The notes under the pieces are model-generated. The model did not search any database. It saw only the letters and a list, made by a program, of their open reading frames with translations, and was not told where the DNA came from. This document shows positions 1 to 64,000 of a stretch of DNA of 64,000 nucleotides, piece after piece. Within the stretch, counting starts at the first letter, position 1. The number at the start of each line of letters is the position of its first letter. Source of the stretch: an uncultured Candidatus Saccharibacteria bacterium (GTDB lineage: Bacteria; Patescibacteriota; CAZHWT01). A program made the position numbers and the translations under genes. The DNA lies in contig CAZKPX010000001.1 in assembly GCA_964554805.1 (NCBI GenBank), positions 317,798-381,797 of the forward strand, in the 5' to 3' direction.

Positions 1-353
1 ATAGAGGGCGTAGGTAGTGGCATACTCATTGTGCCAACGAGCTCAATAGTATAGAGCTACCTCACGAAGCGAAGCGGAGTTACTCTCCCCGCTACTTTCT
101 GATTCCTGCCCAGCAGGAATGACAAAAGGGTGAGTAGGGTGATTGGGGATATTGGAGTGATTTGGTATAATTGCTTGGCTAATGCTGCTGACGTAAGAGC
201 TAGCGCCTAGAACTAGTTACTCAGGGGCCGCCTTGAATATTGCTGAGCAATATTTAGATCAATTAATTCGGCCTGGTTTACTAGGCCACGGTGCAGCGGT
301 AGTAGTACAAGTCTTTAAAGGTAGTAAAATTACAGAAGTGTCATGCAACCCTT

Positions 354-443
354 GGAGGGGTCGCATAGTGGCCTAGTGCGTTTGTTTCGAAAACAAATGT
401 GGGCGCAAGCTCACCGGGGGTTCAAATCCCTCCCCCTCCGCCA
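354..443 (+). tRNA. tRNA-Ser (anticodon CGA), long variable arm
   Basis: Acceptor ggagggg/cccctcc; anticodon stem tttgt/acaaa with loop ttCGAaa; long variable arm; T-loop ttcaaat; 3' gCCA encoded. Confidence 0.85.
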
Positions 444-451
444 TAAAAAAG

Positions 452-477
452 TACCTCCCTAAAGGAGGTCTTTTTTA
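452..477 (+). terminator. rho-independent terminator after tRNA-Ser
   Basis: Hairpin acctccctaaaggaggt followed by a run of 6 T. Confidence 0.6.
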
Positions 478-484
478 TGGCGGT

Positions 485-531
485 GACCGCTATATTATGA
501 TTTGTTTGCTCGTCGCAAACCACTGAAGGGG
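485..531 (+). repeat. short repeat (gaccgctat..gatttgtttgctcgYcgcaaac..tgaagg), copy 1 of 3
   Basis: Near-identical 47-nt unit also at 563-609 and 1594-1640, each downstream of a tRNA-Ser; contains a gtttgc/gcaaac hairpin. Confidence 0.6.
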
Positions 532-562
532 TACCTCCCTAAGGAAGATTTTTCATGTCGGT

Positions 563-609
563 GACCGCTATATTAATGATTTGTTTGCTCGCCGCAAACT
601 CCTGAAGGA
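563..609 (+). repeat. short repeat copy 2 of 3
   Basis: Same unit as 485-531. Confidence 0.6.
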
Positions 610-702
610 CTATTTTTATAACGGAAGTCTTTTTATAGTAGATAACGCTATTTATCTATGTACGGGTGATTTGAGGGTGTTTTGAGGTGTATACTTTAGA
701 TT

Positions 703-1236
703 ATGATTAACTATGAATCGATTTCGCTAGTAGGTGGTCGGAATGTGTCGGAAATACTTACTGAATTGGCAGAGCGGTCCCAAGAGGCTGGGCAGGTGGT
801 TGTTGACATGGATGCGGAGCGTCCTTGGGGTGGGTTTATTCGATTTGATTCAACAGGAGCTGAAAGTTTTGCTAGTCAGTTTTTTGGCGAAGAGCTGTCT
901 GGGTTGGCTGAACTAGGTTTTGAGAATATTAGTCCAAAGTTTTTGTTGGTGAAGCCAGGTCAACGTTTGAGTTGGCAACGCCACCAGAGACGCTCGGAAT
1001 TATGGAAGTATCTGTCTGACGGCGGTGGGTATAGCAAGAGTTTTGATCCAAATGACCAGCCTGTTTTTGAAGCAGAAAAAGGCCAAATGGTTGAGCTAGA
1101 AGCCAAGCAGTGTCACCGACTACTATCTCGGTCTGATAATTATGTGTTAGCGGCTGAAGTATGGCGACATGCCATGCCAGGTCAACCTTCTGATGAGGAC
1201 GACAATGAGCGATTAGAGGATGACTACAATCGTTAA
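703..1236 (+). CDS. cupin-domain protein (phosphomannose-isomerase type II C-terminal-like)
   Basis: 177-aa ORF; motif FLLVKPGQRLSWQRHQRRSELW resembles cupin motif 1 (G-x5-HxH-x3-E). Confidence 0.5.
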   Translation: MINYESISLVGGRNVSEILTELAERSQEAGQVVVDMDAERPWGGFIRFDSTGAESFASQFFGEELSGLAELGFENISPKFLLVKPGQRLSWQRHQRRSELWKYLSDGGGYSKSFDPNDQPVFEAEKGQMVELEAKQCHRLLSRSDNYVLAAEVWRHAMPGQPSDEDDNERLEDDYNR

Positions 1237-1466
1237 GGCTGGCGCATTATTGTTCATGCTGGAAGTTTGAACCGATATTTGATAAGATAGGCTCGCTCTC
1301 ATTGGAGTGACGCGTACAGGTGACGAGTGCGAGTCGGAGCATCTTTGGGGCCGCCTGGAGAGCGCAGCTCTCCCAGATAAAAAATCGGTCTAGTTTACTA
1401 GACCACGGTGCTTCGGGAATAGTGTGGTCTTGAAAGTAGTAAAATTACGTAGTGTCATGCGCCCTC

Positions 1467-1554
1467 TGGAGAGGTCGCATAGTGGTCTAGTGCGCACGCT
1501 TGGAAAGCGTGTGTGTCGCAAGGCACCGAGAGTTCGAATCTCTCCCTCTCCGCC
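1467..1554 (+). tRNA. tRNA-Ser (anticodon GGA), long variable arm
   Basis: Acceptor ggagagg/cctctcc; anticodon stem cacgc/gcgtg with loop ttGGAaa; T-loop ttcgaat; gCCA encoded. The upstream 90 nt, including a ggtctagt/actagacc hairpin and tagtaaaat, is conserved with the first tRNA-Ser. Confidence 0.85.
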
Positions 1555-1593
1555 AAAAATACCTCAGGCTTTGCCTGGGGTATTTTTGTCTGA

Positions 1594-1640
1594 GACCGCT
1601 ATCTTTTGATTTGTTTGCTCGCCGCAAACCACTAAAGGGA
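1594..1640 (+). repeat. short repeat copy 3 of 3
   Basis: Same unit, here downstream of the second tRNA-Ser. Confidence 0.6.
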
Positions 1641-1906
1641 TTTTGTAGAGGTCGAGTTTGTGAACTCATTACGAAGCAAGAGGGCGTAAGTAGTGGAAGT
1701 TATTGCTCAAAGAGCAAAATAACTGAAGCTACCGTTACAAGCGCAGCGAGTTACTCTGTAAGCGTAATTGGCGGTATTCCGAGGTTGTCTGGAGTGGCAA
1801 CTCCCGGAGTTGCCTGGCATAAAGAGGGGGGGGTGAAATGTTGAGGTATGCTTGGTTGCCCAAATATAACCCAAAGGTTTGGGCTAAAGCGTGGTAGAAT
1901 GGGGGC

Positions 1907-3793
1907 ATGGAATCGCAGGTTGAAGAGGTAAAGCGGAAAACTGATATTGTGGAAGTTATTGGCAGCTATGTTCGGCTGAATCGGGCGGGGCAGACCTATA
2001 AGGGGTTGTGTCCGTTTCATGGGGAGCGGACGCCGTCTTTTATGGTGTCGCCGGATCGTGGGACATGGCGGTGTTTTGGTTGTGGCGAGCATGGCGATGT
2101 GATTTCTTTTTTGGAAAAACATGATAATTTAACCTTTATTGAAGCCTTGGAACAGTTGGCAAAGCGGGCGGGGGTGGAATTGGAACGTGACGAGAAATTT
2201 GCAGCGAAGGGGCGCAGCAAGCAGCGCTTATATGACATTTTGAATTTGTCGGCTGAGTATTATACGTATTTGCTGGTGGAGCATGATTTGGGCAAGGAAG
2301 CCCGTGAATATTTAGCTAAGAGGCAGGTGGATAGTGAGCTGATTAAGCAGTATCGGCTTGGGTTTGCCCCTGATTCATGGCAGTCATTGCAGCAGTATTT
2401 GACTAAAAAAGGTTTTGGTTTGGAGGAAATTCGTCAATCGGGCATGAGTAGTCAGAATGATGGTGGTCGGGAGTATGATCGATTTCGGAATCGGGTGATG
2501 TTTGCGGTAACTGACGGGATGGGGCGAGTGGTGGGCTTTAGTGGGCGAAGTATGGAGGCTGAACCGAAGGGGGCCAAATACTTGAATAGTCCGGATGGGC
2601 CTTTGTTTCATAAGGGGCAGCTGCTGTATGGATTGTCGGTAGCCAAGGATTCAATTCGAAAAAAAGACCGAATTGTCTTGGTGGAAGGGAATGTTGATGT
2701 GCTATCGTCAGCCCGAGTGGGTGTGGGCGAGGTAGTTGCTCCATTGGGTACGGCCTTGACTGAAGATCAAGTCAAGGTGATGAAGCGATTTAGCGGTCGG
2801 GTCTATGTGGCTTTTGACGGGGATAAGGCGGGTCAAGCTGCGACTCGGAAAGCTATTGATTTGTTGCGGCAGGCTGAGTTGGATATAAAGATTGTTCGGT
2901 TGCCGCATGGCGGTGATCCGGATGAGTGCATTTCGATTGATGCTAACAGTTGGGTGAAAGCGGTGGATGAGGCGACGGAAGTGGTTGATTTTTACTTATC
3001 GTGGGCTGGATCTCAGCATGATTTACGAACCGAAAAGGGGAAACAGGCGGCGGCAGAGGAGATTTTGCCGTTGTTTATCTTAAATAATAACAATCAGCAA
3101 GCTCAAGCTATGCTTTTTCCGAAAATTGCCAATGCTTTGCAGTTGGATGAGGCGGTGTTGAGGAGACAGGCTAGGGAGATGCTGCGCCGGGAGGCGCAGG
3201 GACGACAAGCGACGAGCGACGAGCGACGAGGCTTGGGGGGCGGGAAAACGCAGGAACGGGCGACGGGCGACGAGCGACGAGTTGTTAAAAAACTAAGTCG
3301 GCAGGAGGTGTTGGTGGAGTATTTGGTGGGATGTTGGTTGAATTTGCCGTTGGAGGAGGTGCAGGCTGATCGGTTTGGTGAGATGTTGGCTTTGTTGCCA
3401 GTTGATGCGGCGGAACATGAGGCTGAATTGGTGGCTGCGTTTCGAGAAATGGTGGCCGAAAAGGGTAGATTGTCAGTTAAAAGATGGGCAGATAGTTTGT
3501 CTGAGGAGGGTCAGGCTGAATTGGACCGATTAAGTTCGGTAGTGATAGAGTCTAGTTTGACTGACAGTGGTACAATAGGCGTTGTTAATAACAGTTCTAT
3601 AACAGTTGATCAGCGCTTAACTGAGTTGCTTGATGTGGTACGAGAGATTAAAAGGCTTTCTTTGAAAAAGCAGTTGGATACACTAAGCCGTTCACTCAAG
3701 CAAGCAGAAGTGTTGGATAAACACAAAGTTTTGGAACTTCAACAACAATTTATTGAGATAAGTGGGCAACTTTCCGCTATGGGCAGGAAGTAG
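1907..3793 (+). CDS. dnaG: DNA primase
   Basis: CHC2 zinc finger CPFHGERTPSF..CFGCGEHGD; TOPRIM LVEGNVDVLS; 628 aa. Confidence 0.9.
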   Translation: MESQVEEVKRKTDIVEVIGSYVRLNRAGQTYKGLCPFHGERTPSFMVSPDRGTWRCFGCGEHGDVISFLEKHDNLTFIEALEQLAKRAGVELERDEKFAAKGRSKQRLYDILNLSAEYYTYLLVEHDLGKEAREYLAKRQVDSELIKQYRLGFAPDSWQSLQQYLTKKGFGLEEIRQSGMSSQNDGGREYDRFRNRVMFAVTDGMGRVVGFSGRSMEAEPKGAKYLNSPDGPLFHKGQLLYGLSVAKDSIRKKDRIVLVEGNVDVLSSARVGVGEVVAPLGTALTEDQVKVMKRFSGRVYVAFDGDKAGQAATRKAIDLLRQAELDIKIVRLPHGGDPDECISIDANSWVKAVDEATEVVDFYLSWAGSQHDLRTEKGKQAAAEEILPLFILNNNNQQAQAMLFPKIANALQLDEAVLRRQAREMLRREAQGRQATSDERRGLGGGKTQERATGDERRVVKKLSRQEVLVEYLVGCWLNLPLEEVQADRFGEMLALLPVDAAEHEAELVAAFREMVAEKGRLSVKRWADSLSEEGQAELDRLSSVVIESSLTDSGTIGVVNNSSITVDQRLTELLDVVREIKRLSLKKQLDTLSRSLKQAEVLDKHKVLELQQQFIEISGQLSAMGRK

Positions 3794-3910
3794 AATATTG
3801 GATATGGAATATTGAATATGGAGCTATATAGCTATATCCTATATTCAATATCCAGATACTAGTGTCCAATATTCTGGGATAATTGCATGAACTCGGGAGG
3901 GGTATTGTAT

Positions 3911-5101
3911 ATGGCGACTGAAAAAACAACAAAAACTACCAAATCCACAACTGTAAAAAGTGAAAAAGCAAGATCAACTAAGTCGGCTGCAACTAAGTCG
4001 GAGCAGGAAGTGGTTGATCCTAAAGCTCGGGCTTTGAAGGTTAAGAAGTTGTTGAAAATGGGCCAAGAACAGGGCTTTGTGACCTACAAGGATATCTTGG
4101 CGATCTTCCCTAATGCTGAAGAGAATGTTGAAGAGTTGGACACTGTGTATGCTCGACTTTTGGAAGAGAATATTGATGTGTTCGAAGTTGGCGATGAAGT
4201 GGTTGAAACCAAAGAAGATCCTTTGGAAAGCCTGAAGAAGCAGTTGGACGAATTGACAGCCAAAGAGGCTAAGAGTACTTCTGATCCGGTGCGCATGTAT
4301 TTGCGTGAAATCGGCAAGGTATCTCTGTTGAGTGCTGAAGATGAAATTAAATTGGCTCAGGCGGCTGAAAATGGTGATCGTGAGGCTGCTCAGAAGTTAA
4401 TTAACGCTAATTTGCGTTTAGTGGTGTCTATTGCTAAGAAGTATGTGGGTCGTGGTTTGACTTTGCTGGACTTGATTCAAGAAGGCAATATTGGCTTGAT
4501 GAAAGCAGTGGAGAAGTATGACTGGCGGCGTGGATTTAAGTTCTCGACCTATGCGACCTGGTGGATTCGCCAGGCTATTACTCGAGCGATTGCCGACCAG
4601 GCGCGAACGATTCGTATTCCAGTGCATATGGTGGAAACAATTAACAAGTTCATTCGGACTTCGCGTCGCATGGCTCAGGACTTGGGACGCGATCCTACTC
4701 CTGAAGAGGTCGCTGAGAAGATGGGTATCGAAGTGGAGAAGGCCCGGGAGATTGTTAAGATTTCTCAGGAGCCAACTAGCTTGGAGACTCCGGTGGGCGA
4801 GGAAGAAGATTCCAAGCTGGGCGACTTCATTAAAGATGATGTGATGATGGCGCCGGATGATGCGGCTTCTCATGAGCTGTTGAAGGAGCAAATGCAGGAA
4901 GTGCTGGATACTTTGGCTCCTCGCGAGCGTCGAGTTCTAATTTTGCGTTTCGGTCTGGAGGATGGTCGTCAGCGAACTCTAGAAGAGGTTGGAAAAGAAT
5001 TTGGCGTTACCCGAGAACGTATCCGTCAGATTGAGGCTAAGGCGCTAAGGAAGCTGAAGCATCCGACTCGATCGAAGAAGTTGAAAGACTACTTGGATTA
5101 A
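3911..5101 (+). CDS. rpoD: RNA polymerase sigma-70 factor RpoD
   Basis: Region 2 [16 protein letters not shown]; region 4 [26 protein letters not shown]; RBS gggagggg before ATG 3911 (the ORF is open from 3887). Confidence 0.9.
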
Positions 5102-5146
5102 TTGGCTGAAAGCCAATTAATCGGATATGGTAGATAGGATATAGAA

Positions 5147-5192
5147 TATCGAATAAAAGCCGCTGCAAGTTCAAAAACTCAACAGCGGCTTT
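5147..5192 (+). terminator. rho-independent terminator after rpoD
   Basis: aaagccgctg..cagcggcttt stem followed by a T-run. Confidence 0.65.
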
Positions 5193-5198
5193 TATTGT

Positions 5199-6218
5199 GT
5201 GTTGGGGGAGGTATTGCTATATACTTATGGTATGAGCGCTGAGTTGCCACAAATACCTGAAAATAGTGTAGACAAGCCGGGCTTGCCAAGTGATGAGCTA
5301 TTCAAGCCGACTGCCGAACAATTAGCAGCATTTGAAACGGTTTATGGGCGAGTGATTGAGGAATTGCCTGAGTTGGCTGATGATATTTCTAAATCACTTG
5401 AGACTCCTCATATTGGACCTTATCATTGTGAAGGGGATATGTTGCAACATCTCCAGCTGATGATTCAGACTTTGGATGATATGCAGACGGGGCGATTTGT
5501 GGAGTCTTTGCCTGAGGGTTATGCGGAGCGATTTAGATTATTGGCTCAGGAGCAGACCCGGTCCTGGGAGCAGTTTATATTTCTGCATGATGTGGAGAAG
5601 CCGAATTGTATGCAATTGAAGCTGGCGACTGAGCCTAAGAGTGTGCGGGTGGACATTAGTTGGGAGGAGTGGAAGGCGATCGAAGCGGCTGGTCGGCCGT
5701 ATCGGTTTGTGGATCCGGCTTCGGGCCAGGAGGCGGTGATCGAGTCGACGGCTTTCTTTCATCAAGGAAACAAGGCGATGGGTCGTCCAGCGGCTAGTCA
5801 TGGTCAGGCGGCGGCGGATAGATTGAGTGATGTGGAGGCTCATCCGGGCGTGGATGAAGCTATTATTCCGTTGATCGCTGATCATGAGTTGGCTTTTAGC
5901 TTCCAGGATAGAATTAATACCCGGACCTACACTAAGCACATTGCTGAGAATCCGGAGTTGGCGAATCGGATTGATGAGTTGATGCTGGTTAATTATCTGG
6001 ATCTAGCATCTTCGTGGAGAGCGGAGACTGGTAAGCCGAATATTGATAGTTTGTTGAATATGATGGTGTCTAGGGCGAATTATGAGTTGGTGCAGCAGGT
6101 GGTGGCTGAGTATGCGGCGAAGGGTGTTGAGGTGAAAGAGGCTGAGATTAATCGTTTGTATAAATTGCCAGTGGAGTTGAATAGGGAGATGGTGGAGCAG
6201 GAATTGCATAAGTCTTAG
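5199..6218 (+). CDS. hypothetical protein, possible HD-domain
   Basis: 339-aa ORF; weak HD-like motifs HCEGD and FLHDVEKP. Confidence 0.45.
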   Translation: MLGEVLLYTYGMSAELPQIPENSVDKPGLPSDELFKPTAEQLAAFETVYGRVIEELPELADDISKSLETPHIGPYHCEGDMLQHLQLMIQTLDDMQTGRFVESLPEGYAERFRLLAQEQTRSWEQFIFLHDVEKPNCMQLKLATEPKSVRVDISWEEWKAIEAAGRPYRFVDPASGQEAVIESTAFFHQGNKAMGRPAASHGQAAADRLSDVEAHPGVDEAIIPLIADHELAFSFQDRINTRTYTKHIAENPELANRIDELMLVNYLDLASSWRAETGKPNIDSLLNMMVSRANYELVQQVVAEYAAKGVEVKEAEINRLYKLPVELNREMVEQELHKS

Positions 6219-6270
6219 GCGATTACACTGAGAGGGTAGGGTATCTGTAGGGTGCGTTTTTGTTTATTGG

Positions 6271-8565
6271 TTGGTTGATTGTATACTGATGGTTATGGGT
6301 GAGCAATTACTTAATAGATCTGGTGAGAATCAAATAGATGATCAGGGCGCGGTGGTTGAGCCTGTTCTTGAAGAGGCTGAGACAGTCGAGCTTGCTGGTG
6401 AAGATGGTATTGAGCCTGGGATAGATGTTGGCGATATGAGTGATTTGGAAAAAGAATATCTGAAGGCGATGTACAAGAAGTATTCTTCCACTGATGAGAT
6501 GGTAGGGCAAGCGATAGAGTTGATGAGTCAGGAGGAGTTGCGAGAAAAGGGCTCTGAGCTGGCGGTTGAGTGGGCTGAGCAGGTGTTGGTTGAGTTGGCG
6601 CCTCAGTATGCAAAGTCCGATTTTGTTCATCCTTCGATGGGCTCGTCTCAGGTGCAGGAAATGATTAAGACGGTATTGGGCGAACGGGTGGGTTTGGATT
6701 ATGATGGTTGGCACAGCGGTGAAAAGGTGCAGGCTATGGTGGGATTTTTGGATGGGTATGTGGATTTTTGTTTGGATACTCTTGAAGCTGCTGATGGAAG
6801 TGAGCGGGAAGCTGTGCGCAAGTCGGTGCTGGTAATGAACAGCCTTGTCTTTGGCGGCAGTCCAAGCTTGGCTAATTGGGCTGGAGGAATTGACGGGATG
6901 GTAAGACTAGCTGCTCGTTGTAATGGACAGCCTGATATGAGAGAGTCGGCTGGTGAGCGCATTGTGGGTGAGGTTGTGTATCAGATAGCTGGAAATAGCC
7001 AGGTTGAGGTTGTAAGTGAGGGATTGGTCGGGTTGCTGGCTGAGAAAAATGGTCTTGAGCGAATTGAGACAATGGAAGTGTTGAGTCAGGTGGCAAGACG
7101 GTCTTTGGGAGAAGGTGGATGGGCTGGTTCGGTGTGGCGGGGAGTGAGAGAACGGCTGCGAGAAATGAGCAGGCAGGAAAAGCCAATGGTGGCGATGTCG
7201 GCTGATGTAGCTTGGGTAGAGGTTGCACAGACGATGATTCGCTATGGATATGTTATCGATCCGGAGGATTTGAAGTTGGTCGAGGAGCTTGAGAGTAGGG
7301 GCTCTTGGGATGAGCAACTAGAGTTTGATGATCGTTTTGGCTCTTGGGTGACTATTGCTCGGGGTTGTAAGGCTCCGGTTGATGATTGGGGTTATATTCA
7401 GGGGATTGTGTGGGAGGGCGATGGCGCACATAGGTTGCGGTTGGAAGAAGTGACTGATGATGAGAGGATTAACCCCTTGGGGGTGTCGATGCCTGGTCGA
7501 GAAGGAGTGTTGTTGCAGCAGCTCCACCGGCCGGAGATGAGGGGGCGGGTTGAGGAGGTGTTGGGTGTGGAATTGAGTGAAGTTTCTTTGGCTTCGCAGA
7601 TTCATCTGTTGCGATTTATGGTTGAGGCTGATCAGGATCAATTGGGTCGTTTAAAGCAGGTGATGGATAGACATGAAGGAGCTAGGATTGGGCTGTTGGA
7701 GTCTTTTTTGGCTTTGGAGATGGGGGATGAGTTTGGGGAGATTTTACTGGAGATTGCTGAGTCGGTGGATGGGGAGCAGTTGGGGATGATTTTGGGCTGT
7801 GTGGCGGATATTCGTGAGTCGATGCGTGTGATTGCGAATCGGTTTGACTTGGGGGGCAGGGGAGATGGGTATGCTAAGGGGATAAATTTGGCCACGGTAA
7901 AGAGGGTGACTGAGGTTTTGAGTGTAATTCCATCTTTGGCTCGTGAGGAAGGAGTGGTAGCTGTGTCGCCGTATATGAGAGGAACTGCTGAGGTGAAAAT
8001 TGGTCAAATTGAGCATCCGATAGCTGTCTTAAAACTGTTGAACAAGGCTCTGCAGTCGATGGCCAGTGATATGCAGGAGGTCCCACAACAGAATTATGTT
8101 GAAAAGTCTGATCCATCTTTGAATCATGTAGTTTTTGAGAGTGGCAACCGAATGACGATTAGGCCACATGCTTCGGAGGTGGGGGAGGCCCGGATGAGCT
8201 TTAGTGTGGCTCTGACCATGGAGGATTTGATTGAGTGTGGCTATGCGTTGGCCGATGATGATATGTTGACGACTCAGGAGAGGAAGCTGACTATTAGGTT
8301 GGATCTGGAGGAGTCGACAGGCCTGTTGTCTCTGGATATGGGGACGATTGAAGTAAAAGATGGGCAAAAGATGAGATTTGTGGACTTGCTGGTTGGTTTG
8401 GTGGTGACAGCAGGGGCGCAAGAGATGGCCCGGCGGAGGGATTTGCCGATAGATGAGGCCAATAATCATGTCCGGGAGGCTTTTGACCCTGATTTGGCTA
8501 ATCCGGCCAGGTATGGTGATTATTTGGAGAATGTAAAATATAGTTTTGCGCCGGTACCTCTTTAA
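6271..8565 (+). CDS. hypothetical acidic protein
   Basis: 764-aa uninterrupted ORF; no recognisable motifs. Confidence 0.5.
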   Translation: MVDCILMVMGEQLLNRSGENQIDDQGAVVEPVLEEAETVELAGEDGIEPGIDVGDMSDLEKEYLKAMYKKYSSTDEMVGQAIELMSQEELREKGSELAVEWAEQVLVELAPQYAKSDFVHPSMGSSQVQEMIKTVLGERVGLDYDGWHSGEKVQAMVGFLDGYVDFCLDTLEAADGSEREAVRKSVLVMNSLVFGGSPSLANWAGGIDGMVRLAARCNGQPDMRESAGERIVGEVVYQIAGNSQVEVVSEGLVGLLAEKNGLERIETMEVLSQVARRSLGEGGWAGSVWRGVRERLREMSRQEKPMVAMSADVAWVEVAQTMIRYGYVIDPEDLKLVEELESRGSWDEQLEFDDRFGSWVTIARGCKAPVDDWGYIQGIVWEGDGAHRLRLEEVTDDERINPLGVSMPGREGVLLQQLHRPEMRGRVEEVLGVELSEVSLASQIHLLRFMVEADQDQLGRLKQVMDRHEGARIGLLESFLALEMGDEFGEILLEIAESVDGEQLGMILGCVADIRESMRVIANRFDLGGRGDGYAKGINLATVKRVTEVLSVIPSLAREEGVVAVSPYMRGTAEVKIGQIEHPIAVLKLLNKALQSMASDMQEVPQQNYVEKSDPSLNHVVFESGNRMTIRPHASEVGEARMSFSVALTMEDLIECGYALADDDMLTTQERKLTIRLDLEESTGLLSLDMGTIEVKDGQKMRFVDLLVGLVVTAGAQEMARRRDLPIDEANNHVREAFDPDLANPARYGDYLENVKYSFAPVPL

Positions 8566-8660
8566 AATCTTATGTGATTACTAAGAGTAAGACAATTCCA
8601 TAGGTAGGCATAATCAAAATGCCCAAAGCGCAAATTTTCGGTTGGCTGTATACTTAGCAT

Positions 8661-9854
8661 ATGTTTGAATACCAAGAATTGTCACAGCACAAGCCTGGAT
8701 ATGACAGTGATGCTCAATTAATATCTAGCGATGTTGAGCTTGATCATACTCGTTATAACTCAGAAGTTGTTGATTCAGCCCGCCAATTAATAGCAGAACA
8801 GATTAATGATCCAGAGCTATCTGTGCAGCTTATGGATCGAGTGGGGGACATAGAGCAGTTTGGTGGCTGGCACGAATACGATGGAAGCACTCTGCTGGTT
8901 CGGACCGCAGAAATTATTCAGCAATGTGACAATATCACAAGACATGACGGTGCCCCAGAAATCGTCAGGAAGGCTGCAGCATCTTTGGTCAAAAGGAGCA
9001 TAGGTTTGGTTGACTCGGCAGCAAAGATTAATGAATTGCTTAAAGATTCAGATAGTAATTCTCCAGAAATTGACTTGCAAGAGATTGCTAGGGTACAGAG
9101 GGATTTTTATTATACAGTTCGCGCAATTAATCTAATACTTCAGTCAGATGAATCTATTGCAAGCGCATATGGCTACAATTCATCAGATTATATGGATCCA
9201 GAAGATTATACCCATTTGACTGCTGCTGTGGACTCTGCGCCTATGCCAGTGAACGAGGGACGGTTCTTTTCTTTTGAGGTTTGCAACCATTCTTATAACC
9301 CAGAAGGTGATTTTATTGATCTTCCGCAGGAAGACTTAAATGATATTGATGAGTTTCAACACAGGGGCAAAATCAAGCTGTTTATTAGAGAGCAAGGTAA
9401 AAATGCCAGAATTTGTTTTACCTATTTGCCTTATCAGGAATCAGCCAGCGCACACTATGAATCTGAGGTTACTCAATGGAGTGAAGGACGACAAGAGACT
9501 GTAAAGCATATTCAGCGCGGATTTAGAATTAGCATTGATCGAGATTCTCTAGGTATGTCTGTCGACGTCGCGCGTGGAGCGTGGGATGGTGTGCAATTTA
9601 AAAGGAAGGCTGATACAGGAGGCAAGGTGTTCGATCATGGCTCAGGAAGCCATGATTACAAAGCGTTCTCTGAAGATGACATCAAAGAATGGCATGACTT
9701 GGTGTTATGGGTTACTAACAGGGCTGCACAAACTACTGAAATAATGCAGACGATATTCCAGCCAGATGTTGAAACTAGCAATAGATCTTCCGGTTTTGAG
9801 GAATATTTATTAGCAACTCTACCTATGGAATATATAAATCGACCACCGAACTAA
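8661..9854 (+). CDS. hypothetical protein
   Basis: 397-aa ORF. Confidence 0.5.
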   Translation: MFEYQELSQHKPGYDSDAQLISSDVELDHTRYNSEVVDSARQLIAEQINDPELSVQLMDRVGDIEQFGGWHEYDGSTLLVRTAEIIQQCDNITRHDGAPEIVRKAAASLVKRSIGLVDSAAKINELLKDSDSNSPEIDLQEIARVQRDFYYTVRAINLILQSDESIASAYGYNSSDYMDPEDYTHLTAAVDSAPMPVNEGRFFSFEVCNHSYNPEGDFIDLPQEDLNDIDEFQHRGKIKLFIREQGKNARICFTYLPYQESASAHYESEVTQWSEGRQETVKHIQRGFRISIDRDSLGMSVDVARGAWDGVQFKRKADTGGKVFDHGSGSHDYKAFSEDDIKEWHDLVLWVTNRAAQTTEIMQTIFQPDVETSNRSSGFEEYLLATLPMEYINRPPN

Positions 9855-10711
9855 GAAGTGGTGTTTTCCCAGATACTATTGAATAGTTGGCGTAAAGTCT
9901 GAGCGATCTCGGGGTTGGTGATAATGGTAGTCACTACGCCCTGACGGTAGGTGCTGAGGGCAATATTGTCGCCGTAGACCATAATTTGGGCTGGAAAGAG
10001 GTGAGTGCCGAAGTGGCGGACAGCTACATTATTGCTGGCCAGCTGCTCTATTTCTTCTGGACTTAGTCTTTCTGCCTCAGAATAGATGGTTCTGACAGCG
10101 ATGCCTGCGGCGATTTGACGGGCGATTTGTTGGTCAATGGCTGTGGCTGACTGAGGATCATCTCGGTCATGGGCGCTAGGGAATATTAATAGTTCTTCTT
10201 TTTGGCGGATAATGTCATCAAATAGGGTGGTTAGGCCTTGAAGGCCCTCTAGATAGAGGACGCCTGGCTGTTCTTGGGTTAGCCTATAGGTGGATAAAAG
10301 TGACGGCAAGAGGCCTTCCAGGCGGTCAGAGCGGTCTTTGAGAGCCTTTTGTTGGCGGAGAATCATTTGCTTGAGGCTGGATGGGCTTTGGGCGGAGTAG
10401 GTGGTTTTGGCGGTGGAGGTATCTTTGGTGACGAGTTGGAGCTGTTCTAGCTGAGATAGGACCTCGTAGGCGTTGGTGCGGGTGATGTTGATGGCGGTGG
10501 CGAGCTGGGGTGGGGTGGTTTGGGGGGCGGTGAGGAGGTGGAGGTAGGTTTGGGCCTGAGAGGGATTGAGGCCGGCTTGGATTAGTTGGTCCAGGGCGGA
10601 GCTGTGCTCGGTTGTTGAGGATTGAGGGCTGGATGGTTTCGGCATGGGGTTTTGGGTTATGGGTGTCTTGGGGTGTATGGGTATTATAGGGTGTTTAATC
10701 AGTGCTGTCAA
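9851..10711 (-). CDS. TrmB-family transcriptional regulator
   Basis: N-terminal wHTH segment GLNPSQAQTYLHLLTAPQTTPPQLATAINITRTNAYEVLSQLEQLQLV matches the TrmB pattern. Confidence 0.6.
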   Translation of the reverse strand: MTALIKHPIIPIHPKTPITQNPMPKPSSPQSSTTEHSSALDQLIQAGLNPSQAQTYLHLLTAPQTTPPQLATAINITRTNAYEVLSQLEQLQLVTKDTSTAKTTYSAQSPSSLKQMILRQQKALKDRSDRLEGLLPSLLSTYRLTQEQPGVLYLEGLQGLTTLFDDIIRQKEELLIFPSAHDRDDPQSATAIDQQIARQIAAGIAVRTIYSEAERLSPEEIEQLASNNVAVRHFGTHLFPAQIMVYGDNIALSTYRQGVVTTIITNPEIAQTLRQLFNSIWENTTS

Positions 10712-11618
10712 TAGTTTTTTGACAAAATATAAATAGAGTTTATCTGAGATAATAGGCTATTAGTCTATATCTCAGTACCCTAGGCTATTGACATAATGCT
10801 AACTATGGGCTATACTGTGTTCAGTTAAATCGATTAGCTCAGTCAGCTGATTGAGTGATTTAACAAGTACCTTTAAGTTTCTTATAAGCTATTAGTAAGG
10901 ATGAAGTACGTCCGCCAGCTGGCGGATCCCTATATGTTTCATTCTGATTAATAGTAGATATGAATAATGGTGATAACCTGGATCGCTTCGGACGACAGGA
11001 AAGCCTAAATCATTCTACTGAGGCACAGGGTCGCTCTGGCCCGGGGAAACCTGGACCAGGGGATCAGTCTTATCTCCGCCATAATCGACGCGAGACGGCC
11101 TGCTGTATCCATTATTTCCATATCAACTGCTCCACGGCAATACACCCTATCTTTCATCTTCTGATGACGAAAGTATTGCTGGTGGAGAAAGGGGACAGGT
11201 GGTCCAAAAGGAATTACTCAATTCCATATAGATTGCCTGTCCTCAAGCGCAAAATTATTATGGTTGGTAGTTGGCAGTTAGTGGTTGGCGGAGAAAGTCT
11301 CTGCTAACGGATTGCTGAAAACTACTAACGCAATCTGGCAATACCAGATTGTTTCAAGCCTTTGTCTGGTCTGCTTAACCTATCTGAGCTAGACTATCTA
11401 ACCCAATGTTATCCTGAATTTGATTCCGGATATGGGTTGAGATCCTAGTCTAATACTCTGGTTGAGCCGACCAAGCAGATGCTTGTCGGCTCTGTTTGTT
11501 GCCACATGATGGGACGGATGGAGTACACAGCTACGCTGTGTGGTTAGCGGTTGGCAGTTAGCTGTTGGCCGAGAACTGCAGGAAACGAAGAGAGACGTAC
11601 CTTTACAAATCAATAATG

Positions 11619-11713
11619 GCTGCAATATTACCCACCTCTCCGTGGTGCAGCTTCCGCCAGTTGGCGGACCAGCCTTTGGCTGGAGATGAATCCGTATTTA
11701 ACGGTAAACCAAG
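11619..11713 (+). repeat. three-hairpin structured element, b/e family copy 1
   Basis: tccgccagttggcgga hairpin, then ccagcc-ttt-ggctgg, then ccgt-attta-acgg, then taaaccaag; a homolog at 15440-15511 carries compensatory changes. Confidence 0.55.
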
Positions 11714-11737
11714 TGGTAATAGTGGAGACTTTTCGGT

Positions 11738-11844
11738 CCCCTTTAGTGGTTAAAGTGTTTTTGCTGGTCTTACGATTGTTCTCTTCGTCATTGCGAGGAG
11801 CGTAGCGACGCGGCAAGCTGTTTTGTATTAACCATTAAATGGGG
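11738..11844 (+). repeat. R3 structured repeat copy 1 (core tcgtcattgcgagRagcgtagcgacgcggcaa)
   Basis: 14-bp closing helix cccctttagtggttaa / ttaaccattaaatgggg; copies at 14329-14431 and 22101-22205. Confidence 0.6.
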
Positions 11845-11928
11845 CTGAAGGGGGAGAGTCAGAGGTCTGAGACTTGTCTCAGTGCTGATTAGCTCTGCAC
11901 CTGGGTTCGATTCCCGGCAGCTCCACAA
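11841..11928 (+). ncRNA. tmRNA-like tRNA-like domain (88 nt), lacking the mRNA-like body
   Basis: 5' ggggctg pairs with 3' cagctcc, including a G3-U70 pair; T-arm ctggg-ttcgatt-cccgg directly before the acceptor 3' strand; the middle is a simple helix plus hairpin with no tag ORF. Confidence 0.35.
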
Positions 11929-13076
11929 AGTACCCCATCGTCTATGGGGGTGGGCAGGCAGGTGCGTCGCGTCTTGCGATAGCCTCGTTTTGTCCTTCAT
12001 CCTCGAAAGGGATGAAAAAATGACTCAGGCACAGGCACAGGCACAGGCTCAGATTGTAAATCGAGCGTTGTCTTTGGTCGGCCAGGTGCCGACCGACCAT
12101 CCGGCTTCGGCTCGGCGAGCAAGGGCTCGGAGAGCCCCTGCTTGGGGCCGCCAGCAACGTGCTGGCGGAAGTCCGCGCTGCCGACAAGACAGCTAAGGCC
12201 ACCCTAACGGGTGGCAAAAAGAAGCGCAAATAGCGGTTCTGCCCGGTGAGTGACCGGGCGGAAATCAAATAGTCACTTCGAGGTGGACGTCTCGTTAACC
12301 GTATTCTGGTGTGGCCGACCACTGCTGTGCGATTTGCGCAGGAGTTAATTGGCTCCAGACTCATTCTGGAGAATCATATGGGGCTGAACCCCCTGGGAGA
12401 TTGAGGGATCTCCCCAGACAAAAATATCCTTCCTCCAGCTCGGAGCTAGGTGCGCAAGGTGTGCATCTGGAAGAGTTACAATTCTGGCCTACGTCCATTC
12501 CACGGATATGGCCTAGCGAAGGAGGGTCTGTTATGACCTAACTCCGCGGTGGTTGGGGCATGCTTCCCCAACCACCAACAACTTATAGACTGCGAGATAG
12601 ATTACCTCCACGTGGTGCAGTCTGGATAGATAATTCGAATAGATTCCTGTCTACACAGGAATGACGGATTGTTGAACTAAGTATCTAAACAGGAGAGTAT
12701 TCTTCTTCTCAATAGCATAATTCATCGGTCATCAGTGCGCGTTGGTTGTGCTGTTGAGGAGTGGAAACACTTCTCCGGTTACAGCATCTTGCGAGGGTTT
12801 ATATTCCCTCGATCTAGCTCTGCTGAGACTGTTCGTCGTTCTGCTCCAAGCCTATCATGGCTGGGTCAGGGGCGATGCATGGTCGGGCCCTCCGATATGG
12901 GTAGCGGTCTGGTTGGGGACTTTTAGTCCCTGACTAGGCCTCCCGCCTATCTGGGTTGGCTAGTCTGCCCTACAGGGGTATTAGCGGTGCAATGCCGCAG
13001 GCTAAAAATACAGACCAGTGTTCTGACTGCCACTGGGGTTCATTGCAGCCTGCAATGGATTAAACTCTGTAGTCGT

Positions 13077-13269
13077 AAATCCGTACCCTCGAACCGTCAG
13101 GAAGCGGTATTCGCCAATCTGGCGAAGTCCCCGGTTCAGCTCCTCGGACTACGATCCCCCAAAATCGTGTCCGAGGAGAACCCCTCGGCAGCATCCGCCA
13201 ACTGGCGGAGATACGCCTCCTCGTGGCGCTGCTGGATAGTCTATTGAAAGATGGATGAACTGAGTATCT
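13077..13269 (+). repeat. R1 structured repeat copy 1 (about 193 nt)
   Basis: aaatccg..ccgtcagga..cgccaatctggcg..variable hairpin..tccgccaactggcgga..agatac..GAAA-loop hairpin..gtatct; about 85% identical to 14117-14310 with compensatory substitutions. Confidence 0.65.
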
Positions 13270-13335
13270 AGGAGAAGTTTTAGCGTAAAGATTACTTCTG
13301 TCCCAATTAAGATTCAAGGTTGCTTGAGTTTTGGT

Positions 13336-13470
13336 TGGGGGAGGAGTGGTATTAAGACGCTACTTCTTTCGACCCCGTACCGCGTAAGCGGATTGAGTGA
13401 TTCTCAATAGCCTTGGTCGCTTGATTAAGGCTTTCCTGGCGGTGCAGACCGCCGCCGCCCATAGGAGGGC
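13336..13470 (+). promoter_or_regulatory. R2 conserved structured leader upstream of the ORF starting at 13474
   Basis: Shared with 20419-20547: G-run closing stem, ccgc-GNRA-gcgg hairpin (gtaa vs gtga), variable hairpin, ggcggt-gcag-accgcc hairpin just before the GGAGG RBS. Confidence 0.5.
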
Positions 13471-13473
13471 GCA

Positions 13474-13968
13474 ATGGCTATCGTGAAGACAAGCGATGTT
13501 GGTATCCGAGTCAATCAACTCTCTCTAGGGATGTGGAGAGAGTTGGGAATAGAGAAGCCTTCCAGGTTTTCTTTATGGGACTACCTGGAAGGCCTCGACA
13601 GGTCCGTCGAGGCCTTGGGCCTCAGGGGAGTGGCAGTAGCCTCAATGAGGTTCCTGCCAGACGCTGCGGTTGTCATCGTATGGGAGCTACGACTCCCGTA
13701 CGATGAAGCTAGGCGGTTCGAAAGTCTATCTGATGGGCAGAAGGAGCGATTCCTTCTGCCCTTAGACAAACCGCTTGAATTCTCGGAAAAGATTGTGAGC
13801 CTCAACACGGAGAGAAACACCCCTCCATGGGAGAGACTCACAATCTCTGGGACGGATTCGTCTCAGTCGTATCTTAGCAGGCCGACAGATCTCTTGCTTC
13901 AGTCGGAGGCGGAGGCTGCAATTGCAGCTTACCGCAGTCGGCTCGAGGAGCTGGTCTCCTCGCTGTAG
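13474..13968 (+). CDS. hypothetical protein
   Basis: 164-aa ORF; GGAGG RBS 5 nt upstream; preceded by the R2 leader. Confidence 0.5.
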   Translation: MAIVKTSDVGIRVNQLSLGMWRELGIEKPSRFSLWDYLEGLDRSVEALGLRGVAVASMRFLPDAAVVIVWELRLPYDEARRFESLSDGQKERFLLPLDKPLEFSEKIVSLNTERNTPPWERLTISGTDSSQSYLSRPTDLLLQSEAEAAIAAYRSRLEELVSSL

Positions 13969-14116
13969 GTTTTTCTAGCGGTCGCGACCGCTTAGCCCGG
14001 GGTTGACCGGGTGATCTCGAAGCCGTTTGCGTAGAGCGGCATCAACTAGTCTTCTCTACGTCCAGCGCACTGCTGCTGGGGTTAATGACAGCCTGTCATT
14101 GACTAGAAGTGCAGAC

Positions 14117-14310
14117 AAATCCGCAAACCTCTGAACCGTCAGGAGCGGTATTCGCCAATCCGGCGAAGTCCCCGGTTCAACTTCCTCAGGTTGCGACTCC
14201 TTGTCGCACCTGAGGGAGATTCCCTCGGCAGCATCCGCCAACTGGCGGAGATACGCCTCCTCGTGGCGCTGCTGGATAGTCTGTCGAAAGACAGATGAAC
14301 TAAGTATCTA
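14117..14310 (+). repeat. R1 structured repeat copy 2
   Basis: Collinear with 13077-13269. Confidence 0.65.
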
Positions 14311-14328
14311 GCATCAGAGACTTTCTGT

Positions 14329-14431
14329 CTCACTTAGTGGTTAACCTGTTTTTGTTGGTCTTACGATTGTTCTTCTCGTCATTGCGAGAAGCGTAGCGAC
14401 GCGGCAATCTAGTGTTTCGACCATTAAGTGA
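14329..14431 (+). repeat. R3 structured repeat copy 2
   Basis: Closing helix ctcacttagtggtt / gaccattaagtgag; the same core as copy 1. Confidence 0.6.
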
Positions 14432-14568
14432 GGGAGAAATCTCTCTGAAGAAAAGAATCAAAACCCTGGGGAAACTCAGGTCTCTGCCCGTCAGCAGAGG
14501 GAGTGAAGTGTAGTGGCCTGGCAGCGTGCCAAAGCCCGTACCGCTTATGCTCCGCATCCTGTGAAAGG

Positions 14569-15250
14569 GATGAACATGAACTGGCAGTTGATTTTTTCAG
14601 TGGCCTTCGTGGCCACTGTGGCGATCGCTATGATTGCCTTCGCCGGCCGAGAAATCGGCGAGGTGAAGGCGGGCGCCGCCGCCGCGGCGCGAAAGGCCGC
14701 GGCTACGGCCGCGGAGGCTACCGCCCAGAAATGGGCGGTGAAGTACCGCAACCTGGAGGTCCTTCGGGACCTCCAGGCTCTCTTCGGAAGCACCCCTGTG
14801 ACGATCTTTGGATCGTCACAGAAGGGGGGCGGTTTCACCGCCCCCGAACGACCGTCCGACCTCGACCTGATGGTCGAGGTTGACGACGAGACCTGGGCGG
14901 AGTGGGCCGCCCAGGTCTACCCGGCAGATCTCGTCGGGGCGGAAGCCCCCCCAGTTTACAACGACAACTGGGGCGGTGGCGAGACCGCTCTGGTTAGGGG
15001 GAGGACAATCACCGTTCTCCCTTACGAGACGGTCTACCCGACGCGCATTGCGCGCCGGGAGGCCGCCCAGGAGATCCTAGGCATCGAGATTGAGCCCCTC
15101 GGGCTCAATCTCGACATCTTCCTCTTCCCGCACTCGTTTGTGCGGGAAGAGATGACCATCCCGGCTTGGGATGGTGCGGAGACCGGAAGGTCTTTCCGGG
15201 AGGAGGTCCTGGCAGGAGTCAAGCTCTCTGAGCTTCAGCCTGCGGACTAA
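14569..15250 (+). CDS. nucleotidyltransferase (Pol-beta/MNT superfamily) with an N-terminal TM helix
   Basis: Motif IFGSSQKGGGFTAPERPSDLDLMVEVDD (GS-x9-SDxDL); N-terminal hydrophobic helix WQLIFSVAFVATVAIAMIAF; Ala-rich linker. Confidence 0.6.
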
Positions 15251-15439
15251 TGACCCTCAGCGCACTGCTGCGCTGGCTGACGACGCATTCGTTGGCGAAA
15301 TGAAGCAGATAGACCTTACCTCGGATCCTTCGCGACTGAGATGGTCGAACCCCGGGGAGCGTAAGCTCTCTGGGGAAACCCATGGCAGCAATTGATTCGC
15401 CTCTACGATGGCTCGCCTAGCCGAAATGCTAGTGCAGGC

Positions 15440-15511
15440 TGGCGCTGCTTCCGCCGGTTGGCGGACTGGTCTTTTGACCAGAGATGAATCCGTCTTGAAC
15501 GGTAAACCAAG
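15440..15511 (+). repeat. three-hairpin structured element, b/e family copy 2
   Basis: tccgccggttggcgga, then ctggtc-tttt-gaccag, then ccgt-cttga-acgg, then taaaccaag. Confidence 0.55.
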
Positions 15512-15661
15512 AATCAAAAATAAACGACATTGATGTCTCCAGGCTACTTGCTGGGGAACAATCAGGGGGCTTTTAACGTTGACCCCTGGTTGTTCCTTGG
15601 GCAGGGAACTAAAGCCAGCCGCGGGTGCGGTAGGCTGAACAATTGCCCTAGAGGAGGCCCT

Positions 15662-16012
15662 ATGGCCACCAAATTCATCAATCTAACCCCTCATACGATC
15701 AATGTTGTTGTTGTTGGGGAGGAGGGTGACGTTGTCGCCTCCTTCCCGGCTTCGGGACAGGAGGCTCGGGTGGCAACCACCCGGGAGCTGTCTCATAACC
15801 TCGACGCCGATGGTGTCGGGATCCCGGTCTTCAGGACCGGGTACGGGGAGATCGAGGGGCTGCCGGCCCCCGAGGCCGGCACTATCTTCGTCGTCTCTGG
15901 TCTGGTGGCTGCGGCCACCGACCGTGATGACGTCGTCTCTCCGGGCGAACTCGTCCGGAACTCCGAGGGGCAGCCGATTGGCTGCCGGGGGTTCTCCCGC
16001 CCCGCTCGATAG
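15662..16012 (+). CDS. hypothetical protein
   Basis: 117 aa from ATG 15662 with a gaggagg RBS; the longer ORF is open from 15530. Confidence 0.45.
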   Translation: MATKFINLTPHTINVVVVGEEGDVVASFPASGQEARVATTRELSHNLDADGVGIPVFRTGYGEIEGLPAPEAGTIFVVSGLVAAATDRDDVVSPGELVRNSEGQPIGCRGFSRPAR

Positions 16013-16209
16013 GGAGAGTTCGGTGGGTGTCCGAACTAAAATAACCACCCCAATTCCAGCCAGTGTGTCTGTGGCTGGGGGTTGGCTGTTGCTTGCAGCT
16101 GACGAAACAAATCTTCGGACATAGGGACCTAACCTGCTGCGGAAGCCTTTGGGTGACTAAGGCAATATCGGTTCCGGCTCCTGGGATGGTGAGATTACTC
16201 ATCGTTCTA

Positions 16210-16303
16210 GGAGACCTTCGTGGCAGCATCCGCCAACTGGCGGAGATACGCCTCCTCGTGGCGCTGCTGGATAGTCTGTTGAAAGATGGATGAACTAAGT
16301 ATC
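16210..16303 (+). repeat. R1 repeat, 3' half only
   Basis: ggcagcatccgccaactggcggagatacgcctcctcgtggcgctgctggatagtctgttgaaagatggatgaactaagtatc. Confidence 0.6.
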
Positions 16304-16658
16304 AGAAGGAAGAGTTTATTTTTGTTCTTAGCCCGTTGCTCTTAGGTGCCTAGTTGACCCTATTGGAAGATAGGGCCAATGGGTTGATTATTTAGCTGAG
16401 AGCAGCGTGGTGGGAATGAAAGAGTTGACGGCTTCTCGGGTGAGGAGCTTTTGGTGTATCTGGGGAGTGAGCAGGTATGCCGGGAGCTCCTCATTGAGGA
16501 GCGCAACCTAGGTGAATTGCAGTAAAAACTCTTTTGGGCAACCCTGCCCGATGCCGTAGGTGCTCTGGATGAAATTGAGCGCTGAATGGAAGTCAGTTAA
16601 AGACTGGCCGAGCAGGGTGGGTATTGTCGCGAGACGCCCCTGGCTCGAAGGAGTTGCT

Positions 16659-19600
16659 GTGAGCAACAATATTCTTCTTCCAATCTCCGCTTATCGGGCG
16701 GAGATTGAAGCAGGGGTGGATGGCGATTCGGTGGTGGTTGTCACCGCTGAAACGGGGACTGGGAAAAGCACGCAAGTGCCGCAGTACATGTTGGAGGCTG
16801 GGTATGATCTGGTAATCACCCAGCCGCGTCGGCTGGCCGCCCGAACAGTGGCCCAGCGAGTGGCCGAGGAAATCGGTCAGGAATTGGGCGGAATTGTTGG
16901 TTATCGGACGGCGGAGGATCGGCGAGATTCGTCGGACACCCGCTGTTTATTCGTGACCGATGGTCTTCAGCTTGTTCGCGAGCTGATGGGTCATGGGAAG
17001 CGGCAAGTTTTGATTCTGGACGAGGTCCATGAATGGAACGAGAACCTGGAAGTTCTCGTTGCCTGGGCCAAGCTCCAGATCGAAACTGGAGCTGATTTCA
17101 AGCTAGTGCTGATGAGCGCTACGCTTGAAGCCGACAAGTTGGCCGCCTATTTTGGTGGTGCGCCAGTTATCTCGGTTCCAGGCCGACTGTTTCCGGTGAC
17201 GGAGCAGAAGCCAGGAGGTTCGGTGGAAGCCGACGTTGCGGAGCTGGTTCGCCAGAGGCGCAATACACTGGTATTCCAGCCGGGCAAGGCGGAGATTGAG
17301 GCCACCTGTGCTGCTTTGCGGCAGATGCAAGTGTGGGCTGAGATTTTGCCTTTGCATGGGCAGTTGACCGCCGAGGAGCAGGCTCGCTGCTTCCGGCATT
17401 ACGGTAAACCCAAGGTGGTGGTGGCATCAAATGTGGCGCAGACCAGCGTCACAATTGACGATATCGACGCCGTTGTCGACTCCGGCATGGAGCGACGGAT
17501 TGAGTTGGTGGATGGGGTTGAGGGCTTGTACCTTAAGCCTATTTCGCTGGCTGATTCTGCGCAGCGCCGGGGTCGAGCTGGTCGGACGAAGGCAGGGATC
17601 TATATCGATCGCTGCCCGAGTGTCGACCGACCGGAGTTTCCGGTGGCCGAGATCCTGCGCAAGCGGCTCGACCAGACGGTACTCCGGTTGGCCAGTGCTG
17701 GGTTTGACATGGAAGAGCTGGAATTCTTCCATCAGCCTGACAAGGCTGACATCCACGAGGCTCGTCAGTCTCTAGTGGCTCTCGGCTGCATGACAGCGGC
17801 TGGAGAAGTCACATCGATGGGGAGACGGGTTAACAAGCTGCCGGTGTCAGTGCAGTATGCGCGGATGCTGGTGGAAGCTGAGCGGTTGGGGGTGGTGGAC
17901 GATCTCCTGACTGTGGCAGCTATCTTGGAGCAGGGCGGTATTACAGTTGCCCCCCCAAGTCGGTCTAATCTGACCCGACCTGATTGGCGCCGAATGGTGC
18001 CGCAGGAGCAGGAGTCGGATATTCTTGGTCAGCTGGTTGTCTATAAAATGGCAGCTGAGATGACCAATGACCAACTCTATCAGAGTGGGGTGGCTCTGAA
18101 GGCCTATTATCGGGCTAAGGAGATCCGCTCTCATTTGGCGAGGGCTCTGGGCGCTCGGTTCCATTCTGGTTCAACGGGTCGCCGCGAGGACATCCTCAAA
18201 GCGGTCTGTGCCGGGATGGTTGACCATCTCTACCATGGCACTGGTGGGGGATGGAAGAATGGTGACGATACTGTCCGAGAACTGGGCAGTTCGTCGCTGG
18301 TTCAGAATGCCAGTTGGTTGGTGGGTCGGCCTTTTGACCTGCAGATCAAGGCACGCTATGGGCATACCACCCTGCGCCTGATCGAGCTGGCGTCAAAGGT
18401 TGAGCCGAACTGGCTGGTCGAAGTCGCTCCGCATTTGGTGGAGCAACAGACTGGCCTGCAACCTCGCTTTGATGACCGGAAGGGGGTGGTGGTTTCGACC
18501 ACCAAGACTCTCTTTAATGGTCAAGAAGTGGGGGAAGAGGAGGTTGTGGATCGGGAGCACCCCGAAGCAGCCGATCTCTTTGCTGGCTGGCTGGCTGGGC
18601 TGAGTCAATCTCGGGCGGAGAGTCTGGGGTTGGAAATTATGGTTCGCAATCTGGCTCGCAACCAACGAGCTAAGGAGCTGAACCAGCGGGCCGGCGAGAC
18701 CCTCTTTGGGGTGGTTGAGCTGCAGGCTTGGTATCTTGCCAAGCTGGAGGGCGCTGGCAACTTTAAGGAGGTGGTGGAGAAGCAGGTGGCTGCGAAGTGC
18801 CTGCTGCCCGATCTCGACCAGGATTTGATTGATCTGGTGCTCCAAGAGCAGCCAGACTCGATTGAGTTGCTGGGCGAAGGCCTGAAAGTAGAGTATGTTG
18901 ATGGCTACGGTCATCGGCGTACTCACCCTAGAGTTCGGTTGTCGGATCAGCAGATTCAGGCGAAGGCCTGGCTTGAGCTGTCTGATGACCAGCCGGTTCG
19001 CCTGTCTGGCGGGCGAATGGTTGAAGTGGCGGTTGAAGTGGCTTATACTACTTTCTCCTCTACTGAGCCATTCCTGCTGAAGGAGCGGGTGCGCGAGTAC
19101 CTGAACCAGAAGCAGTGGGACGCCTGGCATCGACCAGAGGTCTCAGTTGAGGGGCTGGAGTCGGCAGATCAGATTCCGTTTATGACCGCTGTCTATGGAC
19201 AGTGCGTGGTGACGGGGCAGGATCTGCTGGCTTACGGTACCGTTCGGGCACGCCGGTATTGGTCCAGGATTGATCGCTGGCAGCCGGTGTGGGTTCGGTC
19301 TCTTGATGAGGCTGAACGGGTTCGATCCGAGGCAGTGGCAGCACTTGAAGAGGTGCGAGCTGAAGCTGAGGTGAAGGCTATGGAGTCCAGATTGAAGATT
19401 CTGGATGCCCATAACGGCTGGTTCTACCTTGATCGCTCGTCGGAGGCTTATAAGCGCCTTCAGGGCATAATGGTAGAAGTCCCGCCCGCTAGTCGGGAAT
19501 GGTTGATAGAGGCGGGGCGACTGGTTGAAGAGCTGGCTCCTGCCCTTGAGCAGGCCGAGCAAGATGGCTTGGCTGCTGAACAGGCAGCTAAGGCTGAGCA

Positions 19601-20090
19601 ACAGCAGATCGAAGAGAAGGCGGCTGGAATATTGGCTGCGGTCAATCCCAGTGGTCATCACAACTTTGGTTTGGCTGAGGTTCGGTTGGCGAGCCAGTTG
19701 GCCGAACAAGCGGTTCGGCTGGTGGGACAAGCCCGGGCTCAGGCGATCTTCCGAGAGGAAGCGGATGCTTCTTATCGAAGATCGCTCAAATGTCAGCGAA
19801 TCAGAGAGGCTATTCCTGGTTTGTTTGACACGGAAGTTGGGTCGCGGTTCCTCCAGATTCCGGCGCGGTATGTCACCGAATGGTGGTTGCAAGCGACGGC
19901 ATTGTGGTTGGAATCGAATACCACCACGTCGACCGAGGAGTTGCCTGCTCCTGCTCCTGCTCTGATTGAGCTGGAAGAGCAGCCGACGGTGTCAGTTTTG
20001 GCTGTCAAAGAACAGTCTGCCGAGGAGGCAGAAGAGTCTTTTGACAGTCCTATGGCGCTAGCAATGCGTCGGGCCGGGATTAAGTTTTAA
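16659..20090 (+). CDS. DEAH-box (HrpA/HrpB-like) ATP-dependent helicase with a roughly 450-aa C-terminal extension
   Basis: Walker A TGTGKSTQVPQ, DEVHE box, helicase-C and HA2-like region QRRGRAGR; GTG start at 16659 with an aaggag RBS matches the HrpB N-terminus (LPI..); the ORF is open from 16560. Confidence 0.85.
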   Translation: MSNNILLPISAYRAEIEAGVDGDSVVVVTAETGTGKSTQVPQYMLEAGYDLVITQPRRLAARTVAQRVAEEIGQELGGIVGYRTAEDRRDSSDTRCLFVTDGLQLVRELMGHGKRQVLILDEVHEWNENLEVLVAWAKLQIETGADFKLVLMSATLEADKLAAYFGGAPVISVPGRLFPVTEQKPGGSVEADVAELVRQRRNTLVFQPGKAEIEATCAALRQMQVWAEILPLHGQLTAEEQARCFRHYGKPKVVVASNVAQTSVTIDDIDAVVDSGMERRIELVDGVEGLYLKPISLADSAQRRGRAGRTKAGIYIDRCPSVDRPEFPVAEILRKRLDQTVLRLASAGFDMEELEFFHQPDKADIHEARQSLVALGCMTAAGEVTSMGRRVNKLPVSVQYARMLVEAERLGVVDDLLTVAAILEQGGITVAPPSRSNLTRPDWRRMVPQEQESDILGQLVVYKMAAEMTNDQLYQSGVALKAYYRAKEIRSHLARALGARFHSGSTGRREDILKAVCAGMVDHLYHGTGGGWKNGDDTVRELGSSSLVQNASWLVGRPFDLQIKARYGHTTLRLIELASKVEPNWLVEVAPHLVEQQTGLQPRFDDRKGVVVSTTKTLFNGQEVGEEEVVDREHPEAADLFAGWLAGLSQSRAESLGLEIMVRNLARNQRAKELNQRAGETLFGVVELQAWYLAKLEGAGNFKEVVEKQVAAKCLLPDLDQDLIDLVLQEQPDSIELLGEGLKVEYVDGYGHRRTHPRVRLSDQQIQAKAWLELSDDQPVRLSGGRMVEVAVEVAYTTFSSTEPFLLKERVREYLNQKQWDAWHRPEVSVEGLESADQIPFMTAVYGQCVVTGQDLLAYGTVRARRYWSRIDRWQPVWVRSLDEAERVRSEAVAALEEVRAEAEVKAMESRLKILDAHNGWFYLDRSSEAYKRLQGIMVEVPPASREWLIEAGRLVEELAPALEQAEQDGLAAEQAAKAEQQQIEEKAAGILAAVNPSGHHNFGLAEVRLASQLAEQAVRLVGQARAQAIFREEADASYRRSLKCQRIREAIPGLFDTEVGSRFLQIPARYVTEWWLQATALWLESNTTTSTEELPAPAPALIELEEQPTVSVLAVKEQSAEEAEESFDSPMALAMRRAGIKF

Positions 20091-20418
20091 TCTTTGTCGT
20101 GAGGCGGAGGCCTCGTATCAATACTCCAGCGGCTTGTGTTGACCGCTGACTGCCTACAGCGTGTAGGTAGTAAATTCTCAACACATCGGGCCTGTCCGTT
20201 ATTGACGGAGAACGACCCATTGGGTAGGGGGCTAAAACCCCTACCTACTTTACGGCTGCATATACATGCCTCTTCGTGGCGTAGCTAGAAATTCGTTTAT
20301 GTGACGAAGCTAAATGTATGAGAAGTGGAAGAAAGCTTACTTCTGTCTCAATCAGAGCTTGAGACTTTAGGCGTAGATTCCGGATCTAGTCCGGAATGAC
20401 GGCCTTTTGAGCTTTGTT

Positions 20419-20547
20419 TGGGGGGAGAAGTGCTATTAAGACGCTACTTCTTTCGTCCCCGTACCGCGTGAGCGGATTCAGCATCTCAATCCCCGGCCAC
20501 TTGGCTGGGGTTGTTGGCGGTGCAGACCGCCCACGCCTTTGGAGGGC
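20419..20547 (+). promoter_or_regulatory. R2 conserved structured leader copy 2
   Basis: Homolog of 13336-13470, directly upstream of the ORF starting at 20551. Confidence 0.5.
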
Positions 20548-20550
20548 AAA

Positions 20551-20994
20551 ATGATCATCTGCCCCACCATTTACTATTGTCATCCCGGGCAGGAGATACT
20601 TCTGCCTGTGGGGGCGGTCCGTCTGCAAGGGCAGGCGGATGGTTGGTGGGTGGGGGAAGATATCCCTCATCTGCCGTTTGGCCAGAGAAGGGTGAAGGGA
20701 GGGGTCTTCATTGTAGAGGAGGACCTCTCCGATCCCTCGTTCTATGTGGAGGTTGTTATCCTCCACAATGTGAATGAGGGCCTGCCTGGGGCCATCCCCG
20801 CGCTGTTGATTGGGATTGGGGAAGCAGCGCCCCTTGCTGTCCCCAGTAAGAGTGCCTATCGCACTCTGACCGCCGAGGCTACATGTCCTCACTGCGGTTG
20901 TGGTCGCGATTTTAGGCAAAGCTGGGTGGCGGTCGAAGGCTGTTATTTCTGCGATACAGCCATTCGTTCCCCGTTCAGTATGAGCCCAAGCTAG
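20551..20994 (+). CDS. hypothetical protein with a C-terminal Cys4 zinc-ribbon
   Basis: CPHCGCG..x16..CYFCD; GGAGG RBS; the overlapping minus-strand ORF 20386-20919 was rejected. Confidence 0.45.
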   Translation: MIICPTIYYCHPGQEILLPVGAVRLQGQADGWWVGEDIPHLPFGQRRVKGGVFIVEEDLSDPSFYVEVVILHNVNEGLPGAIPALLIGIGEAAPLAVPSKSAYRTLTAEATCPHCGCGRDFRQSWVAVEGCYFCDTAIRSPFSMSPS

Positions 20995-21300
20995 ACTGAA
21001 CCCCGGAGAGCTGGAGGCTCTCTGGGGAACCCAATGGCAGTATCCCCAACTGGCGGAGATACGCCTCCACGTGGCGCTGCTGGAATAGTGCTTATTGTCA
21101 GGCTGAACTAAATTCTGCAGAATAAATCTGCGAATAAATCCAAACAGGATGACATTGAGTATTAACTGAGTATCTGAGGGAGAGTTTTTTCTGTCCGCTT
21201 TAGTTTTTTGATTATGAAAATTGATGCTATGGGTACGTTGTTGCTCGGTGTCGATGGTGAGTTAAAAGATTGAAGCGGGGAGATGAATGATGGAGGCTGG

Positions 21301-21478
21301 GTTATGGCAGTGTGCTGTGGCGGCTTCTGTCGGGTATATTTGACATAAGCTGGGCTTGTGACTAGGAACCCGTTTCTGAAATTTGTCTGTGGCCTTGAGG
21401 AAGATAGGGCTGAGGGGTTATAGTGCGGTTGATGTTTTTTAACGGTTAGCCGCTATTTCGGAGACGGGTTTTTGGTAA
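21301..21478 (+). repeat. R4 direct repeat, left copy (about 178 nt)
   Basis: About 93% identical to 22267-22440. Confidence 0.7.
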
Positions 21479-21597
21479 GTAGGGGGGATTGCCGGTCCGC
21501 TTGAGGCTTTTGGGTAATGAAGCTTGAAGTGGGGTGGTATGTGAGGGCAGGGAAAGATTCTCTGCTTGGGACCTCCCAATTAGAAAGGAGGGGTGCA

Positions 21598-21789
21598 ATG
21601 CACCCAGTCTTTTTCTTGCTAGCAATAGCGGCCACGCTGGCCGCTATTGGAGCAGTCGCTTGGCTGCTCTTCGGCTTCCATCAGGACACTCGGAAGGCGC
21701 TCGAGGTCTCCGTTGAGACCCGGGTTGCCATTGCGGCGATCCTGATCGGCACGGCCGCGATTGGCTGGTGCCTGGCGGTATCGGTTTAG
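21598..21789 (+). CDS. small two-TM membrane protein (63 aa)
   Basis: MHPVFFLLAIAATLAAIGAVAWLLFG..AIAAILIGTAAIGWCLAV; followed by a perfect hairpin cgaggaaggagg..ccttccttcctcg. Confidence 0.35.
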   Translation: MHPVFFLLAIAATLAAIGAVAWLLFGFHQDTRKALEVSVETRVAIAAILIGTAAIGWCLAVSV

Positions 21790-22007
21790 CGTGGTGGTCG
21801 AGAAAACCCGCGAGGAAGGAGGTTATTACCTTCCTTCCTCGGGGGAATACATTTTATATTGGAGAAGGAGTTGGTTTTGTAAGTGAGAAGAAAGAAGAGA
21901 GATCTTGTGGAGCAACAGGCGACAAGCGACCCCGATAGATCGGGGCAGGCTCGGCGACGAGACCTGGATTTGCGAAGCAAGCAACAGTGAACCTTAATAA
22001 TCAAATA

Positions 22008-22085
22008 ATGGCTGCAATATTACCCATCTCTCCGTGGTGCAGTCTGGATAGTCTGTTGAAAGACGGATGAACTGAGTATCTGACA
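22008..22085 (+). repeat. R1-variant repeat (ggctgcaatattaccca..ccgtggtgcag..ctggatagtctgttgaaagacggatgaactgagtatct)
   Basis: Shares its 5' module with 11619-11650 and its 3' module with R1. Confidence 0.55.
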
Positions 22086-22100
22086 TCAGAGACTTTCTGT

Positions 22101-22205
22101 CTCGCTTAGTGGTTGAGCTAGTTGACGCTTGTTTATGATTGTTCTTCTTGTCATTGCGAGAAGCGTAGCGACGCGGCAATCTAGTCTATTTGACCACTGA
22201 GTGAG
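22101..22205 (+). repeat. R3 structured repeat copy 3
   Basis: Closing helix ctcgcttagtggtt / gaccactgagtgag, with G-U and A-U substitutions relative to copy 2. Confidence 0.6.
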
Positions 22206-22266
22206 GGAGAAATCTCTCTGAAGATCGGATGGCCTGTCAGTCAAGGCGGGTAGGAAGAGTGGTTGG

Positions 22267-22440
22267 GGCAGCAGTGTGCTGTGGCGGCTTCTGTCGGGTA
22301 TATTTGACATAAGCTGGGCTTGTGACTAGGAACCTGTTTCTGAAATTTGTCTGTGGCCTTGAGGAAGATAGGGCCGAAGGGCTATAGTGAGATTAACTTG
22401 TTGTTAGTCACTATTTCGGAGACGGGTTTTTGGTTGGAAT
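22267..22440 (+). repeat. R4 direct repeat, right copy
   Basis: See 21301-21478. Confidence 0.7.
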
Positions 22441-22528
22441 AGCACGGCACGGCTTTTGAAGTGAATAGTGGGTGCTTGGTTGTTGCGTTATGGTATAATA
22501 TGCTGTCACAATTGCTTGTTGCCTGGGA

Positions 22529-23050
22529 GTGCTGGGCGGTGGTTGTGATAAAGGAGAGTGTTCGGTGGTTCAGCAAGAAACTAGCCCCGTAGAGTTGGGT
22601 AAGTATGAAATTTCACCCGAGGACTTTGAAGCGCTTCGGGCGCTATTACCTGCCCCGGTGGAGACGACGGTTGTTGAGTTTCTTCGTCATCACAATATTG
22701 TCAAGTCATTCGAAGCCCACGGTATTGTCTTGTTGCCATCCAGAGCTCGCAGCGGTCCAAAAGTCTCCTTGAACGAGGATGTTGGCCTTGAGGATTTACT
22801 GACAGGTCAGTGCGTCTTATTGGGAGCGTATTTGTCGGGATGGGGCGGCCCACTACTTTGTTCGTACGCATGGCATTGGGCTGTGGCAAGAAATGGCAAC
22901 GAGACGCTTCCATTTCTGAAGGAGCAGGATGGTCCAAAATATGACCAGTGGACTGGCTACGGCGCTTTTGATCAGTTGCTGGGCTTAATGCCGAGCTGGT
23001 TGAAGCTTGACTCGGACTGGCGAATTGAGGATGGTTGGATTCGCCGATAA
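22529..23050 (+). CDS. hypothetical protein
   Basis: 173-aa ORF. Confidence 0.4.
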   Translation: MLGGGCDKGECSVVQQETSPVELGKYEISPEDFEALRALLPAPVETTVVEFLRHHNIVKSFEAHGIVLLPSRARSGPKVSLNEDVGLEDLLTGQCVLLGAYLSGWGGPLLCSYAWHWAVARNGNETLPFLKEQDGPKYDQWTGYGAFDQLLGLMPSWLKLDSDWRIEDGWIRR

Positions 23051-23156
23051 CGGAGATAGACAGTGGGGTGGAGGGAAATTCTCTCCACCCTGTTGCATTT
23101 TGCTAACAATACATCTTGTTTTTGATAGTTATTATGAGTAAGCTTGGCTATAAGAG

Positions 23157-23507
23157 TTGAGCATAAAGGTTGATTTAAAAGGCAAGGAGCAGAGGATGTC
23201 ACTGGTCGCACCGGAAGTCATGACGTGTACGCCGCATCATTCGACTGAGATGGCGATCATGAAACTTTGCCCAAAGGGCGAGGAGATTGAATCGGTGTCG
23301 GCTGTTTTGAGTTGGTTCTGGTTGGGAGCTTATGTTAATGAGCGTGGGCGGGTAGTGCTGGAATGGCTGCCGTGCCTCAAGGTGGGGTGGGAGAGTTTTC
23401 TGCCGAACCAGAAGGCTGAGCTGTTTGAGCGAGTTGGATTGGCGATTCTGGAGATGGAGCTGCCACAACAATGGGTTATTGTTGACGGACGGCTTCGCAG
23501 ACGGTGA
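23157..23507 (+). CDS. hypothetical protein
   Basis: 116-aa ORF. Confidence 0.35.
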   Translation: MSIKVDLKGKEQRMSLVAPEVMTCTPHHSTEMAIMKLCPKGEEIESVSAVLSWFWLGAYVNERGRVVLEWLPCLKVGWESFLPNQKAELFERVGLAILEMELPQQWVIVDGRLRRR

Positions 23508-23778
23508 GCCAATCAGGAGTTTTAATTGGAATAGAGAGATATTAGCGCCTCCTGGGTAGGAACCAGGGGGCTTTTTATGGGCAGGTTATGGGACTGTTGT
23601 TGGGATTTATTGTTCATAATGAGGCACTCCTATTTATTTTTATATAAGGATATAGTTTATTATTTGAGTATATATATTTATATAGTGGTTGTATTTGAAA
23701 ACAGAGCATTATCTTGCTATACTCTGTGCCTAAACGTGTCTGTCGCAAAACAGGGCAACAAGTTTGAAGGAGTGAGGG

Positions 23779-24354
23779 ATGTGGTTAAAAGATTCAGACG
23801 CGCTGACCGGCAGTCTGAGAAAATGGGTGAGAGGGGTGACTCCTGAACCGGCTCATTTCAGTGTTCAAATGGCGCTCGATGCAGCCAGGGAACTTGGCTT
23901 ATGGATTGAGCGCGATGGAGACAACCGCCGCATTGTGCTTAAAAACTACAGCATCGGCATGATAACTCCGAGCATTGAACTGGTGAATCGAGATCGTGTT
24001 CAGGAGAAGCTGCAGCAGCCGGCGCAGTTTGAGGCTACTATGTATTCATGGGGTTACCTAGACCCTGGTGGCGTTCTGATTGAACCTATACCCGCCATCT
24101 ATAATCTCGGAGGCACGGTTTCCTTCGAAATTCAAGTTCATGGCATTCATTGTGATCCTCATAAAGCGGGCTCTTTGGGTGGGTCATGGACAAGAGGTAG
24201 GGAGGAAATTGGCTTGCTGATTGGCGCATGGTTGAACCCATTCATTCATCAAGTAGTGCTACCTGAGCCGGTGGTGATTGATTGGAAAGAAAAGGTGAGC
24301 GGTAGAAACCTGATGAGTGACGCAGAGCGGATCTGCTTCGCCTCGGAGCGTTAA
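23779..24354 (+). CDS. hypothetical protein
   Basis: 191-aa ORF, preceded by an AT-rich low-complexity tract at 23600-23720. Confidence 0.45.
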   Translation: MWLKDSDALTGSLRKWVRGVTPEPAHFSVQMALDAARELGLWIERDGDNRRIVLKNYSIGMITPSIELVNRDRVQEKLQQPAQFEATMYSWGYLDPGGVLIEPIPAIYNLGGTVSFEIQVHGIHCDPHKAGSLGGSWTRGREEIGLLIGAWLNPFIHQVVLPEPVVIDWKEKVSGRNLMSDAERICFASER

Positions 24355-24637
24355 ACTGATTCTCGCTAAGGATTTAGGTTCTTTGAGAGATGAGACGAGT
24401 GGTCCGGGTTATCGTGGAGGCGATACCCGGACTTTTTCTGTTGTCGGCACTTTGTTGGTATTAAATGTTGCAACAAGTTTTATTATGCCCTTAGGATGTA
24501 TGCTTGAAATTGAGGGGGAGAGCTGATAGAATAAGCCGTGTTCCGGCTATGTAGTGAACAGAGAAAAGAAGACGTGAGAAGTTTTTACAATCCTATATTC
24601 CTCGGTAGCTCTCCGCCAGCTGGCGGAGGCAGAGTAT

Positions 24638-25180
24638 TTGAAAATGGTTGTCTATGCTATTTACAATCAGAAGCATGATAAGATTTATATCGGTCAGACC
24701 GAAGATCTTGATTTGCGTCTCGACCTGCACAATAGTAAAGACTTCATTAAAAGCTACACTGCACGATTTGATGGCGTATGGAAGTTAATTTACCAAGAAG
24801 CAGTTGGTAATCGAGTAGAAGCTCTAACTCGCGAAAAGCAGCTTAAATCTTATCGCGGCAGACAATTCATAAAATCTTATATTCCTCGGTATCCGCCAGC
24901 TGGCGGGAGGAAGCTGCCACTCATAACAATGTGGTATGTCTACTGCCTATATAATTATGATAATGATAAGATTTATATTGGTTATACGGGCGATTTTGAC
25001 AGGCGCATTATTGAACACAATCTCAAGAAAGATAAAAGTTCGTATACTGCAAGGTTCGACGGTGAGTGGGTTTTGATTTATAAGGAAGAAGTCTCCAACA
25101 AATCAGAAGCTGCAAAACGTGAAAAGTCTTTAAAGTCGTTCAGGGGGCGTGAGTATTTACAATCTTATATTCCTCGGTAG
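24638..25180 (+). CDS. tandem double GIY-YIG nuclease (two YhbQ/UPF0213-like modules fused in one ORF)
   Basis: Module 1 VYAIYNQKHDKIYIGQTEDLDLRLDLHNS..SYTARFDGVWKLIY; module 2 VYCLYNYDNDKIYIGYTGDFDRRIIEHN..SYTARFDGEWVLIY; each ends ..SYIPR encoded by aatcttatattcctcggta; the stop codon overlaps the tRNA-Asn 5' end. Confidence 0.7.
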   Translation: MKMVVYAIYNQKHDKIYIGQTEDLDLRLDLHNSKDFIKSYTARFDGVWKLIYQEAVGNRVEALTREKQLKSYRGRQFIKSYIPRYPPAGGRKLPLITMWYVYCLYNYDNDKIYIGYTGDFDRRIIEHNLKKDKSSYTARFDGEWVLIYKEEVSNKSEAAKREKSLKSFRGREYLQSYIPR

Positions 25181-25245
25181 CTCAATGGCAGAGCAGGAAG
25201 CTGTTAACTTCAAGGTTGTTGGTTCGAATCCAGCCCGAGGAGCCA
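25171..25245 (+). tRNA. tRNA-Asn (anticodon GTT)
   Basis: Acceptor tcctcgg/ccgagga; D-stem gctc/gagc; anticodon loop ctGTTaa; T-arm gttgg-ttcgaat-ccagc; gCCA encoded. Confidence 0.85.
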
Positions 25246-25252
25246 TGAATAT

Positions 25253-25277
25253 GGCCACCCTAAAGGTGGCTATTTTC
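25253..25277 (+). terminator. terminator hairpin after tRNA-Asn
   Basis: ggccaccctaaaggtggc then tattttc. Confidence 0.5.
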
Positions 25278-25282
25278 ATGGC

Positions 25283-25375
25283 CTATTGGCATGATTTCGG
25301 CCAACTGCAACTGCAACTGCAGCATGGGCGTCGTGCGAGCGATTTTAATTACGACATCCAGTCCGAGGAGTCAGT
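25283..25375 (+). repeat. R5 repeat, partial copy
   Basis: ..ggcgtcgtgcgagcgattttaattacgacatccagtccgaggag; related to 26285-26425 and 28033-28165. Confidence 0.5.
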
Positions 25376-25463
25376 AAGTAAAGCACCCGACTGAGAGGCC
25401 AAGCTTTTTTCTGGCTGTTTGTGGCCTGGTAAAAATCAATCGGTCTGAAGGTGTTAGTTGGGA

Positions 25464-26120
25464 TTAGAGATTGGCGGAGTTTTTTCTAATGACTGGGGCT
25501 GCCTTCGAGGGCTCAATCTCGGAAATAATCTGATCTACTGTCTGGTTGTCTAGTCTTTTTGCCATTTTATCTCTAAAGATCTCCAGGTCACGAATGTAGC
25601 CATTGGCGTCGCATACTGTATTTGGGTCGCCCCCTATCGAAAGCTGGTATGCTGGACTTTCGTCTTTGGCCAAGTCTATAACGCTGTCGCACCAGCTGCT
25701 AATTGAGGACGAAAATGTTAGATAGAACTTATCCCCGAGACTTTCGTTGCGTATATTTGTTCCGTCAAGACTAAAATCAGTAGATGTGCCATCAATAAAA
25801 GGATTTGGCTCAAACTCTGTTACATCAACACTGCAGAAGATATTGCTGTCTGGCCTCAGACTTAATTCAATATATATTGACTGGCCCTCATTATCGAGAC
25901 AAATGAGCCCTTCCCGATCATGCGAAAAGATGCAGTTGCGGACGGCTTCTAGATATTCGAAGGGGTAGTCGGACACAGCACTCGCCGTAATGTCAAAAAT
26001 GACACCAGTGATAATGCCGTCTCTGGAGCGTATCAAGGCGTGTCCCCACTCAGGCAATGAGGCATTTGAGAGTGATAGAGGGTGTTCACCTAGGGCGGAT
26101 ATCTGCAAGGTGTAGTTCAT
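25464..26120 (-). CDS. hypothetical protein
   Basis: 218-aa ORF. Confidence 0.45.
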   Translation of the reverse strand: MNYTLQISALGEHPLSLSNASLPEWGHALIRSRDGIITGVIFDITASAVSDYPFEYLEAVRNCIFSHDREGLICLDNEGQSIYIELSLRPDSNIFCSVDVTEFEPNPFIDGTSTDFSLDGTNIRNESLGDKFYLTFSSSISSWCDSVIDLAKDESPAYQLSIGGDPNTVCDANGYIRDLEIFRDKMAKRLDNQTVDQIISEIEPSKAAPVIRKNSANL

Positions 26121-26284
26121 ATTGTGGTTATTTTACCATCTACGTGCCTCATATAGTAATCTTTTGTACTAGGATAAAGTTACAACCTTAGTAACTAATC
26201 TGAGGTTTAAGATTTAGGTTTTCTAAGACCGTGACTACTTCTGGCCTTTGGTCAAATTCAATTTCTCGGTTGCGGAAAGCGTCC

Positions 26285-26425
26285 ACTAACGAGAGCCAAA
26301 ATATGGTTATGACCGTAAGCTTGTGGCCATATTTTTTGTTTGTCGGTATGATTTCGAGCAACTGCGAAGGCAGCTTGGGGCGTTGTGCGAGCGATTTTGA
26401 TCGCGACATCCAGTCTGAAGGCCAA
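26285..26425 (+). repeat. R5 repeat copy (caaaaatatgg..ccatattttttg hairpin plus the gatttcgagcaactgcgaagg..gcgttgtgcgagcgatttt module)
   Basis: About 90% identical to 28033-28165. Confidence 0.65.
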
Positions 26426-26532
26426 AGAGGCTGCTAGGTATCTTCGATGTACTAATTAATTTTGCATCTAAACTAGTTCAGATGATGCTCCAGTTTGACT
26501 TAAGACCTATAGTGTAGTATAACAAAGAAATA

Positions 26533-27141
26533 GTGGACAGCTGCAAGGCGCAGCAAACCTGCAATGCATGGAGAGATATCATGTCTAACGCTATGTCGAG
26601 CACTCCTATGATCGATGGCTTCGAGGCTACCAGCCTCATTGCTTCGGGGGTAGTAAGGGCGTTCTTGGACAAAGGGAAATTGTTAGGCGACATCGTGTCG
26701 TACCCTCGAGAAGACCCCATGGGGTTAGGTATCAACACAGCCACTATCTCAAGTGCCGCAGCGCTTGCTTCTTTGATGGATGGAGGTATATGCTCGGCAA
26801 GGACACGAGAGCATAGGTTCTATCGACAGCAGGGTCCGTCCCAGCAGGTGTTGGAGGTATGCCTGCTTGGCATTCAACGCTTCAGCCAAGACCAAATTGA
26901 ATGGACAGCCAAGCTTCTTCGAGTTAAAACGTCGAAGCATCCTCGCCTTCAAGGTTTTGTGAGCTTGTATTTTGCGGTCGCGGCCAGAGGAGCAAGTAAC
27001 TACTGCTTCGAGCCACACTTCAAAGACAAGGAAGGTATGCTGCAAACACTTCGGGGGACCTACAAGGAAGATGGTTTGGTTAACTATCTGTTGTCAAACC
27101 TCGACCTCTTGTGGTTTCAGGCGGAGATTCGCGAAGAGTAG
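26533..27141 (+). CDS. hypothetical protein
   Basis: 202-aa ORF; the likely start is the internal ATG at 26581. Confidence 0.4.
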   Translation: MDSCKAQQTCNAWRDIMSNAMSSTPMIDGFEATSLIASGVVRAFLDKGKLLGDIVSYPREDPMGLGINTATISSAAALASLMDGGICSARTREHRFYRQQGPSQQVLEVCLLGIQRFSQDQIEWTAKLLRVKTSKHPRLQGFVSLYFAVAARGASNYCFEPHFKDKEGMLQTLRGTYKEDGLVNYLLSNLDLLWFQAEIREE

Positions 27142-27275
27142 GGAGATTGCTTCTGAACAAAATTCAGAGTATTTAGGCCATTCTATTTAAAGAATGGCCT
27201 AAATTTTGATTTACTATATAAATTGACCTCAACTGTTGCATAAGACTCTAGTTATTCATCTGCTATAATTTCCCT

Positions 27276-28007
27276 ATGATAAATGAATCTGCATTTTATG
27301 AATCAATTAACCAAAAGAGGATCTTTTGCTGCTTAACCGAACCTGTGGAAAAGGCAAATAAGATAATTATAATGAGTCATGGGTTTAGGGGTACAAGTGT
27401 AGGGCCGGCTAGGACATTCGTGGACTTTGCTCGACTCTTGGCGAGCAGTGGCTACGCCTCATTGCGTTATGATCAACCTAATAGCGGGAACTCTGAAGGT
27501 GATTTTCTCCAGTCCTCATTTAGTGAATGGGTAGACACTGCAGTATATCTTGCTAAGCAATATTTGGATCAGGGCTATGAGGTGGCGCTGCTTGGTCAAA
27601 GTATGGGTGCATCCACATCAGTTATTGCTTCATATCGAGAACCAATTAGAAATAAAATAAGCGGTCTATTGCTCTGGGTGCCCGATCCAAAATCTACATT
27701 CAACAAGCCTGCGGAGAAGGTGTTTGAAGAAGGTGGTCAGTTGTATCGAGGTCGATTTTGGAAAGAAGCAAGAGATGCGAACTTTTTTGCAGCTTTGGAG
27801 AGTTTCTCTAACCCAATACATTTAGTTTATGGTGAACATGATCGCTACGTTGAACCAGTACTAATTAAGCAGGTGTCTGAAATGGTACAACAGAAAGGGC
27901 AGGAGACTTTAGTGTTACCAGGGCAAGACCACAGTCCCTGGGATCCAGCATTGTGCCAGAAGGTTTATCAAGCAGAATTAGCCGCGCTAGATAAAGCATT
28001 TTCATAA
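27276..28007 (+). CDS. alpha/beta-hydrolase fold protein
   Basis: GQSMG nucleophile elbow (GxSxG); HGFRG oxyanion region. Confidence 0.65.
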   Translation: MINESAFYESINQKRIFCCLTEPVEKANKIIIMSHGFRGTSVGPARTFVDFARLLASSGYASLRYDQPNSGNSEGDFLQSSFSEWVDTAVYLAKQYLDQGYEVALLGQSMGASTSVIASYREPIRNKISGLLLWVPDPKSTFNKPAEKVFEEGGQLYRGRFWKEARDANFFAALESFSNPIHLVYGEHDRYVEPVLIKQVSEMVQQKGQETLVLPGQDHSPWDPALCQKVYQAELAALDKAFS

Positions 28008-28032
28008 ACCACAATTCGAAAATCATCCCAGG

Positions 28033-28165
28033 CGCGGAGCCAAAAATATGGTTATGACCGTAAGGTTGTGGGTGGCCATATTTTTTGTTTGTCGGTATGA
28101 TTTCGAGCAACTGCGAAGGCAGCTTGGGGCGTTGTGCGAGTGGTTTTAATCGTGGCATTTAGCCT
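28033..28165 (+). repeat. R5 repeat copy
   Basis: See 26285-26425. Confidence 0.65.
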
Positions 28166-28238
28166 GAAGCTAAGAGTTGGCTGATGCGCTTTACAATGCT
28201 GGGGCTCTACCTTATAATCAGTCGGCTATTCGGCATTC

Positions 28239-28580
28239 GTGAAGGAAGAGATGATGGCCGAAGCTCTCGATAAATTGGAGCGGCAAGTGGCCCCTCAGCA
28301 TCGAACAGCTTTTTCAGATGTCCGTACGCTAATCATGCATACTCAAGGTAAACTAGACTGGTTGCCTGAGTTGGCAGAAATGCATGGTCTGGCTTTAGAG
28401 ATAGTGGAGGAACTGAAAAAGCACCTGCAGTCGGAGATAGAAGCCTTGAACCAGCTTCCTCCGGATGCACCGCTGGCACATCTGATGCCGGAGCATCTTG
28501 AGCAGGCGCGTCAATTCCGGGAGCGTTTCCTGGAAAACTCACCCTATCATCAGGAAAGATTGCGTCAGGGCATCCCATAA
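28239..28580 (+). CDS. hypothetical protein
   Basis: 113-aa ORF. Confidence 0.35.
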   Translation: MKEEMMAEALDKLERQVAPQHRTAFSDVRTLIMHTQGKLDWLPELAEMHGLALEIVEELKKHLQSEIEALNQLPPDAPLAHLMPEHLEQARQFRERFLENSPYHQERLRQGIP

Positions 28581-28679
28581 CGGGATGCCCAATTTGTTAT
28601 GATTTTGTAGACTTGCACATGTAGTATGGGGTGGTTGATGACACGGGTCCGTTTTGAGGTTGGAGTATAATCTAGAGAT

Positions 28680-29252
28680 ATGAGAAATATTATTCCAAAA
28701 GATGCTCATCTCATTCCCCCGCAGGCATCTCGTGTATTCAAAGGTATTATTTACGATACGTATCAGTGGCAGCAAAAACTCTTTGACGGGAGCGAGAAGA
28801 CGTTTGAAATGCTTCGTCGACCCGATACGGTTAAAGTTATTGCTGTGAAAGATAATAGGCTGGTGGTACTTGAACAGGAACAGCCAAATCAGGCTTCTTT
28901 TTGCGACATTCCAGGCGGCATGCATGATAATGAACATGAATCTGAGATGGATGCTGCTAAGCGCGAGTTGCTGGAAGAGACCGGACTGACCTTTGGGACT
29001 TGGCGATTGCTTGAAGTGACCCAGCCGAACTATAAGATTGAACAATTTGTTTATATATTTTTGGCAACGGATTTTGAATCTGAAACGGAGCCGCATCTTG
29101 ATGCTGGGGAGAAGATAGAGGTGAAGCTCTTAGATCTAGAAGAAGTTAAAGCTATGCTTGATAGCCCGAAGAACCGCTATTTACCTAAGGAGATACTGCG
29201 TAGAGTAGATTCTATTGATGAGCTGCTTACACTAGCACCTTACACTGCTTGA
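28680..29252 (+). CDS. NUDIX hydrolase
   Basis: Nudix box GGMHDNEHESEMDAAKRELLEETGL (G-x5-E-x7-REUxEExGU). Confidence 0.75.
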   Translation: MRNIIPKDAHLIPPQASRVFKGIIYDTYQWQQKLFDGSEKTFEMLRRPDTVKVIAVKDNRLVVLEQEQPNQASFCDIPGGMHDNEHESEMDAAKRELLEETGLTFGTWRLLEVTQPNYKIEQFVYIFLATDFESETEPHLDAGEKIEVKLLDLEEVKAMLDSPKNRYLPKEILRRVDSIDELLTLAPYTA

Positions 29253-29348
29253 GTCATTGAGACGAGTTTAAGTTATCTCAGGTAGGATACGATGCCGCCT
29301 CTTAAATGTGCTGATTGACGAGAGTGGTGAGGGGAATGATAATGAGAG

Positions 29349-30048
29349 CATGAAGCAAACTAGCGGATTCTCTGTGATTGAAGTGTTGGTGGTTGTGGCG
29401 GTGGTGGCTATGGTGGGGGTGGGGTTGTGGTGGAATTCCGGTGGGTCGGAGGGCCTGCGACAGCAGTTTGGGTCGGCGACTGATCCAGTGCCGACGCCTG
29501 ATGCTCGGGAAGGGTGGTTAAGTTATAGGTCTGAGTTGGATGGAGCAGCATTTTCTTATCCGTCAGATTGGGTGTTGAGTGGAGGAGTGATGCCCAATGA
29601 GGATTGGCCGATGGAGCAGGTTGAGTTAACTAGTCCGGGTGGGTTGAAGATTCGGTTTGCGGTGCCGCTGGATGGATTGGGTGGGGCTTGCGATGAGGCT
29701 TCGATAGATTGTTTGGTGCGGGTGCAGGGAATTGATCCTTTGCCGGAACCGGTGAATGGCAGGAAGATGCAGGTGGTGCAGTATTGGCGGACGCAGGATA
29801 ATGGGCAGACTCCAGTCTATTCGATGTATGTAGTTGATGAAAGTTATCTACCTGAGTCAGAAGAATTTTATGGATTGTATTATTCTTTATTTACGGCCAA
29901 GATGAGTAATAACTATTTTGGTGACTTAAGGCAAGGAGTGGCTTCGTTTGGTTTGAGTCAAGAGATGGAGGGGGTGGAGGTGGCAGATTTTTATAATCAA
30001 GCGGAGGTTAAGGTGGCGGAGTTGATTTTGAAGAGTTTGCGGTATTGA
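29349..30048 (+). CDS. type IV pilin / pseudopilin-like protein
   Basis: Class III signal MKQTSGFSVIEVLVVVAVVAM (G-1, F+1, E+5). Confidence 0.6.
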
Positions 30049-30116
30049 TTGTGCGATGGGCTCTGGTGCTGATTATGGAAATTATTTACAGTAGATTATT
30101 TGTTACGCTTTAAGCT

Positions 30117-30755
30117 ATGAAAATCCTATTTATTCATCGGTCGGTTGGGCGTAATCTTATGGTTGAAGGCGGTCTTCGAGATTTGCTACAAGAGCGTGGC
30201 GTAGCTTTGGATGACTATAACAATAATAACGGTATCTTGACTGCTTCGGATGGATCGATTGCTGCCAATGCAATCAAAATGCCTGGCAATAATACTAATC
30301 CTGATAACCTGGCGCAGTATTTTATGAATTGGGATGGGCTACTGGGCGATTATGAGCTAATTGTTGTGAAGTCCTGTTATCCTAACAGTCGGATTAAAGA
30401 TGATACTCAATTAAAATTAGTGCAGCAGTCGTATCAGGCTATTTTTGAAGCCTTCGCGGCTCATGAAAGATGTTTGAAGTTGCTGACTTCTCCGCCGTTG
30501 CGGCCGGGTTTTACTAATCGAGCGCAGGCTGATTTTGCAGACAGATTGAACAAATGGTTGCTGGATAGTCAGAATGAGTATGTGCAAGTGTTGGATTTTC
30601 ATGCCTTGCTGGCTGAAGAAGAAGGGCGGAATCGGGGGATGCTCTGTCGAGAGTATCGTCGATGGTTGCCTTTTGATAATCATCCGAATAGGAAAGCTAA
30701 TCAGGAGCTGGCTGTAGTGGTGGCTGAATTTGTGGCTGGTAATTTGCCAGAGTAG
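30117..30755 (+). CDS. hypothetical protein
   Basis: 212-aa ORF. Confidence 0.4.
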   Translation: MKILFIHRSVGRNLMVEGGLRDLLQERGVALDDYNNNNGILTASDGSIAANAIKMPGNNTNPDNLAQYFMNWDGLLGDYELIVVKSCYPNSRIKDDTQLKLVQQSYQAIFEAFAAHERCLKLLTSPPLRPGFTNRAQADFADRLNKWLLDSQNEYVQVLDFHALLAEEEGRNRGMLCREYRRWLPFDNHPNRKANQELAVVVAEFVAGNLPE

Positions 30756-30937
30756 TGCTAGCGTGGGTTGGATGGGTCTGTCAGCAGAATTGCTGATTAA
30801 TTTTGTCTTAACCCTGATTCAATACGTTTTGTTAGCGCTACAGTAGAGCCAGGATTGTTCTTAGTGCTATTTTTTGCGTAAGTCTCATAGGGCGGCAGCG
30901 GAATGTTGATGGGGATTTGTAGTTTTGGTGTATACTG

Positions 30938-31339
30938 TTGCAATCTTCGAGATTTCTAGTAGAGGAGATTGAGGTGGTGGGATTGTGGGATGTTGTGGTG
31001 CCGGAGTCGATTGTGATTGAGGAAGGGCAGGGGAATGAACTGCGGGAGATGATGGAGGCTTTTTATGAGGCGGTGATCACAGCTCTGGACTTGTCAGAGC
31101 GAGAAAGGCTATCATTCGCTCGGATACGGCACTCGATTCATCATTTTCTAGGTGAGGACGATGGCAAGCATTGTGCTACTGACGACTGGACAGAACTGCT
31201 AGTGGTCAATGATAGGATAGTGGCTTCGGTGATGTCGATTCGAACGCCGTTCAATTACAGCCAGATATGCTTTGCGGTGTATCAAGGGCCCGCATTGGAC
31301 AAAGTGCTGTCTCGATTCGAGGGCAGTGAGGCGGAATGA
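30938..31339 (+). CDS. hypothetical protein
   Basis: 133-aa ORF. Confidence 0.35.
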   Translation: MQSSRFLVEEIEVVGLWDVVVPESIVIEEGQGNELREMMEAFYEAVITALDLSERERLSFARIRHSIHHFLGEDDGKHCATDDWTELLVVNDRIVASVMSIRTPFNYSQICFAVYQGPALDKVLSRFEGSEAE

Positions 31340-31502
31340 GCGGTTGCAGAGGTAATGAGCCCGGAAAGAATGTATCTTTCCGGGTTGTTTTTATGGATGC
31401 GAGCTCGGTTAGTTTTAGAGAAACTCGTGTTGGTGTTGACTGGGCTTGGTGTCTGAAAAGCTGATTATTGACAATAGTGTCACCTAAACACATACTTGCA
31501 GC

Positions 31503-31844
31503 ATGAAACAGTCCCGAGGATTTTCTTTAATCGAAGTGCTGGTTTTGGTGGCTGTGGTGGCGATGATTAGTGGGGGAGTGTTTATTTGGACTCAGAGGCA
31601 AGATGCGAGAGAATCGAACAATACTTCGATTAGGCCAACGCCGACTCCTAGTTTAACTGCGGATTGGAAAACGCACGAAAATGAATTGTACTCACTTAAA
31701 TACCCCAGCGACTGGCAGGTTGAGAGTCCGACGGCGCTTCAGACAAATATAGTCGGGGAGAATGCTGTTCTGGCAATTTTGGTTAGCGAGACCGGGCGCG
31801 GATTGAATAGCCCTGATGAATCTCCGAATTTGGGGTGGCTATAG
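31503..31844 (+). CDS. type IV pilin-like protein
   Basis: MKQSRGFSLIEVLVLVAVVAMI prepilin-type N-terminus. Confidence 0.55.
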   Translation: MKQSRGFSLIEVLVLVAVVAMISGGVFIWTQRQDARESNNTSIRPTPTPSLTADWKTHENELYSLKYPSDWQVESPTALQTNIVGENAVLAILVSETGRGLNSPDESPNLGWL

Positions 31845-32161
31845 ATGGTATTCCTATTAAGGTTAAAGAACATACCTATGCCTCTGGAAGCCAAGCAGGG
31901 TTTATATTCTTTGAAGTTCGGCCTAATGGAACAAGAGTATCTTTTGAATTTGGTATTGATAAGAATACGGATTATGCAGCAGCAAAAGAGACCTTGCTCC
32001 TGATGTTGTCGACGATTACCCTTTCCAATTCGTGAAGATTTAGTTGAATAAAAGGGACTAAAAGCCGCAATTGATTGTTCGTTTTTTGGTACAATTAGAT
32101 GAATGGCGGTTGCAAGATTTTTTAGTAGGCTTGCTATACGATTTTTTAACATCTGGATTGG

Positions 32162-34093
32162 ATGCCTATGAAACGAACTAAGGTCTTTATTGCCCAAGAA
32201 GACAATTCAACATCGGATGCATTAGGCGAGTCTGTGCTGGCTAAGCTTAAGGATGGTTGCCCGGAGTGGTTGCGATCTACGAGGAACTTGAGCCTGTTGA
32301 GTATTGGCGTATTGGTATTGGTGGGGGTGGGGCTGTTTGTGGCCAGGACTCACTTGACGGTGGCGGCGGAATATTCGGAAATTGATCAGAAGGTGGATCA
32401 GCCGTTTGTGGTGGTGTTGAATCAGCGCCTGGGATCGTTGTTGGTGGATGATATCAAGATTGCTCCTGAGCTGGAGGGTCGCTGGGAGTTTCAGCGAGGG
32501 GATCTGCTGAGTGGTGATCGGATAGTCTTTGAGCCGGAAGAGTTTTTTACGGTCAATACTACTTATGTGGTTAGCTTTCCGAAAGCGACTCGAGTTTTTG
32601 GTACTGAGGCAGCGATTGATGAGCTGCGTTTTAAAACTGAGATAGCGCCGGGTTTGGCTAAGGTGGGGCTGGCATCTTTTGAAGATGGGGCGACGGTGGC
32701 AGCGGACTATGCTTTTGAGGTGGTGATGGTAGCTGAGAATAGGAATTTGCGAAAACTTGAGCTGCGGACTGAGCCTGAGCTTGTATTGAGCCAGTCGAGT
32801 GAAGACGATAAGACTTTTTTGTGGAAGCAGAAAGATTTATTGCCACAGGGACAAGAATTGAAGATTGAAGTCTATGATACTAAGAATGATGTTAACCTGG
32901 TGACTAAGCGGGTAATGGTGGCTGCGGAGCCGAAGGTTAATGAATTACCCAAGCAGGATCATATTGGTCAGACGGAAGAAGTTTTGCTGACATTCTCGGA
33001 GCCGATTGAGGCAGATTCGGCATCGTATATTTCGGTAAATACTGAAGGGCAGGGAAGTTGGAAGGATGAGACTACGTATATGTTTGTCCCGGAGGCTTTA
33101 GAAGCTGGTGGTACGTACGCATTTACCGTTAAGAGTGGTTTGCGTAGTAAGGCTGGGGGGATTTTGGTTAGTGATCACACTAAGGAGTTTGCCGCTACTG
33201 GTGCGGTTGTGGTGACGAGCAGTTCGCCTCGAGGGAATCGATTGTCACAAGCTAGTCAGGATGTGAAGTTTACGTTTGATCAGCCGGTTAAGCAAGACTC
33301 GGTTAAGAGTAGGTTTTCTGTATCTTCCGGCACAGTGGCTGGCACAAGTTGGCAGGGTAATACTTTTATCGCCACCGTTAAGGATATGGGATATCAGAAA
33401 ACTGTAACAGCTACTTTGGCTGCCGGCATAGAGAATGCTGAATTTGGTTTGCCGAGTAGGCAGGCTTTTAGTGTGAGTTTTACGACTGAGATACGGACAG
33501 TAAAGCTGAATATTCCTTTTTATAAACAGCAATTTTCGGGAAGCTGTACGGCGGCTTCGCTGCGGATGATTTTGGCGTATAAGGGAATTTATACTGATGA
33601 TATGTCGATTGTGCAGAAGATGGGTTACAATCCAAGGCCGATGGATCAAAGCAGTGATCCGCCAGTCTGGGACGATCCGCAGCTGATGTTTGTAGGGGCG
33701 GTGAACGGTTCTTTGAAAGATTTGACCGGGGCTGGAGCGGATGCCCCGCCAGTGGCTAAGGCGGCGCAGGCATATGGCGTTAGCGCTACGGCAGTGACTG
33801 GTATTTCAGTTAATTGGATAGCCCAGCAGATCCATAATGGCAAAGGAGTGGTGTTCTTTGGGGCCATGCAAGGGAATTTGGGTTATTTAAAATGGAAGAC
33901 ACCGGCCGGTAAGGAGATTGTTATGAATAAGAGCAGTCATGCACGGGTTGTGACAGGAGTGCAGGGTGAGCCGAATGCGCCGATTGGTTTTTGGGTGAGT
34001 GATCCGTTGAGTGGTAGTAGTTATTGGTCGGCCGGTGCGTTGGCTAACAATATTTTGCTCGATCCTGATCGACAGGCGGTGGTGGTGCATTAA
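32162..34093 (+). CDS. large secreted/membrane-anchored protein with a C-terminal papain-like (peptidase C39-like) domain
   Basis: N-terminal TM helix LLSIGVLVLVGVGLFVA; C-terminal FYKQQFSGSCTAASLRMILAYKG resembles the C39/BtrH-like catalytic Cys motif. Confidence 0.55.
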   Translation: MPMKRTKVFIAQEDNSTSDALGESVLAKLKDGCPEWLRSTRNLSLLSIGVLVLVGVGLFVARTHLTVAAEYSEIDQKVDQPFVVVLNQRLGSLLVDDIKIAPELEGRWEFQRGDLLSGDRIVFEPEEFFTVNTTYVVSFPKATRVFGTEAAIDELRFKTEIAPGLAKVGLASFEDGATVAADYAFEVVMVAENRNLRKLELRTEPELVLSQSSEDDKTFLWKQKDLLPQGQELKIEVYDTKNDVNLVTKRVMVAAEPKVNELPKQDHIGQTEEVLLTFSEPIEADSASYISVNTEGQGSWKDETTYMFVPEALEAGGTYAFTVKSGLRSKAGGILVSDHTKEFAATGAVVVTSSSPRGNRLSQASQDVKFTFDQPVKQDSVKSRFSVSSGTVAGTSWQGNTFIATVKDMGYQKTVTATLAAGIENAEFGLPSRQAFSVSFTTEIRTVKLNIPFYKQQFSGSCTAASLRMILAYKGIYTDDMSIVQKMGYNPRPMDQSSDPPVWDDPQLMFVGAVNGSLKDLTGAGADAPPVAKAAQAYGVSATAVTGISVNWIAQQIHNGKGVVFFGAMQGNLGYLKWKTPAGKEIVMNKSSHARVVTGVQGEPNAPIGFWVSDPLSGSSYWSAGALANNILLDPDRQAVVVH

Positions 34094-34225
34094 CCTGCTT
34101 AGCTGGCGAGTCTAGTGTAGAGAGATTCGGGAGGTAGTTCAATACAAGCGACGGGCGACGGGCGACGAGCGACGAGCCAGCTCGCACAAAGACACTAGAC
34201 AGAAGACAGAAGGCAGGGGACACGA

Positions 34226-34642
34226 GTGTGGCTTGGTATCCTGTTATGGTACGATGTTGGCATGGAATTGATGGAGTTGGTTGGTTTATTGCGGCGCAAT
34301 TGGGATGCGGAGTCGGCTTTTGATGCTGATGATTGGTCTGGGGCTAATCCGGCTCGTGGTCAGTGCGCGGTGTCTAGTCTGGTAATTCAAGAGTATATGG
34401 GCGGGGAGATAGTTCGGTTTCGGGTGGAGTTTGAGGGGATTGAAGAAAAACATTTTGTTAATTTGATTGATGGAGCGTTGATTGACTCAACGCATAGCCA
34501 GTTTCCAGCCTCAGTTATGTTGGTCAGGAGCGATCCGGATTTGAAGCAGTTTTCATCTGTGCGAGAACGGTTGTTGAGTGACGCTGATACTGAGCGTCGT
34601 TATGGGTATTTATTGGCTAAGATTCAAAATGCAAGTCAGTGA
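34226..34642 (+). CDS. hypothetical protein
   Basis: 138-aa ORF. Confidence 0.4.
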   Translation: MWLGILLWYDVGMELMELVGLLRRNWDAESAFDADDWSGANPARGQCAVSSLVIQEYMGGEIVRFRVEFEGIEEKHFVNLIDGALIDSTHSQFPASVMLVRSDPDLKQFSSVRERLLSDADTERRYGYLLAKIQNASQ

Positions 34643-35237
34643 TCTGCTGGAAACAACTGCTTTGATACAATATATTTATGACTCAACCGCAAAATATTGA
34701 ATCAATTGAAAGGGCGACCGGACGAACATGGGCTGAATGGGGCCCTGGCTGGAGGATTGAGGGGTCAAGGAGCTTAACCATACTGTGAGATAGCCCGCTT
34801 AGTGCATACCGAGCTGGAAGGCAAGCTGGAGAGCTTTGGGTGGTGAGCTCAGGGGGTGACGGTGGCTTATGAACAGTATATGGGGGGCGGAGAGTGCCTG
34901 GGCAGAGGAGTGATGGGATATTTGAGATAAGCATATCGCGGATTTTGAAGGGGGATAGGGAGGATGTATTCTCTCGATTGACCGAGCAACTGGAGCATGA
35001 ATATGAATTGGGTGAGAGTAACATTACTCCGGCGCGAACCAGCATAGCTCCAGGTAGAAGTTACTGGCGGTGTGAACTGGATAATAATACAAGGGTAGTC
35101 TGGGTTTTGGAAGAAAAAATGATCACAAATGTCTACTGGTAGTGACTCATGCCCTGCTTACTTCGAGTCAGTCCGCTGAAAGTTGGCGAGCTTTTTGGAG
35201 GAGCGATATCGATTCAATACTTTGATAGGAGGGGAAA

Positions 35238-35678
35238 ATGGAAGAATATACTTTGAATTATAAGGATGGAAGCCTGTGGGTTAAAGGATGGATGGAGAAC
35301 GGGCTGCAGCAAGGATATTGGGAATGGTTTCGCAAAGATGGGGTGAGGTTGCGATCGGGTCATTTTGAAAATGGTAAGGCGGTGGGTGAGTGGACTGCCT
35401 ATGATAAGCACGGTGAGGTATATACGGTTACGACTGCGCGTGACTTTGAGCGACGGGCGACGAGCGACAGGCGACAGGGGGAGGGGGATTTGCCGAAGGG
35501 TATTGGTGGGCCAGCTACGGCAGTCTTGAAGCTTGAAGGTTTGGTTTGGTTGAAAGACATTGCTCAGAAAACAGACAAGGAGTTGCTGAGCTTGCATGGA
35601 GTTGGGCCTAGGGCAGTGCGGATATTGAGGGAAACTATCCTGGGCAGTGCCGAGAAGGATCTTGAGACGCGGATATAG
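35238..35678 (+). CDS. MORN/YwqK-like repeat protein with a C-terminal helix-hairpin-helix
   Basis: GxWxxYxxxGxL-type repeats (GYWEWFRKDG, GEWTAYDKHG); C-terminus LHGVGPRAVRIL; contains an in-frame GCGACRAG-repeat insert. Confidence 0.45.
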   Translation: MEEYTLNYKDGSLWVKGWMENGLQQGYWEWFRKDGVRLRSGHFENGKAVGEWTAYDKHGEVYTVTTARDFERRATSDRRQGEGDLPKGIGGPATAVLKLEGLVWLKDIAQKTDKELLSLHGVGPRAVRILRETILGSAEKDLETRI

Positions 35679-35824
35679 GGTAAGAAGATATTGTGTACAA
35701 GGAGTGGGTTGCTTGGAGTCACCTCAAATCCTCCTCGCAATATATTTATATTGCTGCGGGGGATTTGAGGGCTTCGGTTCCAAGCAGTTCGTTGATGGTG
35801 GGTATCATAAAAGGAGGCGGTTAA

Positions 35825-36172
35825 ATGGGAAGTAATAAAGAAACTGTGGACTATATTGTAGAACAGGTGAGCTGGGCAGGCGACGCCTATACTAAACCGA
35901 TGTTTGGGGAGTATTGTTTGTACTTTGAGGGCAAAGTAGTAGCTTTTATTTGCGATGAGCAGCTATTTTTGAAGATTACCGAGACGGGTGGAGAGGTGAT
36001 TAGAGATAGAGCTGAGGGTGAAGCATATCCTAGCTCTAAACCTTATTGGGTAGTGAGTGCCGATGATTGGGATGATCGGGATTATATGGGAAGGTTAATC
36101 AAAGAGACAGCTCGATCGGTGGCTCTGCCTAAGAAGAAAAATATCAAAAAAAGGCTAGATAGTTCTATTTAA
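35825..36172 (+). CDS. TfoX N-terminal domain-like protein
   Basis: VDYIVEQVSWAGDAYTKPMFGEYCLYFEGKVVAFICDEQLFLK resembles the TfoX_N pattern. Confidence 0.4.
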   Translation: MGSNKETVDYIVEQVSWAGDAYTKPMFGEYCLYFEGKVVAFICDEQLFLKITETGGEVIRDRAEGEAYPSSKPYWVVSADDWDDRDYMGRLIKETARSVALPKKKNIKKRLDSSI

Positions 36173-36175
36173 GTC

Positions 36176-36212
36176 TTACTTTCGGAAAGTGTCTCGAGGG
36201 TAACTTTCGGGG
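36176..36212 (+). repeat. REP element (actttcggaaagtg palindrome plus taactttcgggg)
   Basis: Flanks the RAYT gene; second copy at 36965-37008; REPIN at 50658-50720. Confidence 0.6.
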
Positions 36213-36213
36213 T

Positions 36214-36897
36214 TTATTCAATTGTCAGATGTTTTATGAGATGCAGGTCTTTTTGATAATCTGCTTGATCTAGGGTGAATTGAACATAATCCGCAGCTCT
36301 TTTCCATGAGGACAAAACTGTTGTGGTATCTATATAAATTGAGGGCACCTTGATGGTTGAGTTGGCTTCGGTGTATTTCTCCATTGAGGACCAAGCATAG
36401 GAAAGAATTTCTGTTGGGCTTTTAACCAAGGCGCTTGTATACGGATTTAGATGTATATAGCGAGCTACATGCTGCAGTTGCTCGGGGGTTTCTATGAGGA
36501 CTGCTTTGAATTGGGTGCTAAACAGAGGGCCACCGTCTCTCTGTATTCGTTGGTTATGGTATTGAGTGTAACTTGACTGAAAATCTCTTAAAAAGTCTGA
36601 GATACCATTGCTTGACTGTTGTTGTAACAGCAAATGAAAATGATTAGGCATCAGGCAGTATGCTAGAATAGTTACCCTTGGAGAGTTTGGGGTGGGCTGC
36701 TGATAGTGTTGCCTTTGTAGATTGCTGGTTTTTAAATAATGACTAAAACTCAGTGGCTGATTGAAAGTAAAATATTCTAGGCTAGCTATGGCTCTCGCAT
36801 AGTCTCGCTTGCTATGAAATGTCGGCGCTCTATCTATGCCTCGATTATAAACGTGATAGATGTGGTTATTTACAAGGGGTAATTTTCTGCGTGGCAT
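36214..36897 (-). CDS. REP-associated tyrosine transposase (RAYT, IS200/TnpA_REP Y1 HUH family)
   Basis: HVYNRG..YCLMPNHFHLL (HUH motif) and a downstream catalytic Tyr region; flanked by REPs. Confidence 0.75.
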   Translation of the reverse strand: MPRRKLPLVNNHIYHVYNRGIDRAPTFHSKRDYARAIASLEYFTFNQPLSFSHYLKTSNLQRQHYQQPTPNSPRVTILAYCLMPNHFHLLLQQQSSNGISDFLRDFQSSYTQYHNQRIQRDGGPLFSTQFKAVLIETPEQLQHVARYIHLNPYTSALVKSPTEILSYAWSSMEKYTEANSTIKVPSIYIDTTTVLSSWKRAADYVQFTLDQADYQKDLHLIKHLTIE

Positions 36898-36964
36898 GCG
36901 CTTCTTTATATCCTATGTCTGCGTTAATGGCAATAAGCAAGCGTAATATCCTAGGAGTTGGTTA

Positions 36965-37008
36965 TAAATCACTTTCGGAAAGTGATTTGAGGTCAACTGT
37001 CGGGGGTT
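36965..37008 (+). repeat. REP element
   Basis: cactttcggaaagtg then atttgaggtcaactgtcggggg. Confidence 0.6.
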
Positions 37009-37025
37009 AGTTTTTTTGAGGGTAT

Positions 37026-37781
37026 TTGTTTATACTAGTAGATATGGATATTCACGATAAAGAACAATTGGTGATGGATAGGGAGTTGGTTAAGCAGCAG
37101 TTGGAGGCGGAGACTTCTGATCGGTTGTCGCGGATAGATGAAGAATTTGCTGATGGTTTTGCGTTGATGAATAAGTATAACAATACGGTGACGATTTTTG
37201 GATCGGCACGATTTGGGCAGGAGCATCCTTATTATCAGAAGGCGAGGGATATTTCAGCGGCTTTGTCGGATGAGGGGTATGCGGTGTTTACTGGTGGTGG
37301 GGGTGGAGTGATGGAAGGAGCTAATCGGGGCGCTTTTGAGGCTGGCGGTAAGTCGGTCGGACTTAATATTGAATTGCCGTTTGAGCAGGGTTTGAATCCA
37401 TTTACGACTGATTCTCAGTCATTCCACTACTTTTTTGCACGCAAAGTTATGCTGGCTTTTGGTTCTCAAGGCTATCTATATTTTCCTGGTGGTTATGGAA
37501 CTATGGATGAGTTGTTTGAGGTGATTACGTTGATGCAGACTAAGAAGATGCCGACAGCGCCTATTATCTTAGTCGGTAATGAATTCTGGGGCGAGTTAGA
37601 TGCTTTTATTCGTAATCAAATGCTGGAAGGTATGTACACCATCAGTTCGGGTGATGAAAACCTTTATACGGTAACTGAGGATGTTGAGTTGATTAAGGCA
37701 ATTATTAACAAACACCGAGATCGGGTGTCGGCTTTTGCAAGTGGCGATGAAACTAAAACTACTTTGGCAGAAAATCTTTAA
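37026..37781 (+). CDS. LOG-family protein (cytokinin riboside 5'-monophosphate phosphoribohydrolase / lysine decarboxylase-like)
   Basis: VTIFGSARFGQEHPYY..FTGGGGGVMEGANRGA..GGYGTMDELFE. Confidence 0.8.
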   Translation: MFILVDMDIHDKEQLVMDRELVKQQLEAETSDRLSRIDEEFADGFALMNKYNNTVTIFGSARFGQEHPYYQKARDISAALSDEGYAVFTGGGGGVMEGANRGAFEAGGKSVGLNIELPFEQGLNPFTTDSQSFHYFFARKVMLAFGSQGYLYFPGGYGTMDELFEVITLMQTKKMPTAPIILVGNEFWGELDAFIRNQMLEGMYTISSGDENLYTVTEDVELIKAIINKHRDRVSAFASGDETKTTLAENL

Positions 37782-37883
37782 CTTAGGATTCTTGGTCTCA
37801 CCCCATCATCTTAATTCCCTCTATTGATAAGGTGGAATTGATTGTTGTAGTATTATTTTAATCACTACTTTGGGGAGGTTTTT

Positions 37884-38396
37884 ATGGAAGAAGAACTACT
37901 GTACCAGACAAGCGATATGCTAAGTAGCCCAGCAACGACTATATCGACAGAAGCCGCGGCTGTTACGGCGGCTTTTTTTGGGGTGTTTGGGTTTGCGATG
38001 CTGGTGCTGACTATCATTTCGCTGATTGCGCTGTGGAAGATATTCGCTAAGGCTGGGGTAGAGGGTTGGAAGAGTATTATTCCTATCTACAATCTTTATG
38101 TGCTGCTGCAGATTGTCGGCAGGCCGGGTTGGTGGTTGTTATTGCTGTATTTTGTGCCTATCGTTAATATTGTGGTGGCCATTATCTTGTGCTTGGATCT
38201 CGCTAAATCGTTTGGCAAATCGACTACATTTGCTATCTTTGGCCTGGTACTATTTAGCTTAGTTGGTCATTTGATTTTGGCCTTCGGTAGCGCAAAGTAT
38301 ATTGGCCCTGGAGCCTTGATGGGGTCGTCGGATGGAACATCCGATGGCACTCCATTACCCGCTCCCGAAGCTGAAACAACTCCAGTTACTGCCTAG
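37884..38396 (+). CDS. membrane protein
   Basis: 170 aa, several TM helices. Confidence 0.45.
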   Translation: MEEELLYQTSDMLSSPATTISTEAAAVTAAFFGVFGFAMLVLTIISLIALWKIFAKAGVEGWKSIIPIYNLYVLLQIVGRPGWWLLLLYFVPIVNIVVAIILCLDLAKSFGKSTTFAIFGLVLFSLVGHLILAFGSAKYIGPGALMGSSDGTSDGTPLPAPEAETTPVTA

Positions 38397-38450
38397 TTAG
38401 TGGCGTCAGTTTAGTTATTAAGAAAGCCCTCAATGAGGGCTTTCTTTGGT

Positions 38451-39557
38451 TTAAATGGTTGGAGTTGTGGGTGATGGAGTGCTGTCTTTGGCTGGTTTAT
38501 TTATGGGGTTGGCATCCGAATTTGGATGTTGTTGTGAAGAGCTGGGCTGAGAAGGCGAGTTAATGAATTTACTACTACCCCAGAGAATAAATCCAATCGC
38601 TGCTATCGAGAGGCTGATGACTGATCCAAGCGTGAGGAAGTTGTGGAGCAAGGGGGTAGTAAATGACTGAATCAATATGCCGAGGATAGGCAGGGCGGCG
38701 ATTAGTTGAGCTTGAAGGCTGGCTAGTCCCCATGAAATGGCGATAAAATGGGTGAGGAGTACTAAGGCAAAGCTAGCTAATCCTATGGCTGTGAAGAACT
38801 TGCCGGCTGTTCTGAGCTTATCGGCCAGGGTGGGCTGGCGTAGGCTAATGAAAGCAGCATATAAAATAATGATAATCGGTAGAACTATCAAGACGACAGT
38901 CGTGATTTGGTAGAGTAGCTTAAGGCCGCCTAAGTATGGTTCAAGATGAATGGTCAGATCTCCCTGACTAAAGGATTGCAGTGTTTGCTGCGAGCTCAAT
39001 ACCTGCTCTAGGGCTGCTTGTGCTTGAGGATCATCGGATACCTGGGGTAGGCTGGTTATATTTTGGGGCGCTTGGCCCAGTTCTTTAAGGGCTGCTTCCA
39101 GTTCAGCCCCTTGTGGATGCTGGTCTATAAGTTGCTGCTTGAGATCATTAAAGGATAGAGTGGGTGGTGTTTGGCTTGCACCGACAATCCAGGCCCCACT
39201 TTGGGTAATTGCCTGGTCAATTTTCTGTTGTAAATAGTCTTGGGTGACAGCCTGCTGGATAATGGCGTTGATGCCAGGCTCTTGGCTGAGGGCTGGGTTT
39301 GATAGGATCTGTTGGTTAAATAGGTCGTAGGTTAAGGCATAAAACTGCTTTGAATTAAGCTCCTCCTTTACTTTATCAGTAGTAAAACTATTGATTCTGG
39401 GTATAAATAATATTATTGCGAGAAAGGCTAAAATTGACAAGAAGAGAGCGGCAAGTATTTTCATGATAGTAGTATACAACTTTTTGGAGGATTGAGGACA
39501 GGAGGCGGGAGGCAGTTTTATTGATTTCTGGTGGGGACAGGGATATAATCCTATCAT
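38451..39557 (-). CDS. membrane protein, hypothetical
   Basis: 368 aa; N-terminal TM plus C-terminal TM segments. Confidence 0.5.
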   Translation of the reverse strand: MIGLYPCPHQKSIKLPPASCPQSSKKLYTTIMKILAALFLSILAFLAIILFIPRINSFTTDKVKEELNSKQFYALTYDLFNQQILSNPALSQEPGINAIIQQAVTQDYLQQKIDQAITQSGAWIVGASQTPPTLSFNDLKQQLIDQHPQGAELEAALKELGQAPQNITSLPQVSDDPQAQAALEQVLSSQQTLQSFSQGDLTIHLEPYLGGLKLLYQITTVVLIVLPIIIILYAAFISLRQPTLADKLRTAGKFFTAIGLASFALVLLTHFIAISWGLASLQAQLIAALPILGILIQSFTTPLLHNFLTLGSVISLSIAAIGFILWGSSKFINSPSQPSSSQQHPNSDANPINKPAKDSTPSPTTPTI

Positions 39558-39589
39558 TCTATCAGTTCAGGTAGAGATGTTCGTGTTTC

Positions 39590-40189
39590 GTGAAGGGAAT
39601 GACAATGCCTGAGGTGGGAGATGGTGTGCGGTGGTTCTGGGGGCTTCATCCGATTTGGGTGTTTGTTCTGGCTCTGCTGATGCACTGGTTGCTGGTGAAT
39701 TTGCTGATGTGGTGGCCAGAGGGTCGTTTTCTTCGGATGAGGTATCTGACTTTGATGGTTGGTGATTCCCCGGTGGGGTTTCCGCTGGCTTTTGTAGGAT
39801 TGGCTGCTTTGTATCAGAGATCGGACCAGGTGGTTTCTGATAAAGCTGCTTGGCGTGGGCTGGTGCTGGCTATTTTTGTGGTGGCCAGCATGTTTGTTTT
39901 CGAGCGTGTGACGGGTCAGTACACCCTTGAAGAACAGATGACCCCGTCGAAGTTAGCACACACCCTGATGCTCGGGGTGTCGATTGGATTGATGGTGGTT
40001 GTCCCAATTGCCTTGTCGGAATGGCAGCTTGATCGCTCTAATTGGCGGAAGCTGGGCGCGGTTTGGGCTGAATATGCCGTGATTATTGGCATGACAGTCT
40101 GGCTGGGGTGCATGTTGTTTGACACATTCTGTGGTCGAATAGTGCTGTATGCGCACCGAACAAAGGAGATGATGCTGCATTTGGAATAA
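39590..40189 (+). CDS. membrane protein, hypothetical
   Basis: 199 aa, about 5 TM helices. Confidence 0.45.
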   Translation: MKGMTMPEVGDGVRWFWGLHPIWVFVLALLMHWLLVNLLMWWPEGRFLRMRYLTLMVGDSPVGFPLAFVGLAALYQRSDQVVSDKAAWRGLVLAIFVVASMFVFERVTGQYTLEEQMTPSKLAHTLMLGVSIGLMVVVPIALSEWQLDRSNWRKLGAVWAEYAVIIGMTVWLGCMLFDTFCGRIVLYAHRTKEMMLHLE

Positions 40190-40312
40190 TGTGAATGCGC
40201 ATCGCTGCCCGGTTGGCTGATAGCTAGCCGGGCAGTTCTATTTTTGAACAAATATGTTCCCAGATTAATAATGCGTATGACGCTTATTAACGTGGTGTGG
40301 TAGAATAACTAT

Positions 40313-40561
40313 ATGACTTTACAAGATACTTTTTATGTTGTGGCAATAATCTCGTTTAGTATGTCCATCATACTTCTAACGTCTCTAGTGGTGTTGATAT
40401 TCTTTATTATGAAGAAGTTTGGACAGCTAGCCGATAATGTTAACCAAAGGGTAGATGCAGTCGGGAAGATAGTCGACAATCCTGGCGAGGCAGCTGTTGA
40501 CATCGGCGCCAGTATTATCGGGGCTAGTATAGTTAGAGTAAAAAGTATGTTCACTAAGTAA
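40313..40561 (+). CDS. small membrane protein
   Basis: 82 aa, one TM helix. Confidence 0.3.
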   Translation: MTLQDTFYVVAIISFSMSIILLTSLVVLIFFIMKKFGQLADNVNQRVDAVGKIVDNPGEAAVDIGASIIGASIVRVKSMFTK

Positions 40562-40586
40562 TCTATTGAATAAAATATCGTTCAAC

Positions 40587-41402
40587 TTATTTATCCACCC
40601 AGTTTATTGATTGTTTCAGATTGTTTGAAACATGATATACAGCGGGTGGATTTAATTGTATGGCTTGATCCAGTGAATATGAACCAACTGCCAGCCGTTT
40701 TATAGATAGGGTGGTGGTGGGAGTGCCGATCTCCTGTCCCAGAGAGTGAATGAGAGACCTAATGTATGTGCCCGAAGAACATTCGGCTTGAATTTGTATG
40801 ACCGGCAGGCTTATATCTTTTTGGAGTAGAGTATGCCATGCTTCTACGATTGACTGTTGCCTATAGTTGCCATGTATTTTTCCGATTACCGAATCTATAT
40901 ATTGCAATAGATATATATTACTCAATGCTCCTTCTTTTTCTTTTGTTAAGGATATAATTGTTCTATTGCTTATGGGTATATCTATGCTATCTAGCATGTT
41001 TTTTCTAGCCCAATAATAGAGAGGATGCCCATTTACTTGAACTGCTGAATATGGTGGGTAAGCCTGTTGAATATTTCCAGTATATTTTTGCAGCGCAGGT
41101 TGTATGTTAGGTGTTTGATATTTTTGTATTGTTTGCTGGTGGGGCACACCTAGTAAGTCGTAGCTATCAGTTGATACTCCGCATAGGAAAGTAGCCCGGT
41201 ACTTTTTATGGTGCTGTAGTTGGCTTGCCTGCAGTTTGTTGTCTTGATCCACTAGTAGTATCAACAAGCCTTCGGCCATAGGGTCTAATCTACCAGCTGC
41301 AGATATTTTGCTATTGGCGTGTTGAGGATGCTGCTCTTTGAATAGCTGGATGGCCTGATATGGAGTAAGGCCGACTGGTTTGTCTAGGAGTATGGGTTGC
41401 AT
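40587..41402 (-). CDS. truB: tRNA pseudouridine(55) synthase
   Basis: AAGRLDPMAEGLLILLV catalytic Asp motif; PUA-less short form. Confidence 0.8.
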   Translation of the reverse strand: MQPILLDKPVGLTPYQAIQLFKEQHPQHANSKISAAGRLDPMAEGLLILLVDQDNKLQASQLQHHKKYRATFLCGVSTDSYDLLGVPHQQTIQKYQTPNIQPALQKYTGNIQQAYPPYSAVQVNGHPLYYWARKNMLDSIDIPISNRTIISLTKEKEGALSNIYLLQYIDSVIGKIHGNYRQQSIVEAWHTLLQKDISLPVIQIQAECSSGTYIRSLIHSLGQEIGTPTTTLSIKRLAVGSYSLDQAIQLNPPAVYHVSNNLKQSINWVDK

Positions 41403-41681
41403 GGCGATGAGTATACTACATTAGGGGAGGTACGAGATGCGTAGCCGCCTTTGGCGGCGGATATCGAGACGCGAGACAGGAGTACAGGAAGAGCTTACTT
41501 CCCCTACGTTTTTTGGTGATTTACGATATCCCATATCCCATACCCGCCACCAAAGGTGGCTGTGCTGTGTGGTAAGAAATAGACGAGTACAGGGTTATTC
41601 TTCAAACGCAGAAGACAGAAGGTAGTAGGTGGGCGATAGGGGTTATTGACAGGCAGGCATGGTTGGCGTAGGCTTTAACTA

Positions 41682-41975
41682 GTGATTAGTGAAGGAGTTT
41701 TTATGCCAGCCAAGAAAGATACCGCCGTTAAGGCCAAGCCCCGAGTATTGAAAAAATCTACTAAAACTACTAAGCCAGCCGAGAAAGCCAGTGAAGTAAA
41801 GGTTGATCGAGAGCATCGCGCTGCTAAGAAGCCTGTTATAACTTTGACAGAGCGGGCTGAGCGGGAGATTGGTGATAGCGCAGGTATGATTGCAGCTGGT
41901 GGGGTAGAGGTTATTGGACTGTTAGGCCTGGTAACATTGATTTATGCTACTGTGTTATTGTATTTAATGGCTTAA
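41682..41975 (+). CDS. small basic protein with a C-terminal TM helix
   Basis: 97-aa ORF. Confidence 0.35.
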   Translation: MISEGVFMPAKKDTAVKAKPRVLKKSTKTTKPAEKASEVKVDREHRAAKKPVITLTERAEREIGDSAGMIAAGGVEVIGLLGLVTLIYATVLLYLMA

Positions 41976-42045
41976 CTAATTCTTTTTAGTATGTTTGACC
42001 TCGAATAGCATATCAATAAAAACTCCGCCGGGCGGAGTTTTTGTT

Positions 42046-42753
42046 TTACTTGGTTACGCTAAATGGATTGACGAACTGGCCGTTTCGTTGAAGCATAAAA
42101 TGAAGGTGTGGCCCGGTAGACCAACCAGATGTGCCGATTCTGCCTATTTGAGTTGAACGATCAACAGAAGCCCCACGGCTCGTTTGAATACTGCTGAGGT
42201 GAGCATAGTATGAAACATAGCCATCACGGTGAGAGATTTGAACCATGAGGCCGCCTCCAGCAATGAGATAGCCTGTAGCTAAGACAGTGCCTTGGGTAGT
42301 GCTGTAAATAGGTGTGCCATATGGAGCTGCAAGGTCGACAGCGGTGTGGTATCGGCTAAAATATTGAGTTGTGACGTAGCTATTGAGGGGTACGCGGAAT
42401 GGTGGAGGTGGGGCAGGCGTGGGAGATGGGGTGGGCTGGCTAGCGGCTTGAACTGCCACCTGGAAAATAGGTAGCCGAGTTGGTAGCGGGGTAGCTGTAG
42501 GGCTAGGTGGGGTAAAACTGCCCGATGTAGAGGTTTGAACGGAGGCAACTTGGCCCGTAGCTGGTGCGCTGTTTTGACTAGAAGTGATTACTTGCAGAGC
42601 AATCGACTCAAGTAGCAAGCTTAAGCAGAATATAGTGAAAGTAGTTTTGAAGTTTCTGCCTACGCGAGATTTTGATTTGGACCTACGATAGGGTTTTGAA
42701 ACAGCAGACTGGAGAGTAGTGCCTGCGCGCCATTTTTTGAGTAATTTAGCCAT
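42046..42753 (-). CDS. M23 family metallopeptidase
   Basis: HxxxD and GSTGxSTGPHLHF motifs (YAHLSSI..IGRIGTSGWSTGPHLHFMLQ). Confidence 0.75.
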   Translation of the reverse strand: MAKLLKKWRAGTTLQSAVSKPYRRSKSKSRVGRNFKTTFTIFCLSLLLESIALQVITSSQNSAPATGQVASVQTSTSGSFTPPSPTATPLPTRLPIFQVAVQAASQPTPSPTPAPPPPFRVPLNSYVTTQYFSRYHTAVDLAAPYGTPIYSTTQGTVLATGYLIAGGGLMVQISHRDGYVSYYAHLSSIQTSRGASVDRSTQIGRIGTSGWSTGPHLHFMLQRNGQFVNPFSVTK

Positions 42754-43067
42754 AGCCGTTTTGAGCTGTCTTGCCTCGATAGCGAAACATGGCCTCCTTT
42801 TAAGCTGGCATTGGTTGATATGACTAAAGCAACGCCAATTAATAAGAATGTTCTTTTACCATACTTTGGTCGCTAGTGCAACTCAAGAGGCAAGCGTGGG
42901 CATTGCTGGAGGCAAGCTCCCTTAGGGAGCGAGACTGGAGACAGGAGACAGGTGCTCTCAGCTAGCCAGATTTAATACGATATTCGCTTTGTAAGGCAAG
43001 TCTATAGTTGCTTTTGCCGGAGTAGTGTTATACTATTGCTGTAATACTTTATAGAAAGGATGTTATT

Positions 43068-43451
43068 ATGTCAGCTAAAGATACACAAGACGAAAAATCA
43101 AAAGGTGTTCATCCAGCCGCGGCAGCGTTGACTGGTCTAGCCATTGGTGTGGCAGCTGGAGTGGCTATGACAACGCTTAGTGACAAGGATAAGCGAGAGA
43201 AATTGGGCAAAAAAGTCGATGGTATGGGCAAACAAGCTAAAAAATCGTACGATGAGATGTCCGATCAGGTAGGGAAGCTAAAAAATAAAGTCTCTGAAAG
43301 TATTGATGAAACTGGTCAAGCAGCCAGAAGAATGGCTGGATCGGTTAAACAAAGTGGCGATAAAGTAGCTGATCAGGCGCAGGAGACGGCTAAGGTCGTT
43401 GATGCAGAGGTAGAGGATGTAGTAGAGGAAGGTAAAAAGGGTTCTAAGTAA
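43068..43451 (+). CDS. YtxH-like small stress protein
   Basis: N-terminal TM plus a charged coiled-coil; 127 aa. Confidence 0.4.
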   Translation: MSAKDTQDEKSKGVHPAAAALTGLAIGVAAGVAMTTLSDKDKREKLGKKVDGMGKQAKKSYDEMSDQVGKLKNKVSESIDETGQAARRMAGSVKQSGDKVADQAQETAKVVDAEVEDVVEEGKKGSK

Positions 43452-43602
43452 AGTTTGGCGCAATGAGCCTATTTTTAGTATATAAACCCTGTTAAACCAA
43501 AAAAAGCGCTCTAGATGATGTCTGGAGCGCTTTTTTGTGGGGATAGCCGGGAATATATTGTGGATATGTTTATTATTGATAACTATTACTATTTGATATA
43601 TA

Positions 43603-44063
43603 TTATCATTATGAAAGATATCCACAGTCAATCCACTTCTCGCATACCTGCATTGGGCATCCTGGGCAGGGTGACTAATCAAAGTCAGGCAATATTGAAG
43701 CTAATTTTGGCTGAACAGGGTCATTTGACTGCTGAGAGAGTGTATGAGGAGGTCAGACAGGATTTGCCTCGGATCAGCTTGGCAACCGTTTATAGAAATC
43801 TTCATAAGTTGGCTGAGCAAGGGCAGATTGGGCGGGTTTTGGTGGATGGGGTATGGCGTTTTGAGGCTGAGACAGCCGATCATTATCATGTTATGTGCGT
43901 AGCCTGTGAGCGGCTGGACAATGTTGAGACTAATATGGCTAGTGATGTGGAGCAGTTTTTTGGTAGATGGACTGAGTACAAGCTAACAGGGCATGAATTG
44001 TTGTTATTTGGGGTGTGCCCGGAGTGTTTGACTAGGAGATCTAGGATTGGAGGGGAGAGGTAG
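43603..44063 (+). CDS. Fur-family metalloregulator (Fur/Zur/PerR)
   Basis: wHTH LATVYRNL; HYHVMCVACERL..x..CPEC metal sites; the ORF is open from 43515. Confidence 0.75.
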
Positions 44064-44780
44064 CGACAGACTGGAGGCGAGGGACTGTTGGGGTATATTG
44101 GGGTGTTATGGGGTTTATTTTTAAGGTGTGATTTTTGTTGTGGTTGTAGCCAAACTGTTGATAGTTATTGTAGATACTCAAATAATTGTTATAGGGTTGA
44201 CAAAGGAGTATTATTGAGTTATAATCCTTATGACAATTAAATATAGATTATGCATACGAGTTATGCACAAGCATATGTCAGCTATAGGTCTTGTTGATCT
44301 TGCCCAGTGTTTGGTTGAGGACCCAATACCCCGAGACTGAACACTTGGCAAGGTAAATAAGACCTTTTTTATTAGTTTGAGTAGGTTGAATAAGGCATTG
44401 CTTGTCTGTTGATTGTTTAAATGTTCGAGAGACGAGTTCGTTCGATAAAGTAGTGTAATGCGATTTAGCATTAGTCGTTGTGAAGTGATAGCCCACTTCA
44501 GATGGACTAGTGCTAGTTCCCATTAATAACGATGTAGTCTTGGGGCGCATCTGCGTCAATAAGCTACCAGCTCCTTTCCAACTTTCTTTCTTGTGATCTC
44601 CGCCCCAAGGCGGATTGATCCTTCCCAACATTTTTTCACTTCACTCAGGTCGGGTGAAGATTGATATTGGGCCTTACCTGAGGAGGTGTGGCTATGAGCG
44701 ATTATTTCGCTCGCGCCGGACCTGTGAGGGTTGGCGCATTATCTGTCTGTGGCGCAAGTCACTAGCCCGAGGAGGGTGAA

Positions 44781-47753
44781 ATGAAATGGCATCGACTGGG
44801 CGTTGCTGCCTTGGTCGTTATGCTGGTCCTGAGTGGACTGGCTGCGATCATAACAATGACCCAGGAAACCAACAATCCGACGTCAACGGAGACTACTTCA
44901 GAAGTAGCTCTGGTGTCGTCGGAGGAAGACGCTGCAAGCGGTGAGTTAGCCGTTAGCGATGAATCTGAAGCGGATGATTCCGCTGAAGACCAATCGTCAA
45001 CGGGTGACTTTCACCCGTTCTCGCAACAGCCGGCCTTGGAAGTCGTCAGGATGGAGTCGCCCATGGTGGCTCCAGATGACCTGTACGAAGTTACCGTTGT
45101 TCTGGTGGATGGTGCAAATCAACCCATCAGAGAGCGCACTTCAATACTGGTCGCGCACATGGATCTCCGGATCATGGATCCGGTTGTCCAGGGCGACTTC
45201 GTTAATGGCCAGGTTGAGCTGAACTTGGCGGAGGGTGAGTATTTAATTTCGGCGGTCCCTCAAAGACTGTCGGAGGATGCTCCTGTCCGCAATCTGTCAG
45301 CGCAACGGCTCGTGGTTTCCAGCAATGGTGACTTCAGCCTGTTGCCACTCAATGACAATCGTTTCGCTCAAGTTTCTGATTTGGATCGAGCTGGCAGAAT
45401 GCAGCTCCTGACCAATGAAGAAATGCGCCAGAAAGGACTAGGACCGACGGTTCTGGTCGAATCCCGGGTCATCTGGCCTGGGTCTGATGTTAACCCCGAT
45501 GCTCAACACAAACTGACGGTGAAGTCTATTCACTCTTCTGCGCAAGCCGAATGGGTGGAGACGATGATCTATCAACGCCAGAATGTGTCATGCGGCGAAT
45601 CTTCGGTCTATACACTGGCCGCTGATTCGAACATGGCCTACCTGGCTGATTCTACCGTTGGTTACTGGACAGCCTTGGCGTCATTTGATGAAGCCGGGTT
45701 TCTTTGCCAGCACGAGGTCGATGGCGCTCGCTATTGGCTGGTGCTGGCTGAGTTGTGTGGTAATGAAGGGATTCCCAGTGAGCCGCCAATCGAGGTGACT
45801 CCGGAATCAACCTCAACAGTAGTTCCCACCGAAGAACCAACCGAAGCTCCCACCGAGGAGCCGACGGAAGTTCCGACCGAGGAGCCAACAGAGGCTCCAA
45901 CTGAAGAACCGACCGAAACGGTAGTTCCGACCGAGGAACCGACCGAGGAACCAACGGCGACGGTTGAACCGACGGCAACTGCAACCGTGCTGCCTACGGC
46001 AACAGCGACAGTTGAACCGACCGCTACGGCGACTCCCACAGAGAAGCCGACAGAGGTCCCGACAGCTACGCCCGAACCAACCGCGACGGCTACGCCAGAG
46101 CCGACGGCAACAGCGACGCCCGAACCAACAGCAACAGCGACCCCGGAACCAACGGCAACGGCGACACCTGAGCCTACGGCAACAGCGACGCCCGAGCCTA
46201 CAGCAACGGCAACACCCGAGCCCACGGCTACAGCGACGCCCGAACCGACCGCGACGGCTACACCTGAGCCAACAGCGACGGCTACGCCCGAACCAACCGC
46301 GACGGCTACGCCCGAACCGACGGCTACGGCAACACCCGAGCCCACGGCTACAGCGACGCCCGAACCGACCGCGACGGCAACGCCAGAACCCACGGCAACG
46401 GCGACACCTGAGCCTACGGCAACGGCTACGCCAGAACCGACGGCGACGGCTACGCCCGAACCGACGGCAACGGCTACACCTGAGCCCACAGCAACGGTGA
46501 CACCTGAGCCCACGGCAACGGCGACACCTGAGCCTACGGCGACGGCTACGCCTACGGAAGAACCAACAGTAGAGCCAACTCCGGATTGTCCGAAGGGGCA
46601 AAAGGAGTGTCCTCTGCAAACGGTGACGCCTACCTATGCTCCGGATGGTCCGCCGACGCCAACCCCAGCGCCTCCGTCAGTCACAACCACCCCAGAACCT
46701 CCACTGTGCCCACCGGGTACTGTGTGGAAAGACTGGGGGGAGCCCTCGGAAGTCGATGTTATCGGTGAGTGTGTCATACCGCCCAGCTGCCCTGTAGGTA
46801 GCGAGCACGTCGACCATAACGATAACCAATGGGTTGATGAAGGCGAATGCGTTGCCCCAACCCCGGTGCCAACAGAAGAATGTCCGAAGTGGCAGAAGGA
46901 GTGTGAACTCCAGACGGTGACGGAGACACCCGTCCCAGATGGTACGCCTACTCCTACGCCATCAGGAGAGTTGAACCTCTCCGAGATGGCTTCACGGGCA
47001 ATTGGGGCACTTGTGGAAAATAATGAGTCAACAGAAGAGGCTTCTGGCGTGGATGAACCCACCGAAGAAGCAGTCTCGGATGACTCTTCGACTGAAAACA
47101 CGGCGACCACAAGTACCGAAACAGCCGCAGAGGGAAGTGATCCGCTAGCACCTGACGAAGTGGCTTCTGAGTCAACGACTGAAACCGTGCAAACGGCACA
47201 GTCTCAGACGACCGAAGCAGCTTCTACGACAGAGGCGACTTCTGAAGCAACGACCGTGGCTGATGACACAACTTCACAACCCACGGAAGAAACTTCTGAA
47301 GGTCAGGGTGCAGAAGAGCAGACTCAAACCGTGGCGACAGAGGATACCAATCCACCTGTCGCGCCAGATGAGCCGGCTACGACGGACTTGCCCGCTGGGT
47401 CGAGTGACCCCAATAGTGGCCAAGTTACTACAACTGGTACTGGTGGTGGTGAAGGTACTGGTAATGGCGGCGGTGGTGACCCAGTTACCACCACCAATCC
47501 AGGCACCAATACCGAAACTGACACCAATCAGAGTCAGTCCGAACCTCCTGCAGCCGAGATGCCGGAGCCTGCAGCCGTACCGGTTCAGACTCCGGAACCA
47601 ACTCCCGTGGTCGTAGGGAATGTCCACACGACTTCGAATTCAGTGATGGCCAAACTGGCCTTCATTGGTGTTGGAGTCCTGAGCTTGGTGGTTGCAGTCC
47701 TGCACTTCCAGATTCAGAGAATCCGGGGATCAAGAATCGAGACAAGAGAGTAG
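44781..47753 (+). CDS. large repetitive surface protein (Pro/Thr/Glu/Ala-rich)
   Basis: N-terminal signal/TM; about 25 units of TPEPTATA; paired Cys motifs [16 protein letters not shown]; C-terminal TM anchor. Confidence 0.6.
45790..46570 (+). repeat. coding tandem repeat (24-nt unit acgcccgaaccgaccgcgacggct)
   Basis: About 25 tandem units inside ORF 44781-47753. Confidence 0.8.
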
Positions 47754-47984
47754 TAAAGACGAGAGCTCTTAAGGAGAGAGCTTCTCAAGAGAGGACATCT
47801 ACCCGGAGCCTAGTGCTCCGGGTAGAATCCCACATATATAAACACACTTTTAGCTTATGCGAAAGACAATAGTGTAGCACTTAGCAGTTATATCAATTGA
47901 TAACTTCTGGGTAGTGCACTCTTAACTAGACCGCACAGTAATATCTTGGCTAGCTTGACTAGTCTAAGGAGGTGAATACTTACA

Positions 47985-48683
47985 ATGAATACAATTGCAA
48001 AAATTCTATTATCAACCGCTTTAGTTGTTGTTTCTGCTTTGTCTGTAGCTCCTGTAGCTCAGGCTGTTGAATCTGAATCTTGTCCTTCTCATAGTGGGCG
48101 CAGCTACTGTGCTTACAAATTGGTAGACAAGGCTCAAGCTAAGGCTGGAGATGTTCTTACTTACACTTTGATCGTAAAGAATACCGGTTCTGTTAACCTG
48201 ACTAATGTACGTTTCGCTGAAAATATCCCAGCTAAGACTACTTATGTTATGGGTTCTAGCACTGCTAAGAAAGATACCGTTCCTTACTTTATCAATGATG
48301 CTTGGGTAGTGACTGGTAGCCAGGGTTATAACGCTGGCACTTTGCTGCCTAATCAGGTATTCACTATTACCTTTCAGGTAACTGTGAACGCTGATGTTAA
48401 GAACGCTGATGTTCTAGAGAACGTCGGCATGTTTACTGCTGACGGTTTCCTAGTTACTGAGGGTGAGCGTGAAGGTAAGCAGGATTGGCGTTTGTGTGCA
48501 GCTCGTACTACTGTGGTAGTCGATGTTGTACCTACTCCAACTCCTACTGTAACCGTAGCTCCAACAGTAGTTCCTACTGTTAAGCCTGAGGTTTTGCCTG
48601 CAACCGGTCCTGGCGCTGCCATGGCTGTTGTTTTGGGCGGTATGGTTGTGACTTTGGTAGGACGCAAGTTCTTCCAGAGCTAA
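47985..48683 (+). CDS. DUF11-repeat surface protein with an LPXTG sortase anchor
   Basis: LTYTLIVKNTGSVNLTNVRFAENIP (DUF11); C-terminal LPATG, then a hydrophobic stretch, then RK. Confidence 0.7.
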   Translation: MNTIAKILLSTALVVVSALSVAPVAQAVESESCPSHSGRSYCAYKLVDKAQAKAGDVLTYTLIVKNTGSVNLTNVRFAENIPAKTTYVMGSSTAKKDTVPYFINDAWVVTGSQGYNAGTLLPNQVFTITFQVTVNADVKNADVLENVGMFTADGFLVTEGEREGKQDWRLCAARTTVVVDVVPTPTPTVTVAPTVVPTVKPEVLPATGPGAAMAVVLGGMVVTLVGRKFFQS

Positions 48684-48697
48684 AAGCCAATAAAAAA

Positions 48698-48722
48698 GGC
48701 CACCTTCGGGTGGTCTTTTTTA
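48698..48722 (+). terminator. rho-independent terminator
   Basis: ggccacc-ttcg-ggtggtc followed by a run of 6 T. Confidence 0.6.
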
Positions 48723-48799
48723 TTGGAGTGAGAAGGAGAAGTGAGAAGGAAAAGTTTGTATGGTCTGTTTCTTATCGCTTCTTCTTTGCACTTGCTAAA

Positions 48800-48876
48800 T
48801 GGTGGGCGCGCATGGACTTGAACCATGGACCTGACGCTTATAAGACGTCCGCTCTAACCAGCTGAGCTACGCGCCC
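48800..48876 (-). tRNA. tRNA-Ile (anticodon TAT)
   Basis: Reverse complement gggcgcg-ta-gctc..gagc-g-gacgt-ctTATaa-gcgtc-..catgg-ttcaagt-ccatg-cgcgccc-a-cca. Confidence 0.7.
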
Positions 48877-48904
48877 ACGTAGACTTTATGTAATTGTATA
48901 ACTT

Positions 48905-49010
48905 TATCTGCTACCTAACTTATGCTCCAGTTGGTTAGAGCGGACTGGTCCGCTTATTATCTCTATTTCGGCTCCGCCTCCGCCGGTTGGCGGAGCAGCT
49001 GAGCTACGTT
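48905..49010 (-). other. tRNA-derived fragments interrupted by a ccgccggttggcgg hairpin
   Basis: The minus strand reads cgtagctcagctg and then ctccgccaaccggcggag; a 13-nt identity (cagctgagctacg) with the adjacent tRNA-Ile. Confidence 0.4.
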
Positions 49011-49155
49011 AAAAGTGCAGAATGGTTGCGAAGGGGCTTAGACAGATATACCTTATATTGGGGCTGGGCGTCAAGGAGTGGGGCTGATTAGTTCATGACT
49101 GGGTGAGCGAGGGGATGGGGTGGGGTTGTTTGCTCTGATACGGTATAATTACTTA

Positions 49156-49204
49156 CAGAGAACAGAGAACAGAGAACAGAGAACAGAGAACAGAGAACAG
49201 AGAG
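49156..49204 (+). repeat. heptanucleotide simple-sequence repeat (CAGAGAA)6 plus CAGAGAG
   Basis: Direct count; lies between a tataat -10-like box (49144-49149) and the sortase ATG at 49216. Confidence 0.85.
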
Positions 49205-49215
49205 CTTTATTAATT

Positions 49216-49923
49216 ATGGGTACATTGTATAAGAAGCCACAGGCGCCGAGACGCAAGAATCAGGCATTCCCGTGGTTAAAGATTGGCATTAATACGTTTA
49301 TTTTTGGCGGATTGCTGTATCTGCTAGTAAGCTTTTACCCAGTTTTGTCAGTTCAAGCTCAATATTATTGGGGGCAGTGGGCAAATAGGGGGGAGAGCGA
49401 ATATGTGGTAAGCGACCCTAAGCCGACTCCTGTAGTGCCGACTATCGGCGAGGGCCCTGCTTTGCCGGTTGCTCCTGTCAGCACTGACTTTAGCATTGTT
49501 ATTCCAAAGCTTAATATTAATGCGCCGATTGTGCCTGACGTCAATCCTGCTGACAAGAAGGCCTACCTGCGAGCCTTGGATGATGGGGTGGCCCATGCTT
49601 TAGGGACAGTCAAGCCGGGGCAGGTGGGGAACTCGTATATTTTTGCTCACTCGACAGCTAATTTGTTGAATATTGAGCGGTATGCTGCCGTATTTACTTT
49701 GCTGAATAAGCTTGAAGTAGGGGATCGAATCACTACTTTTTATGCCGGTCGCCGGTTCGACTACGCCGTGTCGAAGAGCTATATTGTAGACTTTACCAAT
49801 GTGACTCCTCTGACAAATACATACGACCGCCCAGTTTTGACCTTGCAGACATGCGATCCTCCTGGCACTGAGTTCCAGCGCTTGATTATCCAGGCTGAAC
49901 TGATCTCTGAATACACCAGATAA
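49216..49923 (+). CDS. sortase (class E-like transpeptidase)
   Basis: N-terminal TM; conserved His (IFAHS); TLQTCDPPGT (TLxTC active site); the ORF is open from 49120 through the SSR. Confidence 0.75.
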   Translation: MGTLYKKPQAPRRKNQAFPWLKIGINTFIFGGLLYLLVSFYPVLSVQAQYYWGQWANRGESEYVVSDPKPTPVVPTIGEGPALPVAPVSTDFSIVIPKLNINAPIVPDVNPADKKAYLRALDDGVAHALGTVKPGQVGNSYIFAHSTANLLNIERYAAVFTLLNKLEVGDRITTFYAGRRFDYAVSKSYIVDFTNVTPLTNTYDRPVLTLQTCDPPGTEFQRLIIQAELISEYTR

Positions 49924-49995
49924 ATACAGTTGTGAATTTATGGAGGTGGGAGGCTAGAGGCAGGGTTTTTATGTGGTTTTGAGTACGATCGGTAA

Positions 49996-50658
49996 GTGCG
50001 AGGGAATGCGTCTATGAAATTATTTTTGAGCTCGCAGGGAATACCTGTATCAGAGCAAGACAATTTCGTGCAGTTGTTTGATAAGGCTACGCCTGAAATT
50101 AGATTAGCTTGTATTTTGGATGCCAGTGAAGTTTACTCTGAGGAAGAGAAGAGGCCGTGGTTCTTCGAAGCCCAGGCGGAGTTGCAGAGCCTTGGTTGCC
50201 AGGTGGAAGAGATATTCTTGAAAGACTTTGTCGACAATACAGAGGGCCTAAAAGACCTGCTGACAAGCAAAGATGGTGTGTGGGTAGTGGGAGGGAATGC
50301 TCATTATTTGAGATATATGATGAGAGTTAGTGGATTTGATGACCTGATTAGAAGTTTATTGGCGAAGGGATTTGTCTATGCTGGGTATAGCGCCGGCGCA
50401 ATGATGGTAAGTGCAACTATTAAATATACCGATCTGGACGGAGAGATGCATGTTGAGCCTGAACGAGTTGATGACGGTTTGGGGTTGATTGATCAGGCTA
50501 TTATTCCTCACTGGGGCAGGACAGATAGGCTGGATTATTTAGAGGCTGTTGCTGCGGCCTATGAGTCTGAGGGAGTAGGGCTGTTAAAGTTGGCGGATGG
50601 GCAGGCTGTGGTGATTAATGAAGACTTCTTTGCAGGATTGAAGGCTAGTTTGACATAG
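49996..50658 (+). CDS. peptidase S51 (dipeptidase E / cyanophycinase-like) family protein
   Basis: VWVVGGNAHYL..GYSAGAMM (GGN..SAG motifs); paralog at 59242-59952. Confidence 0.6.
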   Translation: MRGNASMKLFLSSQGIPVSEQDNFVQLFDKATPEIRLACILDASEVYSEEEKRPWFFEAQAELQSLGCQVEEIFLKDFVDNTEGLKDLLTSKDGVWVVGGNAHYLRYMMRVSGFDDLIRSLLAKGFVYAGYSAGAMMVSATIKYTDLDGEMHVEPERVDDGLGLIDQAIIPHWGRTDRLDYLEAVAAAYESEGVGLLKLADGQAVVINEDFFAGLKASLT

Positions 50659-50720
50659 CTTTTCCGAAAGTCAGCCTTGTATGACATTCGGAAAGTGTAT
50701 TGAGGCTGACTTTCGGGAGT
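50658..50720 (+). repeat. REPIN (two inverted REPs)
   Basis: ttttccgaaagtcagcc..cattcggaaagtg..ggctgactttcggg. Confidence 0.6.
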
Positions 50721-50818
50721 GGGTGTGGGTTTATGTATTATAAAAGTCCTCTGTTTATGGAGGACTTTTATATATTTTGATATCTATTGATATTTTATGA
50801 TGTAGTTTAGACTTCTAT

Positions 50819-51685
50819 TTAGAGCTCTTCAAGCTTGAAGCCGTTGTCGTAGGATTGCTCAATATATTTGAGGTACTTCTCGGTGGTAGCAAGGCGCTTG
50901 TGGCCGGCTAGTTGAGAAATAACGACCAGGGATGTTCCGCTCTTGATATGATGAGCGATCCAGGTATGACGGAGGTCGTTAACACGAGCGTTTTTGACAC
51001 CAGCAATACGGAGATAGCGATCAATAGAAGTACGGATGTTGCGAACTAATAATGGCTTGCCGGTCTTGGTGATAAAAAGGATGTTGGTGCTGTTTGACTG
51101 AGGACGGACTGACAAATAGGCTTTGAGGGCATCAATGGCAGCTTTGGTCAGCGGAATATCGCGCACAGCGCCTTCGGTAGAAACGTGAAGTGTGCCTTCT
51201 TTTTTCTTATCATCAAAATTGATATCTTCAACGGTCAGGCTGGTCAGTTCACCAATACGAATACCGGTTTGGAGAAGCAGCTCAACGATGGCAGAGGTGC
51301 GAATATCACCGCGACAGGCATCGCGAAGCGCTCGATATTCAGTCTTGCTCAAAATACGAGGTGGAGGAGTGTCGAACTTAGGATGCGCTAATAAATTAGC
51401 AGGATCTTCGTTGATGGCATTCAGAGACTTGAGATAGCGGAAGAAGGTCTTGGTTGAGTTGGTCTTGCGAGAAATACTTTTAGCAGTATAGCCACCTTGA
51501 CTTAGTTTATTCATAAAGCCTTGTAAGTCTTCTTTGGTAGCATCAGTGGCCTCAAGCTTGCCATTTTCGGCCAAGAAATCAACCAATTGTTCAATATCCT
51601 TGCCGTACGCTAATACAGTGGAAGGAGAGCGGCGGTTGTCTTTGAGGTTGTTTACAAATTGTTGGTGCGCGTCTTTTAATAACAT
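50819..51685 (-). CDS. tyrosine site-specific recombinase (XerC/XerD-like)
   Basis: R..HxxR..Y catalytic residues (LRHTWIAH..GHKRLATTEKYL); 288 aa. Confidence 0.75.
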   Translation of the reverse strand: MLLKDAHQQFVNNLKDNRRSPSTVLAYGKDIEQLVDFLAENGKLEATDATKEDLQGFMNKLSQGGYTAKSISRKTNSTKTFFRYLKSLNAINEDPANLLAHPKFDTPPPRILSKTEYRALRDACRGDIRTSAIVELLLQTGIRIGELTSLTVEDINFDDKKKEGTLHVSTEGAVRDIPLTKAAIDALKAYLSVRPQSNSTNILFITKTGKPLLVRNIRTSIDRYLRIAGVKNARVNDLRHTWIAHHIKSGTSLVVISQLAGHKRLATTEKYLKYIEQSYDNGFKLEEL

Positions 51686-51997
51686 GGTAGTTACCCTTAT
51701 AGATATATTGCATCCGTCCGCTAACCGTTGGGTCTCACTAAGAGAGGGCTGATAGTGAAGCTTAGCGGTTGCACAGTCACATGGCCTATAATATAACAGA
51801 TGTTGTTTAGTCTGTCAAGGATTTTGGAGTAGCAATATTGCCGAGATAGTCATTTCTGATTATGCTTGCTTGTAAGCCGAGAGTAGTTGAGTTACACTTT
51901 AAGTGCGTCAAGTATCAAGCATGTTGTTGGTATGTAATGTAGTTTTGGATATTGCTAGTAGTCTTGGCTAGGATTTGATGCGTCATTTTAGTAATTA

Positions 51998-52396
51998 TTG
52001 TTCATGAACCGATCATTTTTCACCTCGCCTATATTAAGTGTGTGCTTGCTTGTAGTCTTTGGCTATATGGCAATTAATGTGGCTCAAACGGCTATTGGAG
52101 GGCGTGATACAAGCGGTGGCAAGAGTGATTTGGTTAAAGAAGTCGATACTTTGGTTCAAAAGAAGAAGCGTCTTGAGGATGAATTGGCTTGGGTAAAAAC
52201 TGAGCAGTACGTTGAGCAGGAAGCGCGAAATCAGCTTCATTTGACCAAGCCGAATGAGATTGTGGTGGTGTATCCGGCGCAGCAGGCTGTATTGGGTGAT
52301 TCTATGCAGACTCAGCGAAAAGTGGAAGAGCATAGGGATGAGTGGCCAGGATTTGTTGGGGAATGGTTGGAGATTTTTGGAATGCCCGCCCGCTAA
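51998..52396 (+). CDS. FtsB/DivIC-like septum formation initiator
   Basis: N-terminal TM helix plus coiled coil LEDELAWVKTEQYVEQEARNQLHLTKPNEIVV. Confidence 0.5.
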   Translation: MFMNRSFFTSPILSVCLLVVFGYMAINVAQTAIGGRDTSGGKSDLVKEVDTLVQKKKRLEDELAWVKTEQYVEQEARNQLHLTKPNEIVVVYPAQQAVLGDSMQTQRKVEEHRDEWPGFVGEWLEIFGMPAR

Positions 52397-52787
52397 GTTC
52401 GTTGGATGACTGATATCTGATTTGGAAAATGTAAAACAGGAGACGCGGGAGGAGTATAGCCCTGTTTGTGGCGGATATGGAGTATTGGATGTGAAGGGGG
52501 AGAGCAGGCAACCATAACACGAACCCGGAGCGGTGTGCCGGGTTCGTGTTATGGTTGGGTGTTGGAGATTTAGGGCTCTGGGGATTTGGGTAGGTTTAAG
52601 ATTACAGAAGAGGCAGGTAGTGGCAGGGGGCGCTTCTTTTATCTGGCTTGTTGGCTGGGGAGTAGGCTGGCTCGGTACTAGTTCGTATTCGCTATCAATC
52701 AGTGGTTGGTGGTTTGCAATAACAGGGAGATCATGGTATAGTAAGCGAGCTCGAAAGGTGGATTAGAGTGTTTGTATCTTACTGCGT

Positions 52788-52862
52788 CGGGGGTTGGAGG
52801 AGCGGCACCTCGCAAGGCTCATAACCTTGAGACCGTGGGTTCGAGTCCCACACCCCCAACCA
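52788..52862 (+). tRNA. initiator tRNA-fMet (anticodon CAT)
   Basis: C1-A72 mismatch (cgggggt / accccca); anticodon arm caagg-ctCATaa-ccttg; T-arm gtggg-ttcgagt-cccac; aCCA encoded. Confidence 0.8.
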
Positions 52863-52915
52863 AGTAGGATATATATCGGCTGTGAATGTGTGTAAAAGTT
52901 CAGTTTTTAAATTTA

Positions 52916-52990
52916 GTCAGCGTAGCTCAGTGGTAGAGCAGCGGACTCATAAGCCGCCGGTCACAGGTTCGAGCCCTGTCGCTGACACCA
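52916..52990 (+). tRNA. tRNA-Met or tRNA-Ile2 (anticodon CAT)
   Basis: Acceptor gtcagcg/cgctgac; anticodon loop ctCATaa; T-loop ttcgagc. Confidence 0.8.
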
Positions 52991-53240
52991 GAAGTCCGTT
53001 TAGCGGATTTTTATTTTTCCCTTATTTTGATTGATTATTATATATAATATAGAGGCTGCTCGTCTGTTGGCAGTCGTTCTTTTGTTGTGCTAAGATAGCA
53101 TAGTACTGATTGGCACATTGCTTGTGGCTATTACTGTGATAGTATATATCTGGAGTAGACTCAATCAGATGAATCAATTATATTTATAGTTGAGATTTGG
53201 AATACTGGCGTAGGCGGTTCAGATTTTAAGAAAGGCTTTT

Positions 53241-55211
53241 ATGGATTCAACACATTCTTCGGGTAATCAATTGACTAAGGGTAAGAGTAGTGGCGCAGGG
53301 GGGCAGGGTGGCTGGATGAACAATAGCCGCAACTATCTGGTTTATTTCATTGCGGTCGTTATCGGATTGCTGCTTATTTATACTTATATTTTCCCTCATG
53401 ATAGTGCGCCAGATCAGATTAACCTATCTCAGGCGATCCAGGATATTAATGAAGGCAAAGTTAAGCGAGCTTTGATTGACGGCGATACTGTTACTTTGGA
53501 ATACAAAGAAGACGGCGAGAAGAAGACAACTACTAAGGAAGCTGGGGATACGTTTATTAATCAATTAGTAGCAAATGGCGTGTCTTTGGATAAACTTGAG
53601 ATCGAGCCAAAAGATACAAGCAGTGATGCATTCTGGGGCACCTTGCTATCTTTCTTGCCTATTATATTGATTGCCGCCTTCTTTTTCTTTATTCTGCGTC
53701 AGTCTCGTAATGCTTCCGGATCTTTATTTGCCTTTGGTAAATCGCGCGCTAAGATGTTTGCGCAGGATCGTCCTAAGGTTAAATTTAAGGATGTGGCTGG
53801 CGTTGATGAGGCCAAGCAGGAATTGGAGGAAGTTATTGAGTTCTTGCGAACTCCAGAGAAGTTCCAGAAACTGGGAGCCAAGATTCCTAAGGGTGTATTG
53901 TTGGTAGGCCCTCCAGGTACGGGTAAGACCTTGCTAGCTCGAGCTATTGCCGGTGAAGCTGGAACGCCATTCTTCTCAATTGCCGGTAGTGAGTTTATGG
54001 AGATGTTGGTGGGTGTGGGCGCGAGCCGGGTTCGTGATTTGTTTGATACGGCCAAGAAAGCTTCGCCGGCCATTATATTTATCGATGAGATAGATGCGAT
54101 TGGTCGCCAGCGCGGAGCAGGTTTGGGTGGTGGCCATGATGAGAGAGAACAAACTTTGAACCAGATTTTGGTGGAGATGGATGGTTTTGATCAGACTAGC
54201 AATGTGATTGTGATTGCTTCGACCAACCGCCCTGATGTATTGGATCCAGCTTTGTTGCGACCGGGTCGATTTGATCGACGGGTTATTATTGATTTGCCTG
54301 ATCTTGAGGGGCGCAAGGCTATTATGAGTATTCATATGCGTAATAAGCCGATTGAGGCCGGAGTGGATGTGGTGAAGTTGGCTCGTCGGACCGTTGGTTT
54401 CTCGGGAGCTGATTTGGAAAGCATGCTTAATGAAGCAGCTATTACGGCAGCTCGCAAGAATGCTAAGGAGATTACTGCCTTGGACCTGGAAGATGCTGCG
54501 ACTAAGGTTAAGATGGGGCCTGAGAAGCGTCGTTTGCAGACCGAAGAGGATAAGCGATCGACTGCTTATCACGAAGCGGGTCATGCGATCGTGGCTCGGT
54601 TTATGCCTGAGACGGATCCGGTTCACCGCATTACGATTGTGTCTCGCGGTATGGCTCTGGGGTACAACCTGATTTTGCCGACTATGGATCGTTATAATGA
54701 GACTAAGACGCGGTTGTTCTCGATTATTGCTTATGCGATGGGTGGGCGAGCTGCTGAAGAGCTGATTTATGGTGAGCCGACAACTGGGGCTTCGAATGAC
54801 TTTGAGAAAGCGACTCAGATTGCTCGGGATATGGTAACTCGATATGGAATGAGCGAGCTGGGGCCGATCAATTTGGTTGCGTCTGAAGAAGAGATGGTCT
54901 TCCTAGGGCGCGGTGCTGGTCATCGGACAAATTTTTCTGAAGACACTAATCGGAAGATCGATGGTGAGGTGAAGCGTATTCTGGATGAAGCTTATGCGGC
55001 TGCTCTGAAGACATTGAAGGAGCATAAGGATAAGTTGGAAATAGTGACCGATACATTAATGGATCAGGAAACTATTGAGGCTGAAGAGTTTGAGAAGATG
55101 ATGATGGAAACTGAAAAATGGAAGGCTGGGAAGGCTAAAGCTAGCGACAAGCGACAGGCGGCGAGCGACGAGGGTGGGGAGAAGAGAGAAGAGAAAAGCG
55201 AGAAGAAGTAG
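53241..55211 (+). CDS. ftsH: ATP-dependent zinc metalloprotease FtsH
   Basis: Two N-terminal TM helices; Walker A GPPGTGKT; SRH region; zinc motif HEAGHA. Confidence 0.9.
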
Positions 55212-55285
55212 GATCTGTTACCGCTGATAATTAACATAGAAGTCAGAGCCGGGTTTATTGACCTGGCTCTGACTTGGTGTGGGGT

Positions 55286-56152
55286 TTACGATTGAGCGAA
55301 ATGGCTGTTGATATAGTCGAGAGTGCCATTGTCGAACAGGGTTGTGGGGTAGTCAATTGGGAATGGAGCACTTAGGTCTGTTAATTGACTGATCATCGAG
55401 GTTTTTCCGACGTAGATGAATTTGACTTGTAAGCCTTGTTTATGGAGGTGGGTAGCCATGTCTATATCTGATTTACTATCACCAAAGCATTGATATGAGT
55501 ATTTTGGACATGACTGAGACTGGTTTTGGAACATGATTTCTAACATTCGTTGGGCGCCTAAATCCTTGCCTGAGTGGTTGTTTTCGATGTCGGTAGCGAT
55601 AGCGGTGGGGTCAACTTTTAGCTGATCTGCTAGTTGATGGGTATTGATAAGAGCATTGAGATCGTTAACCATAGCATGTTGCTGTTGTTCAAATAGAGCG
55701 ATATCCAGACCAGTTTTCATTTCTACAGTAGCCATGGTCAACTTTGAATGATCATAGAACATGGTCTGGCTGTATTTATTAGTAACCAATTGGTTGATGT
55801 CATCTTGGAGAGATTTAGGGACAGCCGTATGAGGATCTATATTGATAATTGATGATCAGGTTTCGATAGGAGCTTGACTTAGTTGACTACCACGTATCCA
55901 AGTGCCACCCTTTTCTCCAATAGCCAGCAGATTTTGTGCTTTTTGCTGGTCAATTGATTGGATGAGAGGCTGTAATAAGGGTTGCTCTAGCCAGCTAATT
56001 GAACGGCCGGTGTTGAAGGTTATTAGATATCCGGATTGAAGAAGCTGGGAGAGAGCGGTGATTAGGGCTGGTTGTACTTGCTTGGTAGTGGGATTGGTTA
56101 AAACACCATCTACATCAAAGAGAAGGGCGATATTGGGGGCATTTGTATTCAT
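55286..56152 (-). pseudogene. HAD-superfamily hydrolase interrupted by an in-frame TGA
   Basis: Motif I LFDVDGVL in ORF 55856-56152 and motif IV CFGDSKSDIDMA in ORF 55286-55789; same frame, separated by one TGA (plus-strand tca at 55856-55858). Confidence 0.5.
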
Positions 56153-56201
56153 GCTGAAAGTATACAGTATCGTGGTACAATAGTCTCTGATAAAAGGAGG
56201 G

Positions 56202-58997
56202 GTGGTAATGAAGAAATTATTATTAGTTGATGGAAATGCTCAGCTACATCGGGCATATCATGCTATACCTCCGCTGACCACTCGGAGTGGGGAGCAGGTT
56301 AATGCTATTTTTGGATTTTGGTCGTTGTTTTTGCGATCGTTGAAGGATTTGGAGCCGGATGGGGTGGTGTTTACGTTTGATAAGTCGAGTAATACATTTC
56401 GACATGATATGTATGATAAATATAAGGCGACGCGGCAGAAGATGGAGCCTGATTTGGCGGCCCAGATTCCGAGACTGAAGGAAGTGGTGGCAGCCAGCAG
56501 GATGCCGGTGCTTGAGTTGGAGGGTTTTGAGGCTGATGATTTGATTGGGACGATGGCGCGGCAGGCTTTTGAGGGTTCTGATGCTTGCCAGGTTTATATT
56601 ATGACGGCTGATATGGACGCGGCTCAGTTGGTTAATGAGCGGGTGTCTATTTATACGGCTAAGCATAAAATTTCTGAAGTGGCTTTGTATGATGTGGCAG
56701 GGATTATAGAGAAATTTAAGGGGTTGAGGCCGGACCAGATTGTTGACTACAAGGCTTTGAGAGGCGATAGCTCGGATAATATTCCTGGTGTGGCCGGGGT
56801 GGGGGAGAAAACTGCTACTGATTTATTGTTGAGATACCAGCATCTGGACCCTATTTATGAGCATTTGACTGAGTTGCCTAATCGGGCTCAAATGTTGTTG
56901 GAACAGGGCAAGGACTTGGCTTATCTGTCGCAAAAATTGGCGACTATTAACACCGAAGCTCCGGTGTCGTTTGACTTTGAGGCTAGTGATATTGGGCAGT
57001 TTGATGGTGCGGCAGTGGGGGGATTGTTTCGGGAGCTTGAGTTTAGAAGTCTGGTTGGGAAGCTGCCGGTTAGTGAGCGACATGCGACAAGCGACAAGCG
57101 ACAAGAGTATTTAAGGGCTTCACTCCCTGTTACCGATAGCCTAGAGCTTGGAGGGGAGAATTTGGATAGAAGTGAGAAGAGAGAAGAGAGAAGCCAGCCT
57201 CTAGCCTCCTATGTCTTGGTAGAAAATGCGGTTGATTTGCAAAAAATCGTTGATGAGATAAAGAAATCTGGCGAGGTGGCTTTTGATACGGAGACGACGG
57301 GGGTGGATGTATGGCGGTCGGATGTGTTGGGAGTGTCATGTTCGGTGGAGGCGGGGACCGGTTATTATATTCCGGTGGCTGAATGGTCTATACCGTTGTT
57401 GAAGAGCTGGCTGGAGGATGAATCGATCAAAAAGATTGCTCATAACGCTAAGTTTGATGTTGAATCGTTGTTGCAAGTGGGAATTGAGGTGGCTGGAGTA
57501 AGTTTTGACACGATGTTGGCGGCCTATGTATTGAAAGAAGGCACCGGTCGGTATGGTTTGAAGGAGTTGGCTTTTGAGGAGTTGGGGATTAATGCTACGC
57601 CGATTACAGAGCTGATTGGGACCGGATCGAAGCAGTTGACGCTGGATATGGTGGATCAGCAGGAAGTGGCTCAGTATGCCGGCGCGGATGCTGATCATAC
57701 TTGGCAATTGTATAAAATATATAAACCGCAGTTTGAGGATCAGGATGGATTGCGTCGGATATTTTTTGATATTGAGATGCCAGTCAGTCAGGTTTTGACC
57801 AGTATGGAACGCAAAGGTATAGTGCTAGATAGCGAATTTTTGGCTGCTATGTCAACTAGATTAAGCGAACAGATTGGTCTGCTTGAGCAAGAAATTTATG
57901 CAGATGCCGGGCATGAGTTTAATATTAATTCGCCGAAGCAGTTGGGTGATGTTTTGTTTGATGAGTTGCATTTGCCGGTTAATAAGAAGACTAAAACTGG
58001 CCGCTCGACCGATGAGTCGGTGTTGCAGGGCTTGAAAGGGGCGCACCCGATTATTGAGCGAATATTACAATATCGTGAATTGTATAAGTTGCGCTCAACC
58101 TATGTAGATGCGTTGCCTCAGTTGGTGTCGCCTCGGGATGGGCGGATTCATACTTCGTATAATCAGGCGGTGGCGGCGACTGGACGATTGTCTTCGACCA
58201 ATCCTAACTTGCAGAATATTCCAATTAAGACTGAAGTAGGGCGGCGGATTCGCCAGGCTTTTTTGGCTAATCAGGGTCAAAAATTGGTATCGATTGACTA
58301 CTCCCAAATTGAATTACGATTGCTGGCATATGTATCGGGTGATAAGAACTTGATCGAGGCGTTTGCTAGCGGAGAGGATGTGCATAAGGCGACGGCGGCT
58401 AAGGTGTTTAATTGCTCTATAGCTGAAGTGACGAGTGATCAGCGGCGGGTGGCCAAGACAATTAACTTCGGTATTATGTACGGTCAATCGGCGCATGGGT
58501 TGTCTCAACAGTTGGGCATTGGGCGAGAGCAGGCGGCGACTTTTATTAGTGATTATTTCAAAGTTTACGACGGGGTGAGAGCTTATCTGGATTCATCGAT
58601 AGCTGAAGCTCATAAGCAGGGCTTTGTGGAGACGGTATTTGGTCGTCGTCGTCGGATTCCGGAGCTGGCTTCTAAGAATTTTATGTTGCGGCAGGGGGCT
58701 GAGCGAATGGCTATTAATATGCCGATTCAGGGAGCGGCTGCGGATATTATTAAGATTGCTATGATCGCAGTTGATGGATACTTGGAAAATAATACATTTG
58801 AGGCTCAGATGTTGCTGCAGGTGCATGATGAATTGGTGTTTAGTATGCCTGAGTCGGAAATTGCGGTGGTGGTGCCGAAGATTGTTGGGTTGATGGAGAA
58901 TGTGGGTGAGTTTGCGGAGGATAAAAAACCGACTGTACAATTGGTGGCGGAGGCGAAGGTGGGGGATAATTGGGGGGAGATGGTGGCTTTGGATTAG
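56202..58997 (+). CDS. polA: DNA polymerase I
   Basis: 5'-3' exonuclease N-terminus; 3'-5' exonuclease VAFDTETTG; polymerase motifs DYSQIELR and QVHDELVF; 931 aa. Confidence 0.9.
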   Translation: MVMKKLLLVDGNAQLHRAYHAIPPLTTRSGEQVNAIFGFWSLFLRSLKDLEPDGVVFTFDKSSNTFRHDMYDKYKATRQKMEPDLAAQIPRLKEVVAASRMPVLELEGFEADDLIGTMARQAFEGSDACQVYIMTADMDAAQLVNERVSIYTAKHKISEVALYDVAGIIEKFKGLRPDQIVDYKALRGDSSDNIPGVAGVGEKTATDLLLRYQHLDPIYEHLTELPNRAQMLLEQGKDLAYLSQKLATINTEAPVSFDFEASDIGQFDGAAVGGLFRELEFRSLVGKLPVSERHATSDKRQEYLRASLPVTDSLELGGENLDRSEKREERSQPLASYVLVENAVDLQKIVDEIKKSGEVAFDTETTGVDVWRSDVLGVSCSVEAGTGYYIPVAEWSIPLLKSWLEDESIKKIAHNAKFDVESLLQVGIEVAGVSFDTMLAAYVLKEGTGRYGLKELAFEELGINATPITELIGTGSKQLTLDMVDQQEVAQYAGADADHTWQLYKIYKPQFEDQDGLRRIFFDIEMPVSQVLTSMERKGIVLDSEFLAAMSTRLSEQIGLLEQEIYADAGHEFNINSPKQLGDVLFDELHLPVNKKTKTGRSTDESVLQGLKGAHPIIERILQYRELYKLRSTYVDALPQLVSPRDGRIHTSYNQAVAATGRLSSTNPNLQNIPIKTEVGRRIRQAFLANQGQKLVSIDYSQIELRLLAYVSGDKNLIEAFASGEDVHKATAAKVFNCSIAEVTSDQRRVAKTINFGIMYGQSAHGLSQQLGIGREQAATFISDYFKVYDGVRAYLDSSIAEAHKQGFVETVFGRRRRIPELASKNFMLRQGAERMAINMPIQGAAADIIKIAMIAVDGYLENNTFEAQMLLQVHDELVFSMPESEIAVVVPKIVGLMENVGEFAEDKKPTVQLVAEAKVGDNWGEMVALD

Positions 58998-59241
58998 ACG
59001 GGGTCTCGGGGCACCCATGCTCGCGCATTCCTCGGGAAATGTAAATTTCCCTGCGGGATGGGCTGTGCTGGGCTTCCCTGCGACAGCTTCTGTGATCACC
59101 CCTGCCTTCGCAGGGGCAGGCTCTCAAAATCTCCTCGCAATAAAATAATTTATTGCTGCGGGATTTCAAGGGCTTCGCTCCCAGCAGATTTAAGGTTGTA
59201 GGTATTGGGTTCTTTGGTGAGCGCTGTCTCCAGTCGCCCGG

Positions 59242-59952
59242 ATGAATTGCATAAATGGGAGCCAGATGATTATGAAAGCTTTGCTTACTTCGGATGGAAT
59301 AACTAATGAATCTTTGATGGTGACTTTGAAAGGTTTGGCTGTCATGGATCAACCGAAGGTGGCTTTTGTGGCTACGGCGGCTGGGTTGGAAGGGGATCAA
59401 AGTTGGGTTGAGGAGATTCGGCAGGGTATAAGAGGTGTGGGCGGGGTGATTATTGAAACGGATATTAGCAAATTAAGCCAGCTGCAGATAAGGGATAATT
59501 GTGAGAGTGCTGATGTTATTTGGCTTAATGGTGGGAATAATTTTTATTTAGCCTATTGGATGAGGAGGTCTGGCTTGGCTGGGATGCTGCCTTTGATGCT
59601 GGAAGATAAGGTTTATGTGGGTTTGAGTGCGGGATCGATGGTTGCGGGTTGTAGTATGAGCCTGACAGAGACTTTCTTTCCTGGCGAGCCTAAAGAATTT
59701 TTTGCAGCTGTACCAGAAGTGGGTGATGAGCAGGTTGAAGGCCTTGGTTGGTTGGATTTTGCTATTCTGCCGCATTATTTGTCTGAGAATCCTTATTTCT
59801 CTGAATTGAGGGATGCAGATGAGGTGAAGAAAAATGCTCTACAATATGGTTATCCTATTTGGGCGATTAGTGATGGTTGTGGTATTGTTGTGGACGGAAA
59901 TAAGGTGGAGATTGTGGGTGATGGGGCGTGGAAGAAATTTAACCAGAACTAA
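59242..59952 (+). CDS. peptidase S51 family protein
   Basis: VIWLNGGNNFYL..GLSAGSMV; the likely start is ATG 59266 or 59272. Confidence 0.6.
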   Translation: MNCINGSQMIMKALLTSDGITNESLMVTLKGLAVMDQPKVAFVATAAGLEGDQSWVEEIRQGIRGVGGVIIETDISKLSQLQIRDNCESADVIWLNGGNNFYLAYWMRRSGLAGMLPLMLEDKVYVGLSAGSMVAGCSMSLTETFFPGEPKEFFAAVPEVGDEQVEGLGWLDFAILPHYLSENPYFSELRDADEVKKNALQYGYPIWAISDGCGIVVDGNKVEIVGDGAWKKFNQN

Positions 59953-60007
59953 CTACTAAGATTCCTGTCTGCTCAGGAATGGCGGTGAGAGTGAGAGGAG
60001 TATTAAA

Positions 60008-60901
60008 ATGCCAGAGTTACCGGAAGTTGAAACTATTGTGGTGGGTTTGAGAGAGGCCTTGGTGGGGAGGGTGATTGAGAGTCTAGATGTTCGGTTGGCC
60101 AAGACGGTGTGGTTGGGGGATGTGCGGGCGACTGGGGAGGTGGAGGTTGAGCAGTTTGTAGCCTTGGTGAAGGGGAAAAGGGTGGAGTCTGTTGATCGAC
60201 GGGCTAAGATGATAATTGTGGGATTGTCGGATAATACTTGTCTGTTGATTCATTTGAAGATGACGGGGCAGCTGATTTATGTTGATGAGGCTGAGCAGCG
60301 GATTGCTGGAGGGCATCCGACTCGGGAGATGATGGGGGAATTGCCGGCTAAGTCGACGCGGGTGATTTTTAAGCTGGACAAAGGGATTTTGTACTACAAT
60401 GACCAGCGGCAGTTTGGGTATGTGAAGGTTATTCCTAGCAGCGCCTTGGCAGAGACGGAGCCGTATAAGAGTTATGGTCCGGAGCCGATGTCGGAATTGT
60501 TTACGGTAGATTATTTAGAGCGGATGATTAAGAGACGGTCGCGTATTACTATCAAGCAATTGTTACTCGATCAGTCGGTTATTGCTGGTGTGGGAAACAT
60601 ATATGCTGATGAGGCGTTGTTTGCAGCAAGAATTTACCCAGCTCGTATGACGAGTAGCCTAACTAAGAAGGAGATTTTGCTGTTGCGAGAAACAATTCGA
60701 CAGGTGTTGGCACTCGGCATACAGTATGGCGGGACGTCGAGTGAGCACTATGTGCAGGCTAATGGAGTCAAGGGAACGATGCAGGATTATTTGGAAGTGT
60801 ATCGTCGGGAGGGGCAGAGTTGTTCGAGGTGTGGGGCTGAGATTGGCAAGACGGTGGTTGGGGGTAGGGGAACGCACTTTTGTCCTAATTGCCAGCTCTG
60901 A
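60008..60901 (+). CDS. mutM: formamidopyrimidine-DNA glycosylase
   Basis: N-terminal MPELPEVE; H2TH; C-terminal zinc finger CSRCG..CPNCQ; ends with a TGA stop. Confidence 0.85.
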   Translation: MPELPEVETIVVGLREALVGRVIESLDVRLAKTVWLGDVRATGEVEVEQFVALVKGKRVESVDRRAKMIIVGLSDNTCLLIHLKMTGQLIYVDEAEQRIAGGHPTREMMGELPAKSTRVIFKLDKGILYYNDQRQFGYVKVIPSSALAETEPYKSYGPEPMSELFTVDYLERMIKRRSRITIKQLLLDQSVIAGVGNIYADEALFAARIYPARMTSSLTKKEILLLRETIRQVLALGIQYGGTSSEHYVQANGVKGTMQDYLEVYRREGQSCSRCGAEIGKTVVGGRGTHFCPNCQL

Positions 60902-61116
60902 TCATAGGTTGGAGAGCGACAAGAATGGGCGAGGAGTTAAATCAAAAGGCAAAGGTCAAAAGGCAAAAGTTAAAATAAAAGGTCAAAAGTTGTCTTTAAT
61001 CTGAGAATACAGCCAGTCAATTGCTCATACCTACTATGCAAGCAGCTAACTCTCAAATCAACGCATACCACTTTTGATTTTCCACTTTAACTTTTTCCTT
61101 ATTGTAGCTCTTTGCT

Positions 61117-62181
61117 TTGTCAGTGGTGTATAGTAAAGGCATGAATAAAGATTCTCAGCTGAAGGTTACTATGATTTCGGAGAGTGTGTTTACGGTGAAG
61201 GGGCATGGGGTGCATACGGCGTTTGTGGAGATGACGGCGGCGCTGGAGGCTCGGGATGATGTGGATGTTAAGGTGAATACGTTTCGACGGGCGGATGTGA
61301 CTCATATTCAGACGGTTGGTGGTTATTCTTTGCTGCATTTGTTGTTTGGAAGTGGCAAGAAGGTGGTGTCGGTGCATGTTATCCCAGATTCATTTGTGGG
61401 ATCGCTGGTCGGGGTTAAATATTGGTACGGACTGTCGGTTTGGTATCTGAGGTTCTTTTATGGACGAGCTGATCGACTATTGGCTGTATCTGAGGTGGTT
61501 AAATCAACTTTGGAGGGTCAGCTGAGAGTCAAGAAACCGATTGAAGTACTGTATAACACGGTTGATCGAAAAAAATATGCTAATAATGAAGCTGATCGTA
61601 AGGCTGCTCGGGAGAAGTTGGGTATTCCAGCTAATAAAAAGGTGGTTGTGAGCAATGGACAGGTTCAGCCTCGCAAGCGTTATGATGTTTTTATAGACAT
61701 GGCCAAGCAGATGCCGGAAGTGCAGTTTATTTGGGTGGGAGGCATTCCGTTTAAAAGCTTAGGCGCTGATCATGAAAAAATGGAAGAGATGATGACCAAC
61801 GCACCGAGCAATGTTAAAACGACTGGGGTCATTGATTTGTCTGAAGTGCGGGATTATTTTTGGGCAGCTGATGTGTTTTTCTTGCCATCTAACCAAGAAA
61901 ATCATCCGTTGGCGGTGATTGAGGCGGCGGCTAGTGGATTGCCAATTTTGGTACGAGATATTAAGGAGTATGACGCTTCGTTTGGTCAAGATGTGGTGCG
62001 GGGGACGGATGAGACCTTTAAAGAGTTGATTGAGAAGCTGCTAAACGATAAGGCTTTTGCTGATAAGGCTCGTAAGGGTGCGGAGAGTATTATTGGCCGG
62101 TTTGATAATGTGGCTGGTGGCCAGCGGTTGGTCAAAGCGTATGCTTTGACGGTGACGAGTACGAGCGACGAGCACGAGTAG
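61117..62181 (+). CDS. glycosyltransferase family 4 (GT-B)
   Basis: E-x7-E-like C-terminal motif EAAASGLPILVRD; 354 aa. Confidence 0.7.
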   Translation: MSVVYSKGMNKDSQLKVTMISESVFTVKGHGVHTAFVEMTAALEARDDVDVKVNTFRRADVTHIQTVGGYSLLHLLFGSGKKVVSVHVIPDSFVGSLVGVKYWYGLSVWYLRFFYGRADRLLAVSEVVKSTLEGQLRVKKPIEVLYNTVDRKKYANNEADRKAAREKLGIPANKKVVVSNGQVQPRKRYDVFIDMAKQMPEVQFIWVGGIPFKSLGADHEKMEEMMTNAPSNVKTTGVIDLSEVRDYFWAADVFFLPSNQENHPLAVIEAAASGLPILVRDIKEYDASFGQDVVRGTDETFKELIEKLLNDKAFADKARKGAESIIGRFDNVAGGQRLVKAYALTVTSTSDEHE

Positions 62182-62195
62182 ATAAACACATAGGC

Positions 62196-62310
62196 ATATT
62201 GCCATTGCGAGGGAATGTCAGGACCGCGGCAATCTAGCTTATGATGCGGCTGGATTGCCGCGCTTCGCTTCTGCCATGGGGCGGACAGGCGCAATGACGA
62301 GCAGCGACAT
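62196..62310 (+). repeat. inverted pair of hairpins related to the R3 core (cattgcgag..cgcggcaatc)
   Basis: gccattgcgagggaatgtcaggaccgcggcaatctag plus an inverted copy ggattgccgcgc..gcgcaatgacg. Confidence 0.45.
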
Positions 62311-62356
62311 TCAAAGTTATACGTTACAGGTTCGACTTTTGAGGTATACGGTTTTG

Positions 62357-63499
62357 TTACTTTAGCAGTGATTGGTAGAGAGTTTCGAGTTTGTCGGTGG
62401 TGGTGGGGAGGGAGTAGTCTTGGACTATTTGTTGGCCGCGGTTGCCCATGTCTGCTACTTGGTCGGGATGTTCTAGTGCCCAGAGGATGAGCTTGGCGTA
62501 GGCAGATGGGGTTTGGGTGGGGGCGATGAGGCCGGTCTGTTGGTGTTTAATGACGTAGGTGAAGGCTTTGTCTTTGGCTACGGTGACGGGTGTGCCGCAA
62601 GCTAGACTCTCTGGTACGGCTAGGCCTTGGGTTTCGGTGGTTGAAGGGAGGAATGACATGTAGGAGTCGCTGTAGGCTTGAGGGGTTTGGGATGGATCCA
62701 TGAAGCCGGTGAAGTGGACACGGCGACTGACGCCGAGATCCTTGGCTAGATCTTTGAGGGAAGCTTTTTCTGGACCGTCTCCAACAATGACTAAATCGGC
62801 TTGTGCTTGCTTATTGGCAGTTTGGGCAAAGCCTTTGATGAGCAGGTCGATTGATTTTTCTTTGCCTAATCTTCCCAGATAAAGCAGCAATTTGGTGTCA
62901 GCAGGCAGGCCTGTTAAGCCATGAAGGAAGGATGATGGTTGAGAATAATATTTGGTGGTATCGATGCCGGTGGGTAAAATCGTGATGGGTTTTTTGACGC
63001 CGCATTCAATAAGGCTGTCTTTGATTTTTTCGGTGGGGGCAATGACATGGTCGGTGGAATTGACGAAGATGCGGGTGACCATTTCGATAGCCTTGGGTTT
63101 GATAACCTTGCCTTTGAGAATGTAGTGAGTGTATTGGTCGAACATGGTGTGGTAGGTGAAGATATAGGGAATGCGCTTGATGCGAGCTACTTCCAGGCCG
63201 AGCATGCTGATAGGGCCGCCGGCGTGACCATGGATGATATCCAGATCGAGCTGGCTGGCCATGACCAGGGAAGTGCCAGGGACGTAGGTGGCGACGCGGA
63301 GGTTTTTTTTGGTGGGCAGGGGCATGGATCGAAGTCTGAAAATAGCTTGATCGGCCTCATCTTGGTAATGAGGGTATTTGGGGGCAACAATAAAGGTGGA
63401 GTGTCCCCGCTCTTCTAGCGTGCGAACAGAGGATTGAACGGAAGTGGCTACGCCGCTGATGCCTGGGAAATAGCCGTCGGTAAACATGCCAATTTTCAT
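62357..63499 (-). CDS. glycosyltransferase family 4 (GT-B)
   Basis: N-terminal MKIGMFTDGYFPGISGVATSV; C-terminal ESLACGTPVTVAKD; 380 aa. Confidence 0.7.
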   Translation of the reverse strand: MKIGMFTDGYFPGISGVATSVQSSVRTLEERGHSTFIVAPKYPHYQDEADQAIFRLRSMPLPTKKNLRVATYVPGTSLVMASQLDLDIIHGHAGGPISMLGLEVARIKRIPYIFTYHTMFDQYTHYILKGKVIKPKAIEMVTRIFVNSTDHVIAPTEKIKDSLIECGVKKPITILPTGIDTTKYYSQPSSFLHGLTGLPADTKLLLYLGRLGKEKSIDLLIKGFAQTANKQAQADLVIVGDGPEKASLKDLAKDLGVSRRVHFTGFMDPSQTPQAYSDSYMSFLPSTTETQGLAVPESLACGTPVTVAKDKAFTYVIKHQQTGLIAPTQTPSAYAKLILWALEHPDQVADMGNRGQQIVQDYSLPTTTDKLETLYQSLLK

Positions 63500-63633
63500 A
63501 TATACAGTATACAGTAAACTTAGAACTTATAGCTTATACGGCAAAACTGCAACTTAAAACTTTAAACGAGCCAGCTTTGGTGGAGAATAGGGGGTGGCGC
63601 AGCTGAGGGTCAGCTGCGCCGGTCTGTTTTTTG

Positions 63634-63993
63634 TCAGTCTCCGATTCCATGATAGAAGGGGCCGATGCTGCGGTGGCGAACGTAAGGCTTGTTTGGAGCC
63701 AGATTATGCCTACGCTGCCATTCTTGTCGCATCTGATCGTGCTTGATAGGGTCGTAGCTTTCGTGATGGGGCTTTTGGCTCCGTATCTTGAGTTGGTCAA
63801 GATGCGCCTGGGCATCAAGTAGGTTGAGCTTGATGGATAAGATGGCGGGGCGACTCGAAGGGGTGACTGGCTGGCCTGGTTGATGGCTGATTCCAGTATC
63901 AACGATGATGCCTGTGCCAAGATCGACAAAGAATTGATAGCCGCCGGCAGGGCTCATCGGACTGTCAATTGCCATCAGTCCTCCTGAATACAT
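63634..63993 (-). CDS. hypothetical protein (5' end beyond the window)
   Basis: The ORF is open to the window edge; no motifs. Confidence 0.25.
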   Translation of the reverse strand: MYSGGLMAIDSPMSPAGGYQFFVDLGTGIIVDTGISHQPGQPVTPSSRPAILSIKLNLLDAQAHLDQLKIRSQKPHHESYDPIKHDQMRQEWQRRHNLAPNKPYVRHRSIGPFYHGIGD

Positions 63994-64000
63994 GCGCGAT

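Follow-up and report, generated by a model that had tools for sequence, protein, structure and literature searches.

Two elements of three hairpins each, E1 and E2, found in a 64-kb stretch of DNA (the window), probably represent the 3' portions of HDV-like (delta-like) self-cleaving ribozymes, R1 and R5, which together with seven sister copies would cut one long operon transcript of a bacterium from the candidate phyla radiation; judging from the sequence, we put the probability of this reading at about 0.7. An earlier sequence-only reading had treated the elements as free-standing three-hairpin units. According to our analysis each is instead the 3' two-thirds of a larger predicted fold, the nested double pseudoknot of an HDV-like ribozyme. 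The hairpins themselves were found as described there:

11653-11668, + strand: E1 hairpin 1 (hp1), TCCGCCAGTTGGCGGA, a 16-nt near-palindrome directly after P1'
11669-11683, + strand: E1 hairpin 2 (hp2), CCAGCC-TTT-GGCTGG, 6-bp stem with three pairs changed in compensation relative to E2
11692-11704, + strand: E1 hairpin 3 (hp3), CCGT-ATTTA-ACGG
11705-11713, + strand: E1 tail after hp3, TAAACCAAG
15450-15465, + strand: E2 hp1, TCCGCCGGTTGGCGGA
15466-15481, + strand: E2 hp2, CTGGTC-TTTT-GACCAG
15490-15502, + strand: E2 hp3, CCGT-CTTGA-ACGG
15503-15511, + strand: E2 tail after hp3, TAAACCAAG

The position of the second copy, given as about 150 nt upstream of an ORF, was likewise borne out by an ATG at 15662, 145-151 nt downstream of E2. 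That hp2 is "fully different" between the copies was an overstatement, as three of the six base pairs differ (from E1 to E2, C-G to U-A, A-U to G-C and C-G to U-A); each does so by a double compensatory change that keeps the stem perfect, in agreement with the compensatory substitutions proposed, and the loop has one T more in E2. An independent local inversion, named as part of what would undo this interpretation, was rejected, since the reverse complement of E1 hp2 is CCAGCCAAAGGCTGG and not CTGGTCTTTTGACCAG. In pairwise comparison the 72-nt modules of E1 and E2 are 83% identical, and their 11 substitutions and one indel are all compensated or located in loops, two of them (P3' T/C and P1' A/T) being compensated by partner bases upstream of the elements as first delimited. 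In a simulation, all 34 proposed pairs survived 13 random substitutions in 7e-5 of trials.

These upstream partners, the 5' strands of P1, P2 and P3/L3, are located 35 nt upstream of hp1 in R1 and 66 nt upstream of hp1 in R5. The proposed folds comprise the following parts:

11618-11721, + strand: R1, complete HDV-like fold, predicted cleavage 5' of G11618
11618-11623, + strand: R1 P1 5' strand GGCTGC, pairing with GCAGCT (11647-11652); G11618-U11652 is the G+1 wobble closing P1
11626-11632, + strand: R1 P2 5' strand TATTACC, pairing with GGTAATA (11715-11721)
11634-11646, + strand: R1 P3 (ACC/GGT) around L3 TCTCCGT (UCUCCGU as RNA), matching the core expression CCTC[CT][ACT]CGA?TGG
11684-11685, + strand: R1 proposed P1.1 3' strand AG, pairing with C11638-U11639 of L3
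11692-11704, + strand: R1 P4 (hp3), 4 bp, immediately followed by J4/2, like P4 of the canonical copies
11705-11714, + strand: R1 J4/2, TAAACCAAGT, with C11709 as predicted catalytic cytosine
15384-15517, + strand: R5, complete HDV-like fold, predicted cleavage 5' of G15384
15384-15389, + strand: R5 P1 5' strand GGCAGC, pairing with GCTGCT (15444-15449); G15384-U15449 is the G+1 wobble closing P1
15392-15398, + strand: R5 P2 5' strand TTGATTC, pairing with GAATCAA (15511-15517)
15399-15412, + strand: R5 P3 (GCC/GGC) around L3 TCTACGAT (UCUACGAU as RNA), nearly the L3 of drz-Fpra-1
15413-15443, + strand: R5 extra 31-nt hairpin-forming insert between P3' and P1', found in R5 only
15450-15481, + strand: R5 hp1 and hp2
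15482-15483, + strand: R5 P1.1 AG
within 15482-15510, + strand: R5 J1.1/4 linker ATGAAT between P1.1 and P4
15490-15502, + strand: R5 P4 (hp3)
up to 15510, + strand: R5 J4/2, TAAACCAA, with C15507 as predicted catalytic cytosine, 3 nt before P2'

In the proposed fold the strands would follow each other as P1, P2, P3-L3-P3', P1', P1.1, P4, J4/2 and P2'. Hp3 would correspond to P4, the taaaccaag motif to J4/2 with the catalytic cytosine (C11709, C15507) and the next 6-7 nt to P2', while hp1 and hp2 would form a peripheral two-hairpin domain flanked by P1' and the AG of P1.1; to our knowledge, an extra domain at this place has not been described earlier. All helices of the HDV-like order can form in both E1 and E2. 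P1, P2 and P3 differ in sequence between the two, and each strand is matched by its own partner. Both copies have the G+1 G-U wobble and a 3-bp P3 with a pyrimidine-rich L3 of 7-8 nt, and both have an AG complementary to L3 that is separated from P1' by hp1 and hp2 and covaries with L3 across the copies, L3 position 3 (C or U) changing together with G or A. A minimum free energy prediction free of pseudoknots recovered P1, P3 and all three hairpins for R1; for R5, the prediction recovered P2 (7 bp), P3, hp1 and hp2.

The putative catalytic cytosine of E1 and E2 aligns with the C-UAA of the canonical copies and of RF02682. In R5 it is followed by CAA and then P2', in R1 by CAAGT, which places C11709 5 nt, not 3 nt, from P2'. 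A structure-blind MAFFT alignment set TAAACCAAG against TGAACTAAG of the canonical copies, and R1 J4/2 against their TGAAC-TAA, which agrees with hp3 being P4 in R1. Alternatively, hp2 may be the ancestral P4 and hp3 an insertion in J4/2, as hp2 together with AGATGAA resembles the 3' strand of P4 and J4/2 of R4 (GACAGATGAAC). Some caution towards E1 and E2 as ribozymes is indicated by a P4 of just 4 bp, by the 5-nt spacing between C11709 and P2' and by the 31-nt insert of E2. The two-hairpin domain, which faces the active site from the P1/P1.1 junction, adds 33-34 nt and could disturb stacking.

E1 and E2 belong to a family of nine HDV-like copies, all on the + strand between 11.6 and 22.1 kb of the window and each located between two genes. 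Besides R1 and R5 these are:

12588-12687, + strand: R2, canonical, long P4, strict descriptor
13187-13269, + strand: R3, canonical, hp1 in J1/2, strict descriptor
14227-14309, + strand: R4, canonical, hp1 in J1/2, strict descriptor
16222-16303, + strand: R6, canonical, hp1 in J1/2, strict descriptor, 257 nt upstream of the helicase gene
20254-20321, + strand: R7, compact, canonical, strict descriptor and Rfam, 164 nt past the helicase stop codon
21036-21176, + strand: R8, canonical core with decayed hp1 in J1/2 and extended P4/J4/2 region, strict descriptor
22010-22082, + strand: R9, R1-like 5' half and R3-like 3' half with a weak P2 (4 bp), probably a recombinant or impaired copy

A strict canonical descriptor identified six copies in the window (R2, R3, R4, R6, R7 and R8), compared to three chance matches in 1.65 Mb of other DNA and one in shuffled sequence. 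As it requires P1.1 to be adjacent to P1', it missed both E1 and E2, and neither matched Rfam at any threshold. R7 matched the Rfam model HDV-F-prausnitzii from end to end with 35.1 bits (E 0.002 over 14.8 kb), below the curated gathering score of 44. The P3/L3 core expression gave eight matches from 11635 to 21064, all on the + strand and at the predicted position; the two matches in 1.55 Mb of related loci were both in coding sequence. In the core alignment of eight distinct copies, whose segments were cut by hand with the structure already in mind, 99.2% of cells pair, a value reached by 0 of 500 shuffles, and slid controls paired in 19-48% of cells. Nine of the 16 core pairs change on both sides, including five of five in P2, position 4 of P1 (A-U or U-A), P3 and P1.1 (C-G or U-A). 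The covariation analysis that had been recommended thus points to a structured RNA family with selection for pairing in P1, P2, P3 and P1.1. The recommended search for further copies had a divided outcome: a third E-type copy was absent from everything searched, viral and metagenome collections included, and the two existing ones turned out to be part of the nine-copy family in the window.

The family is framed by two further features, and two related hairpins precede individual copies:

10788-10816, + strand: strong sigma-70-like promoter, TTGACA-17-TATACT, likely start of the ribozyme-punctuated unit
15350-15375, + strand: GC-rich hairpin of 11 bp, 8 nt ahead of the predicted R5 cut
21003-21027: homologous hairpin preceding R8
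23061-23095, + strand: strong 16-bp hairpin resembling a terminator, where the unit likely ends

The nine ribozymes would cut one + strand transcript of about 12 kb, reaching from the promoter to the terminator, into single-gene RNAs. Cleavage would occur 5' of G11618 and G15384, away from the hairpins noticed first, leaving an upstream RNA that ends, past a stable hairpin, in a 2',3'-cyclic phosphate (before R5, the upstream mRNA would have the hairpin at 15350-15375 as its 3' end) and a downstream mRNA starting with a 5'-OH and the folded ribozyme. Co-transcriptional self-cleavage punctuating an operon is probably the best reading of this arrangement. Among the roles considered earlier (terminator, processing site or sRNA), a processing site comes nearest, and a terminator does not fit E1, which lacks a U-run.

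A relative (L098) has kept the two genes on either side of E2 (55% and 65% identity), and its spacer between the homologues of ORF14570 and ORF15662 contains a type III hammerhead ribozyme (Rfam, 42.4 bits, E 2e-6). A riboswitch or cis-regulatory leader of ORF 15662 was rejected, as this orthologue (65% identity) is preceded by a non-alignable spacer with a hammerhead; in the Rfam search of the ribozyme region, no cis-regulatory family matched. Across 80 Patescibacteria helicase loci, 21 hammerheads were identified on the helicase strand compared to three on the other, and none in shuffled sequence. In loci L019, L032, L048, L091 and L110 they are immediate neighbors of the HrpA-like helicase gene, on its upstream and downstream sides, the places taken in the window by R6 and R7. 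The window itself gave no hammerhead in the Rfam search.

The hairpin hp1 is not confined to E1 and E2. TCCGCC-N4-GGCGGA hairpins occur 11 times in the window, with 0.1 expected, with the loops AGCT, AGTT/AACT and GGTT and in both orientations; the archetype is a perfect 16-bp palindrome, TCCGCCAGCTGGCGGA. Copies are located at two different positions within the ribozymes, between the divergent TrmB promoter and ORF 10960, and in place of the D-loop or D-arm of tRNA-Asn-like fragments, and hp1 was absent from all of 80 related loci. The SDR elements of Nostoc are reportedly tiny palindromic repeats, scattered in many copies, that can become inserted in genes for structured RNAs. Hp1 resembles them in its length of 16 nt, its palindromic and dispersed nature, its two loop orientations and its presence inside ribozymes and tRNA-derived sequence, but belongs to another lineage, has another sequence and would be at most a candidate mobile mini-repeat.

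The distribution of hp1 lends some weight to a different reading, which we regard as rather doubtful: E1 and E2 could be decayed HDV-like ribozymes, inactivated when small palindromic hairpins (hp1, hp2 and, in E2, the 31-nt insert) entered the junctions P1/P1.1 and P3/P1, and surviving only as a stable RNA fold within the spacer or simply to fill it. A genome-specific palindrome that appears in both orientations and in unrelated contexts, insertions at positions that do not vary in known HDV-like ribozymes, the missing Rfam matches of both elements and the likeness of R9, in the same array, to an impaired recombinant are all consistent with decay. However, pairing in P1, P2, P3 and P1.1 is perfect in E1 and E2 through different sequences, the catalytic C and the L3 motif are kept, and all 12 differences between the 3' modules are structure-neutral, including the three compensatory pairs in hp2, which would be unexpected for relics. 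In addition, the position of E2 is evidently selected for a ribozyme, because a relative has a hammerhead there.

It is quite improbable that the hairpins are mainly protein- or DNA-level recognition sites and resemble ribozymes only secondarily. In that case the neighboring TrmB-like regulator or the HrpA-like helicase might bind hp1 as an operator or as a site on the RNA, or the hairpins might act as a terminator or attenuator before ORF 15662. The palindromic archetype and its copy at the TrmB promoter would suit an operator, but the free variation of the hp2 stem indicates selection for pairing rather than sequence recognition, and neither the long-range complementarity of P1 and P2 nor the L3 and J4/2 common to canonical ribozymes would be explained. 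A consensus scan flagged E2 hp1 as terminator-like; this flag stems from the T-rich hp2 loop, E1 was not flagged, and a U-run does not follow hp3, so that a Rho-independent terminator was rejected. Least probable of all is a repeat acting at the level of DNA, such as a MITE-, REP- or attC-like cassette boundary, in which the hairpins would serve recombination and have no function as RNA. The copies do lie between successive short ORFs, an arrangement also seen in cassette arrays, and the regional G+C content of 54-59% is above that of the flanks. These points are outweighed by nine of nine copies on one strand, the lack of a nearby integrase or transposase, of terminal inverted repeats and of target duplications, a conservation that follows RNA pairing (on the + strand, G-U is accepted in P1 alone, as G1-U), and genuine hammerhead ribozymes in relatives at these sites.

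Within the ribozyme reading, it is a tentative possibility, again drawn from the sequence, that E1 and E2 are active members of an undescribed HDV-like architecture with junction hairpins (the two-hairpin domain at P1/P1.1 and, in E2, a third hairpin at P3/P1), within a Patescibacteria-wide ribozyme-punctuated operon whose ribozyme classes are interchangeable. We know of no active HDV-like ribozyme with such a domain at the P1/P1.1 junction. If so, the domain might make cleavage conditional, e.g., on the neighboring HrpA-like RNA helicase or on some factor that recognizes the genome-specific hp1 palindrome, and type III hammerhead and HDV-like ribozymes would be swappable parts at fixed intergenic positions.

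The closest known counterpart is drz-Fpra-1 of Faecalibacterium prausnitzii (RF02682), with which the proposed folds of E1 and E2 share the strand order, the nested double pseudoknot, the G1-U wobble at the cleavage site, a 3-bp GC-rich P3 and a J4/2 of the form C-Y-A-A followed by P2'. L3 of E2, UCUACG(A)U, is close to the RF02682 consensus UCUaCGU, and in drz-Fpra-1 and R7, P1.1 is the UCU/AG pairing proposed for E1, formed by AG and the CU of L3. In contrast to drz-Fpra-1, E1 and E2 carry the two-hairpin domain between P1' and P1.1 and, in E2, the hairpin between P3' and P1', and the Rfam model does not detect them.

In large HDV-like ribozymes such as drz-Agam-2, cleavage is made faster by a helix in J1/2 (P1.2), which 'pinches' P1 and P2 (Webb et al., 2016, PMC4908430). 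The hp1 helix of R3, R4, R6 and R8 is located exactly in J1/2, matching this activating domain, whereas J1/2 of E1 and E2 has just 2 nt and their hp1, with the opposite loop orientation, follows P1', on the far side of P1. Theta ribozymes are minimal HDV-like ribozymes beside phage tRNA genes, and only 12 theta or minimal HDV-like matches are given for bacterial genomes (PMC10879173). Like the ribozymes of the window they are prokaryote-associated and set the ends of RNAs through cleavage at the 5' border of the ribozyme itself, but they lack P4 and are located directly 3' of tRNAs in Caudoviricetes, while the copies in the window have a P4, protein-coding neighbors and a chromosomal setting. 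Unlike the rare and isolated bacterial HDV-like examples, nine copies occupy tandem gene spacers of one putative operon in a Patescibacteria-like genome. Hammerhead and twister ribozymes have reportedly been found in clusters near genes of unknown function. The type III hammerheads of the relatives occupy the same genomic position and strand as the HDV-like ribozymes of the window and presumably do the same job, with an unrelated fold and catalytic core.

Sequence inspection recovered the two three-hairpin elements E1 (11619-11713) and E2 (15440-15511) exactly where and as the sequence-only reading had described them, and the ORF following E2 indeed starts with an ATG at 15662. Their hairpins, hp1 to hp3, lie as follows:

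11653-11668 (+): hp1 of E1
11669-11683 (+): hp2 of E1
11692-11704 (+): hp3 of E1, then TAAACCAAG
15450-15465 (+): hp1 of E2
15466-15481 (+): hp2 of E2
15490-15502 (+): hp3 of E2, then TAAACCAAG

The 72-nt modules of E1 and E2 are 83% identical. The compensatory change previously proposed for hp2 holds for three of its six pairs, each of them a double substitution, and one loop base differs in addition; the stems are, however, not fully different as had been stated. A local inversion as the source of this difference was ruled out by direct comparison. The remaining differences are located in loops, except for T/C in 'tggTgc' and A/T in 'gcAgct'.

A repeat search revealed that about 10.7-25.3 kb of the window is full of modular repeats. 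The hp1 hairpin, TCCGCC-N4-GGCGGA, occurs 11 times in the window versus 0.1 expected, and hairpins of this type also lie inside a 100-nt family at 13169, 14209, 16204 and 21017. Just before E1 lies aatGGCTGCAATATTACCCAYCTCTCCGTGGTGCAG, a sequence found again at 22005 with a different 3' module after it. No Rfam match covered E1 or E2, either at the gathering score or at E<=5. The relaxed-threshold scan gave one informative match, HDV-F-prausnitzii at 20255-20321, which spans the whole model (35.1 bits, gathering score 44; E 0.002) and was used as a guide for parsing all repeat copies. All nine copies, without exception on the + strand, parse as an HDV-like ribozyme with the following order of helices (P), loop (L) and junctions (J), a prime marking the 3' strand:

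5' half: P1 (GGCWGC), J1/2 short or hairpin-bearing, P2, P3 (NCC/GGN) around L3 UCYNCG(A)U
3' half: P1', P1.1, P4, J4/2 (..AAC-YRA), P2'

The copies start at these positions:

11618 (+): R1, containing E1
12588 (+): R2
13187 (+): R3
14227 (+): R4
15384 (+): R5, containing E2
16222 (+): R6
20254 (+): R7
21036 (+): R8
22010 (+): R9

The covariation anticipated from E1 and E2 was borne out in an alignment of 41 columns, built from hand-extracted core segments of eight distinct copies. Paired cells amounted to 99.2%, a percentage biased because the segments were picked with the fold in mind, and nine of the 16 pairs change on both sides, among them all five of P2. None of 500 shuffles reached any of the measures, and slid controls paired in only 19-48% of cells. 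The diversity of P2, which comprises five different helices, is free of the segment-choice bias. A regex for the P3/L3 core gave eight matches in 9.4 kb of the window versus two in 1.55 Mb of related loci; these two are in coding sequence, and no member of the HDV-like family was identified there. A strict canonical descriptor matched R2, R3, R4, R6, R7 and R8 against a background of three chance matches in 1.65 Mb and one in shuffles; R1 and R5 escape it owing solely to their insertions, and R9 owing to its weak P2. The first general HDV descriptor was too permissive (166 + strand matches), and a relaxed version allowing a long J3/1 was non-specific (118 matches versus about 45 in shuffles), so that neither proves E2 on its own.

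The parse also explains the two seemingly uncompensated differences between E1 and E2, as their P3 and P1 partners lie upstream of the elements as originally delimited. P1 is GGCTGC/GCAGCT in R1 and GGCAGC/GCTGCT in R5, and P3 is ACC/GGT and GCC/GGC, respectively. In simulations with 13 random substitutions, R1 retained each of its 34 pairs in 7e-5 of trials. Three small ORFs that overlap the elements (11565-11753 +, 11628-11816 -, 15257-15517 -) were treated as spurious, since the substitutions follow compensatory pairing and not codons, and every real gene in this region is on the + strand.

P2, the pseudoknot-forming helix, has its 3' strand after 'taaaccaag' in both ribozymes: TATTACC (11626-11632) is perfectly complementary to GGTAATA (11715-11721) in R1, as is TTGATTC (15392-15398) to GAATCAA (15511-15517) in R5. 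Pseudoknot-free folding yielded P1, P3, hp1, hp2 and hp3 for R1 and P2, P3, hp1 and hp2 for R5, partial helix sets as expected for a double pseudoknot. Directly after hp3 follows TAAAC-CAA, which even a MAFFT alignment blind to structure placed on the TGAAC-TAA of canonical copies; therefore, hp3 corresponds to P4 and 'taaaccaag' to J4/2, and C11709 (R1) and C15507 (R5) are the predicted catalytic cytosines. In canonical copies, GG or AG straight after P1' pairs with CC or CU of L3 to form P1.1. In R1 and R5, the AG is not adjacent to P1' and comes only after hp2 (AG-ATGAA-hp3). Position 3 of L3 covaries with P1.1, as copies with UCC have GG, and R1, R5 and R7 have UCU and AG. Alternatively, hp2 might be the ancestral P4 and hp3 an insertion into J4/2, as hp2 plus AGATGAA is similar to what R4 has as P4 3' strand and J4/2 (GACAGATGAAC). 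Because the AG follows hp2 and L3 position 3 covaries with it, we prefer a model in which hp1 and hp2 would constitute a two-hairpin insertion of 33-34 nt between P1' and P1.1. R5 alone carries a further hairpin-forming insert of 31 nt between P3' and P1'. In R3, R4 and R6, hp1 is located in J1/2, and a helix in this junction (P1.2) speeds up large HDV-like ribozymes (PMC4908430). For the hp1-hp2 pair of R1 and R5, a stabilising effect on the fold is conceivable, as are slower folding and conditional folding.

As a unit, hp1 is a 16-nt palindrome, TCCGCCAGCTGGCGGA, present at 10911, 24612, 24892, 44599 and 48979 in addition to the copies inside ribozymes, and was not found in any related locus. 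The hp1 loop is found in either orientation (AACT in R3, R4 and R6; AGTT in E1), and at 24600 and 24892 hp1 takes the place of the D-loop or D-arm in tRNA-Asn 5' fragments, which points to a small hairpin cassette that is mobile or convertible. The stretch 24638-25245 (+) contains two tandem GIY-YIG ORFs, each ending within a copy of the tRNA-Asn(GUU) 5' part, the last copy being the intact tRNA (25171-25245); this looks like a GIY-YIG element duplicated beside a tRNA gene.

Within the window, only E1 and E2 carry hp2-type hairpins or hp3 followed by TAAACCAAG. Another sequencing run (L097) contains the same E2 sequence. When the 3' module was used for exact scans, no more E-type copies were found in IMG/VR (viral_contigs) or the JGI metagenomes (metagenome_contigs), and an hp1-anchored scan of viral_contigs gave only ten matches, which were chance matches in coding sequence. 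A canonical-core scan identified nine metagenome contigs (L101-L109), each with a single HDV-like ribozyme whose core is similar (GGCAGC...CCUCCUCGUGGUGCUGCCUGGAUAG...GAGAUGAACUAG), in a context unrelated to that of the window; these ribozymes had no hp1 and no E module.

The window is chromosomal, as it encodes DnaG, RpoD, FtsH, PolA and glycosyltransferases; a phage origin was rejected on this gene content and the lack of any megablast match. Nearly all genes are on the + strand, with a uniform and very strong GC skew ((G-C)/(G+C) 0.2-0.5 on this strand, 1-64000). The 12-20 kb segment has 54-59% G+C versus 44-49% elsewhere. A DEAH/HrpA-like helicase of 1176 aa (16560-20090) has relatives in Patescibacteria, and the order of large ORF, TrmB-like regulator (-), small ORFs and helicase is syntenic in two related loci (L013, L016). 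Helicase homology and this synteny make a Patescibacteria (CPR) bacterium the probable source; an initial impression of a cyanobacterial genome was abandoned on their account. The ribozyme array lies between a promoter (10788-10816) and a terminator-like hairpin (23061-23095), both strong, with no signal comparable to these in the intervening sequence. All ribozymes are located in spacers between genes, with 145-260 nt left to the next start codon, and upstream of most of them a stable GC-rich hairpin is located 8-14 nt before the predicted cleavage site; the one upstream of R5 (15350-15375) has a homologue preceding R8.

Several other elements occur in or near these spacers. The interval from a ribozyme to the following start codon also contains three more repeat families, for which no Rfam match was found:

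11731-11819, 14322-14410, 22094-22182: family one, with a covarying hairpin (CUCUUCG..CGAGGAG versus UUCUCG..CGAGAA) and the motif GTCATTGCGAGRAGCGTAGCGACGCGGCAA
13337-13397, 20421-20481: family two
21307-21430, 22271-22394: family three

Shortly after R1 and a D4 repeat, an 88-nt tmRNA-like RNA (11841-11928, +) comprises the tRNA-like domain only, without an mRNA-like part; it has an acceptor stem GGGGCUG/CAGCUCC with a G3-U pair and a T-arm, scores 42.8 bits with Rfam tmRNA (gathering score 47; E 2e-14) and was not called by ARAGORN. Elsewhere, 12- and 24-nt repeats form, within ORF 44781-47753, a long array (45816-46659, +) encoding a Pro/Thr/Glu-rich tract (TEEPTEAP...) of a 990-aa protein, and the heptamer GCGACGA/GCGACRR forms short runs at 3186-3281, 34132-34194, 35444-35489, 55128-55190 and 57078-57123 of the window.

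In many relatives, corresponding spacers contain hammerhead ribozymes. The closest homologue of ORF 15662 (65% identity, contig L098) lies downstream of a homologue of ORF 14570 (55%), and the spacer between them, not alignable with that of the window, holds a textbook type III hammerhead (554-608; CUGUC|GGCAGA..UCUGCC-CUGAUGA-GUC..GAC-GAAA-CAG; Rfam 42.4 bits, E 2e-6). The type III hammerheads identified by a simple descriptor across 80 helicase loci (1.40 Mb) numbered 21 on the strand of the helicase and three on the other; one of them is above the Rfam gathering score. The descriptor gave no match on five shuffles. Five loci, including the closest helicase relative (L110, 63%), have hammerheads in the spacers directly up- and downstream of the helicase, which are the positions of R6 and R7. 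The hammerheads are located as follows:

L019: 9494-9549 (above the gathering score), 14317; both helicase spacers
L032: 9827, 13775; both helicase spacers
L048: 8613, 12906; both helicase spacers
L091: 7964, 9830, 13561; both helicase spacers
L110: ~1550, ~5486; both helicase spacers
L016: 7709, 8367, 14678

No hammerhead was found in the window by Rfam scan or descriptor. As hammerheads occupy the same positions in relatives, what these spacers conserve is a predicted self-cleaving ribozyme, the class of which has been exchanged. The helicase locus of many Patescibacteria appears to be a conserved 'ribozyme-punctuated' locus. A literature search found no paper linking hammerhead ribozymes with Patescibacteria/CPR, and none pairing HDV-like ribozymes with them. 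In the Parcubacteria relative L091, an Rfam DUF805b RNA motif (13270-13304; 49.7 bits, gathering score 35.6) directly follows the helicase stop codon, about 260 nt before a hammerhead. A JGI contig (L099:1-11939 and L100) has some 25 consecutive small + strand ORFs, including an ORF 15662 homologue (51%); a spacer of about 250 nt before each ORF bears a repeated TTGACA-N17-TATAAT-like promoter and a Shine-Dalgarno sequence, and the spacers also carry 65-nt inverted-repeat elements (TCAGGTTGCAA...TTGCAACCTGA).

ORF 15662-16012 (+) itself matches the PADLOC family Unk_01 (E 1.5e-22), described as 'unknown small protein, sometimes fused to CARF', and in two relatives (L015, L111) a weak Cas_csx3 domain protein precedes the helicase. 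These matches hint at a connection with defence systems based on cyclic oligonucleotides or on RNA. The conserved association with both an HrpA-like RNA helicase and a small CARF-associated protein is a hint of some function in RNA metabolism or in defence.

The arrangement suggests that a transcript of about 12 kb would cleave itself at nine sites during synthesis. Each upstream piece would end in a hairpin and a short tail with a 2',3'-cyclic phosphate, and each downstream piece would begin with a 5'-OH and a compact ribozyme fold. Neither kind of end would be expected to serve well as a substrate for the usual routes by which decay begins. The function of bacterial self-cleaving ribozymes has long been an open question. 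In this array, nine HDV-like ribozymes, one per gene spacer, lie in one predicted operon, and orthologous spacers of relatives have hammerheads instead; this class swap at fixed positions argues that RNA cleavage itself is the selected function, which would amount to operon punctuation with defined 5'-OH and 2',3'-cyclic-phosphate ends. The array and the swap provide a concrete, testable system.

Regarding E1 and E2 themselves, derivation from HDV-like ribozymes together with an HDV-like fold is very probable, and it is slightly more likely than not that both still cleave; to the combined reading, HDV-like by descent and fold and still cleaving, we assign a probability of about 0.7. The E-type copies would widen the known tolerance of the HDV fold for insertions beside the active-site stack. 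HDV-like ribozymes are reportedly rare in bacterial genomes (PMC10879173). Those of E1 and E2 have the defining pairings and a predicted catalytic C, but their P1.1 is not adjacent to P1' and they fall below the Rfam threshold. By fold and core sequence they are HDV-like and closest to drz-Fpra-1, the Rfam consensus of which has UCU and AG, as in R1, R5 and R7.

Follow-up and report, generated by a model that had tools for sequence, protein, structure and literature searches.

The intercistronic processing hairpins of phage T7 are RNase III sites, cut by a protein nuclease. The engineered insulator RiboJ is said to join a hammerhead-type ribozyme to a 23-nt hairpin, while REP and REPIN elements, whose palindromes are lineage-specific and carry a GTAG flank, are reportedly mobilised by RAYT transposases. 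Bacterial ribozymes have been suggested, though not established, to process polycistronic transcripts (PMC6765202), and the theta ribozymes of gut phages are minimal HDV-like ribozymes (PMC10879173).

The window analysed here, a single 64-kb stretch of the chromosome of an uncultured CPR bacterium, holds nine HDV-like elements (Rz1 to Rz9, Table 1), all on the + strand between 11.6 and 22.1 kb. They are laid out as a nested double pseudoknot with P1 (6-7 bp, from G1), P2, P3 (3 bp), P1.1 and P4, with Rz1 and Rz5 being without a canonical P1.1. The repeat called R1 in the original prediction is one of these HDV-like self-cleaving ribozymes, where cleavage is predicted from sequence. P2 covaries strongly through five different sequences, Rz7 carries a compensated change in P1.1, and the catalytic C of J4/2 (C-N-R-A) is kept as CUAA, CUGA or CCAA just before the P2 3′ strand. 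The L3 variants are UCCUCGU, UCCACGU and UCUUCGU, the type being UCCUCGC. A structure-only descriptor finds six matches, all on the + strand and all within this region, where 0.26 are expected from shuffles of the region and none is found on the minus strand; Rz9 is not recovered by this descriptor. No element reaches the Rfam gathering score, the best being Rz7 with 35.1 bits against 44. Rz9 looks like a chimera of an Rz1-type 5′ half and an R1-type 3′ half.

Following these ribozymes are long hairpins, including the repeat R3. This had been described as three copies of about 105 nt with a common core, and the core CATTGCGAGRAGCGTAGCGACGCGGCAA indeed occurs exactly three times (11789, 14380 and 22152), on the + strand only, with none expected in shuffles; mean column identity of the three-copy alignment is 86%, and copy 3 reads cttGTCATT where the core had been given as tcGTCATT. 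The strands of the proposed closing helix exist in all copies and pair as claimed, but the extent was set too short, as the helix continues outwards into a hairpin of 124-136 nt that contains 49-56 pairs, 10-11 of them G.U. At the narrower bounds, the + strand RNA of copies 1, 2 and 3 folds with -41.6, -44.6 and -44.2 kcal/mol (z of -5.4, -6.7 and -4.8), and the minus strand with -27.2, -29.2 and -22.9 kcal/mol. R3 is a long hairpin that folds well only on the + strand, and in all eight post-ribozyme hairpins the + strand fold is better by 14-30 kcal/mol. No R3 copy lies away from a ribozyme in the 64-kb window, and no relative was found outside this genome. Rfam 15 covariance models give no match at R3 at gathering score, nor at relaxed cut-offs of E ≤ 5 (14.8 kb) or E ≤ 10 (261 nt), and the large RNAs put forward as candidates (HEARO, GOLLD, OLE and IS605-associated RNAs), as well as ROOL, have no Rfam match there.

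Table 1. Predicted ribozymes, hairpins and neighbouring features, with positions counted from the first nucleotide of the window
Feature	Position	Strand	Evidence
Sigma-70-like promoter, strong, TTGACA-17-TATACT	10788..10816	+	consensus match only
Rz1, atypical HDV-like, no GG for P1.1, large P4 domain; directly 5′ of R3 copy 1	11618..11722	+	
R3 copy 1, 124-nt hairpin	11729..11852	+	dG+ -52.8 vs dG- -30.1 kcal/mol
Palindrome GTCATTGCGAG..GCAA at R3 tips	11787..11818, 14378-14409, 22150-22181	+	
tmRNA-like tRNA-like domain, overlaps R3 copy 1 3′ strand	11841..11928	+	RF00023 42.8 bits, E 2.4e-14, gathering score 47
Rz2, HDV-like ribozyme	12588..12686	+	helices and descriptor
Long hairpin after Rz2, more distant R3 relative	12688..12780	+	model match 21.9 bits
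Rz3, HDV-like ribozyme (noted R1)	13187..13268	+	helices and descriptor
Hairpin after Rz3, basal helix as in R3	13291..13350	+	model match 23.1 bits
Rz4, HDV-like ribozyme (noted R1), directly 5′ of R3 copy 2	14227..14308	+	drz-agam-1 14.9 bits
R3 copy 2, 135-nt hairpin, 55 pairs	14314..14448	+	dG+ -61.1 vs dG- -43.8 kcal/mol
Rz5, atypical HDV-like; P4 domain includes covarying hairpin common with Rz1	15384..15518	+	
Rz6, HDV-like ribozyme, upstream of helicase gene	16222..16303	+	
Long hairpin after Rz6	16320..16421	+	model match 10.7 bits
Rz7, HDV-like ribozyme, downstream of helicase gene	20254..20319	+	RF02682 HDV-F-prausnitzii 35.1 bits, E 1.4e-5
Hairpin after Rz7, basal helix as in R3	20334..20434	+	model match 18.7 bits
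Rz8, HDV-like ribozyme, expanded P4; directly 5′ of R3 copy 4	21036..21174	+	
R3 copy 4, homologous basal helix, other tip without GTCATTGCGAG core	21183..21298	+	-41.7 kcal/mol, z -5.8; model match 19.8 bits
Rz9, HDV-like ribozyme, directly 5′ of R3 copy 3	22010..22080	+	RF02682 13.6 bits, whole model
R3 copy 3, 136-nt hairpin, 56 pairs	22086..22221	+	dG+ -62.0 vs dG- -37.8 kcal/mol

The position of R3 directly 3′ of R1, reported for two places, is confirmed and holds for all three, with a variant element upstream of copy 1. The composite R1-R3 unit that this had suggested is borne out: R3 begins 5-6 nt past the last helix of the ribozyme in all copies, R3-type hairpins start 5-8 nt after Rz1, Rz4, Rz8 and Rz9, and R3 still adopts its own structure in a joint fold with the ribozyme, the copy 2 hairpin staying intact. 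R3 is one subtype among at least six post-ribozyme hairpins that have a basal helix in common (5′ CUUCU-G-UCYC / 3′ GRGG-G-AGRAG), in which a G.G mismatch, present in five of six members, lies beside an invariant U.G; two C-G pairs and one A-U pair are likewise invariant. The claim of a covarying closing helix in + strand RNA stands, and is much stronger with this six-hairpin family, where 105 of 108 cells are paired and two-sided changes extend to transversions (C-G/G-C; U-A/A-U/C-G). Among the six members 24 cells hold G.U and none A.C, on a + strand that is rich in G and T in this region (G/C 1.62, T/A 1.12), a bias that by itself favours G.T over A.C in decaying palindromes. For the three R3 copies alone the covariation is real but thin: six pairs are changed on both sides against 2.4 when shuffled (2 of 500 shuffles attain six), and the paired share of cells is 94%, falling to 42-50% with the partner slid. 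Since all copies sit within a single 10.5-kb region of the same genome, they are related by recent duplication, and the covariation counts are therefore not independent events. The best, weak matches of a covariance model built from R3 include exactly the hairpins after Rz2, Rz3, Rz6, Rz7 and Rz8. What is functionally conserved in R3 is the helix base, which the original prediction missed, and the tip is dispensable, being different in copy 4 and in the hairpins that follow Rz3 and Rz7.

On balance, and by no wide measure, we favour a function in which R3 is a + strand hairpin forming the second module of a leader after an HDV-like ribozyme, where it insulates the fold and stabilises the 5′ end. 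The analysis establishes the anatomy and strand of R3, its covariation, its place beside the ribozymes and its lack of coding; that the unit is transcribed and cleaves itself is what we infer. The promoter upstream of Rz1 could, by its consensus, drive a long transcript through the region, which would be read on the + strand from 10.8 to 22.3 kb, and each ribozyme would cut at its own 5′ edge. Because a GC-rich hairpin ends 4-11 nt before the predicted cut in seven of the nine ribozymes, the upstream RNA would end just after that hairpin, while the downstream RNA would begin with a 5′-OH ribozyme and present an R3-type hairpin 5-8 nt further on. By folding locally and fast, this hairpin would shield the ribozyme fold from interference by downstream sequence, and would provide a stable structured 5′ end for the cleaved RNA. 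The conserved mismatch may serve as a protein or nuclease site, and the G.G/U.G internal loop would fit such a site equally well as it would an insulator or stabiliser.

A recognition site in its own right is what R3 would be if its helix of ~50 bp were cut (e.g. by RNase III) or bound by a protein, so that the ribozyme is detached from the mRNA or is controlled. We consider this unlikely, though the invariant non-Watson-Crick features beside variable neighbours point that way, as does a helix longer than double-strand-specific nucleases need. Here, the outer 3′ strand of R3 copy 1 (11841-11852, GGGGCUGAAGGG) doubles as the 5′ end of the tmRNA-like element, which has an acceptor stem with G3.U70 and a T arm and lacks an mRNA-like domain. 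In the fold of 11618-11960, R3 keeps GGGGCUG from its acceptor partner; on this reading, the tmRNA-like element would have its 5′ acceptor strand sequestered by copy 1 until processing. After Rz3 and Rz7, the strand ACUUCUGUC can pair with either upstream GGAGAAGU or downstream GGGGGAGRAGU, an arrangement that looks like a switch. However, neither a nuclease nor a binding protein was identified, and no tRNA-like element follows R3 copies 2 and 3.

The core, the part of R3 that looks most conserved, is not specific to R3 but is a short palindrome, GTCATTGCGAG..GCAATC, that is widespread across phyla and sits at the R3 tip. It is found in >120 IMG/VR contigs, in Alpha- and Gammaproteobacteria, Firmicutes and many unrelated bacteria and phages, and no established name for this GTCATTGC-GAG type was found. 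Its architecture over 318 instances is GTCATTGC-GAG-(hairpin)-CGNR-GCAATC, where conserved flanks GTCATTGCGAG and GCAAT(C) surround a short stem with a GNA loop; R3 copies 2 and 3 fit this in full, and copy 1 ends in GCAAGC. The inner stems are perfectly Watson-Crick paired and free to vary, and the palindrome often occurs in inverted pairs that form long hairpins, one such pair lying in the window at 62201-62300. In R3 copies 1-3 the tip consists of the palindrome paired with a decayed inverted partner, the 5′ arm resembling a C-to-T decayed complement of the core. Related GTCAT-type palindromes lie on the minus strand at the tips of P4 of Rz2, P4 of Rz8 and the hairpin after Rz7 (GTCATTCC..GGAATC, 20377-20403), which marks these palindromes as orientation-independent insertions. 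These properties would agree with a selfish-DNA origin of R3, in which an inverted doublet of the palindrome, similar to a REPIN or MITE, landed by a ribozyme, was then copied along with it and has at most a role as a single-stranded DNA hairpin. Such an origin seems improbable to us for the element as distinct from its tip, as the basal helix persists in copy 4 and in two other hairpins that lack the core, and every copy is found 5-8 nt downstream of a ribozyme with none elsewhere in 64 kb. Moreover, no target-site duplication is seen at the hairpin ends, the ORFs scanned contain no transposase, RAYT or integrase domains, and the basal helix combines G.U cells and an invariant U.G with a lack of A.C. 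That R3 is instead a minus-strand small-protein gene (MPRRYASRNDEKNNRK..) can be dismissed almost entirely, and its peptide is the by-product it was first taken to be, for although copies 1 and 3 contain open frames of 61-62 codons, the start would be TTG without a convincing ribosome-binding site, the frame of copy 2 is closed by a stop after 25 codons, the copies differ evenly over codon positions (4/6/5, 6/7/7, 2/2/3) with 4-10 non-synonymous against 1-2 synonymous changes at the codon level, a pattern that does not support purifying selection, none of 5.8 billion proteins has three 5-residue words in common with it, and the same peptide-like strings appear wherever the generic palindrome occurs.

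The locus can be set beside known systems. The Rz elements resemble minimal HDV-like ribozymes (RF02682, theta) in the nested double pseudoknot, L3 (CCUCYUCGUGG), the C-N-R-A junction and predicted cleavage at the 5′ edge. They differ in their sub-gathering scores, and in several of them J1/2 contains a 16-nt palindrome or P4 is large. All nine are packed among protein genes within 10.5 kb and not behind tRNAs, and each is followed by a long conserved hairpin, which is not known to be described for theta ribozymes (PMC10879173).

With REP and REPIN elements the R3 tip shares short imperfect palindromes, frequent inverted pairs giving ~100-nt hairpins, and recurrent spurious peptides. In contrast, its flank is GTCAT and not GTAG, its sequence crosses phyla, no RAYT gene is seen, and R3 as a whole has a conserved base unrelated to the palindrome and a fixed position after ribozymes. 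Membership of REP/REPIN is not supported, with copies only beside ribozymes in 64 kb, the GTCAT flank and no Y1 transposase domain in the subset of the window's ORFs that was scanned. As for a MITE, inverted ends are present but a target-site duplication is not (flanks of copies 2 and 3, gcat/CAGAGAC..CTCTCTG/aaga). Of the integron attC signature (RYYYAAC / GTTRRRY), a GTTRRRY match is seen in copy 3 (GTTGAGC) but in neither copy 1 nor copy 2, and no IntI integrase is encoded nearby in the ORFs scanned.

The helicase gene of the window is flanked by Rz6 and Rz7, and in the related CPR contig L130 hammerhead ribozymes (48.9 bits, at or above gathering score) flank the helicase homologue, the first of them being followed by a long hairpin. 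In contig L134, the homologue of the window ORF 15662-16012 is preceded by a hammerhead and then a long hairpin. Five of seven other helicase loci examined have no ribozyme, and a sixth, L138, has only weak hammerhead matches that do not adjoin the gene. The type III hammerheads of L130 and L134 belong to another ribozyme class but are placed as in the window with respect to the helicase gene and the 116-aa gene, and their hairpins, while having no R3 sequence similarity and no GTCATTGCGAG core, are likewise long, rich in pyrimidines on the 5′ strand and in purines on the 3′ strand. By layout only, the unit is analogous to RiboJ, where a self-cleaving ribozyme is followed at once by a hairpin in a 5′ leader, and to the T7 hairpins, which lie at processed ends of polycistronic RNA but depend on a protein nuclease.

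The core common to R3 copies 1-3, CATTGCGAGRAGCGTAGCGACGCGGCAA, is found exactly three times in the window, each time on the + strand, where chance predicts none, and the mean column identity of the aligned copies is 86%. Each copy of this hairpin repeat folds as + strand RNA into one long hairpin (-41.6 to -44.6 kcal/mol, z -4.8 to -6.7), which bears out the original prediction of a closing helix, while the minus strand folds weaker, reaching only -22.9 to -29.2 kcal/mol. The copies lie where they had been placed, but their ends do not, as the helix runs outward past the earlier limits to give 49-56 base pairs, 10-11 of them G.U with the U mostly in the 5′ arm. In the three-copy alignment, 94% of cells pair, against 42-50% with the partner column slid. 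The proposed covariation between copies is also seen, with both-sided changes at 6 pairs compared with 2.4 after shuffling (6 was reached in 2 of 500), in copies that are not independent, since a single 10.5-kb stretch of one genome supplies all of the evidence. The core itself holds one both-sided pair: copy 1 has GAGGAG and copies 2 and 3 have GAGAAG, and the 5′ arm answers the change with CUCUUC versus CUUCUC.

Table. Positions in the window of the HDV-like elements (Rz) and the R3 copies
Element	Positions	Strand	Structure
Rz1	11618-11722	+	HDV fold
Rz2	12588-12686	+	HDV fold
Rz3	13187-13268	+	HDV fold
Rz4	14227-14308	+	HDV fold
Rz5	15384-15518	+	HDV fold
Rz6	16222-16303	+	HDV fold
Rz7	20254-20319	+	HDV fold
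Rz8	21036-21174	+	HDV fold
Rz9	22010-22080	+	HDV fold
R3 copy 1	11729-11852	+	extended helix
R3 copy 2	14314-14448	+	extended helix
R3 copy 3	22086-22221	+	extended helix

The peptide encoded on the minus strand had been taken for a by-product of nucleotide conservation, and a coding reading is indeed rejected on frame, codon pattern and homologue search. A small protein would start with TTG, and copy 2 stops after 25 codons; in this frame the differences between copies fall equally on the three codon positions and are mostly non-synonymous, and a search of 5.8 billion proteins found none with enough words in common with the 61-residue frame of copy 3. Rfam returned no match to R3 at three stringencies, and the ribozyme-R3 junction at 22073-22093, UGAGUAUCUGACAUCAGAGAC, gave a weak match to Ocean-VII, 14.2 bits where the gathering score is 53.5; a literature search found no paper on this motif. 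No R3 relatives were found with an R3-specific pattern in IMG/VR, by pattern search in JGI metagenomes or by blastn in INPHARED phages, and the five matches in GTDB representative genomes were chance matches, all generic palindromes. Readings of R3 as an attC site or a MITE were both rejected by membership tests. We take R3 to be a variant on known kinds of element, probably a hairpin for leader or processing functions in which a REP-like palindrome is nested; the surrounding ribozyme-hairpin array is more unusual than R3 itself.

The repeat R1 matches an HDV-like ribozyme weakly in Rfam, and the segment at 20255-20321 matches RF02682 better, with 35.1 bits against a gathering score of 44 (E 0.002 over 14.8 kb and 1.4e-5 locally). 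Guided by these matches, we mapped the HDV fold onto the repeats, giving nine HDV-like elements, Rz1-Rz9, in 10.5 kb (11618-22080), between genes for proteins without known family. P1 has 6-7 pairs from G1, usually G.U, and P3 has 3 pairs, with UCCUCGU, UCCACGU or UCUUCGU as L3. GG is available for P1.1, with AG in Rz7, where L3 changes from CC to CU and the pair is compensated; P4 often carries a GAAA loop, and a C-N-R-A junction precedes the 3′ strand of P2. P2 covaries through five sequences (GAUAC/GUAUC, AGAUA/UAUCU, AUACAU/AUGUAU, UUGAUUC/GAAUCAA and AUAUUAC/GUAAUAG). A hand-written structural descriptor, requiring sequence only at G1 and C-N-R-A and run with shuffle controls, recovers six of the nine, with all matches on the + strand and in the ribozyme region, against 0.26 in shuffles of the region and 0 on the minus strand of the whole window; it is loose, at 1.13 chance matches per 64 kb over both strands. 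Rz1 and Rz5 are atypical, lacking GG after P1 and having in common a large P4 domain with a covarying hairpin (CCAGCC/GGCUGG versus CUGGUC/GACCAG), and Rz9 looks like a chimera. None of the nine reaches the curated Rfam thresholds, for which reason they are labeled HDV-like by architecture, an assignment that we consider highly probable, with putative self-cleavage. Among IMG/VR sequences, the search for ribozyme relatives gave two chance matches, both inside coding sequence, and lengthening the pattern left none; a literature search found no paper that ties HDV-like ribozymes to Patescibacteria/CPR. On the 5′ side of 7 of the 9 ribozymes is a stable GC-rich hairpin, whose end lies 4-11 nt short of the predicted cut.

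The suggested composite R1-R3 unit holds up, as R3 copies 1-3 start 5-6 nt past the last helix of Rz1, Rz4 and Rz9, and the R3 hairpin joined to Rz4 is predicted to stay folded. A fourth hairpin (R3 copy 4, 21183-21298; -41.7 kcal/mol, z -5.8) starts 8 nt after Rz8, with arms that align with the R3 closing helix and a different tip from which the core is absent. In the 64 kb, a covariance model of the three R3 copies recovered precisely the hairpins after Rz3, Rz2, Rz8, Rz7 and Rz6 among its best weak + strand matches. Six post-ribozyme hairpins, aligned gap-free on a common anchor, have a common basal helix, 5′ CUUCU-G-UCYC with 3′ GRGG-G-AGRAG, in which pairing holds in 105 of 108 cells. The invariant positions are one U.G, two C-G pairs and one A-U pair, and five of the six hairpins retain a G.G mismatch; both-sided changes elsewhere include transversions (C-G/G-C; U-A/A-U/C-G; G-C/A-U/U.G). 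Of the cells, 24 are G.U and none is A.C, and the + strand folds better by 14-30 kcal/mol in all eight post-ribozyme hairpins. G and T are strongly enriched on the + strand (G/C 1.62, T/A 1.12), with a GC skew of 0.04-0.51 in all 2-kb windows but one and genes mostly on this strand, and such base skew would by itself favor G.T over A.C in decaying palindromes. What skew does not explain is the transversion-type compensations, the zero A.C and the invariant U.G beside variable neighbors, and on the strength of these we conclude that the pairing is under selection on the + strand, most simply as RNA.

Several further features lie near these hairpins. The RNA after Rz3 and Rz7 (13269-13400 and 20320-20485) can pair in alternative ways along a chain, GGAGAAGU / ACUUCUGUCC / GGGGGAGGAGU / ACUUCUUUCG, which looks like a switch or attenuator, and 3′ of it lies a 61-nt module common to 13337-13397 and 20421-20481 (92% identical). 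Just after R3 copies 4 and 3, two small ORFs (21283-21348 and 22229-22312) have the same end, ..AVCCGGFCRVYLT*, and are held in a 124-nt repeat (21307-21430 and 22271-22394) that, at 95% identity, is too alike to judge selection. The ORFs at 12020 and 14570 have the same small hairpin upstream (11999-12022 and 14546-14572), CAUCCU..GAAAGGGAUG, followed by AA.A.AUG.

The R3 core is not specific to R3. More than 120 IMG/VR contigs with unrelated flanks match the pattern CATTGCGAGNAGCGNAGCGACGNNGCAA, and the core palindrome also occurs in Bradyrhizobium, Qipengyuania, a Sphingomonadales MAG and Faecousia, and on plasmids of Methylosinus, Methylocystis, Novosphingobium, Legionella and Halomonas. 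Drawn from 318 instances, its architecture reads GTCATTGC-GAG-[variable perfect stem, GNA or AAA loop]-CGNR-GCAATC, often doubled as an inverted pair that makes a long hairpin. One inverted pair of the GTCATTGCGAG..GCAATC palindrome lies outside the ribozyme region at 62201-62300, between convergent glycosyltransferase genes. Minus-strand relatives, GTCATTCC..GGAATC and GTCATCC..GGAT, sit at the tips of P4 of Rz2 (12640-12666), the hairpin after Rz7 (20377-20403) and P4 of Rz8 (about 21135-21153), in the orientation opposite to the R3 cores. Since they are found at helix tips on both strands, the GTCAT-type palindromes behave as small insertions tolerated there in either orientation, and the R3 5′ arm facing the core looks like its decayed complement. 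In the IMG/VR loci, 62 palindromes lie inside same-strand ORFs and 15 opposite, by crude ORF calls; a search of the literature with sequence and peptide strings returned only primers and gave no name or description for the palindrome. The caution here is that the "conserved core" of a repeat can be a nested, widely spread palindrome and not its functional center. A 14-bp palindrome, CCGCCARYTGGCGG, is present at 10912, 11654, 13195, 14235, 15451, 16230, 24613 and 24893, and also at 44600 and 48980. It is placed in J1/2 of four ribozymes (the fourth, Rz8, degenerate), in P4 of Rz1 and Rz5, beside a GIY-YIG ORF and upstream of ORF 10960, and has the look of a binding site or of another small palindromic insertion element.

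The window is bacterial chromosome, with genes for DnaG, RpoD, FtsH, PolA, a sortase and glycosyltransferases, and its source is a CPR bacterium, since the nearest named relatives of the helicase at 16560-20090 are in Kaiserbacteria, Nomurabacteria and the 'Patescibacteria group'. The segment from 10.9 to 25.2 kb has raised GC, few long ORFs, proteins mostly without known family and many repeats, and a strong promoter-like site at 10788-10816 points into the ribozyme region. Toward its far end, ORF 24638-25180 (+; within 24586-25245) encodes two GIY-YIG nuclease domains in tandem, its last codons extending into tRNA-Asn, which starts at 25171. The string TACAATCYTATATTCCTCGGTA, in which the 5′ end of the tRNA is contained, occurs three times (24586, 24870 and 25158), and two of these three copies have the palindrome CCGCCAGCTGGCGG. 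Two Logan contigs of the same organism, L121 (window 13213-14251) and L133, are short-read unitigs that end exactly at ribozyme repeats, so that assemblies of this region elsewhere are likely fragmented or collapsed. DNA of the organism is present in sequencing runs SRR16798008 and SRR16798009.

Overlapping the 3′ end of R3 copy 1, at 11841-11928 (+), is an 88-nt tmRNA-like tRNA-like domain with an acceptor stem containing G3.U70, a T arm and no mRNA-like domain (RF00023, 42.8 bits, E 2.4e-14, under the gathering score). Its 5′ end is the outer 3′ strand of R3 copy 1, GGGGCUGAAGGG, with which the 5′ arm of this copy, carrying CGG for CUG, preserves pairing; in fold prediction, the hairpin competes with the acceptor stem. 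GGGGGUG downstream also suits a permuted-tmRNA model (24.6 bits), and ARAGORN, run with its thresholds lowered, reported nothing but noise around the element, which may be a relic, a signal for processing or one piece of a split tmRNA. A second AUGGGGCUGAA occurs at 12380.

The TrmB-to-helicase neighborhood is common to related CPR contigs, from which R1 and R3 are absent. The helicase is flanked by ribozymes both in the window and in contig L130, by the HDV-like Rz6 and Rz7 in the former and by type III hammerheads in the latter (1524-1578 and about 5460-5515; one at 48.9 bits, at or above the gathering score, the second by pattern). Contig L134 has a hammerhead (554-608, 42.4 bits) upstream of a homologue (65% identity) of window ORF 15662-16012, and a long hairpin follows both this hammerhead and the first one of L130. 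L138 has two weak hammerhead matches away from the helicase (207-289 and 7176-7258), and the other five helicase loci examined have none. Finding another class of ribozyme in this same place favors the view that what matters is the cut itself and a hairpin after it. Another contig (L135 1-11939, JGI 3300020578) carries an array of ~25 small + strand ORFs with 200-280-nt spacers of repeated modules, namely a TTGACA..TATAAT-like promoter, a AAGGAGGG ribosome site and inverted TCAGGTYRCAA..TTGCAACCTGA arms; it has no Rfam ribozyme, and its cassette-like layout is reminiscent of the ribozyme region.

The analysis demonstrates the anatomy, strand and covariation, the placement next to ribozymes and the pattern across related contigs. 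Beyond these, we infer a mechanism in which the ribozyme region would be transcribed on the + strand and every ribozyme would cleave at its own 5′ edge. The upstream RNA would then end just past the GC-rich hairpin, while the downstream RNA would open with the ribozyme and then an R3-type hairpin, which by folding locally would guard the ribozyme fold from downstream sequence and provide the cleaved RNA with a 5′ end that is structured and stable. The conserved G.G/U.G loop would serve just as well as the target of a nuclease or a protein. A far more speculative reading, which we think improbable, makes 11-22 kb an RNA-level cassette system, where ribozymes cut a long transcript into gene-sized units with 5′-OH and 2′,3′-cyclic-phosphate ends and hammerheads do the same job in related CPR lineages. 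The ribozyme-plus-R3 head would be a common handle, used, for example, for RtcB-type circularization, selective stabilization or cassette shuffling between genomes.

Read as a leader hairpin, R3 is the part open to mutation, to learn what the hairpin adds, in a testable model of ribozyme-based punctuation of polycistronic RNA in CPR bacteria. The model is built on nine elements, the 3′ hairpin of the preceding gene (7 of 9), the long conserved hairpin before the next gene and hammerheads at equivalent positions in related genomes, and it bears on the role of bacterial HDV-like and hammerhead ribozymes, still largely an open question. A published review treats the processing of polycistronic RNA by ribozymes in bacteria as a suggestion still to be established (PMC6765202). 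Theta ribozymes are tied to tRNA 3′ trailers (PMC10879173), unlike the processing of polycistronic RNA proposed here.

Follow-up and report, generated by a model that had tools for sequence, protein, structure and literature searches.

A short tmRNA-like element without an mRNA-like domain, set among predicted HDV-like ribozymes in a probable CPR chromosome

The window, by which we mean the whole 64-kb stretch of DNA that was analysed, is bacterial chromosome: dnaG, rpoD, ftsH, polA, fpg and a sortase gene are all present, and its plus strand carries a strong bias of G over C. The segment between 12 and 22 kb has a GC fraction of 0.53-0.59, against about 0.47, and is made of repeated leader modules. 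A conserved gene module spans this part of the window, with a regulator at its left end and a large helicase in its right part.

9851-10711, minus strand: TrmB-like regulator, left end of the conserved module (Pfam TrmB, 7.9e-10)
16560-20090, plus strand: HrpA-like DEAH helicase, right part of the conserved module (Pfam DEAD/Helicase_C)

The HrpA-like helicase has 4477 homologues; the best share 55-73% identity with it and carry the names Kaiserbacteria, Nomurabacteria or Patescibacteria. Based on this naming, the host chromosome probably belongs to the CPR. The arrangement of a minus-strand TrmB-like gene and a plus-strand helicase was found in four relatives with differing neighbourhoods, and in GCA_964492265.1 the module lies between secY and adk. 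The inner genes of the module vary among the relatives and include Csx3 and ParE/YoeB. A search of 5.8 billion sequences gave no homologue of the 397-aa protein whose gene lies upstream of the TrmB-like one. No phage structural genes were found in the module, and none of the eight ORFs tested in the segment contains an integrase domain.

Between the regulator and the helicase lies the subject of this report, an 85-nt element that resembles the tRNA-like domain (TLD) of a tmRNA. Its parts, and the hairpin that trails it, are as follows.

11841-11925, plus strand: TLD-only tmRNA-like element, 85 nt, ending on the discriminator A (Rfam tmRNA match; model R2 match)
11841-11847, plus strand: 5′ strand of the acceptor stem, GGGGCUG (direct reading; paired in the MFE fold and in the constrained one)
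11851-11896, plus strand: central irregular P2-like hairpin with the cap CUGAGA-CUUG-UCUCAG (constrained fold)
11901-11917, plus strand: T arm CUGGG-UUCGAUU-CCCGG with one U·G pair (direct reading; family T-stem covariation)
11918-11925, plus strand: 3′ strand of the acceptor stem, CAGCUCC, and the discriminator A (direct reading)
11933-11949, plus strand: trailer hairpin CCCCAU-CGUCU-AUGGGG (direct reading; the structure scan gave the same stem on the opposite strand)

The acceptor stem consists of seven base pairs without a mismatch (GGGGCUG with CAGCUCC), the third of which is G3·U70, and is followed by A73 at position 11925. The T stem adds five base pairs closed by the T loop UUCGAUU, so that, as read from the sequence, the 12 acceptor and T stem pairs contain 0 mismatches. 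Directly 5′ of the T arm stands the dinucleotide AC, as in most members of the short TLD family described below. The 53 nt between the termini form a single irregular, closed hairpin of 46 nt, which stands where PK1, the tag ORF and PK2-4 would be; by this spacing, by folding and by ARAGORN, the element has neither a pseudoknot nor a tag ORF. A fold constrained to the acceptor stem and T arm reaches −35.9 kcal/mol, compared with −36.0 for the unconstrained MFE, and the folding z-score of the element against shuffles is only −1.4.

The base at −1, 5′ of G11841, is U. Downstream, A11925 is followed by CAA, and CCA is not encoded in the element. All six host tRNA genes in the window do encode CCA, a difference that fits a foreign or accessory origin. 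The trailer hairpin begins 7 nt past the discriminator and has no U tract. No promoter was identified for the element, and the single promoter-like site overlaps the upstream ribozyme rz11 (listed below). In canonical TLDs, a D-loop analogue GGnnUCGAC and a 3′ GGAC contact SmpB, and the majority of the short TLD family retain these two sequences. Both are absent here, the linker reading AAGGGGG and the 3′ junction GCAC, and binding of SmpB is therefore doubtful.

The Rfam tmRNA model RF00023 matched the element over 11841-11928 with 42.8 bits and an E value of 1e-13 for the 64-kb window, a score below the gathering cut-off of 47 bits. The alignment covers model positions 1-374 with a 280-position internal deletion, and in Rfam clan competition the tmRNA model outscored the overlapping clan matches at the element. 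At gathering thresholds, Rfam returned six tRNAs in the window and nothing at the element; ARAGORN also called six tRNAs, and no tmRNA, tRNA or tag peptide at the element. Model R2, which represents the short TLD family and DS6A with the window left out, gave 56 bits (E 1e-10) as its top match in the window, where the runner-up was a genuine tRNA-Met gene at 25.8 bits. The tmRNA-type match of the element is far beyond chance. The window contains the exact 22-mer of the 3′ end a single time, where 0 are expected, and the same 22-mer, GGTTCGATTCCCGGCAGCTCCA, is found identically in 32 viral-contig stretches that are tmRNA 3′ ends or matching attachment sequences. A blastn search with the element led to mycobacteriophage tmRNA 3′ ends.

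Other RNA classes were weighed at the same position. The Rfam mascRNA model reached 18.8 bits with an E value of 2. A tRNA (RF00005) was rejected, there being no cloverleaf with D arm and anticodon arm and no ARAGORN call. A permuted or two-piece tmRNA (RF04321) was rejected as well: it scored only 24.6 bits where 47 are required, the T arm and acceptor account for the match, the downstream GGGGGUG contains a mismatch, and neither a tag ORF nor an ARAGORN call was obtained.

A first-pass annotation of this DNA had described an 88-nt tRNA-like domain of a tmRNA without an mRNA-like domain, bounded by tmRNA-like termini with the alanine identity pair G3·U70 and with about 53 nt, free of pseudoknots and tag ORF, between them. 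The class (RF00023 at E 1e-13, no tag ORF), the termini (perfect acceptor pairing and a discriminator A) and the compact middle, which proved to be a single closed hairpin, all stand. The length is to be amended, as the element itself runs for 85 nt to its discriminator and the last three of the 88 bases are CAA, not CCA. A second GGGGCTGAA, placed at 12378, is not a second copy: it starts at 12380 and has no T arm and no model match. This motif occurs three times in the window against 1.07 expected, with at least three occurrences in 16 of 100 shuffles, and the one at 12380 is due to chance.

Mycobacteriophage DS6A is listed as having a “TLD only” tmRNA (Hudson, Lau & Williams 2014, PMC4131195). 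We located this element at JN698994 28478-28557, where it is unannotated. Viral contigs and GTDB genomes were searched with the pattern GGGGCTGA-N35-65-GGTTCGANTCCNNGCAGCTCCA, which matched 24 viral-contig stretches and 95 GTDB genome stretches. About 85 actinobacterial GTDB matches were rejected because they are the final ~87 nt of full-length tmRNAs with GGGGCUGAGAAA in their PK4; at four such loci ARAGORN called tmRNAs of 366-371 nt, with smpB adjacent. What remains are 22 distinct, genuinely short TLD-only elements of 68-95 nt (two metagenome matches included, the window copy excluded), drawn from viral contigs and from MAG contigs of Chloroflexota, Cyanobacteria, Patescibacteria, Saccharibacteria and Lysinibacter.

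L022-L060, L062, L078, L085, L111, L126, L137, L156: short TLD-only elements in IMG/VR viral contigs and MAGs

These elements have a common layout of a short 5′ linker, one hairpin (often with a small inner hairpin), a short junction ending in AC, and the T arm. The family was collected with a pattern taken from the window element, which makes its invariant acceptor and T-loop positions partly circular; the two T-stem pairs that the pattern left free are paired in all 22, with up to four pair types. With matches of ~80 nt, seven family elements score above the Rfam tmRNA cut-off (54-69 bits), and two elements from Patescibacteria/Saccharibacteria MAGs stand above it at 69 bits. TLD-only elements are a real, recurrent class in phage contigs and small-genome bacteria, and their T stems covary.

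Phage tRNA arrays contain or adjoin several of these elements (L041 with 18 tRNAs, L126 with 17, L157 with 8). L059 is found directly 3′ of a tRNA-Met gene, and the upstream flank of L078 looks like a tRNA 3′ end, at which ARAGORN called no tRNA. Most family members, too, lack an encoded CCA. The smpB gene is absent from the 64-kb window and from all mini-TLD loci. The viral, GTDB, JGI and isolated-phage collections yielded no close homologue of the window element, and so its central hairpin has no covariation or comparative support.

The surroundings of the element are built from a leader module and a set of putative ribozymes, all on the same strand.

11725-11844, plus strand: leader module 'd', the R3 repeat of the first-pass annotation (repeat comparison), with further copies at 14317-14433 and 22089-22182
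11618-11698, plus strand: HDV-like ribozyme rz11, upstream boundary of the TLD unit (partial Rfam HDV-F-prausnitzii match, L3 motif, helices)
12588-12686, plus strand: HDV-like ribozyme rz12, downstream boundary of the TLD unit (L3 motif; P1 6/6, P2 5/5 and P3 3/3 paired)
13187-13268, plus strand: HDV-like ribozyme rz13 (motif, helices)
14227-14308, plus strand: HDV-like ribozyme rz14 (motif, helices)
16222-16303, plus strand: HDV-like ribozyme rz16 (motif, helices)
20254-20319, plus strand: HDV-like ribozyme rz20 (motif, helices; 35.1 bits against Rfam HDV-F-prausnitzii, cut-off 44)
21036-21116, plus strand: HDV-like ribozyme rz21, without P2 (motif, helices)
22010-22079, plus strand: HDV-like ribozyme rz22 (motif, helices)

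The TLD lies directly 3′ of module 'd', in a slot that holds an unrelated module 'e' of ~110 nt in the paralogous leaders. That the R3 repeat adjoins the element with an overlap of 4 nt, as had been proposed, agrees with the comparison of its three copies, which align up to 11844; the other two copies continue with GUGAGGGAGAAAUCUCUCUGAAGA where the first has the TLD. Past the TLD comes a hairpin, and from an SD-like AAGGGAUG and start codon onward the sequence again resembles the second leader unit; the third leader unit shows no significant likeness to the TLD unit in the hairpin/SD region. The idea that the second unit is a decayed TLD was rejected, as it resembles the first only in the final hairpin/SD region. 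R3 was likewise rejected as a specific partner of the TLD, its core CATTGCGAGRAGCGTAGCGACGCGGCAA being a short motif that is also present in three viral contigs with unrelated flanks. R3 followed by GGGGCTGA was found nowhere in JGI metagenomes.

The eight repeated modules listed above are predicted to be self-cleaving, HDV-like ribozymes, a call that refers to a nested double pseudoknot of P1/P2/P3/P4, the L3 sequence UCNNCGU and a C in J4/2. The P3/L3 motif CTCYHCGTGG has eight matches against 0.5 expected, all on the plus strand and all within 11636-22037. A script check showed complete pairing of P1, P2 and P3 in six of the eight copies; P2 of rz11 (AAUAU/GUAUU) was read by eye. Compensatory changes are found both in P1 (GGCUGC/GCAGUC, GACUGC/GCAGUC, GGCAGC/GCUGCU) and in P2 (GAUAC/GUAUC, AGAUA/UAUCU, AUACAU/AUGUAU). 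Six of the modules (rz13, rz14, rz16, rz20, rz21 and rz22) each lie upstream of a plus-strand ORF, and a ribozyme remnant is located at 15440-15511. An HDV or theta ribozyme directly 3′ of the TLD, as in gut phages (PMC10879173), was considered and rejected, since the fold of the trailer, examined by eye, differs and the nearest ribozyme is 660 nt downstream.

No mini TLD was found in the three syntenic relatives whose module DNA was read. The ORF at 15530-16012 matches, at 4e-22, a CRISPR-accessory family described as “sometimes fused to CARF” (Unk_01), and none of its 33 relatives in viral contigs is accompanied by a mini TLD. A link to the phage-type 115-aa protein was rejected, as this protein is encoded at 33 viral loci and a mini TLD at none of them. 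The TrmB-helicase module is conserved as a unit yet occupies different neighbourhoods, and one of its genes is phage- and CARF-associated.

The account that we prefer, and hold tentatively, is that the element is an accessory tag-less tmRNA-like gene that undergoes tRNA-like processing and acts as a trans-translation decoy. It would be co-transcribed with its ribozyme-bounded unit, cut by RNase P 5′ of G11841 (between 11840 and 11841, with U at −1), cut by an RNase Z-type activity after A11925, and then given its CCA. A route of RNase Z-type cutting and CCA addition is known for the CCA-less tRNAs of phage T4 in E. coli. Judging from its acceptor, the element is probably alanylated, with AlaRS charging it through G3·U70. 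Without a resume codon, tag ORF or stop codon, such a molecule could not complete trans-translation, so that competition with the resident tmRNA would be its most likely role. The contest would be for AlaRS, EF-Tu, SmpB or stalled ribosomes, and rescue would be damped or diverted as a result. A decoy role would match an effect that has been reported: one paper states, citing Mao 2009, that a similar molecule, an engineered TLD-only one, strongly inhibits tmRNA, perhaps via SmpB titration (PMC4131195). The main weakness of the decoy account is the absence of the SmpB-contact motifs.

Three options had been offered by the first-pass annotation, namely a collapsed ssrA pseudogene, a minimal alanine-accepting tRNA-like RNA and an att-site relic. 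The minimal tRNA-like RNA fits best, given that the 12 stem pairs, T loop, G3·U70 and A73 are intact, that the fold lies within 0.1 kcal/mol of the MFE and that a TLD-only class exists. A collapsed pseudogene is disfavoured by the clean, closed architecture, and the att-site option is unsupported.

The absence of the mini TLD from the syntenic relatives read, the lack of any homologue in the viral, GTDB, JGI or phage collections and an RF00023 score under the Rfam cut-off would nonetheless also suit a non-functional young relic that has not yet decayed, be it a captured TLD-only gene or an ssrA copy with an internal deletion. This reading, which we consider somewhat unlikely, would further accommodate the U·G pair in the T stem, the missing D-loop analogue, the CAA in place of the CCA that all six tRNA genes in the window carry, and the decay and mosaicism nearby (rz21 without P2, the ribozyme remnant at 15440-15511). 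However, a relic would have to have kept 12 stem pairs free of mismatches together with its T loop and identity elements, and its middle, far from being a ragged deletion, closes cleanly into a hairpin under a stable CUUG cap. The want of CCA also counts for less in that most family members are without it. Nor would a canonical ssrA elsewhere in the genome alone make the element a relic, because the published TLD-only gene, that of DS6A, is accessory and its mycobacterial host has its own tmRNA. RNA cleavage is also the organising theme of the segment, in which eight predicted HDV-like ribozymes each precede an ORF, and in such a setting the acceptor/T minihelix could have been kept solely as an RNase P (and RNase Z) site. 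As a cis-acting tRNA-like processing signal it would part the ribozyme-plus-leader RNA from the downstream small-ORF mRNA, in the manner of tRNA punctuation or MALAT1-mascRNA, and its tmRNA-like sequence would merely record its origin. The U at −1 and the position of the TLD in the slot of module 'e' of two paralogous leaders, with the hairpin and SD-like AAGGGAUG resuming downstream, agree with such a signal, and the missing SmpB-contact motifs are irrelevant to RNase P. Yet G3·U70, A73 and an exact tmRNA-type acceptor, which RNase P does not need, are all intact, and the other units manage with ribozymes alone; we regard a processing signal as unlikely.

Two further explanations carry far less weight. 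That the element is the organism's only tmRNA, a tag-less TLD on which a CPR lineage would rely for ribosome rescue in the way of jakobid mitochondria, is very improbable. No canonical tmRNA lies in the 64-kb window, and short TLD elements do occur in Patescibacteria and Saccharibacteria MAG contigs, two of them above the Rfam cut-off, but the window covers only 64 kb of a contig of at least 447 kb and tmRNA is near-universal in bacteria (PMC4131195). The mini TLD is also missing from syntenic relatives, sits in a variable module and not beside smpB, and has none of the SmpB-contact motifs. An attachment-site remnant of an element once integrated into ssrA is largely refuted and is the least probable of all these readings. 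Its appeal lies in the 3′ 22-25 nt, which match tmRNA 3′ ends exactly, as they do unannotated mycobacteriophage sites that are probably attP cores, and in a segment that is compositionally distinct in GC with direct repeats on its flanks. Such a remnant would keep the 3′ part only, whereas here a matching 5′ strand 70 nt upstream closes the tRNA-like fold. In addition, the 64-kb window holds no full-length ssrA, the eight ORFs tested in the segment hold no integrase domain, and the flanking repeats are ribozyme and leader modules, not ssrA fragments.

A more far-reaching proposal, which we find improbable, would make the mini TLD a working part of a conflict module that a CPR bacterium has built on RNA; in a second reading, the mini TLD would be the lineage's tag-less rescue TLD, jakobid-like. 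The conflict module would comprise the TrmB/Csa3-like regulator, the Unk_01 family protein, the HrpA-like RNA helicase and the eight HDV-like ribozymes as cutters of its transcripts. An alanyl-accepting tmRNA mimic, released on demand, would shut down or hijack ribosome rescue, serving either as a switch of the abortive-infection kind or as a decoy against defence.

Tag-less tmRNA look-alikes are barely studied, with one published mention (phage DS6A), and the copy in the window, a variant of distinct structure, resides in a cellular chromosome. If RNAs of this sort were charged and entered stalled ribosomes, or soaked up SmpB, EF-Tu or AlaRS, they would represent a natural means of tuning or sabotaging ribosome rescue. 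Ribosome rescue is an antibiotic target. More surprising than the TLD element itself is its ribozyme-dense setting: eight predicted HDV-like ribozymes within 10.5 kb, with nearly every gene preceded by one, would make this an unusually clear case of ribozyme-punctuated expression in a bacterium.

Compared with canonical tmRNA (RF00023), the acceptor stem and T arm of the window element are near-perfect to consensus, including the alanine identity pair. The resemblance ends there: a canonical tmRNA measures ~350 nt, while the window element has 85 nt and no resume codon, tag ORF, stop codon or PK1-PK4. It also lacks the D-loop analogue that contacts SmpB, falls below the Rfam cut-off and receives no ARAGORN call. 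The element is not a canonical tmRNA, since tag ORF, pseudoknots and score cut-off were each tested and each came out negative. Jakobid mitochondrial tmRNA (Rfam mt-tmRNA) has reportedly lost the mRNA-like domain and is reduced to the tRNA-like domain. It is the only tmRNA of the organelle and works with imported SmpB, whereas the window element is probably an extra copy and sits in a variable module. MALAT1 mascRNA is a tRNA-like RNase P processing signal of eukaryotes. Signals of this type illustrate how a tRNA-like acceptor/T module within a longer transcript could define RNA ends, although their sequence is unrelated to that of the window element.

The closest likenesses are found within the short TLD family, which matches the window element in overall layout and length. 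In sequence, only the acceptor and T arm are alike. Many of these elements sit in phage tRNA arrays or carry their own terminator, and the window element does neither. In the T stem it has a U·G pair where all 22 other members are Watson-Crick. Nearest in layout is L062, an 85-nt element from a Chloroflexota MAG, with which it has in common an A(C)AGGG linker and a long single hairpin; L062 has its own terminator, unlike the window element.

DS6A and the window element are alike in being ~80 nt long, with a G3·U70 and A73 acceptor, a T arm, one closed P2-like hairpin and no encoded CCA. The DS6A copy is accessory and lies on non-core DNA. Differences are found in the details. DS6A and the elements most like it, L045, L085 and L111, keep the D-loop analogue (AAUGGUGGUCGAC), a 3′ GGC/GGAC and the loop GAAAACCGCACGCGGUAC, the last being common to all four, and the window element has none of these. 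The DS6A-subgroup loop AAA(A/G)CCGCAnGCGG (AAAACCGCAnGCGG) is absent from it, as it also is from L062 and the L042-L056 group. Its host, moreover, is probably a CPR bacterium rather than a phage, and its setting is among HDV-like ribozymes. The TLD-only kind is already known from DS6A, and what appears to be new here is a divergent, ribozyme-flanked variant lacking two sequence features of the DS6A group. On the evidence of these comparisons, we regard the window element as a divergent variant of the DS6A-type TLD-only gene.

Eight candidate HDV-like self-cleaving ribozymes lie within 10.5 kb of the window (11618-22079), all on the + strand:

11618-11698, + strand, HDV-like ribozyme candidate
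12588-12686, + strand, HDV-like ribozyme candidate
13187-13268, + strand, HDV-like ribozyme candidate
14227-14308, + strand, HDV-like ribozyme candidate
16222-16303, + strand, HDV-like ribozyme candidate
20254-20319, + strand, HDV-like ribozyme candidate
21036-21116, + strand, HDV-like ribozyme candidate
22010-22079, + strand, HDV-like ribozyme candidate

Nearly all ORFs in this interval have such a candidate upstream, and compensatory changes are found in P1 and P2. Rfam placed only one of the eight near its cut-off (35.1 vs 44 bits), and three were missed because a 16-nt hairpin is inserted in J1/2. One ORF of this region (14573-15250, + strand) begins with a hydrophobic helix and carries the motif GSSQKGGGFTAPERPSDLDLMVEV, which by eye is like a minimal nucleotidyltransferase signature; the ORF has no match in Pfam or PHROG and only a weak one in PADLOC (E 0.003).

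These candidates overlap a variable segment bounded by a conserved gene pair, in which a TrmB-like regulator on the - strand is followed a few kb on by an HrpA-like DEAH helicase on the + strand. The pair is present in the window (9851-20090) and in the relatives L194, L196, L199 and JGI 3300072015. Its chromosomal neighbourhood differs between genomes, in one case lying between secY and adk, and the inner genes vary; among them are Csx3, ParE/YoeB and a protein from a family whose members are in some cases fused to CARF. The arrangement resembles a mobile module, or one of defence type, in CPR bacteria. Within the corresponding module of L196 (GCA_964492265.1), a syntenic relative, there are two nearly identical type III hammerhead-like matches, both below the cut-off of 48.5 bits and both with intact cores (CUGAUGAG...CGAAA):

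L196 7707-7789, type III hammerhead-like match, 32.5 bits
L196 14676-14758, type III hammerhead-like match, 27.9 bits

The module seems to draw different predicted self-cleaving ribozymes in different genomes.

The core of R3, the repeat that directly precedes the window's TLD-only element (a tmRNA tRNA-like domain lacking the mRNA-like domain), is a short motif, CATTGCGAGRAGCGTAGCGACGCGGCAA. It occurs in the window at 11789-11816, 14380-14407 and 22152-22179 and also in three viral contigs (L035, L036 and L037), where its flanks have nothing in common with the window; in L035 it forms one arm of a long palindrome.

Elsewhere in the window, a GIY-YIG nuclease-domain ORF (24638-25180, + strand; Pfam 1e-29) overlaps at its 3' end the start of a tRNA-Asn gene (25171-25245) and may be a homing-endonuclease-like insertion beside the tRNA. 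In most bacteria AUA is read by a lysidine-modified CAU tRNA; the window encodes a tRNA-Ile with anticodon UAU (48800-48876, - strand; ARAGORN, and 70 bits in Rfam). The G-over-C bias of the + strand is unusually strong across positions 1-64000, with a GC skew of 0.2-0.5 in most 2-kb bins; between 12 and 22 kb, where GC content is higher, the skew falls to 0.04-0.2.

Another TLD-only element, of 75 nt and with an encoded CCA, was extended by ARAGORN to a 303-nt 'tmRNA' (L038 7371-7673, - strand). The proposed tag peptide is implausible and repetitive (VPIMGLIVPIMGLIVPIIGAELA) and the Rfam match is limited to the last 78 nt (61.3 bits); ARAGORN has probably carried the call too far, across repeats that lie upstream. 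In mycobacteriophage DS6A, whose gp76 is an RtcB-like RNA ligase, the 'TLD only' tmRNA, which carries no annotation in the GenBank record, was located at JN698994.1 28478-28557, within the interval that separates gp33 from gp34.

Follow-up and report, generated by a model that had tools for sequence, protein, structure and literature searches.

The window considered here, a 64,000-nt stretch of DNA from an uncultured Candidatus Saccharibacteria bacterium, carries between about 10.8 and 23.1 kb a series of genes that probably forms a single transcription unit, running from a promoter-like site at 10788 to a terminator-like hairpin at 23061 (Table 1). These are the one strong promoter-like and the one strong terminator-like site that bracket the unit in our scan, and the genes between them would be co-transcribed. 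The HrpA-like helicase gene, whose start codon is probably near 16659, sits between ribozymes C and E. The protein encoded at 13474 recurs, identical, on a 1039-bp Logan contig that breaks within the flanking ribozyme repeats, and the locus is present in the Logan runs SRR16798008 and SRR16798009. The unit also contains a tmRNA-type tRNA-like domain with a 7-bp acceptor stem bearing G3.U70, a T arm and a 3' ACAA. A ribozyme or ribozyme-like element occupies each of the nine gaps between successive ORFs, always on the coding strand: six of them (copies A, B, C, D, E and H) match a strict structural descriptor, and three (F, G and I) are variant or chimeric.

Table 1. Features of the predicted transcription unit and its upstream border, in window coordinates. 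R1 model, covariance model trained on copies A-D.
Feature	Position	Strand	Evidence or remarks
TrmB-like regulator gene	9851-10711	-	TrmB Pfam match, 7.9e-10
Perfect consensus promoter	10711-10683	-	Promoter scan; divergent from the 10788 site, facing the TrmB-like gene
Sigma-70-like promoter	10788-10816	+	Promoter scan; TTGACA-17-TATACT, 11/12 matches
Variant F, putative, HDV-like fold	11618-11720	+	P1 GGCUGCA/UGCAGCU; P2 UAUUAC(C)/(G)GUAAUA; P1.1 presumed AG
tRNA-like domain of tmRNA, without mRNA-like part	11841-11928	+	RF00023, 42.8 bits, E 2e-14; gathering score 47
Copy H, HDV-like fold	12588-12687	+	P1 GACUGC/GCAGUC; P3 ACC/GGU; L3 UCCACGU; P4 enlarged
R1 copy A, 5' half (3'-UTR hairpin series)	13030-13186	+	MFE -64.8 kcal/mol, z -5.65
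Copy A, predicted ribozyme	13187-13269	+	R1 model 109.8 bits (training copy)
164-aa ORF	13474-13968	+	No family match in database search
R1 copy B, 5' half (hairpin series)	14070-14226	+	Variable hairpin 14181-14218, -27.5 kcal/mol
Copy B, predicted ribozyme	14227-14309	+	Core same as A; candidate catalytic C 14300; R1 model 113 bits (training copy)
226-aa ORF	14570-15250	+	Weak nucleotidyltransferase-like match, PF22600, E 0.053
Variant G, putative	15384-15517	+	P1 GGCAGC/GCUGCU; P2 UUGAUUC/GAAUCAA; P3-L3 GCC-UCUACGAU-GGC
116-aa ORF	15662-16012	+	PADLOC Unk_01 ("unknown small protein, sometimes fused to CARF"), phrog_30542
Copy C, predicted ribozyme	16222-16303	+	Core as A and B; upstream of helicase gene; R1 model 109 bits (training copy)
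HrpA-like DEAH-box RNA helicase	16560-20090	+	TIGR01967, 8.6e-92, below cutoff
Copy E, compact, without J1/2 hairpin	20254-20320	+	P1 GGCUGC/GUAGCU; P2 UAUACAU/AUGUAUG; L3 UCUUCGU; P1.1 AG
147-aa ORF	20551-20994	+	Cys-rich C-terminus
Copy D, R1-type core	21036-21175	+	GGCAGU; L3 UCCACGU; R1 model 81.5 bits for 21036-21116 (training copy)
63-aa ORF	21598-21789	+	Hydrophobic
Copy I, chimeric	22010-22081	+	5' half F-type, 3' half R1/H-type; P2 down to 3 bp
173-aa ORF	22529-23050	+	Last of unit
Terminator-like hairpin, first strong one on this strand	23061-23095	+	16-bp stem, then T-rich tail

Two full copies of the repeat, termed R1, had been described in an earlier note at 13077-13269 and 14117-14310 as collinear and about 85% identical, and in our alignment 166 of 198 columns (84%) agree. 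Identity is unevenly spread, at 94% in the ribozyme part (5 of 83 positions differ), 77% in the 5' part and 58% in the central variable hairpin, whose long stem folds in both copies, so that the claim of changed sequence with retained structure holds. The five ribozyme differences are either P4 changes that keep the pairing or a G/A exchange at the R of the CNRA in J4/2. The family reaches further upstream, to about 13030 and 14070, through an additional covarying hairpin that pairs CAUUGCAG with UGCAAUG in one copy and AAUGACAG with UGUCAUU in the other. The partial and variant copies noted near 12590, 16210, 20996 and 22008 are real (12588-12687; 16204-16303, 91% identical to the reference; 21017-21116, 60%; 22010-22081), and three further members had been missed: the diverged copy E and the variants F and G. 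A core 28-mer and a core 20-mer each occur three times in the window, with none expected by chance for either. We have considered whether such repeats might be protein-coding sequence or ordinary intrinsic terminators, given the short ORFs that overlie R1 (12987-13247 on the + strand, 13060-13317 on the - strand) and the many G+C-rich hairpins of the region. Copies A and B are separated by several 1-nt indels that would break any reading frame, the repeat hairpins have no U-tracts, and no terminator was predicted at the repeats; the indel pattern and the terminator scan already refute this explanation.

The earlier note had presented R1 as a likely novel non-coding RNA. Here the analysis departs from it: the 3' 83 nt of each full copy fit the nested double pseudoknot of a known class, the HDV-like self-cleaving ribozymes, with cleavage predicted. 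The features to which the note had drawn attention, all of them found in both full copies, are features of this fold, its long-range agatac/gtatct pairing being P2, its GAAA-loop hairpin P4, and its tccgccaactggcgga hairpin an insertion in J1/2. In copy A, P1 pairs 13187-92 with 13228-33, the J1/2 hairpin spans 13194-13209, P2 pairs 13209/10-14 with 13264-69, P3 pairs 13215-17 with 13225-27 around L3 at 13218-24, P1.1 uses the GG at 13234-35, and P4 spans 13240-55; the candidate catalytic cytosine would be C13260, and the predicted cut falls between 13186 and 13187. HDV-like ribozymes are usually located by structure descriptors, because their sequence conservation is low. An initial loose descriptor returned mostly false positives and was superseded by a strict one, which demands a P1 of 6-7 bp, P2, a 3-bp P3, an L3 of the form.C[CU].CG, P1.1, and CNRA in J4/2. 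It matches six times, each time with P1, P1.1, P2, P3 and P4 in the canonical order of the nested double pseudoknot, and all six matches lie on the + strand between 12.5 and 21.2 kb, with none elsewhere in the 128 kb of strand searched; dinucleotide shuffles gave a mean of 0.35 matches per window (maximum 3) and 0.21 per island (maximum 2). P1 measures 6 bp, and its first pair is G.U in A-G and G-C in H, the position of the cleavage site being a prediction throughout. At the level of sequence, L3 reads UCCUCGU, UCCACGU or UCUUCGU, and CUGA or CUAA stands immediately 5' of the P2 3' strand, making the J4/2 cytosine a candidate catalytic residue equivalent to C75.

Rfam comparison places the elements near known families, below the family thresholds. 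The alignment of copy E to RF02682 (HDV-F-prausnitzii) is end to end and scores 35.1 bits (E 0.0016) against a gathering score of 44, and the sole + strand match of copy A, which has the J1/2 insert, is to RF01787 (drz-agam-1), at 13.9 bits against a gathering score of 37; no copy reaches the gathering score of an HDV-type model. Twister, pistol, hatchet and hammerhead ribozymes were absent from the window in E-value mode. A covariance model trained solely on copies A-D recovered the non-training copies I (46.7 bits, E 3.7e-10), E (29.4 bits, E 1e-5) and H (28.9 bits, E 1.5e-5); every match of the model in the window is on the + strand and within the unit. It also gives 28.9 bits to an HDV-like ribozyme from a Nanoarchaeia metagenome-assembled genome.

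Computation further establishes that substitutions in these elements are compensatory, as the earlier note had argued for an RNA-level structure. The stems of the GAAA hairpin (UCUAUU/GAUGGA, UCUGUC/GACAGA and UCUGUU/GAUGGA) all pair, with an A-U to G-C exchange through a G.U intermediate. MAFFT applied to the raw copies placed P1 of copy E and of the Nanoarchaeia ribozyme onto the J1/2 hairpin, and two structure-aware alignments were used. One was fitted to the covariance model: 95% of its cells pair, against 37-50% with slid partners, and 9 of its 21 pairs have changed on both sides. In the other, the structural core with the pseudoknot helices, helix segments were aligned between fixed artificial anchors, and 11 of 17 pairs have changed on both sides, including one P1.1 pair and all six pairs of P2; the proposed structure went into the fitting of both alignments, and these counts therefore rank below R-scape-grade statistics. 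The core is identical in copies A, B and C, and independent sequence types are therefore few.

Could a structured RNA merely resemble the HDV fold without being catalytic? It might act as a small RNA, or as a UTR element with a regulatory or protein-binding function; its hairpins could then bring in a factor, for instance the RNA helicase encoded nearby, or determine how stable the mRNA is, with no self-cleavage involved. The sub-threshold Rfam scores agree with this, as do the departures of F, G and I from the canonical fold and the abundance in the unit of other conserved hairpin modules that carry no ribozyme signature (D2, D5 and a post-ribozyme hairpin). We nonetheless judge it unlikely, considering that six copies satisfy a tight descriptor extending to L3, P1.1 and the J4/2 cytosine, that the pseudoknot helix P2, which spans 50-120 nt, covaries completely in the structure-fitted alignment, and that relatives have another self-cleaving class at the same places (see below).

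The less regular elements differ in kind. Variant F has a two-hairpin insert that separates the P1 3' strand from the presumed P1.1, its MFE and centroid folds switch between P1 and P2, and the R1 model gives 17.1 bits (E 0.017). Variant G has the same two-hairpin insert and an additional hairpin ahead of the P1 3' strand, with an R1 model score of 13.9 bits (E 0.12). P1, P2 and hairpin 2 covary between F and G. We know of no characterised HDV-like ribozyme that tolerates inserts at this place, beside the active site between P1 and P1.1, and from their sequences F and G can be called putative ribozymes, with their status uncertain. In copy D the proximal P2 3' strand, which ends at 21116, is degenerate, and a second, intact GUAUCU follows at 21170-75 after an insert of about 60 nt. 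Copy I is probably impaired because its P2 is so short.

This uneven state of preservation bears on whether recent segmental duplication or gene conversion left the repeats behind as relics with no present function, either decayed ribozymes or neutral sequence. Copies D, H and I do look damaged, and the shared core means that A, B and C may be recent copies. The flanks of A and B have nevertheless diverged to 58-77% identity while their ribozymes stay at 94% with structure-neutral changes only, and copies E and H, whose sequences have diverged strongly, have kept all helices, which makes a history without function very unlikely.

A different possibility is that R1 is at heart a mobile or recombinogenic DNA module (MITE-like, a cassette linker or attC-like), its RNA structure being incidental or secondary. 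The same non-coding modules occur beside genes that are unrelated to each other, and chimeras of them exist, copy I being one, from which recombination or portability follows. The ORFs of the unit are mutually unrelated, yet they have UTR and ribozyme modules in common; the 5' UTR module of ORF 20551 (repeat D5), for example, is homologous to that of ORF 13474, and the two proteins are unrelated. The J1/2 palindrome, CCGCC-N4-GGCGG, occurs 10 times in the window against 0.04 expected, outside the unit as well as in it, and in one related locus identical hammerhead repeats surround a ParE toxin pair. Against such a module, terminal inverted repeats score 4-10, within the shuffled range (means 5.5-5.7, maxima 9-11), target-site duplications are absent and flanks differ between copies, every copy has the same orientation, co-linear with the genes, and ribozyme substitutions spare exactly the structure. 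A MITE or transposon-derived repeat was rejected on these grounds, in agreement with the earlier note; of its "RNA-structured mobile module", portability and recombination of modules stand, and a transposition signature was looked for and not found. An integron attC was likewise rejected: the element folds into several local hairpins plus a pseudoknot, unlike the one imperfect hairpin with R''/R' cores of an attC, GTTRRRY shows no enrichment (9 observed, 12 expected), and no integrase lies within or adjoins the unit, the only tyrosine recombinase in the window (50819-51685) being 28 kb away. As the primary explanation, we regard a DNA module as improbable; as a history of the elements, it is compatible with ribozyme function and not opposed to it.

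Upstream of the predicted cleavage sites lies a second conserved feature. The 167-nt segments preceding A and B fold with z of about -5.6 each, and in six copies a hairpin of -18 to -27 kcal/mol stands before the ribozyme with its main helix ending 8 nt 5' of G+1. This is the case in copy A, where the main helix of the variable hairpin covers about 13141-13178 (MFE hairpin 13133-13182), and in copy B. The upstream hairpin of copy C (16176-16216) differs from those of A and B.

Evidence from outside the window comes from nine related Patescibacteria loci with the same HrpA-like helicase. Four of them carry hammerhead ribozymes at equivalent positions, and known ribozymes were absent from the other five. 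The hammerheads are of type III, intergenic and on the helicase strand, in syntenic loci comprising a TrmB-like gene, small ORFs and the helicase; they number three in L022, two in L023, one in L024 and three in L029, and one of those in L023 scores 48.9 bits, above the gathering score of 48.5. In L022, two hammerhead repeats, 100% identical, flank the minus-strand ParE pair. That relatives have a different self-cleaving class at equivalent sites argues that cleavage itself, and not the motif, is the selected and shared function. Multi-copy intergenic repeats also occupy equivalent positions in L019 (6575-6660 and further copies) and L021 (1104-1167, 4408-4465 and further copies), and these match no known Rfam family. 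None of the related loci has an intergenic module in common with the window or a match to the R1 model. The R1 pattern had no orthologue in IMG/VR, GTDB representative genomes or JGI metagenomes, and R1 is thus without support from outside orthologues. Eight R1-core pattern matches in IMG/VR viral contigs were chance matches in coding DNA, as were five in genome contigs, four of which were one conserved Verrucomicrobia coding sequence; the genome-contig scan returned one real HDV-like ribozyme, the Nanoarchaeia element, and the metagenome-contig scan that element alone. Protein-based locus searches of viral contigs with two cassette ORFs yielded nothing, and an exact-protein look-up of RpoD gave no match.

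We suggest, and consider it likely, that these elements punctuate a polycistronic RNA, and that R1 is a composite module in which the 3' 83 nt would be a self-cleaving HDV-like ribozyme and the 5' 110-160 nt, a run of stable hairpins, would serve as the 3' UTR of the preceding cistron. Each element would fold into its double pseudoknot as RNA polymerase passes, and the J4/2 cytosine, together with a bound Mg2+, would catalyse attack by the 2'-OH of the -1 nucleotide and so cut the transcript just 5' of G+1. Of the two products, the upstream one would then terminate in a strong hairpin with a few nucleotides after it and a 2',3'-cyclic phosphate, and the downstream one would carry a 5'-OH and start with the compact ribozyme fold, after which come a conserved hairpin and the next gene's 5' UTR. 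The upstream hairpin would probably also prevent flanking sequence from mispairing with the ribozyme. The long transcript would in this way yield single-gene RNAs whose structured ends resist exonucleases and whose stabilities are independent of each other. We infer both the cleavage and the stabilising role of the end structures.

The ribozyme class is a known one, and the way it is arranged here has so far been described for hammerheads. In prophages, hammerheads occur in clusters on either side of single genes and cut polycistronic transcripts in vitro (Perreault et al. 2011, PMC3088659), and unrelated classes (hammerhead, twister, pistol and hatchet) have gene neighbourhoods in common (PMC6765202). 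As in those clusters, several co-oriented ribozymes separate short, mostly uncharacterised genes within one unit, and the proposed role, cutting long transcripts to gene-length RNAs, is the same. In contrast to them, the elements here are HDV-like, would cut at their own 5' edge and so remain on the downstream RNA, occupy a Patescibacteria locus that is chromosomal, encodes an HrpA-like helicase and a TrmB-like regulator and is no recognisable prophage, and reach a density of one ribozyme per gap over nine gaps. With drz-Fpra-1 (RF02682) and drz-Agam-1 (RF01787), they share the helix order P1-P2-P3-P1'-P1.1-P4-P2', G+1 in a G.U at the base of P1, a 3-bp P3, C-N-R-A in J4/2, and a 7-nt L3 (UCYNCGU) whose C residues pair with two nucleotides after P1; they differ in their sub-gathering Rfam scores, the 6-bp P1, the F/G inserts between P1 and P1.1, and the 16-nt palindromic J1/2 hairpin of R1-type copies. 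Large J1/2 inserts are known in some eukaryotic HDV-like members, such as drz-Agam-2 and R2. Weinberg et al. 2015 reportedly described divergent HDV architectures in ribozyme-rich neighbourhoods, which confines the novelty here to the host, the variants and the way the elements are arranged.

Theta ribozymes, minimal HDV-like ribozymes beside tRNAs in gut phages (PMC10879173), likewise combine an HDV-like fold with a prokaryotic or mobile context and 3'-end processing of the upstream RNA. They have a short P4 and J1/2 and lie about 5 nt or less from the tRNA 3' end. The identity was rejected for the present elements, which have P4 and the J1/2 hairpin: no tRNA lies next to any copy, no ribozyme follows the tRNA-like element at 11841-11928, and blastn of the window against phages gave no match. 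R2 and L1Tc retrotransposon RNAs likewise start with an HDV-like ribozyme (reviewed in PMC6765202), and there, as proposed here, the ribozyme releases a downstream coding RNA from a co-transcript and stays as its structured 5' end; the host here is bacterial, and the unit has neither reverse transcriptase nor endonuclease. The role of self-cleaving ribozymes in bacteria is still largely open, with the exception of glmS (PMC6765202).

Other cis-acting RNA elements that standardise mRNA ends between cistrons are RiboJ-type synthetic insulators, which are engineered, and the tRNA punctuation of organelles, which is processed by RNase P and RNase Z; the present elements are, by contrast, natural and predicted to be self-cleaving. 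The locus is an unusually clean case, each gap of a 12-kb operon holding an HDV-like element whose equivalents in relatives are hammerheads, and it ties the phenomenon to a conserved RNA-helicase/TrmB-like-regulator locus of Patescibacteria, a group that has been little studied. Natural HDV-like variants, namely the J1/2 palindrome insert and the F/G inserts, are found here too, together with a defined upstream hairpin-plus-8-nt context. More speculatively, and with rather low confidence, the elements might be portable punctuation linkers of a conserved Patescibacteria accessory locus (a TrmB-like regulator, Csx3-like and CARF-associated small proteins and an HrpA-like RNA helicase), in which each gene would travel with its own ribozyme and the class would be interchangeable, HDV-like here and hammerhead in relatives. 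The repeats of L019 and L021, at the same positions, are promising ground for new ribozyme classes; if the linkers are real, those repeats and the F/G topology would be new self-cleaving ribozyme architectures, and the cassette RNAs, carrying a 5'-OH at one end and a 2',3'-cyclic phosphate at the other, could feed the co-encoded helicase or RtcB-type circularisation.

We suggest that R1, the window's structured repeat, carries an HDV-like ribozyme in its 3' half. As the earlier note had it, the two full copies are collinear (84% identity, 166 of 198 columns), the additional copies that it listed were found again by repeat finding and motif searches, and the central hairpin that it described as differing in sequence while keeping its structure does fold into a long stem in both full copies at 58% identity. 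Between the R1 copies containing ribozymes A and B conservation is uneven, at 94% over the last 83 nt, 77% over the first part and 58% over the central hairpin. The family is larger than was stated, with one further covarying hairpin upstream and an extra copy, E, located by an Rfam scan in E-value mode as a match to the F. prausnitzii HDV ribozyme model (35.1 bits, E 0.0016; sub-threshold at a gathering score of 44).

Read against the Rfam HDV alignment, the 3' half of R1 shows what appears from sequence to be the same architecture as the HDV ribozyme: P1 (GGCAGC with GCUGCU, the first pair G.U), P2 (AGAUAC with GUAUCU), P3 with L3 (GCC-UCCUCGU-GGC), P1.1 (GG 3' of P1, able to pair with CC of L3) and J4/2 (GAACUGA), which holds the candidate catalytic cytosine. 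The long-range pairing and the GAAA hairpin pointed out in the earlier note are both present and fall into place as P2 and P4 of this fold. In copy A the sole + strand match among Rfam models is drz-agam-1, at 13.9 bits; these low scores can be put down to the tccgccaactggcgga hairpin, an insertion within J1/2. A strict descriptor encoding the P1, P2, P3-L3, P1.1, P4 and J4/2 features together matches six loci (A to E and H), all on the + strand, and no further locus on either strand of the window, the dinucleotide-shuffle expectation being 0.35 matches per window and 0.21 per island. A covariance model trained on copies A to D only recovers the non-training copies I (46.7 bits), E (29.4 bits) and H (28.9 bits), and gives no convincing window match outside 10.8-22.1 kb. 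It also picks up, at 28.9 bits, an unrelated HDV-like ribozyme that is present both in a MAG of Candidatus Nanoarchaeia and on a JGI metagenome contig of 166 kb, a compact element without P4 (GGCUGC..GCC-UCUACGU-GGC-GCAGCU-AG..) that is sub-gathering in Rfam and lies just 5' of a small ORF.

When eight sequences are aligned by fitting to the model, 95% of cells are paired, against just 37-50% when partners are slid by 1-3 columns, and 9 of 21 pairs are altered on both sides. A second alignment, of the core, made from the structural parse to allow counting of pseudoknot helices, has 11 of 17 pairs so altered (all six of P2, two of P1, two of P3 and one of P1.1). Because both alignments were fitted to structure and independent sequence types are few, these counts are supportive and do not amount to a formal test. 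The differences between ribozymes A and B give a cleaner signal: there are five only, four in P4 with pairing kept and one G/A at the R of CNRA, and the flanks are far more diverged than the ribozyme parts. Variants F and G have well-formed P1 and P2 that covary between the two (P2: F, UAUUACC/GGUAAUA; G, UUGAUUC/GAAUCAA) and keep P4 and J4/2; in each, two hairpins separate the 3' strand of P1 from the presumed P1.1, and in G another hairpin comes ahead of that P1 strand. Both are taken here as putative HDV-derived variants, with uncertain activity. Copy I is chimeric, its 5' half F-type, its 3' half R1-type and its P2 broken, and in copy D the proximal P2 strand is degenerate, with an intact P2 strand ~60 nt downstream.

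Several other identities for R1 were excluded: a MITE, whose terminal inverted repeats and target-site duplications, a check named in the earlier note, are both absent; an attC-like site, by shape and the lack of an integrase; coding sequence, the copies differing by 1-nt indels; and terminators, the hairpins having no U-tracts.

The window is chromosomal Patescibacteria (CPR) DNA encoding dnaG, rpoD, truB, ftsH and polA, and the named relatives of its FtsH are from CPR3, Gottesmanbacteria, Microgenomates and "Patescibacteria group" (54-61% identity). GC skew is strongly positive over nearly its whole length (up to 0.5), the + strand carrying most genes. A near-consensus, rightward promoter-like site, divergent from a TrmB-like regulator gene, and the next strong + strand terminator-like hairpin bound a putative operon of seven credible + strand ORFs, plus three at the 5' end that are doubtful. 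Each gap holds one ribozyme or ribozyme-like element, nine in all. The ORFs of the unit are mutually unrelated, and their products include an HrpA-like DEAH RNA helicase, a nucleotidyltransferase-like protein (weak match) and a small protein listed in PADLOC as sometimes CARF-fused; G+C is 0.53-0.59, above the 0.44-0.50 of the surroundings. The first 2.4 kb (10960-13186) has doubtful ORFs only, such as one for a low-complexity 58-aa product (MTQAQAQAQAQ...), and contains variant F, ribozyme H, module D2 and a tRNA-like element; most of this stretch may be structured RNA that is non-coding. The tRNA-like element, 3' of variant F and D2, is a mini tmRNA-like sequence with the tmRNA acceptor stem (including G3.U70) and T arm, lacking ~280 model positions (the mRNA-like and pseudoknot part) and ending in ACAA, not ACCA (RF00023: 42.8 bits, E 2e-14; gathering score 47); possible roles are a signal for processing by RNase P/Z or a decoy resembling tRNA.

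Positions of the features discussed (window coordinates unless another compared locus, L0xx, is named)
Feature	Position	Strand	Remark
R1, full copies	13077-13269, 14117-14310	+	
Ribozyme A	13187-13269	+	
Ribozyme B	14227-14309	+	
Ribozyme C	16222-16303	+	
Ribozyme D	21036-21175	+	
Ribozyme E	20254-20320	+	
Ribozyme H	12588-12687	+	
Variant F	11618-11720	+	
Variant G	15384-15517	+	
Copy I	22010-22081	+	
Promoter-like site	10788-10816	+	
Terminator-like hairpin	23061-23095	+	
Mini tmRNA-like element	11841-11928	+	
Module D2	11731-11819, 14322-14410, 22094-22182		directly 3' of ribozymes F, B, I
Module D5	13337-13397, 20421-20481		ahead of ORFs 13474 and 20551
Module D4	21307-21430, 22271-22394		95% identical; ahead of ORFs 21598 and 22529
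CCGCC-N4-GGCGG hairpin	10912, 11654, 13195, 14235, 15451, 16230, 24613, 24893, 44600, 48980		
GIY-YIG gene	~24645-24880		
Y1 transposase gene, IS200-like	36214-36897	-	
tRNA-Ile	48800-48876	-	anticodon UAU
L022 hammerheads	7707-7789, 8368-8446, 14676-14758	+	Rfam E 8e-4 to 0.5; long stem II
L023 hammerheads	1524-1578, ~5460-5510	+	helicase between them; one 48.9 bits, above gathering score
L024 hammerhead	~4670-4720	+	one copy
L029 hammerheads	~2480-2590, 5067-5121, ~8380-8470	+	three, helicase bracketed
L019 intergenic repeat	6575-6660, 8532-8599, 9713-9746, 13455-13509		
L021 intergenic repeats	1104-1167, 2501-2564, 9581-9644; and 4408-4465, 9687-9744, 10777-10834		
Nanoarchaeia HDV-like ribozyme	L014 7300-7355 (= L015 1988-2043)		

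Seven predicted cleavage sites have a hairpin upstream (-18 to -27 kcal/mol), and its main helix stops exactly 8 nt before G+1, the first nucleotide after predicted cleavage, in A, B, C, D, E and G, the hairpin sequences differing. Downstream of each ribozyme is a small conserved hairpin, RGAGAC-UUUY-GUCUC, followed in three cases by a ~100-nt extended stem-loop (module D2). R1 is therefore where a 3' UTR adjoins a 5' UTR capped by a ribozyme. The best-supported reading is that each ribozyme would cleave itself co-transcriptionally at its 5' edge, so that one long transcript would be cut into gene-length RNAs, the upstream product ending in the hairpin with a 2',3'-cyclic phosphate and the downstream product starting with a 5'-OH and then the folded ribozyme. 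The cleavage chemistry is that established for the HDV class; for the unit itself, we infer cleavage, co-transcription and any effects on stability or translation. D2, whose stem-loop shows some compensatory changes, D4 and D5 are conserved 5'-UTR modules common to unrelated genes. It is plausible that R1 modules are portable through recombination, and this would be compatible with the ribozyme reading. The CCGCC-N4-GGCGG hairpin, found 10 times in the window against 0.04 expected, lies within J1/2 in the R1 ribozymes but follows P1', its loop reverse-complemented, in both F and G. Beyond the unit, a small GIY-YIG gene has a copy on either side, both within the repeat TATATTCCTCGGTA..CCGCCAGCTGGCGG, and another copy, at 48980, adjoins tRNA-Ile; the hairpin has the look of a dispersed palindromic element inserted into ribozymes.

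Relatives of the helicase (49-63% identity) occur in the same locus type of other Patescibacteria, where a TrmB-like gene on the opposite strand is followed by small variable ORFs and then the helicase. The variable ORFs are often Csx3-like; toxin, acetyltransferase and resolvase genes are also found. The type is conserved in the window (9851-23100), L019, L022 (between secY and adk), L026 and L028, the window version having the CARF-associated small protein, and has the appearance of a hotspot, accessory or defence-type, around an RNA helicase. The related loci have no intergenic sequence in common with the window and no HDV-like fold by the descriptor or the R1 model. Type III hammerhead ribozymes, intergenic and on the helicase strand, are present in four of the nine distinct related loci, the majority kept below Rfam gathering scores by long inserts in stem II. 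L022 has a 196-nt repeat laid out like R1, a run of hairpins first and then, where R1 has an HDV-like ribozyme, the hammerhead at the 3' end; two of its copies, 100% identical, lie either side of a minus-strand ParE-type toxin pair. These analogues, like the full descriptor match, speak against R1 being a non-catalytic structured element, which we consider unlikely. Prophages are documented to carry clustered hammerheads on both sides of single genes, and in vitro these cleave polycistronic transcripts (PMC3088659). Two further helicase loci, L019 and L021, have multi-copy intergenic repeats in positions equivalent to the window's ribozymes; these have no Rfam match at E < 1 and are candidate self-cleaving or processing elements of other, possibly new, kinds.

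Of the novel ncRNA proposed in the earlier note, the structured RNA stands but the novelty of class does not, since the conserved half fits known HDV-like ribozymes; ribozyme clusters between bacterial genes are known as well. Literature searches found no account of an HDV-like ribozyme array with one per intergenic gap, of such an array in Patescibacteria, or of the palindrome inserted in J1/2, the topology of F and G or the fixed hairpin-plus-8-nt upstream context. We limit the claim of novelty because Weinberg et al., in 2015, reportedly described HDV ribozymes of divergent architecture in neighbourhoods associated with ribozymes. For the organism of the window, short-read assemblies (L017 and L018; Logan SRR16798009 and SRR16798008) break exactly inside ribozyme repeats, a 1039-bp Logan contig running from model position 27 in one ribozyme copy to position 25 in the next. 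Ribozyme arrays of this kind would therefore be systematically fragmented and under-reported in metagenome assemblies.
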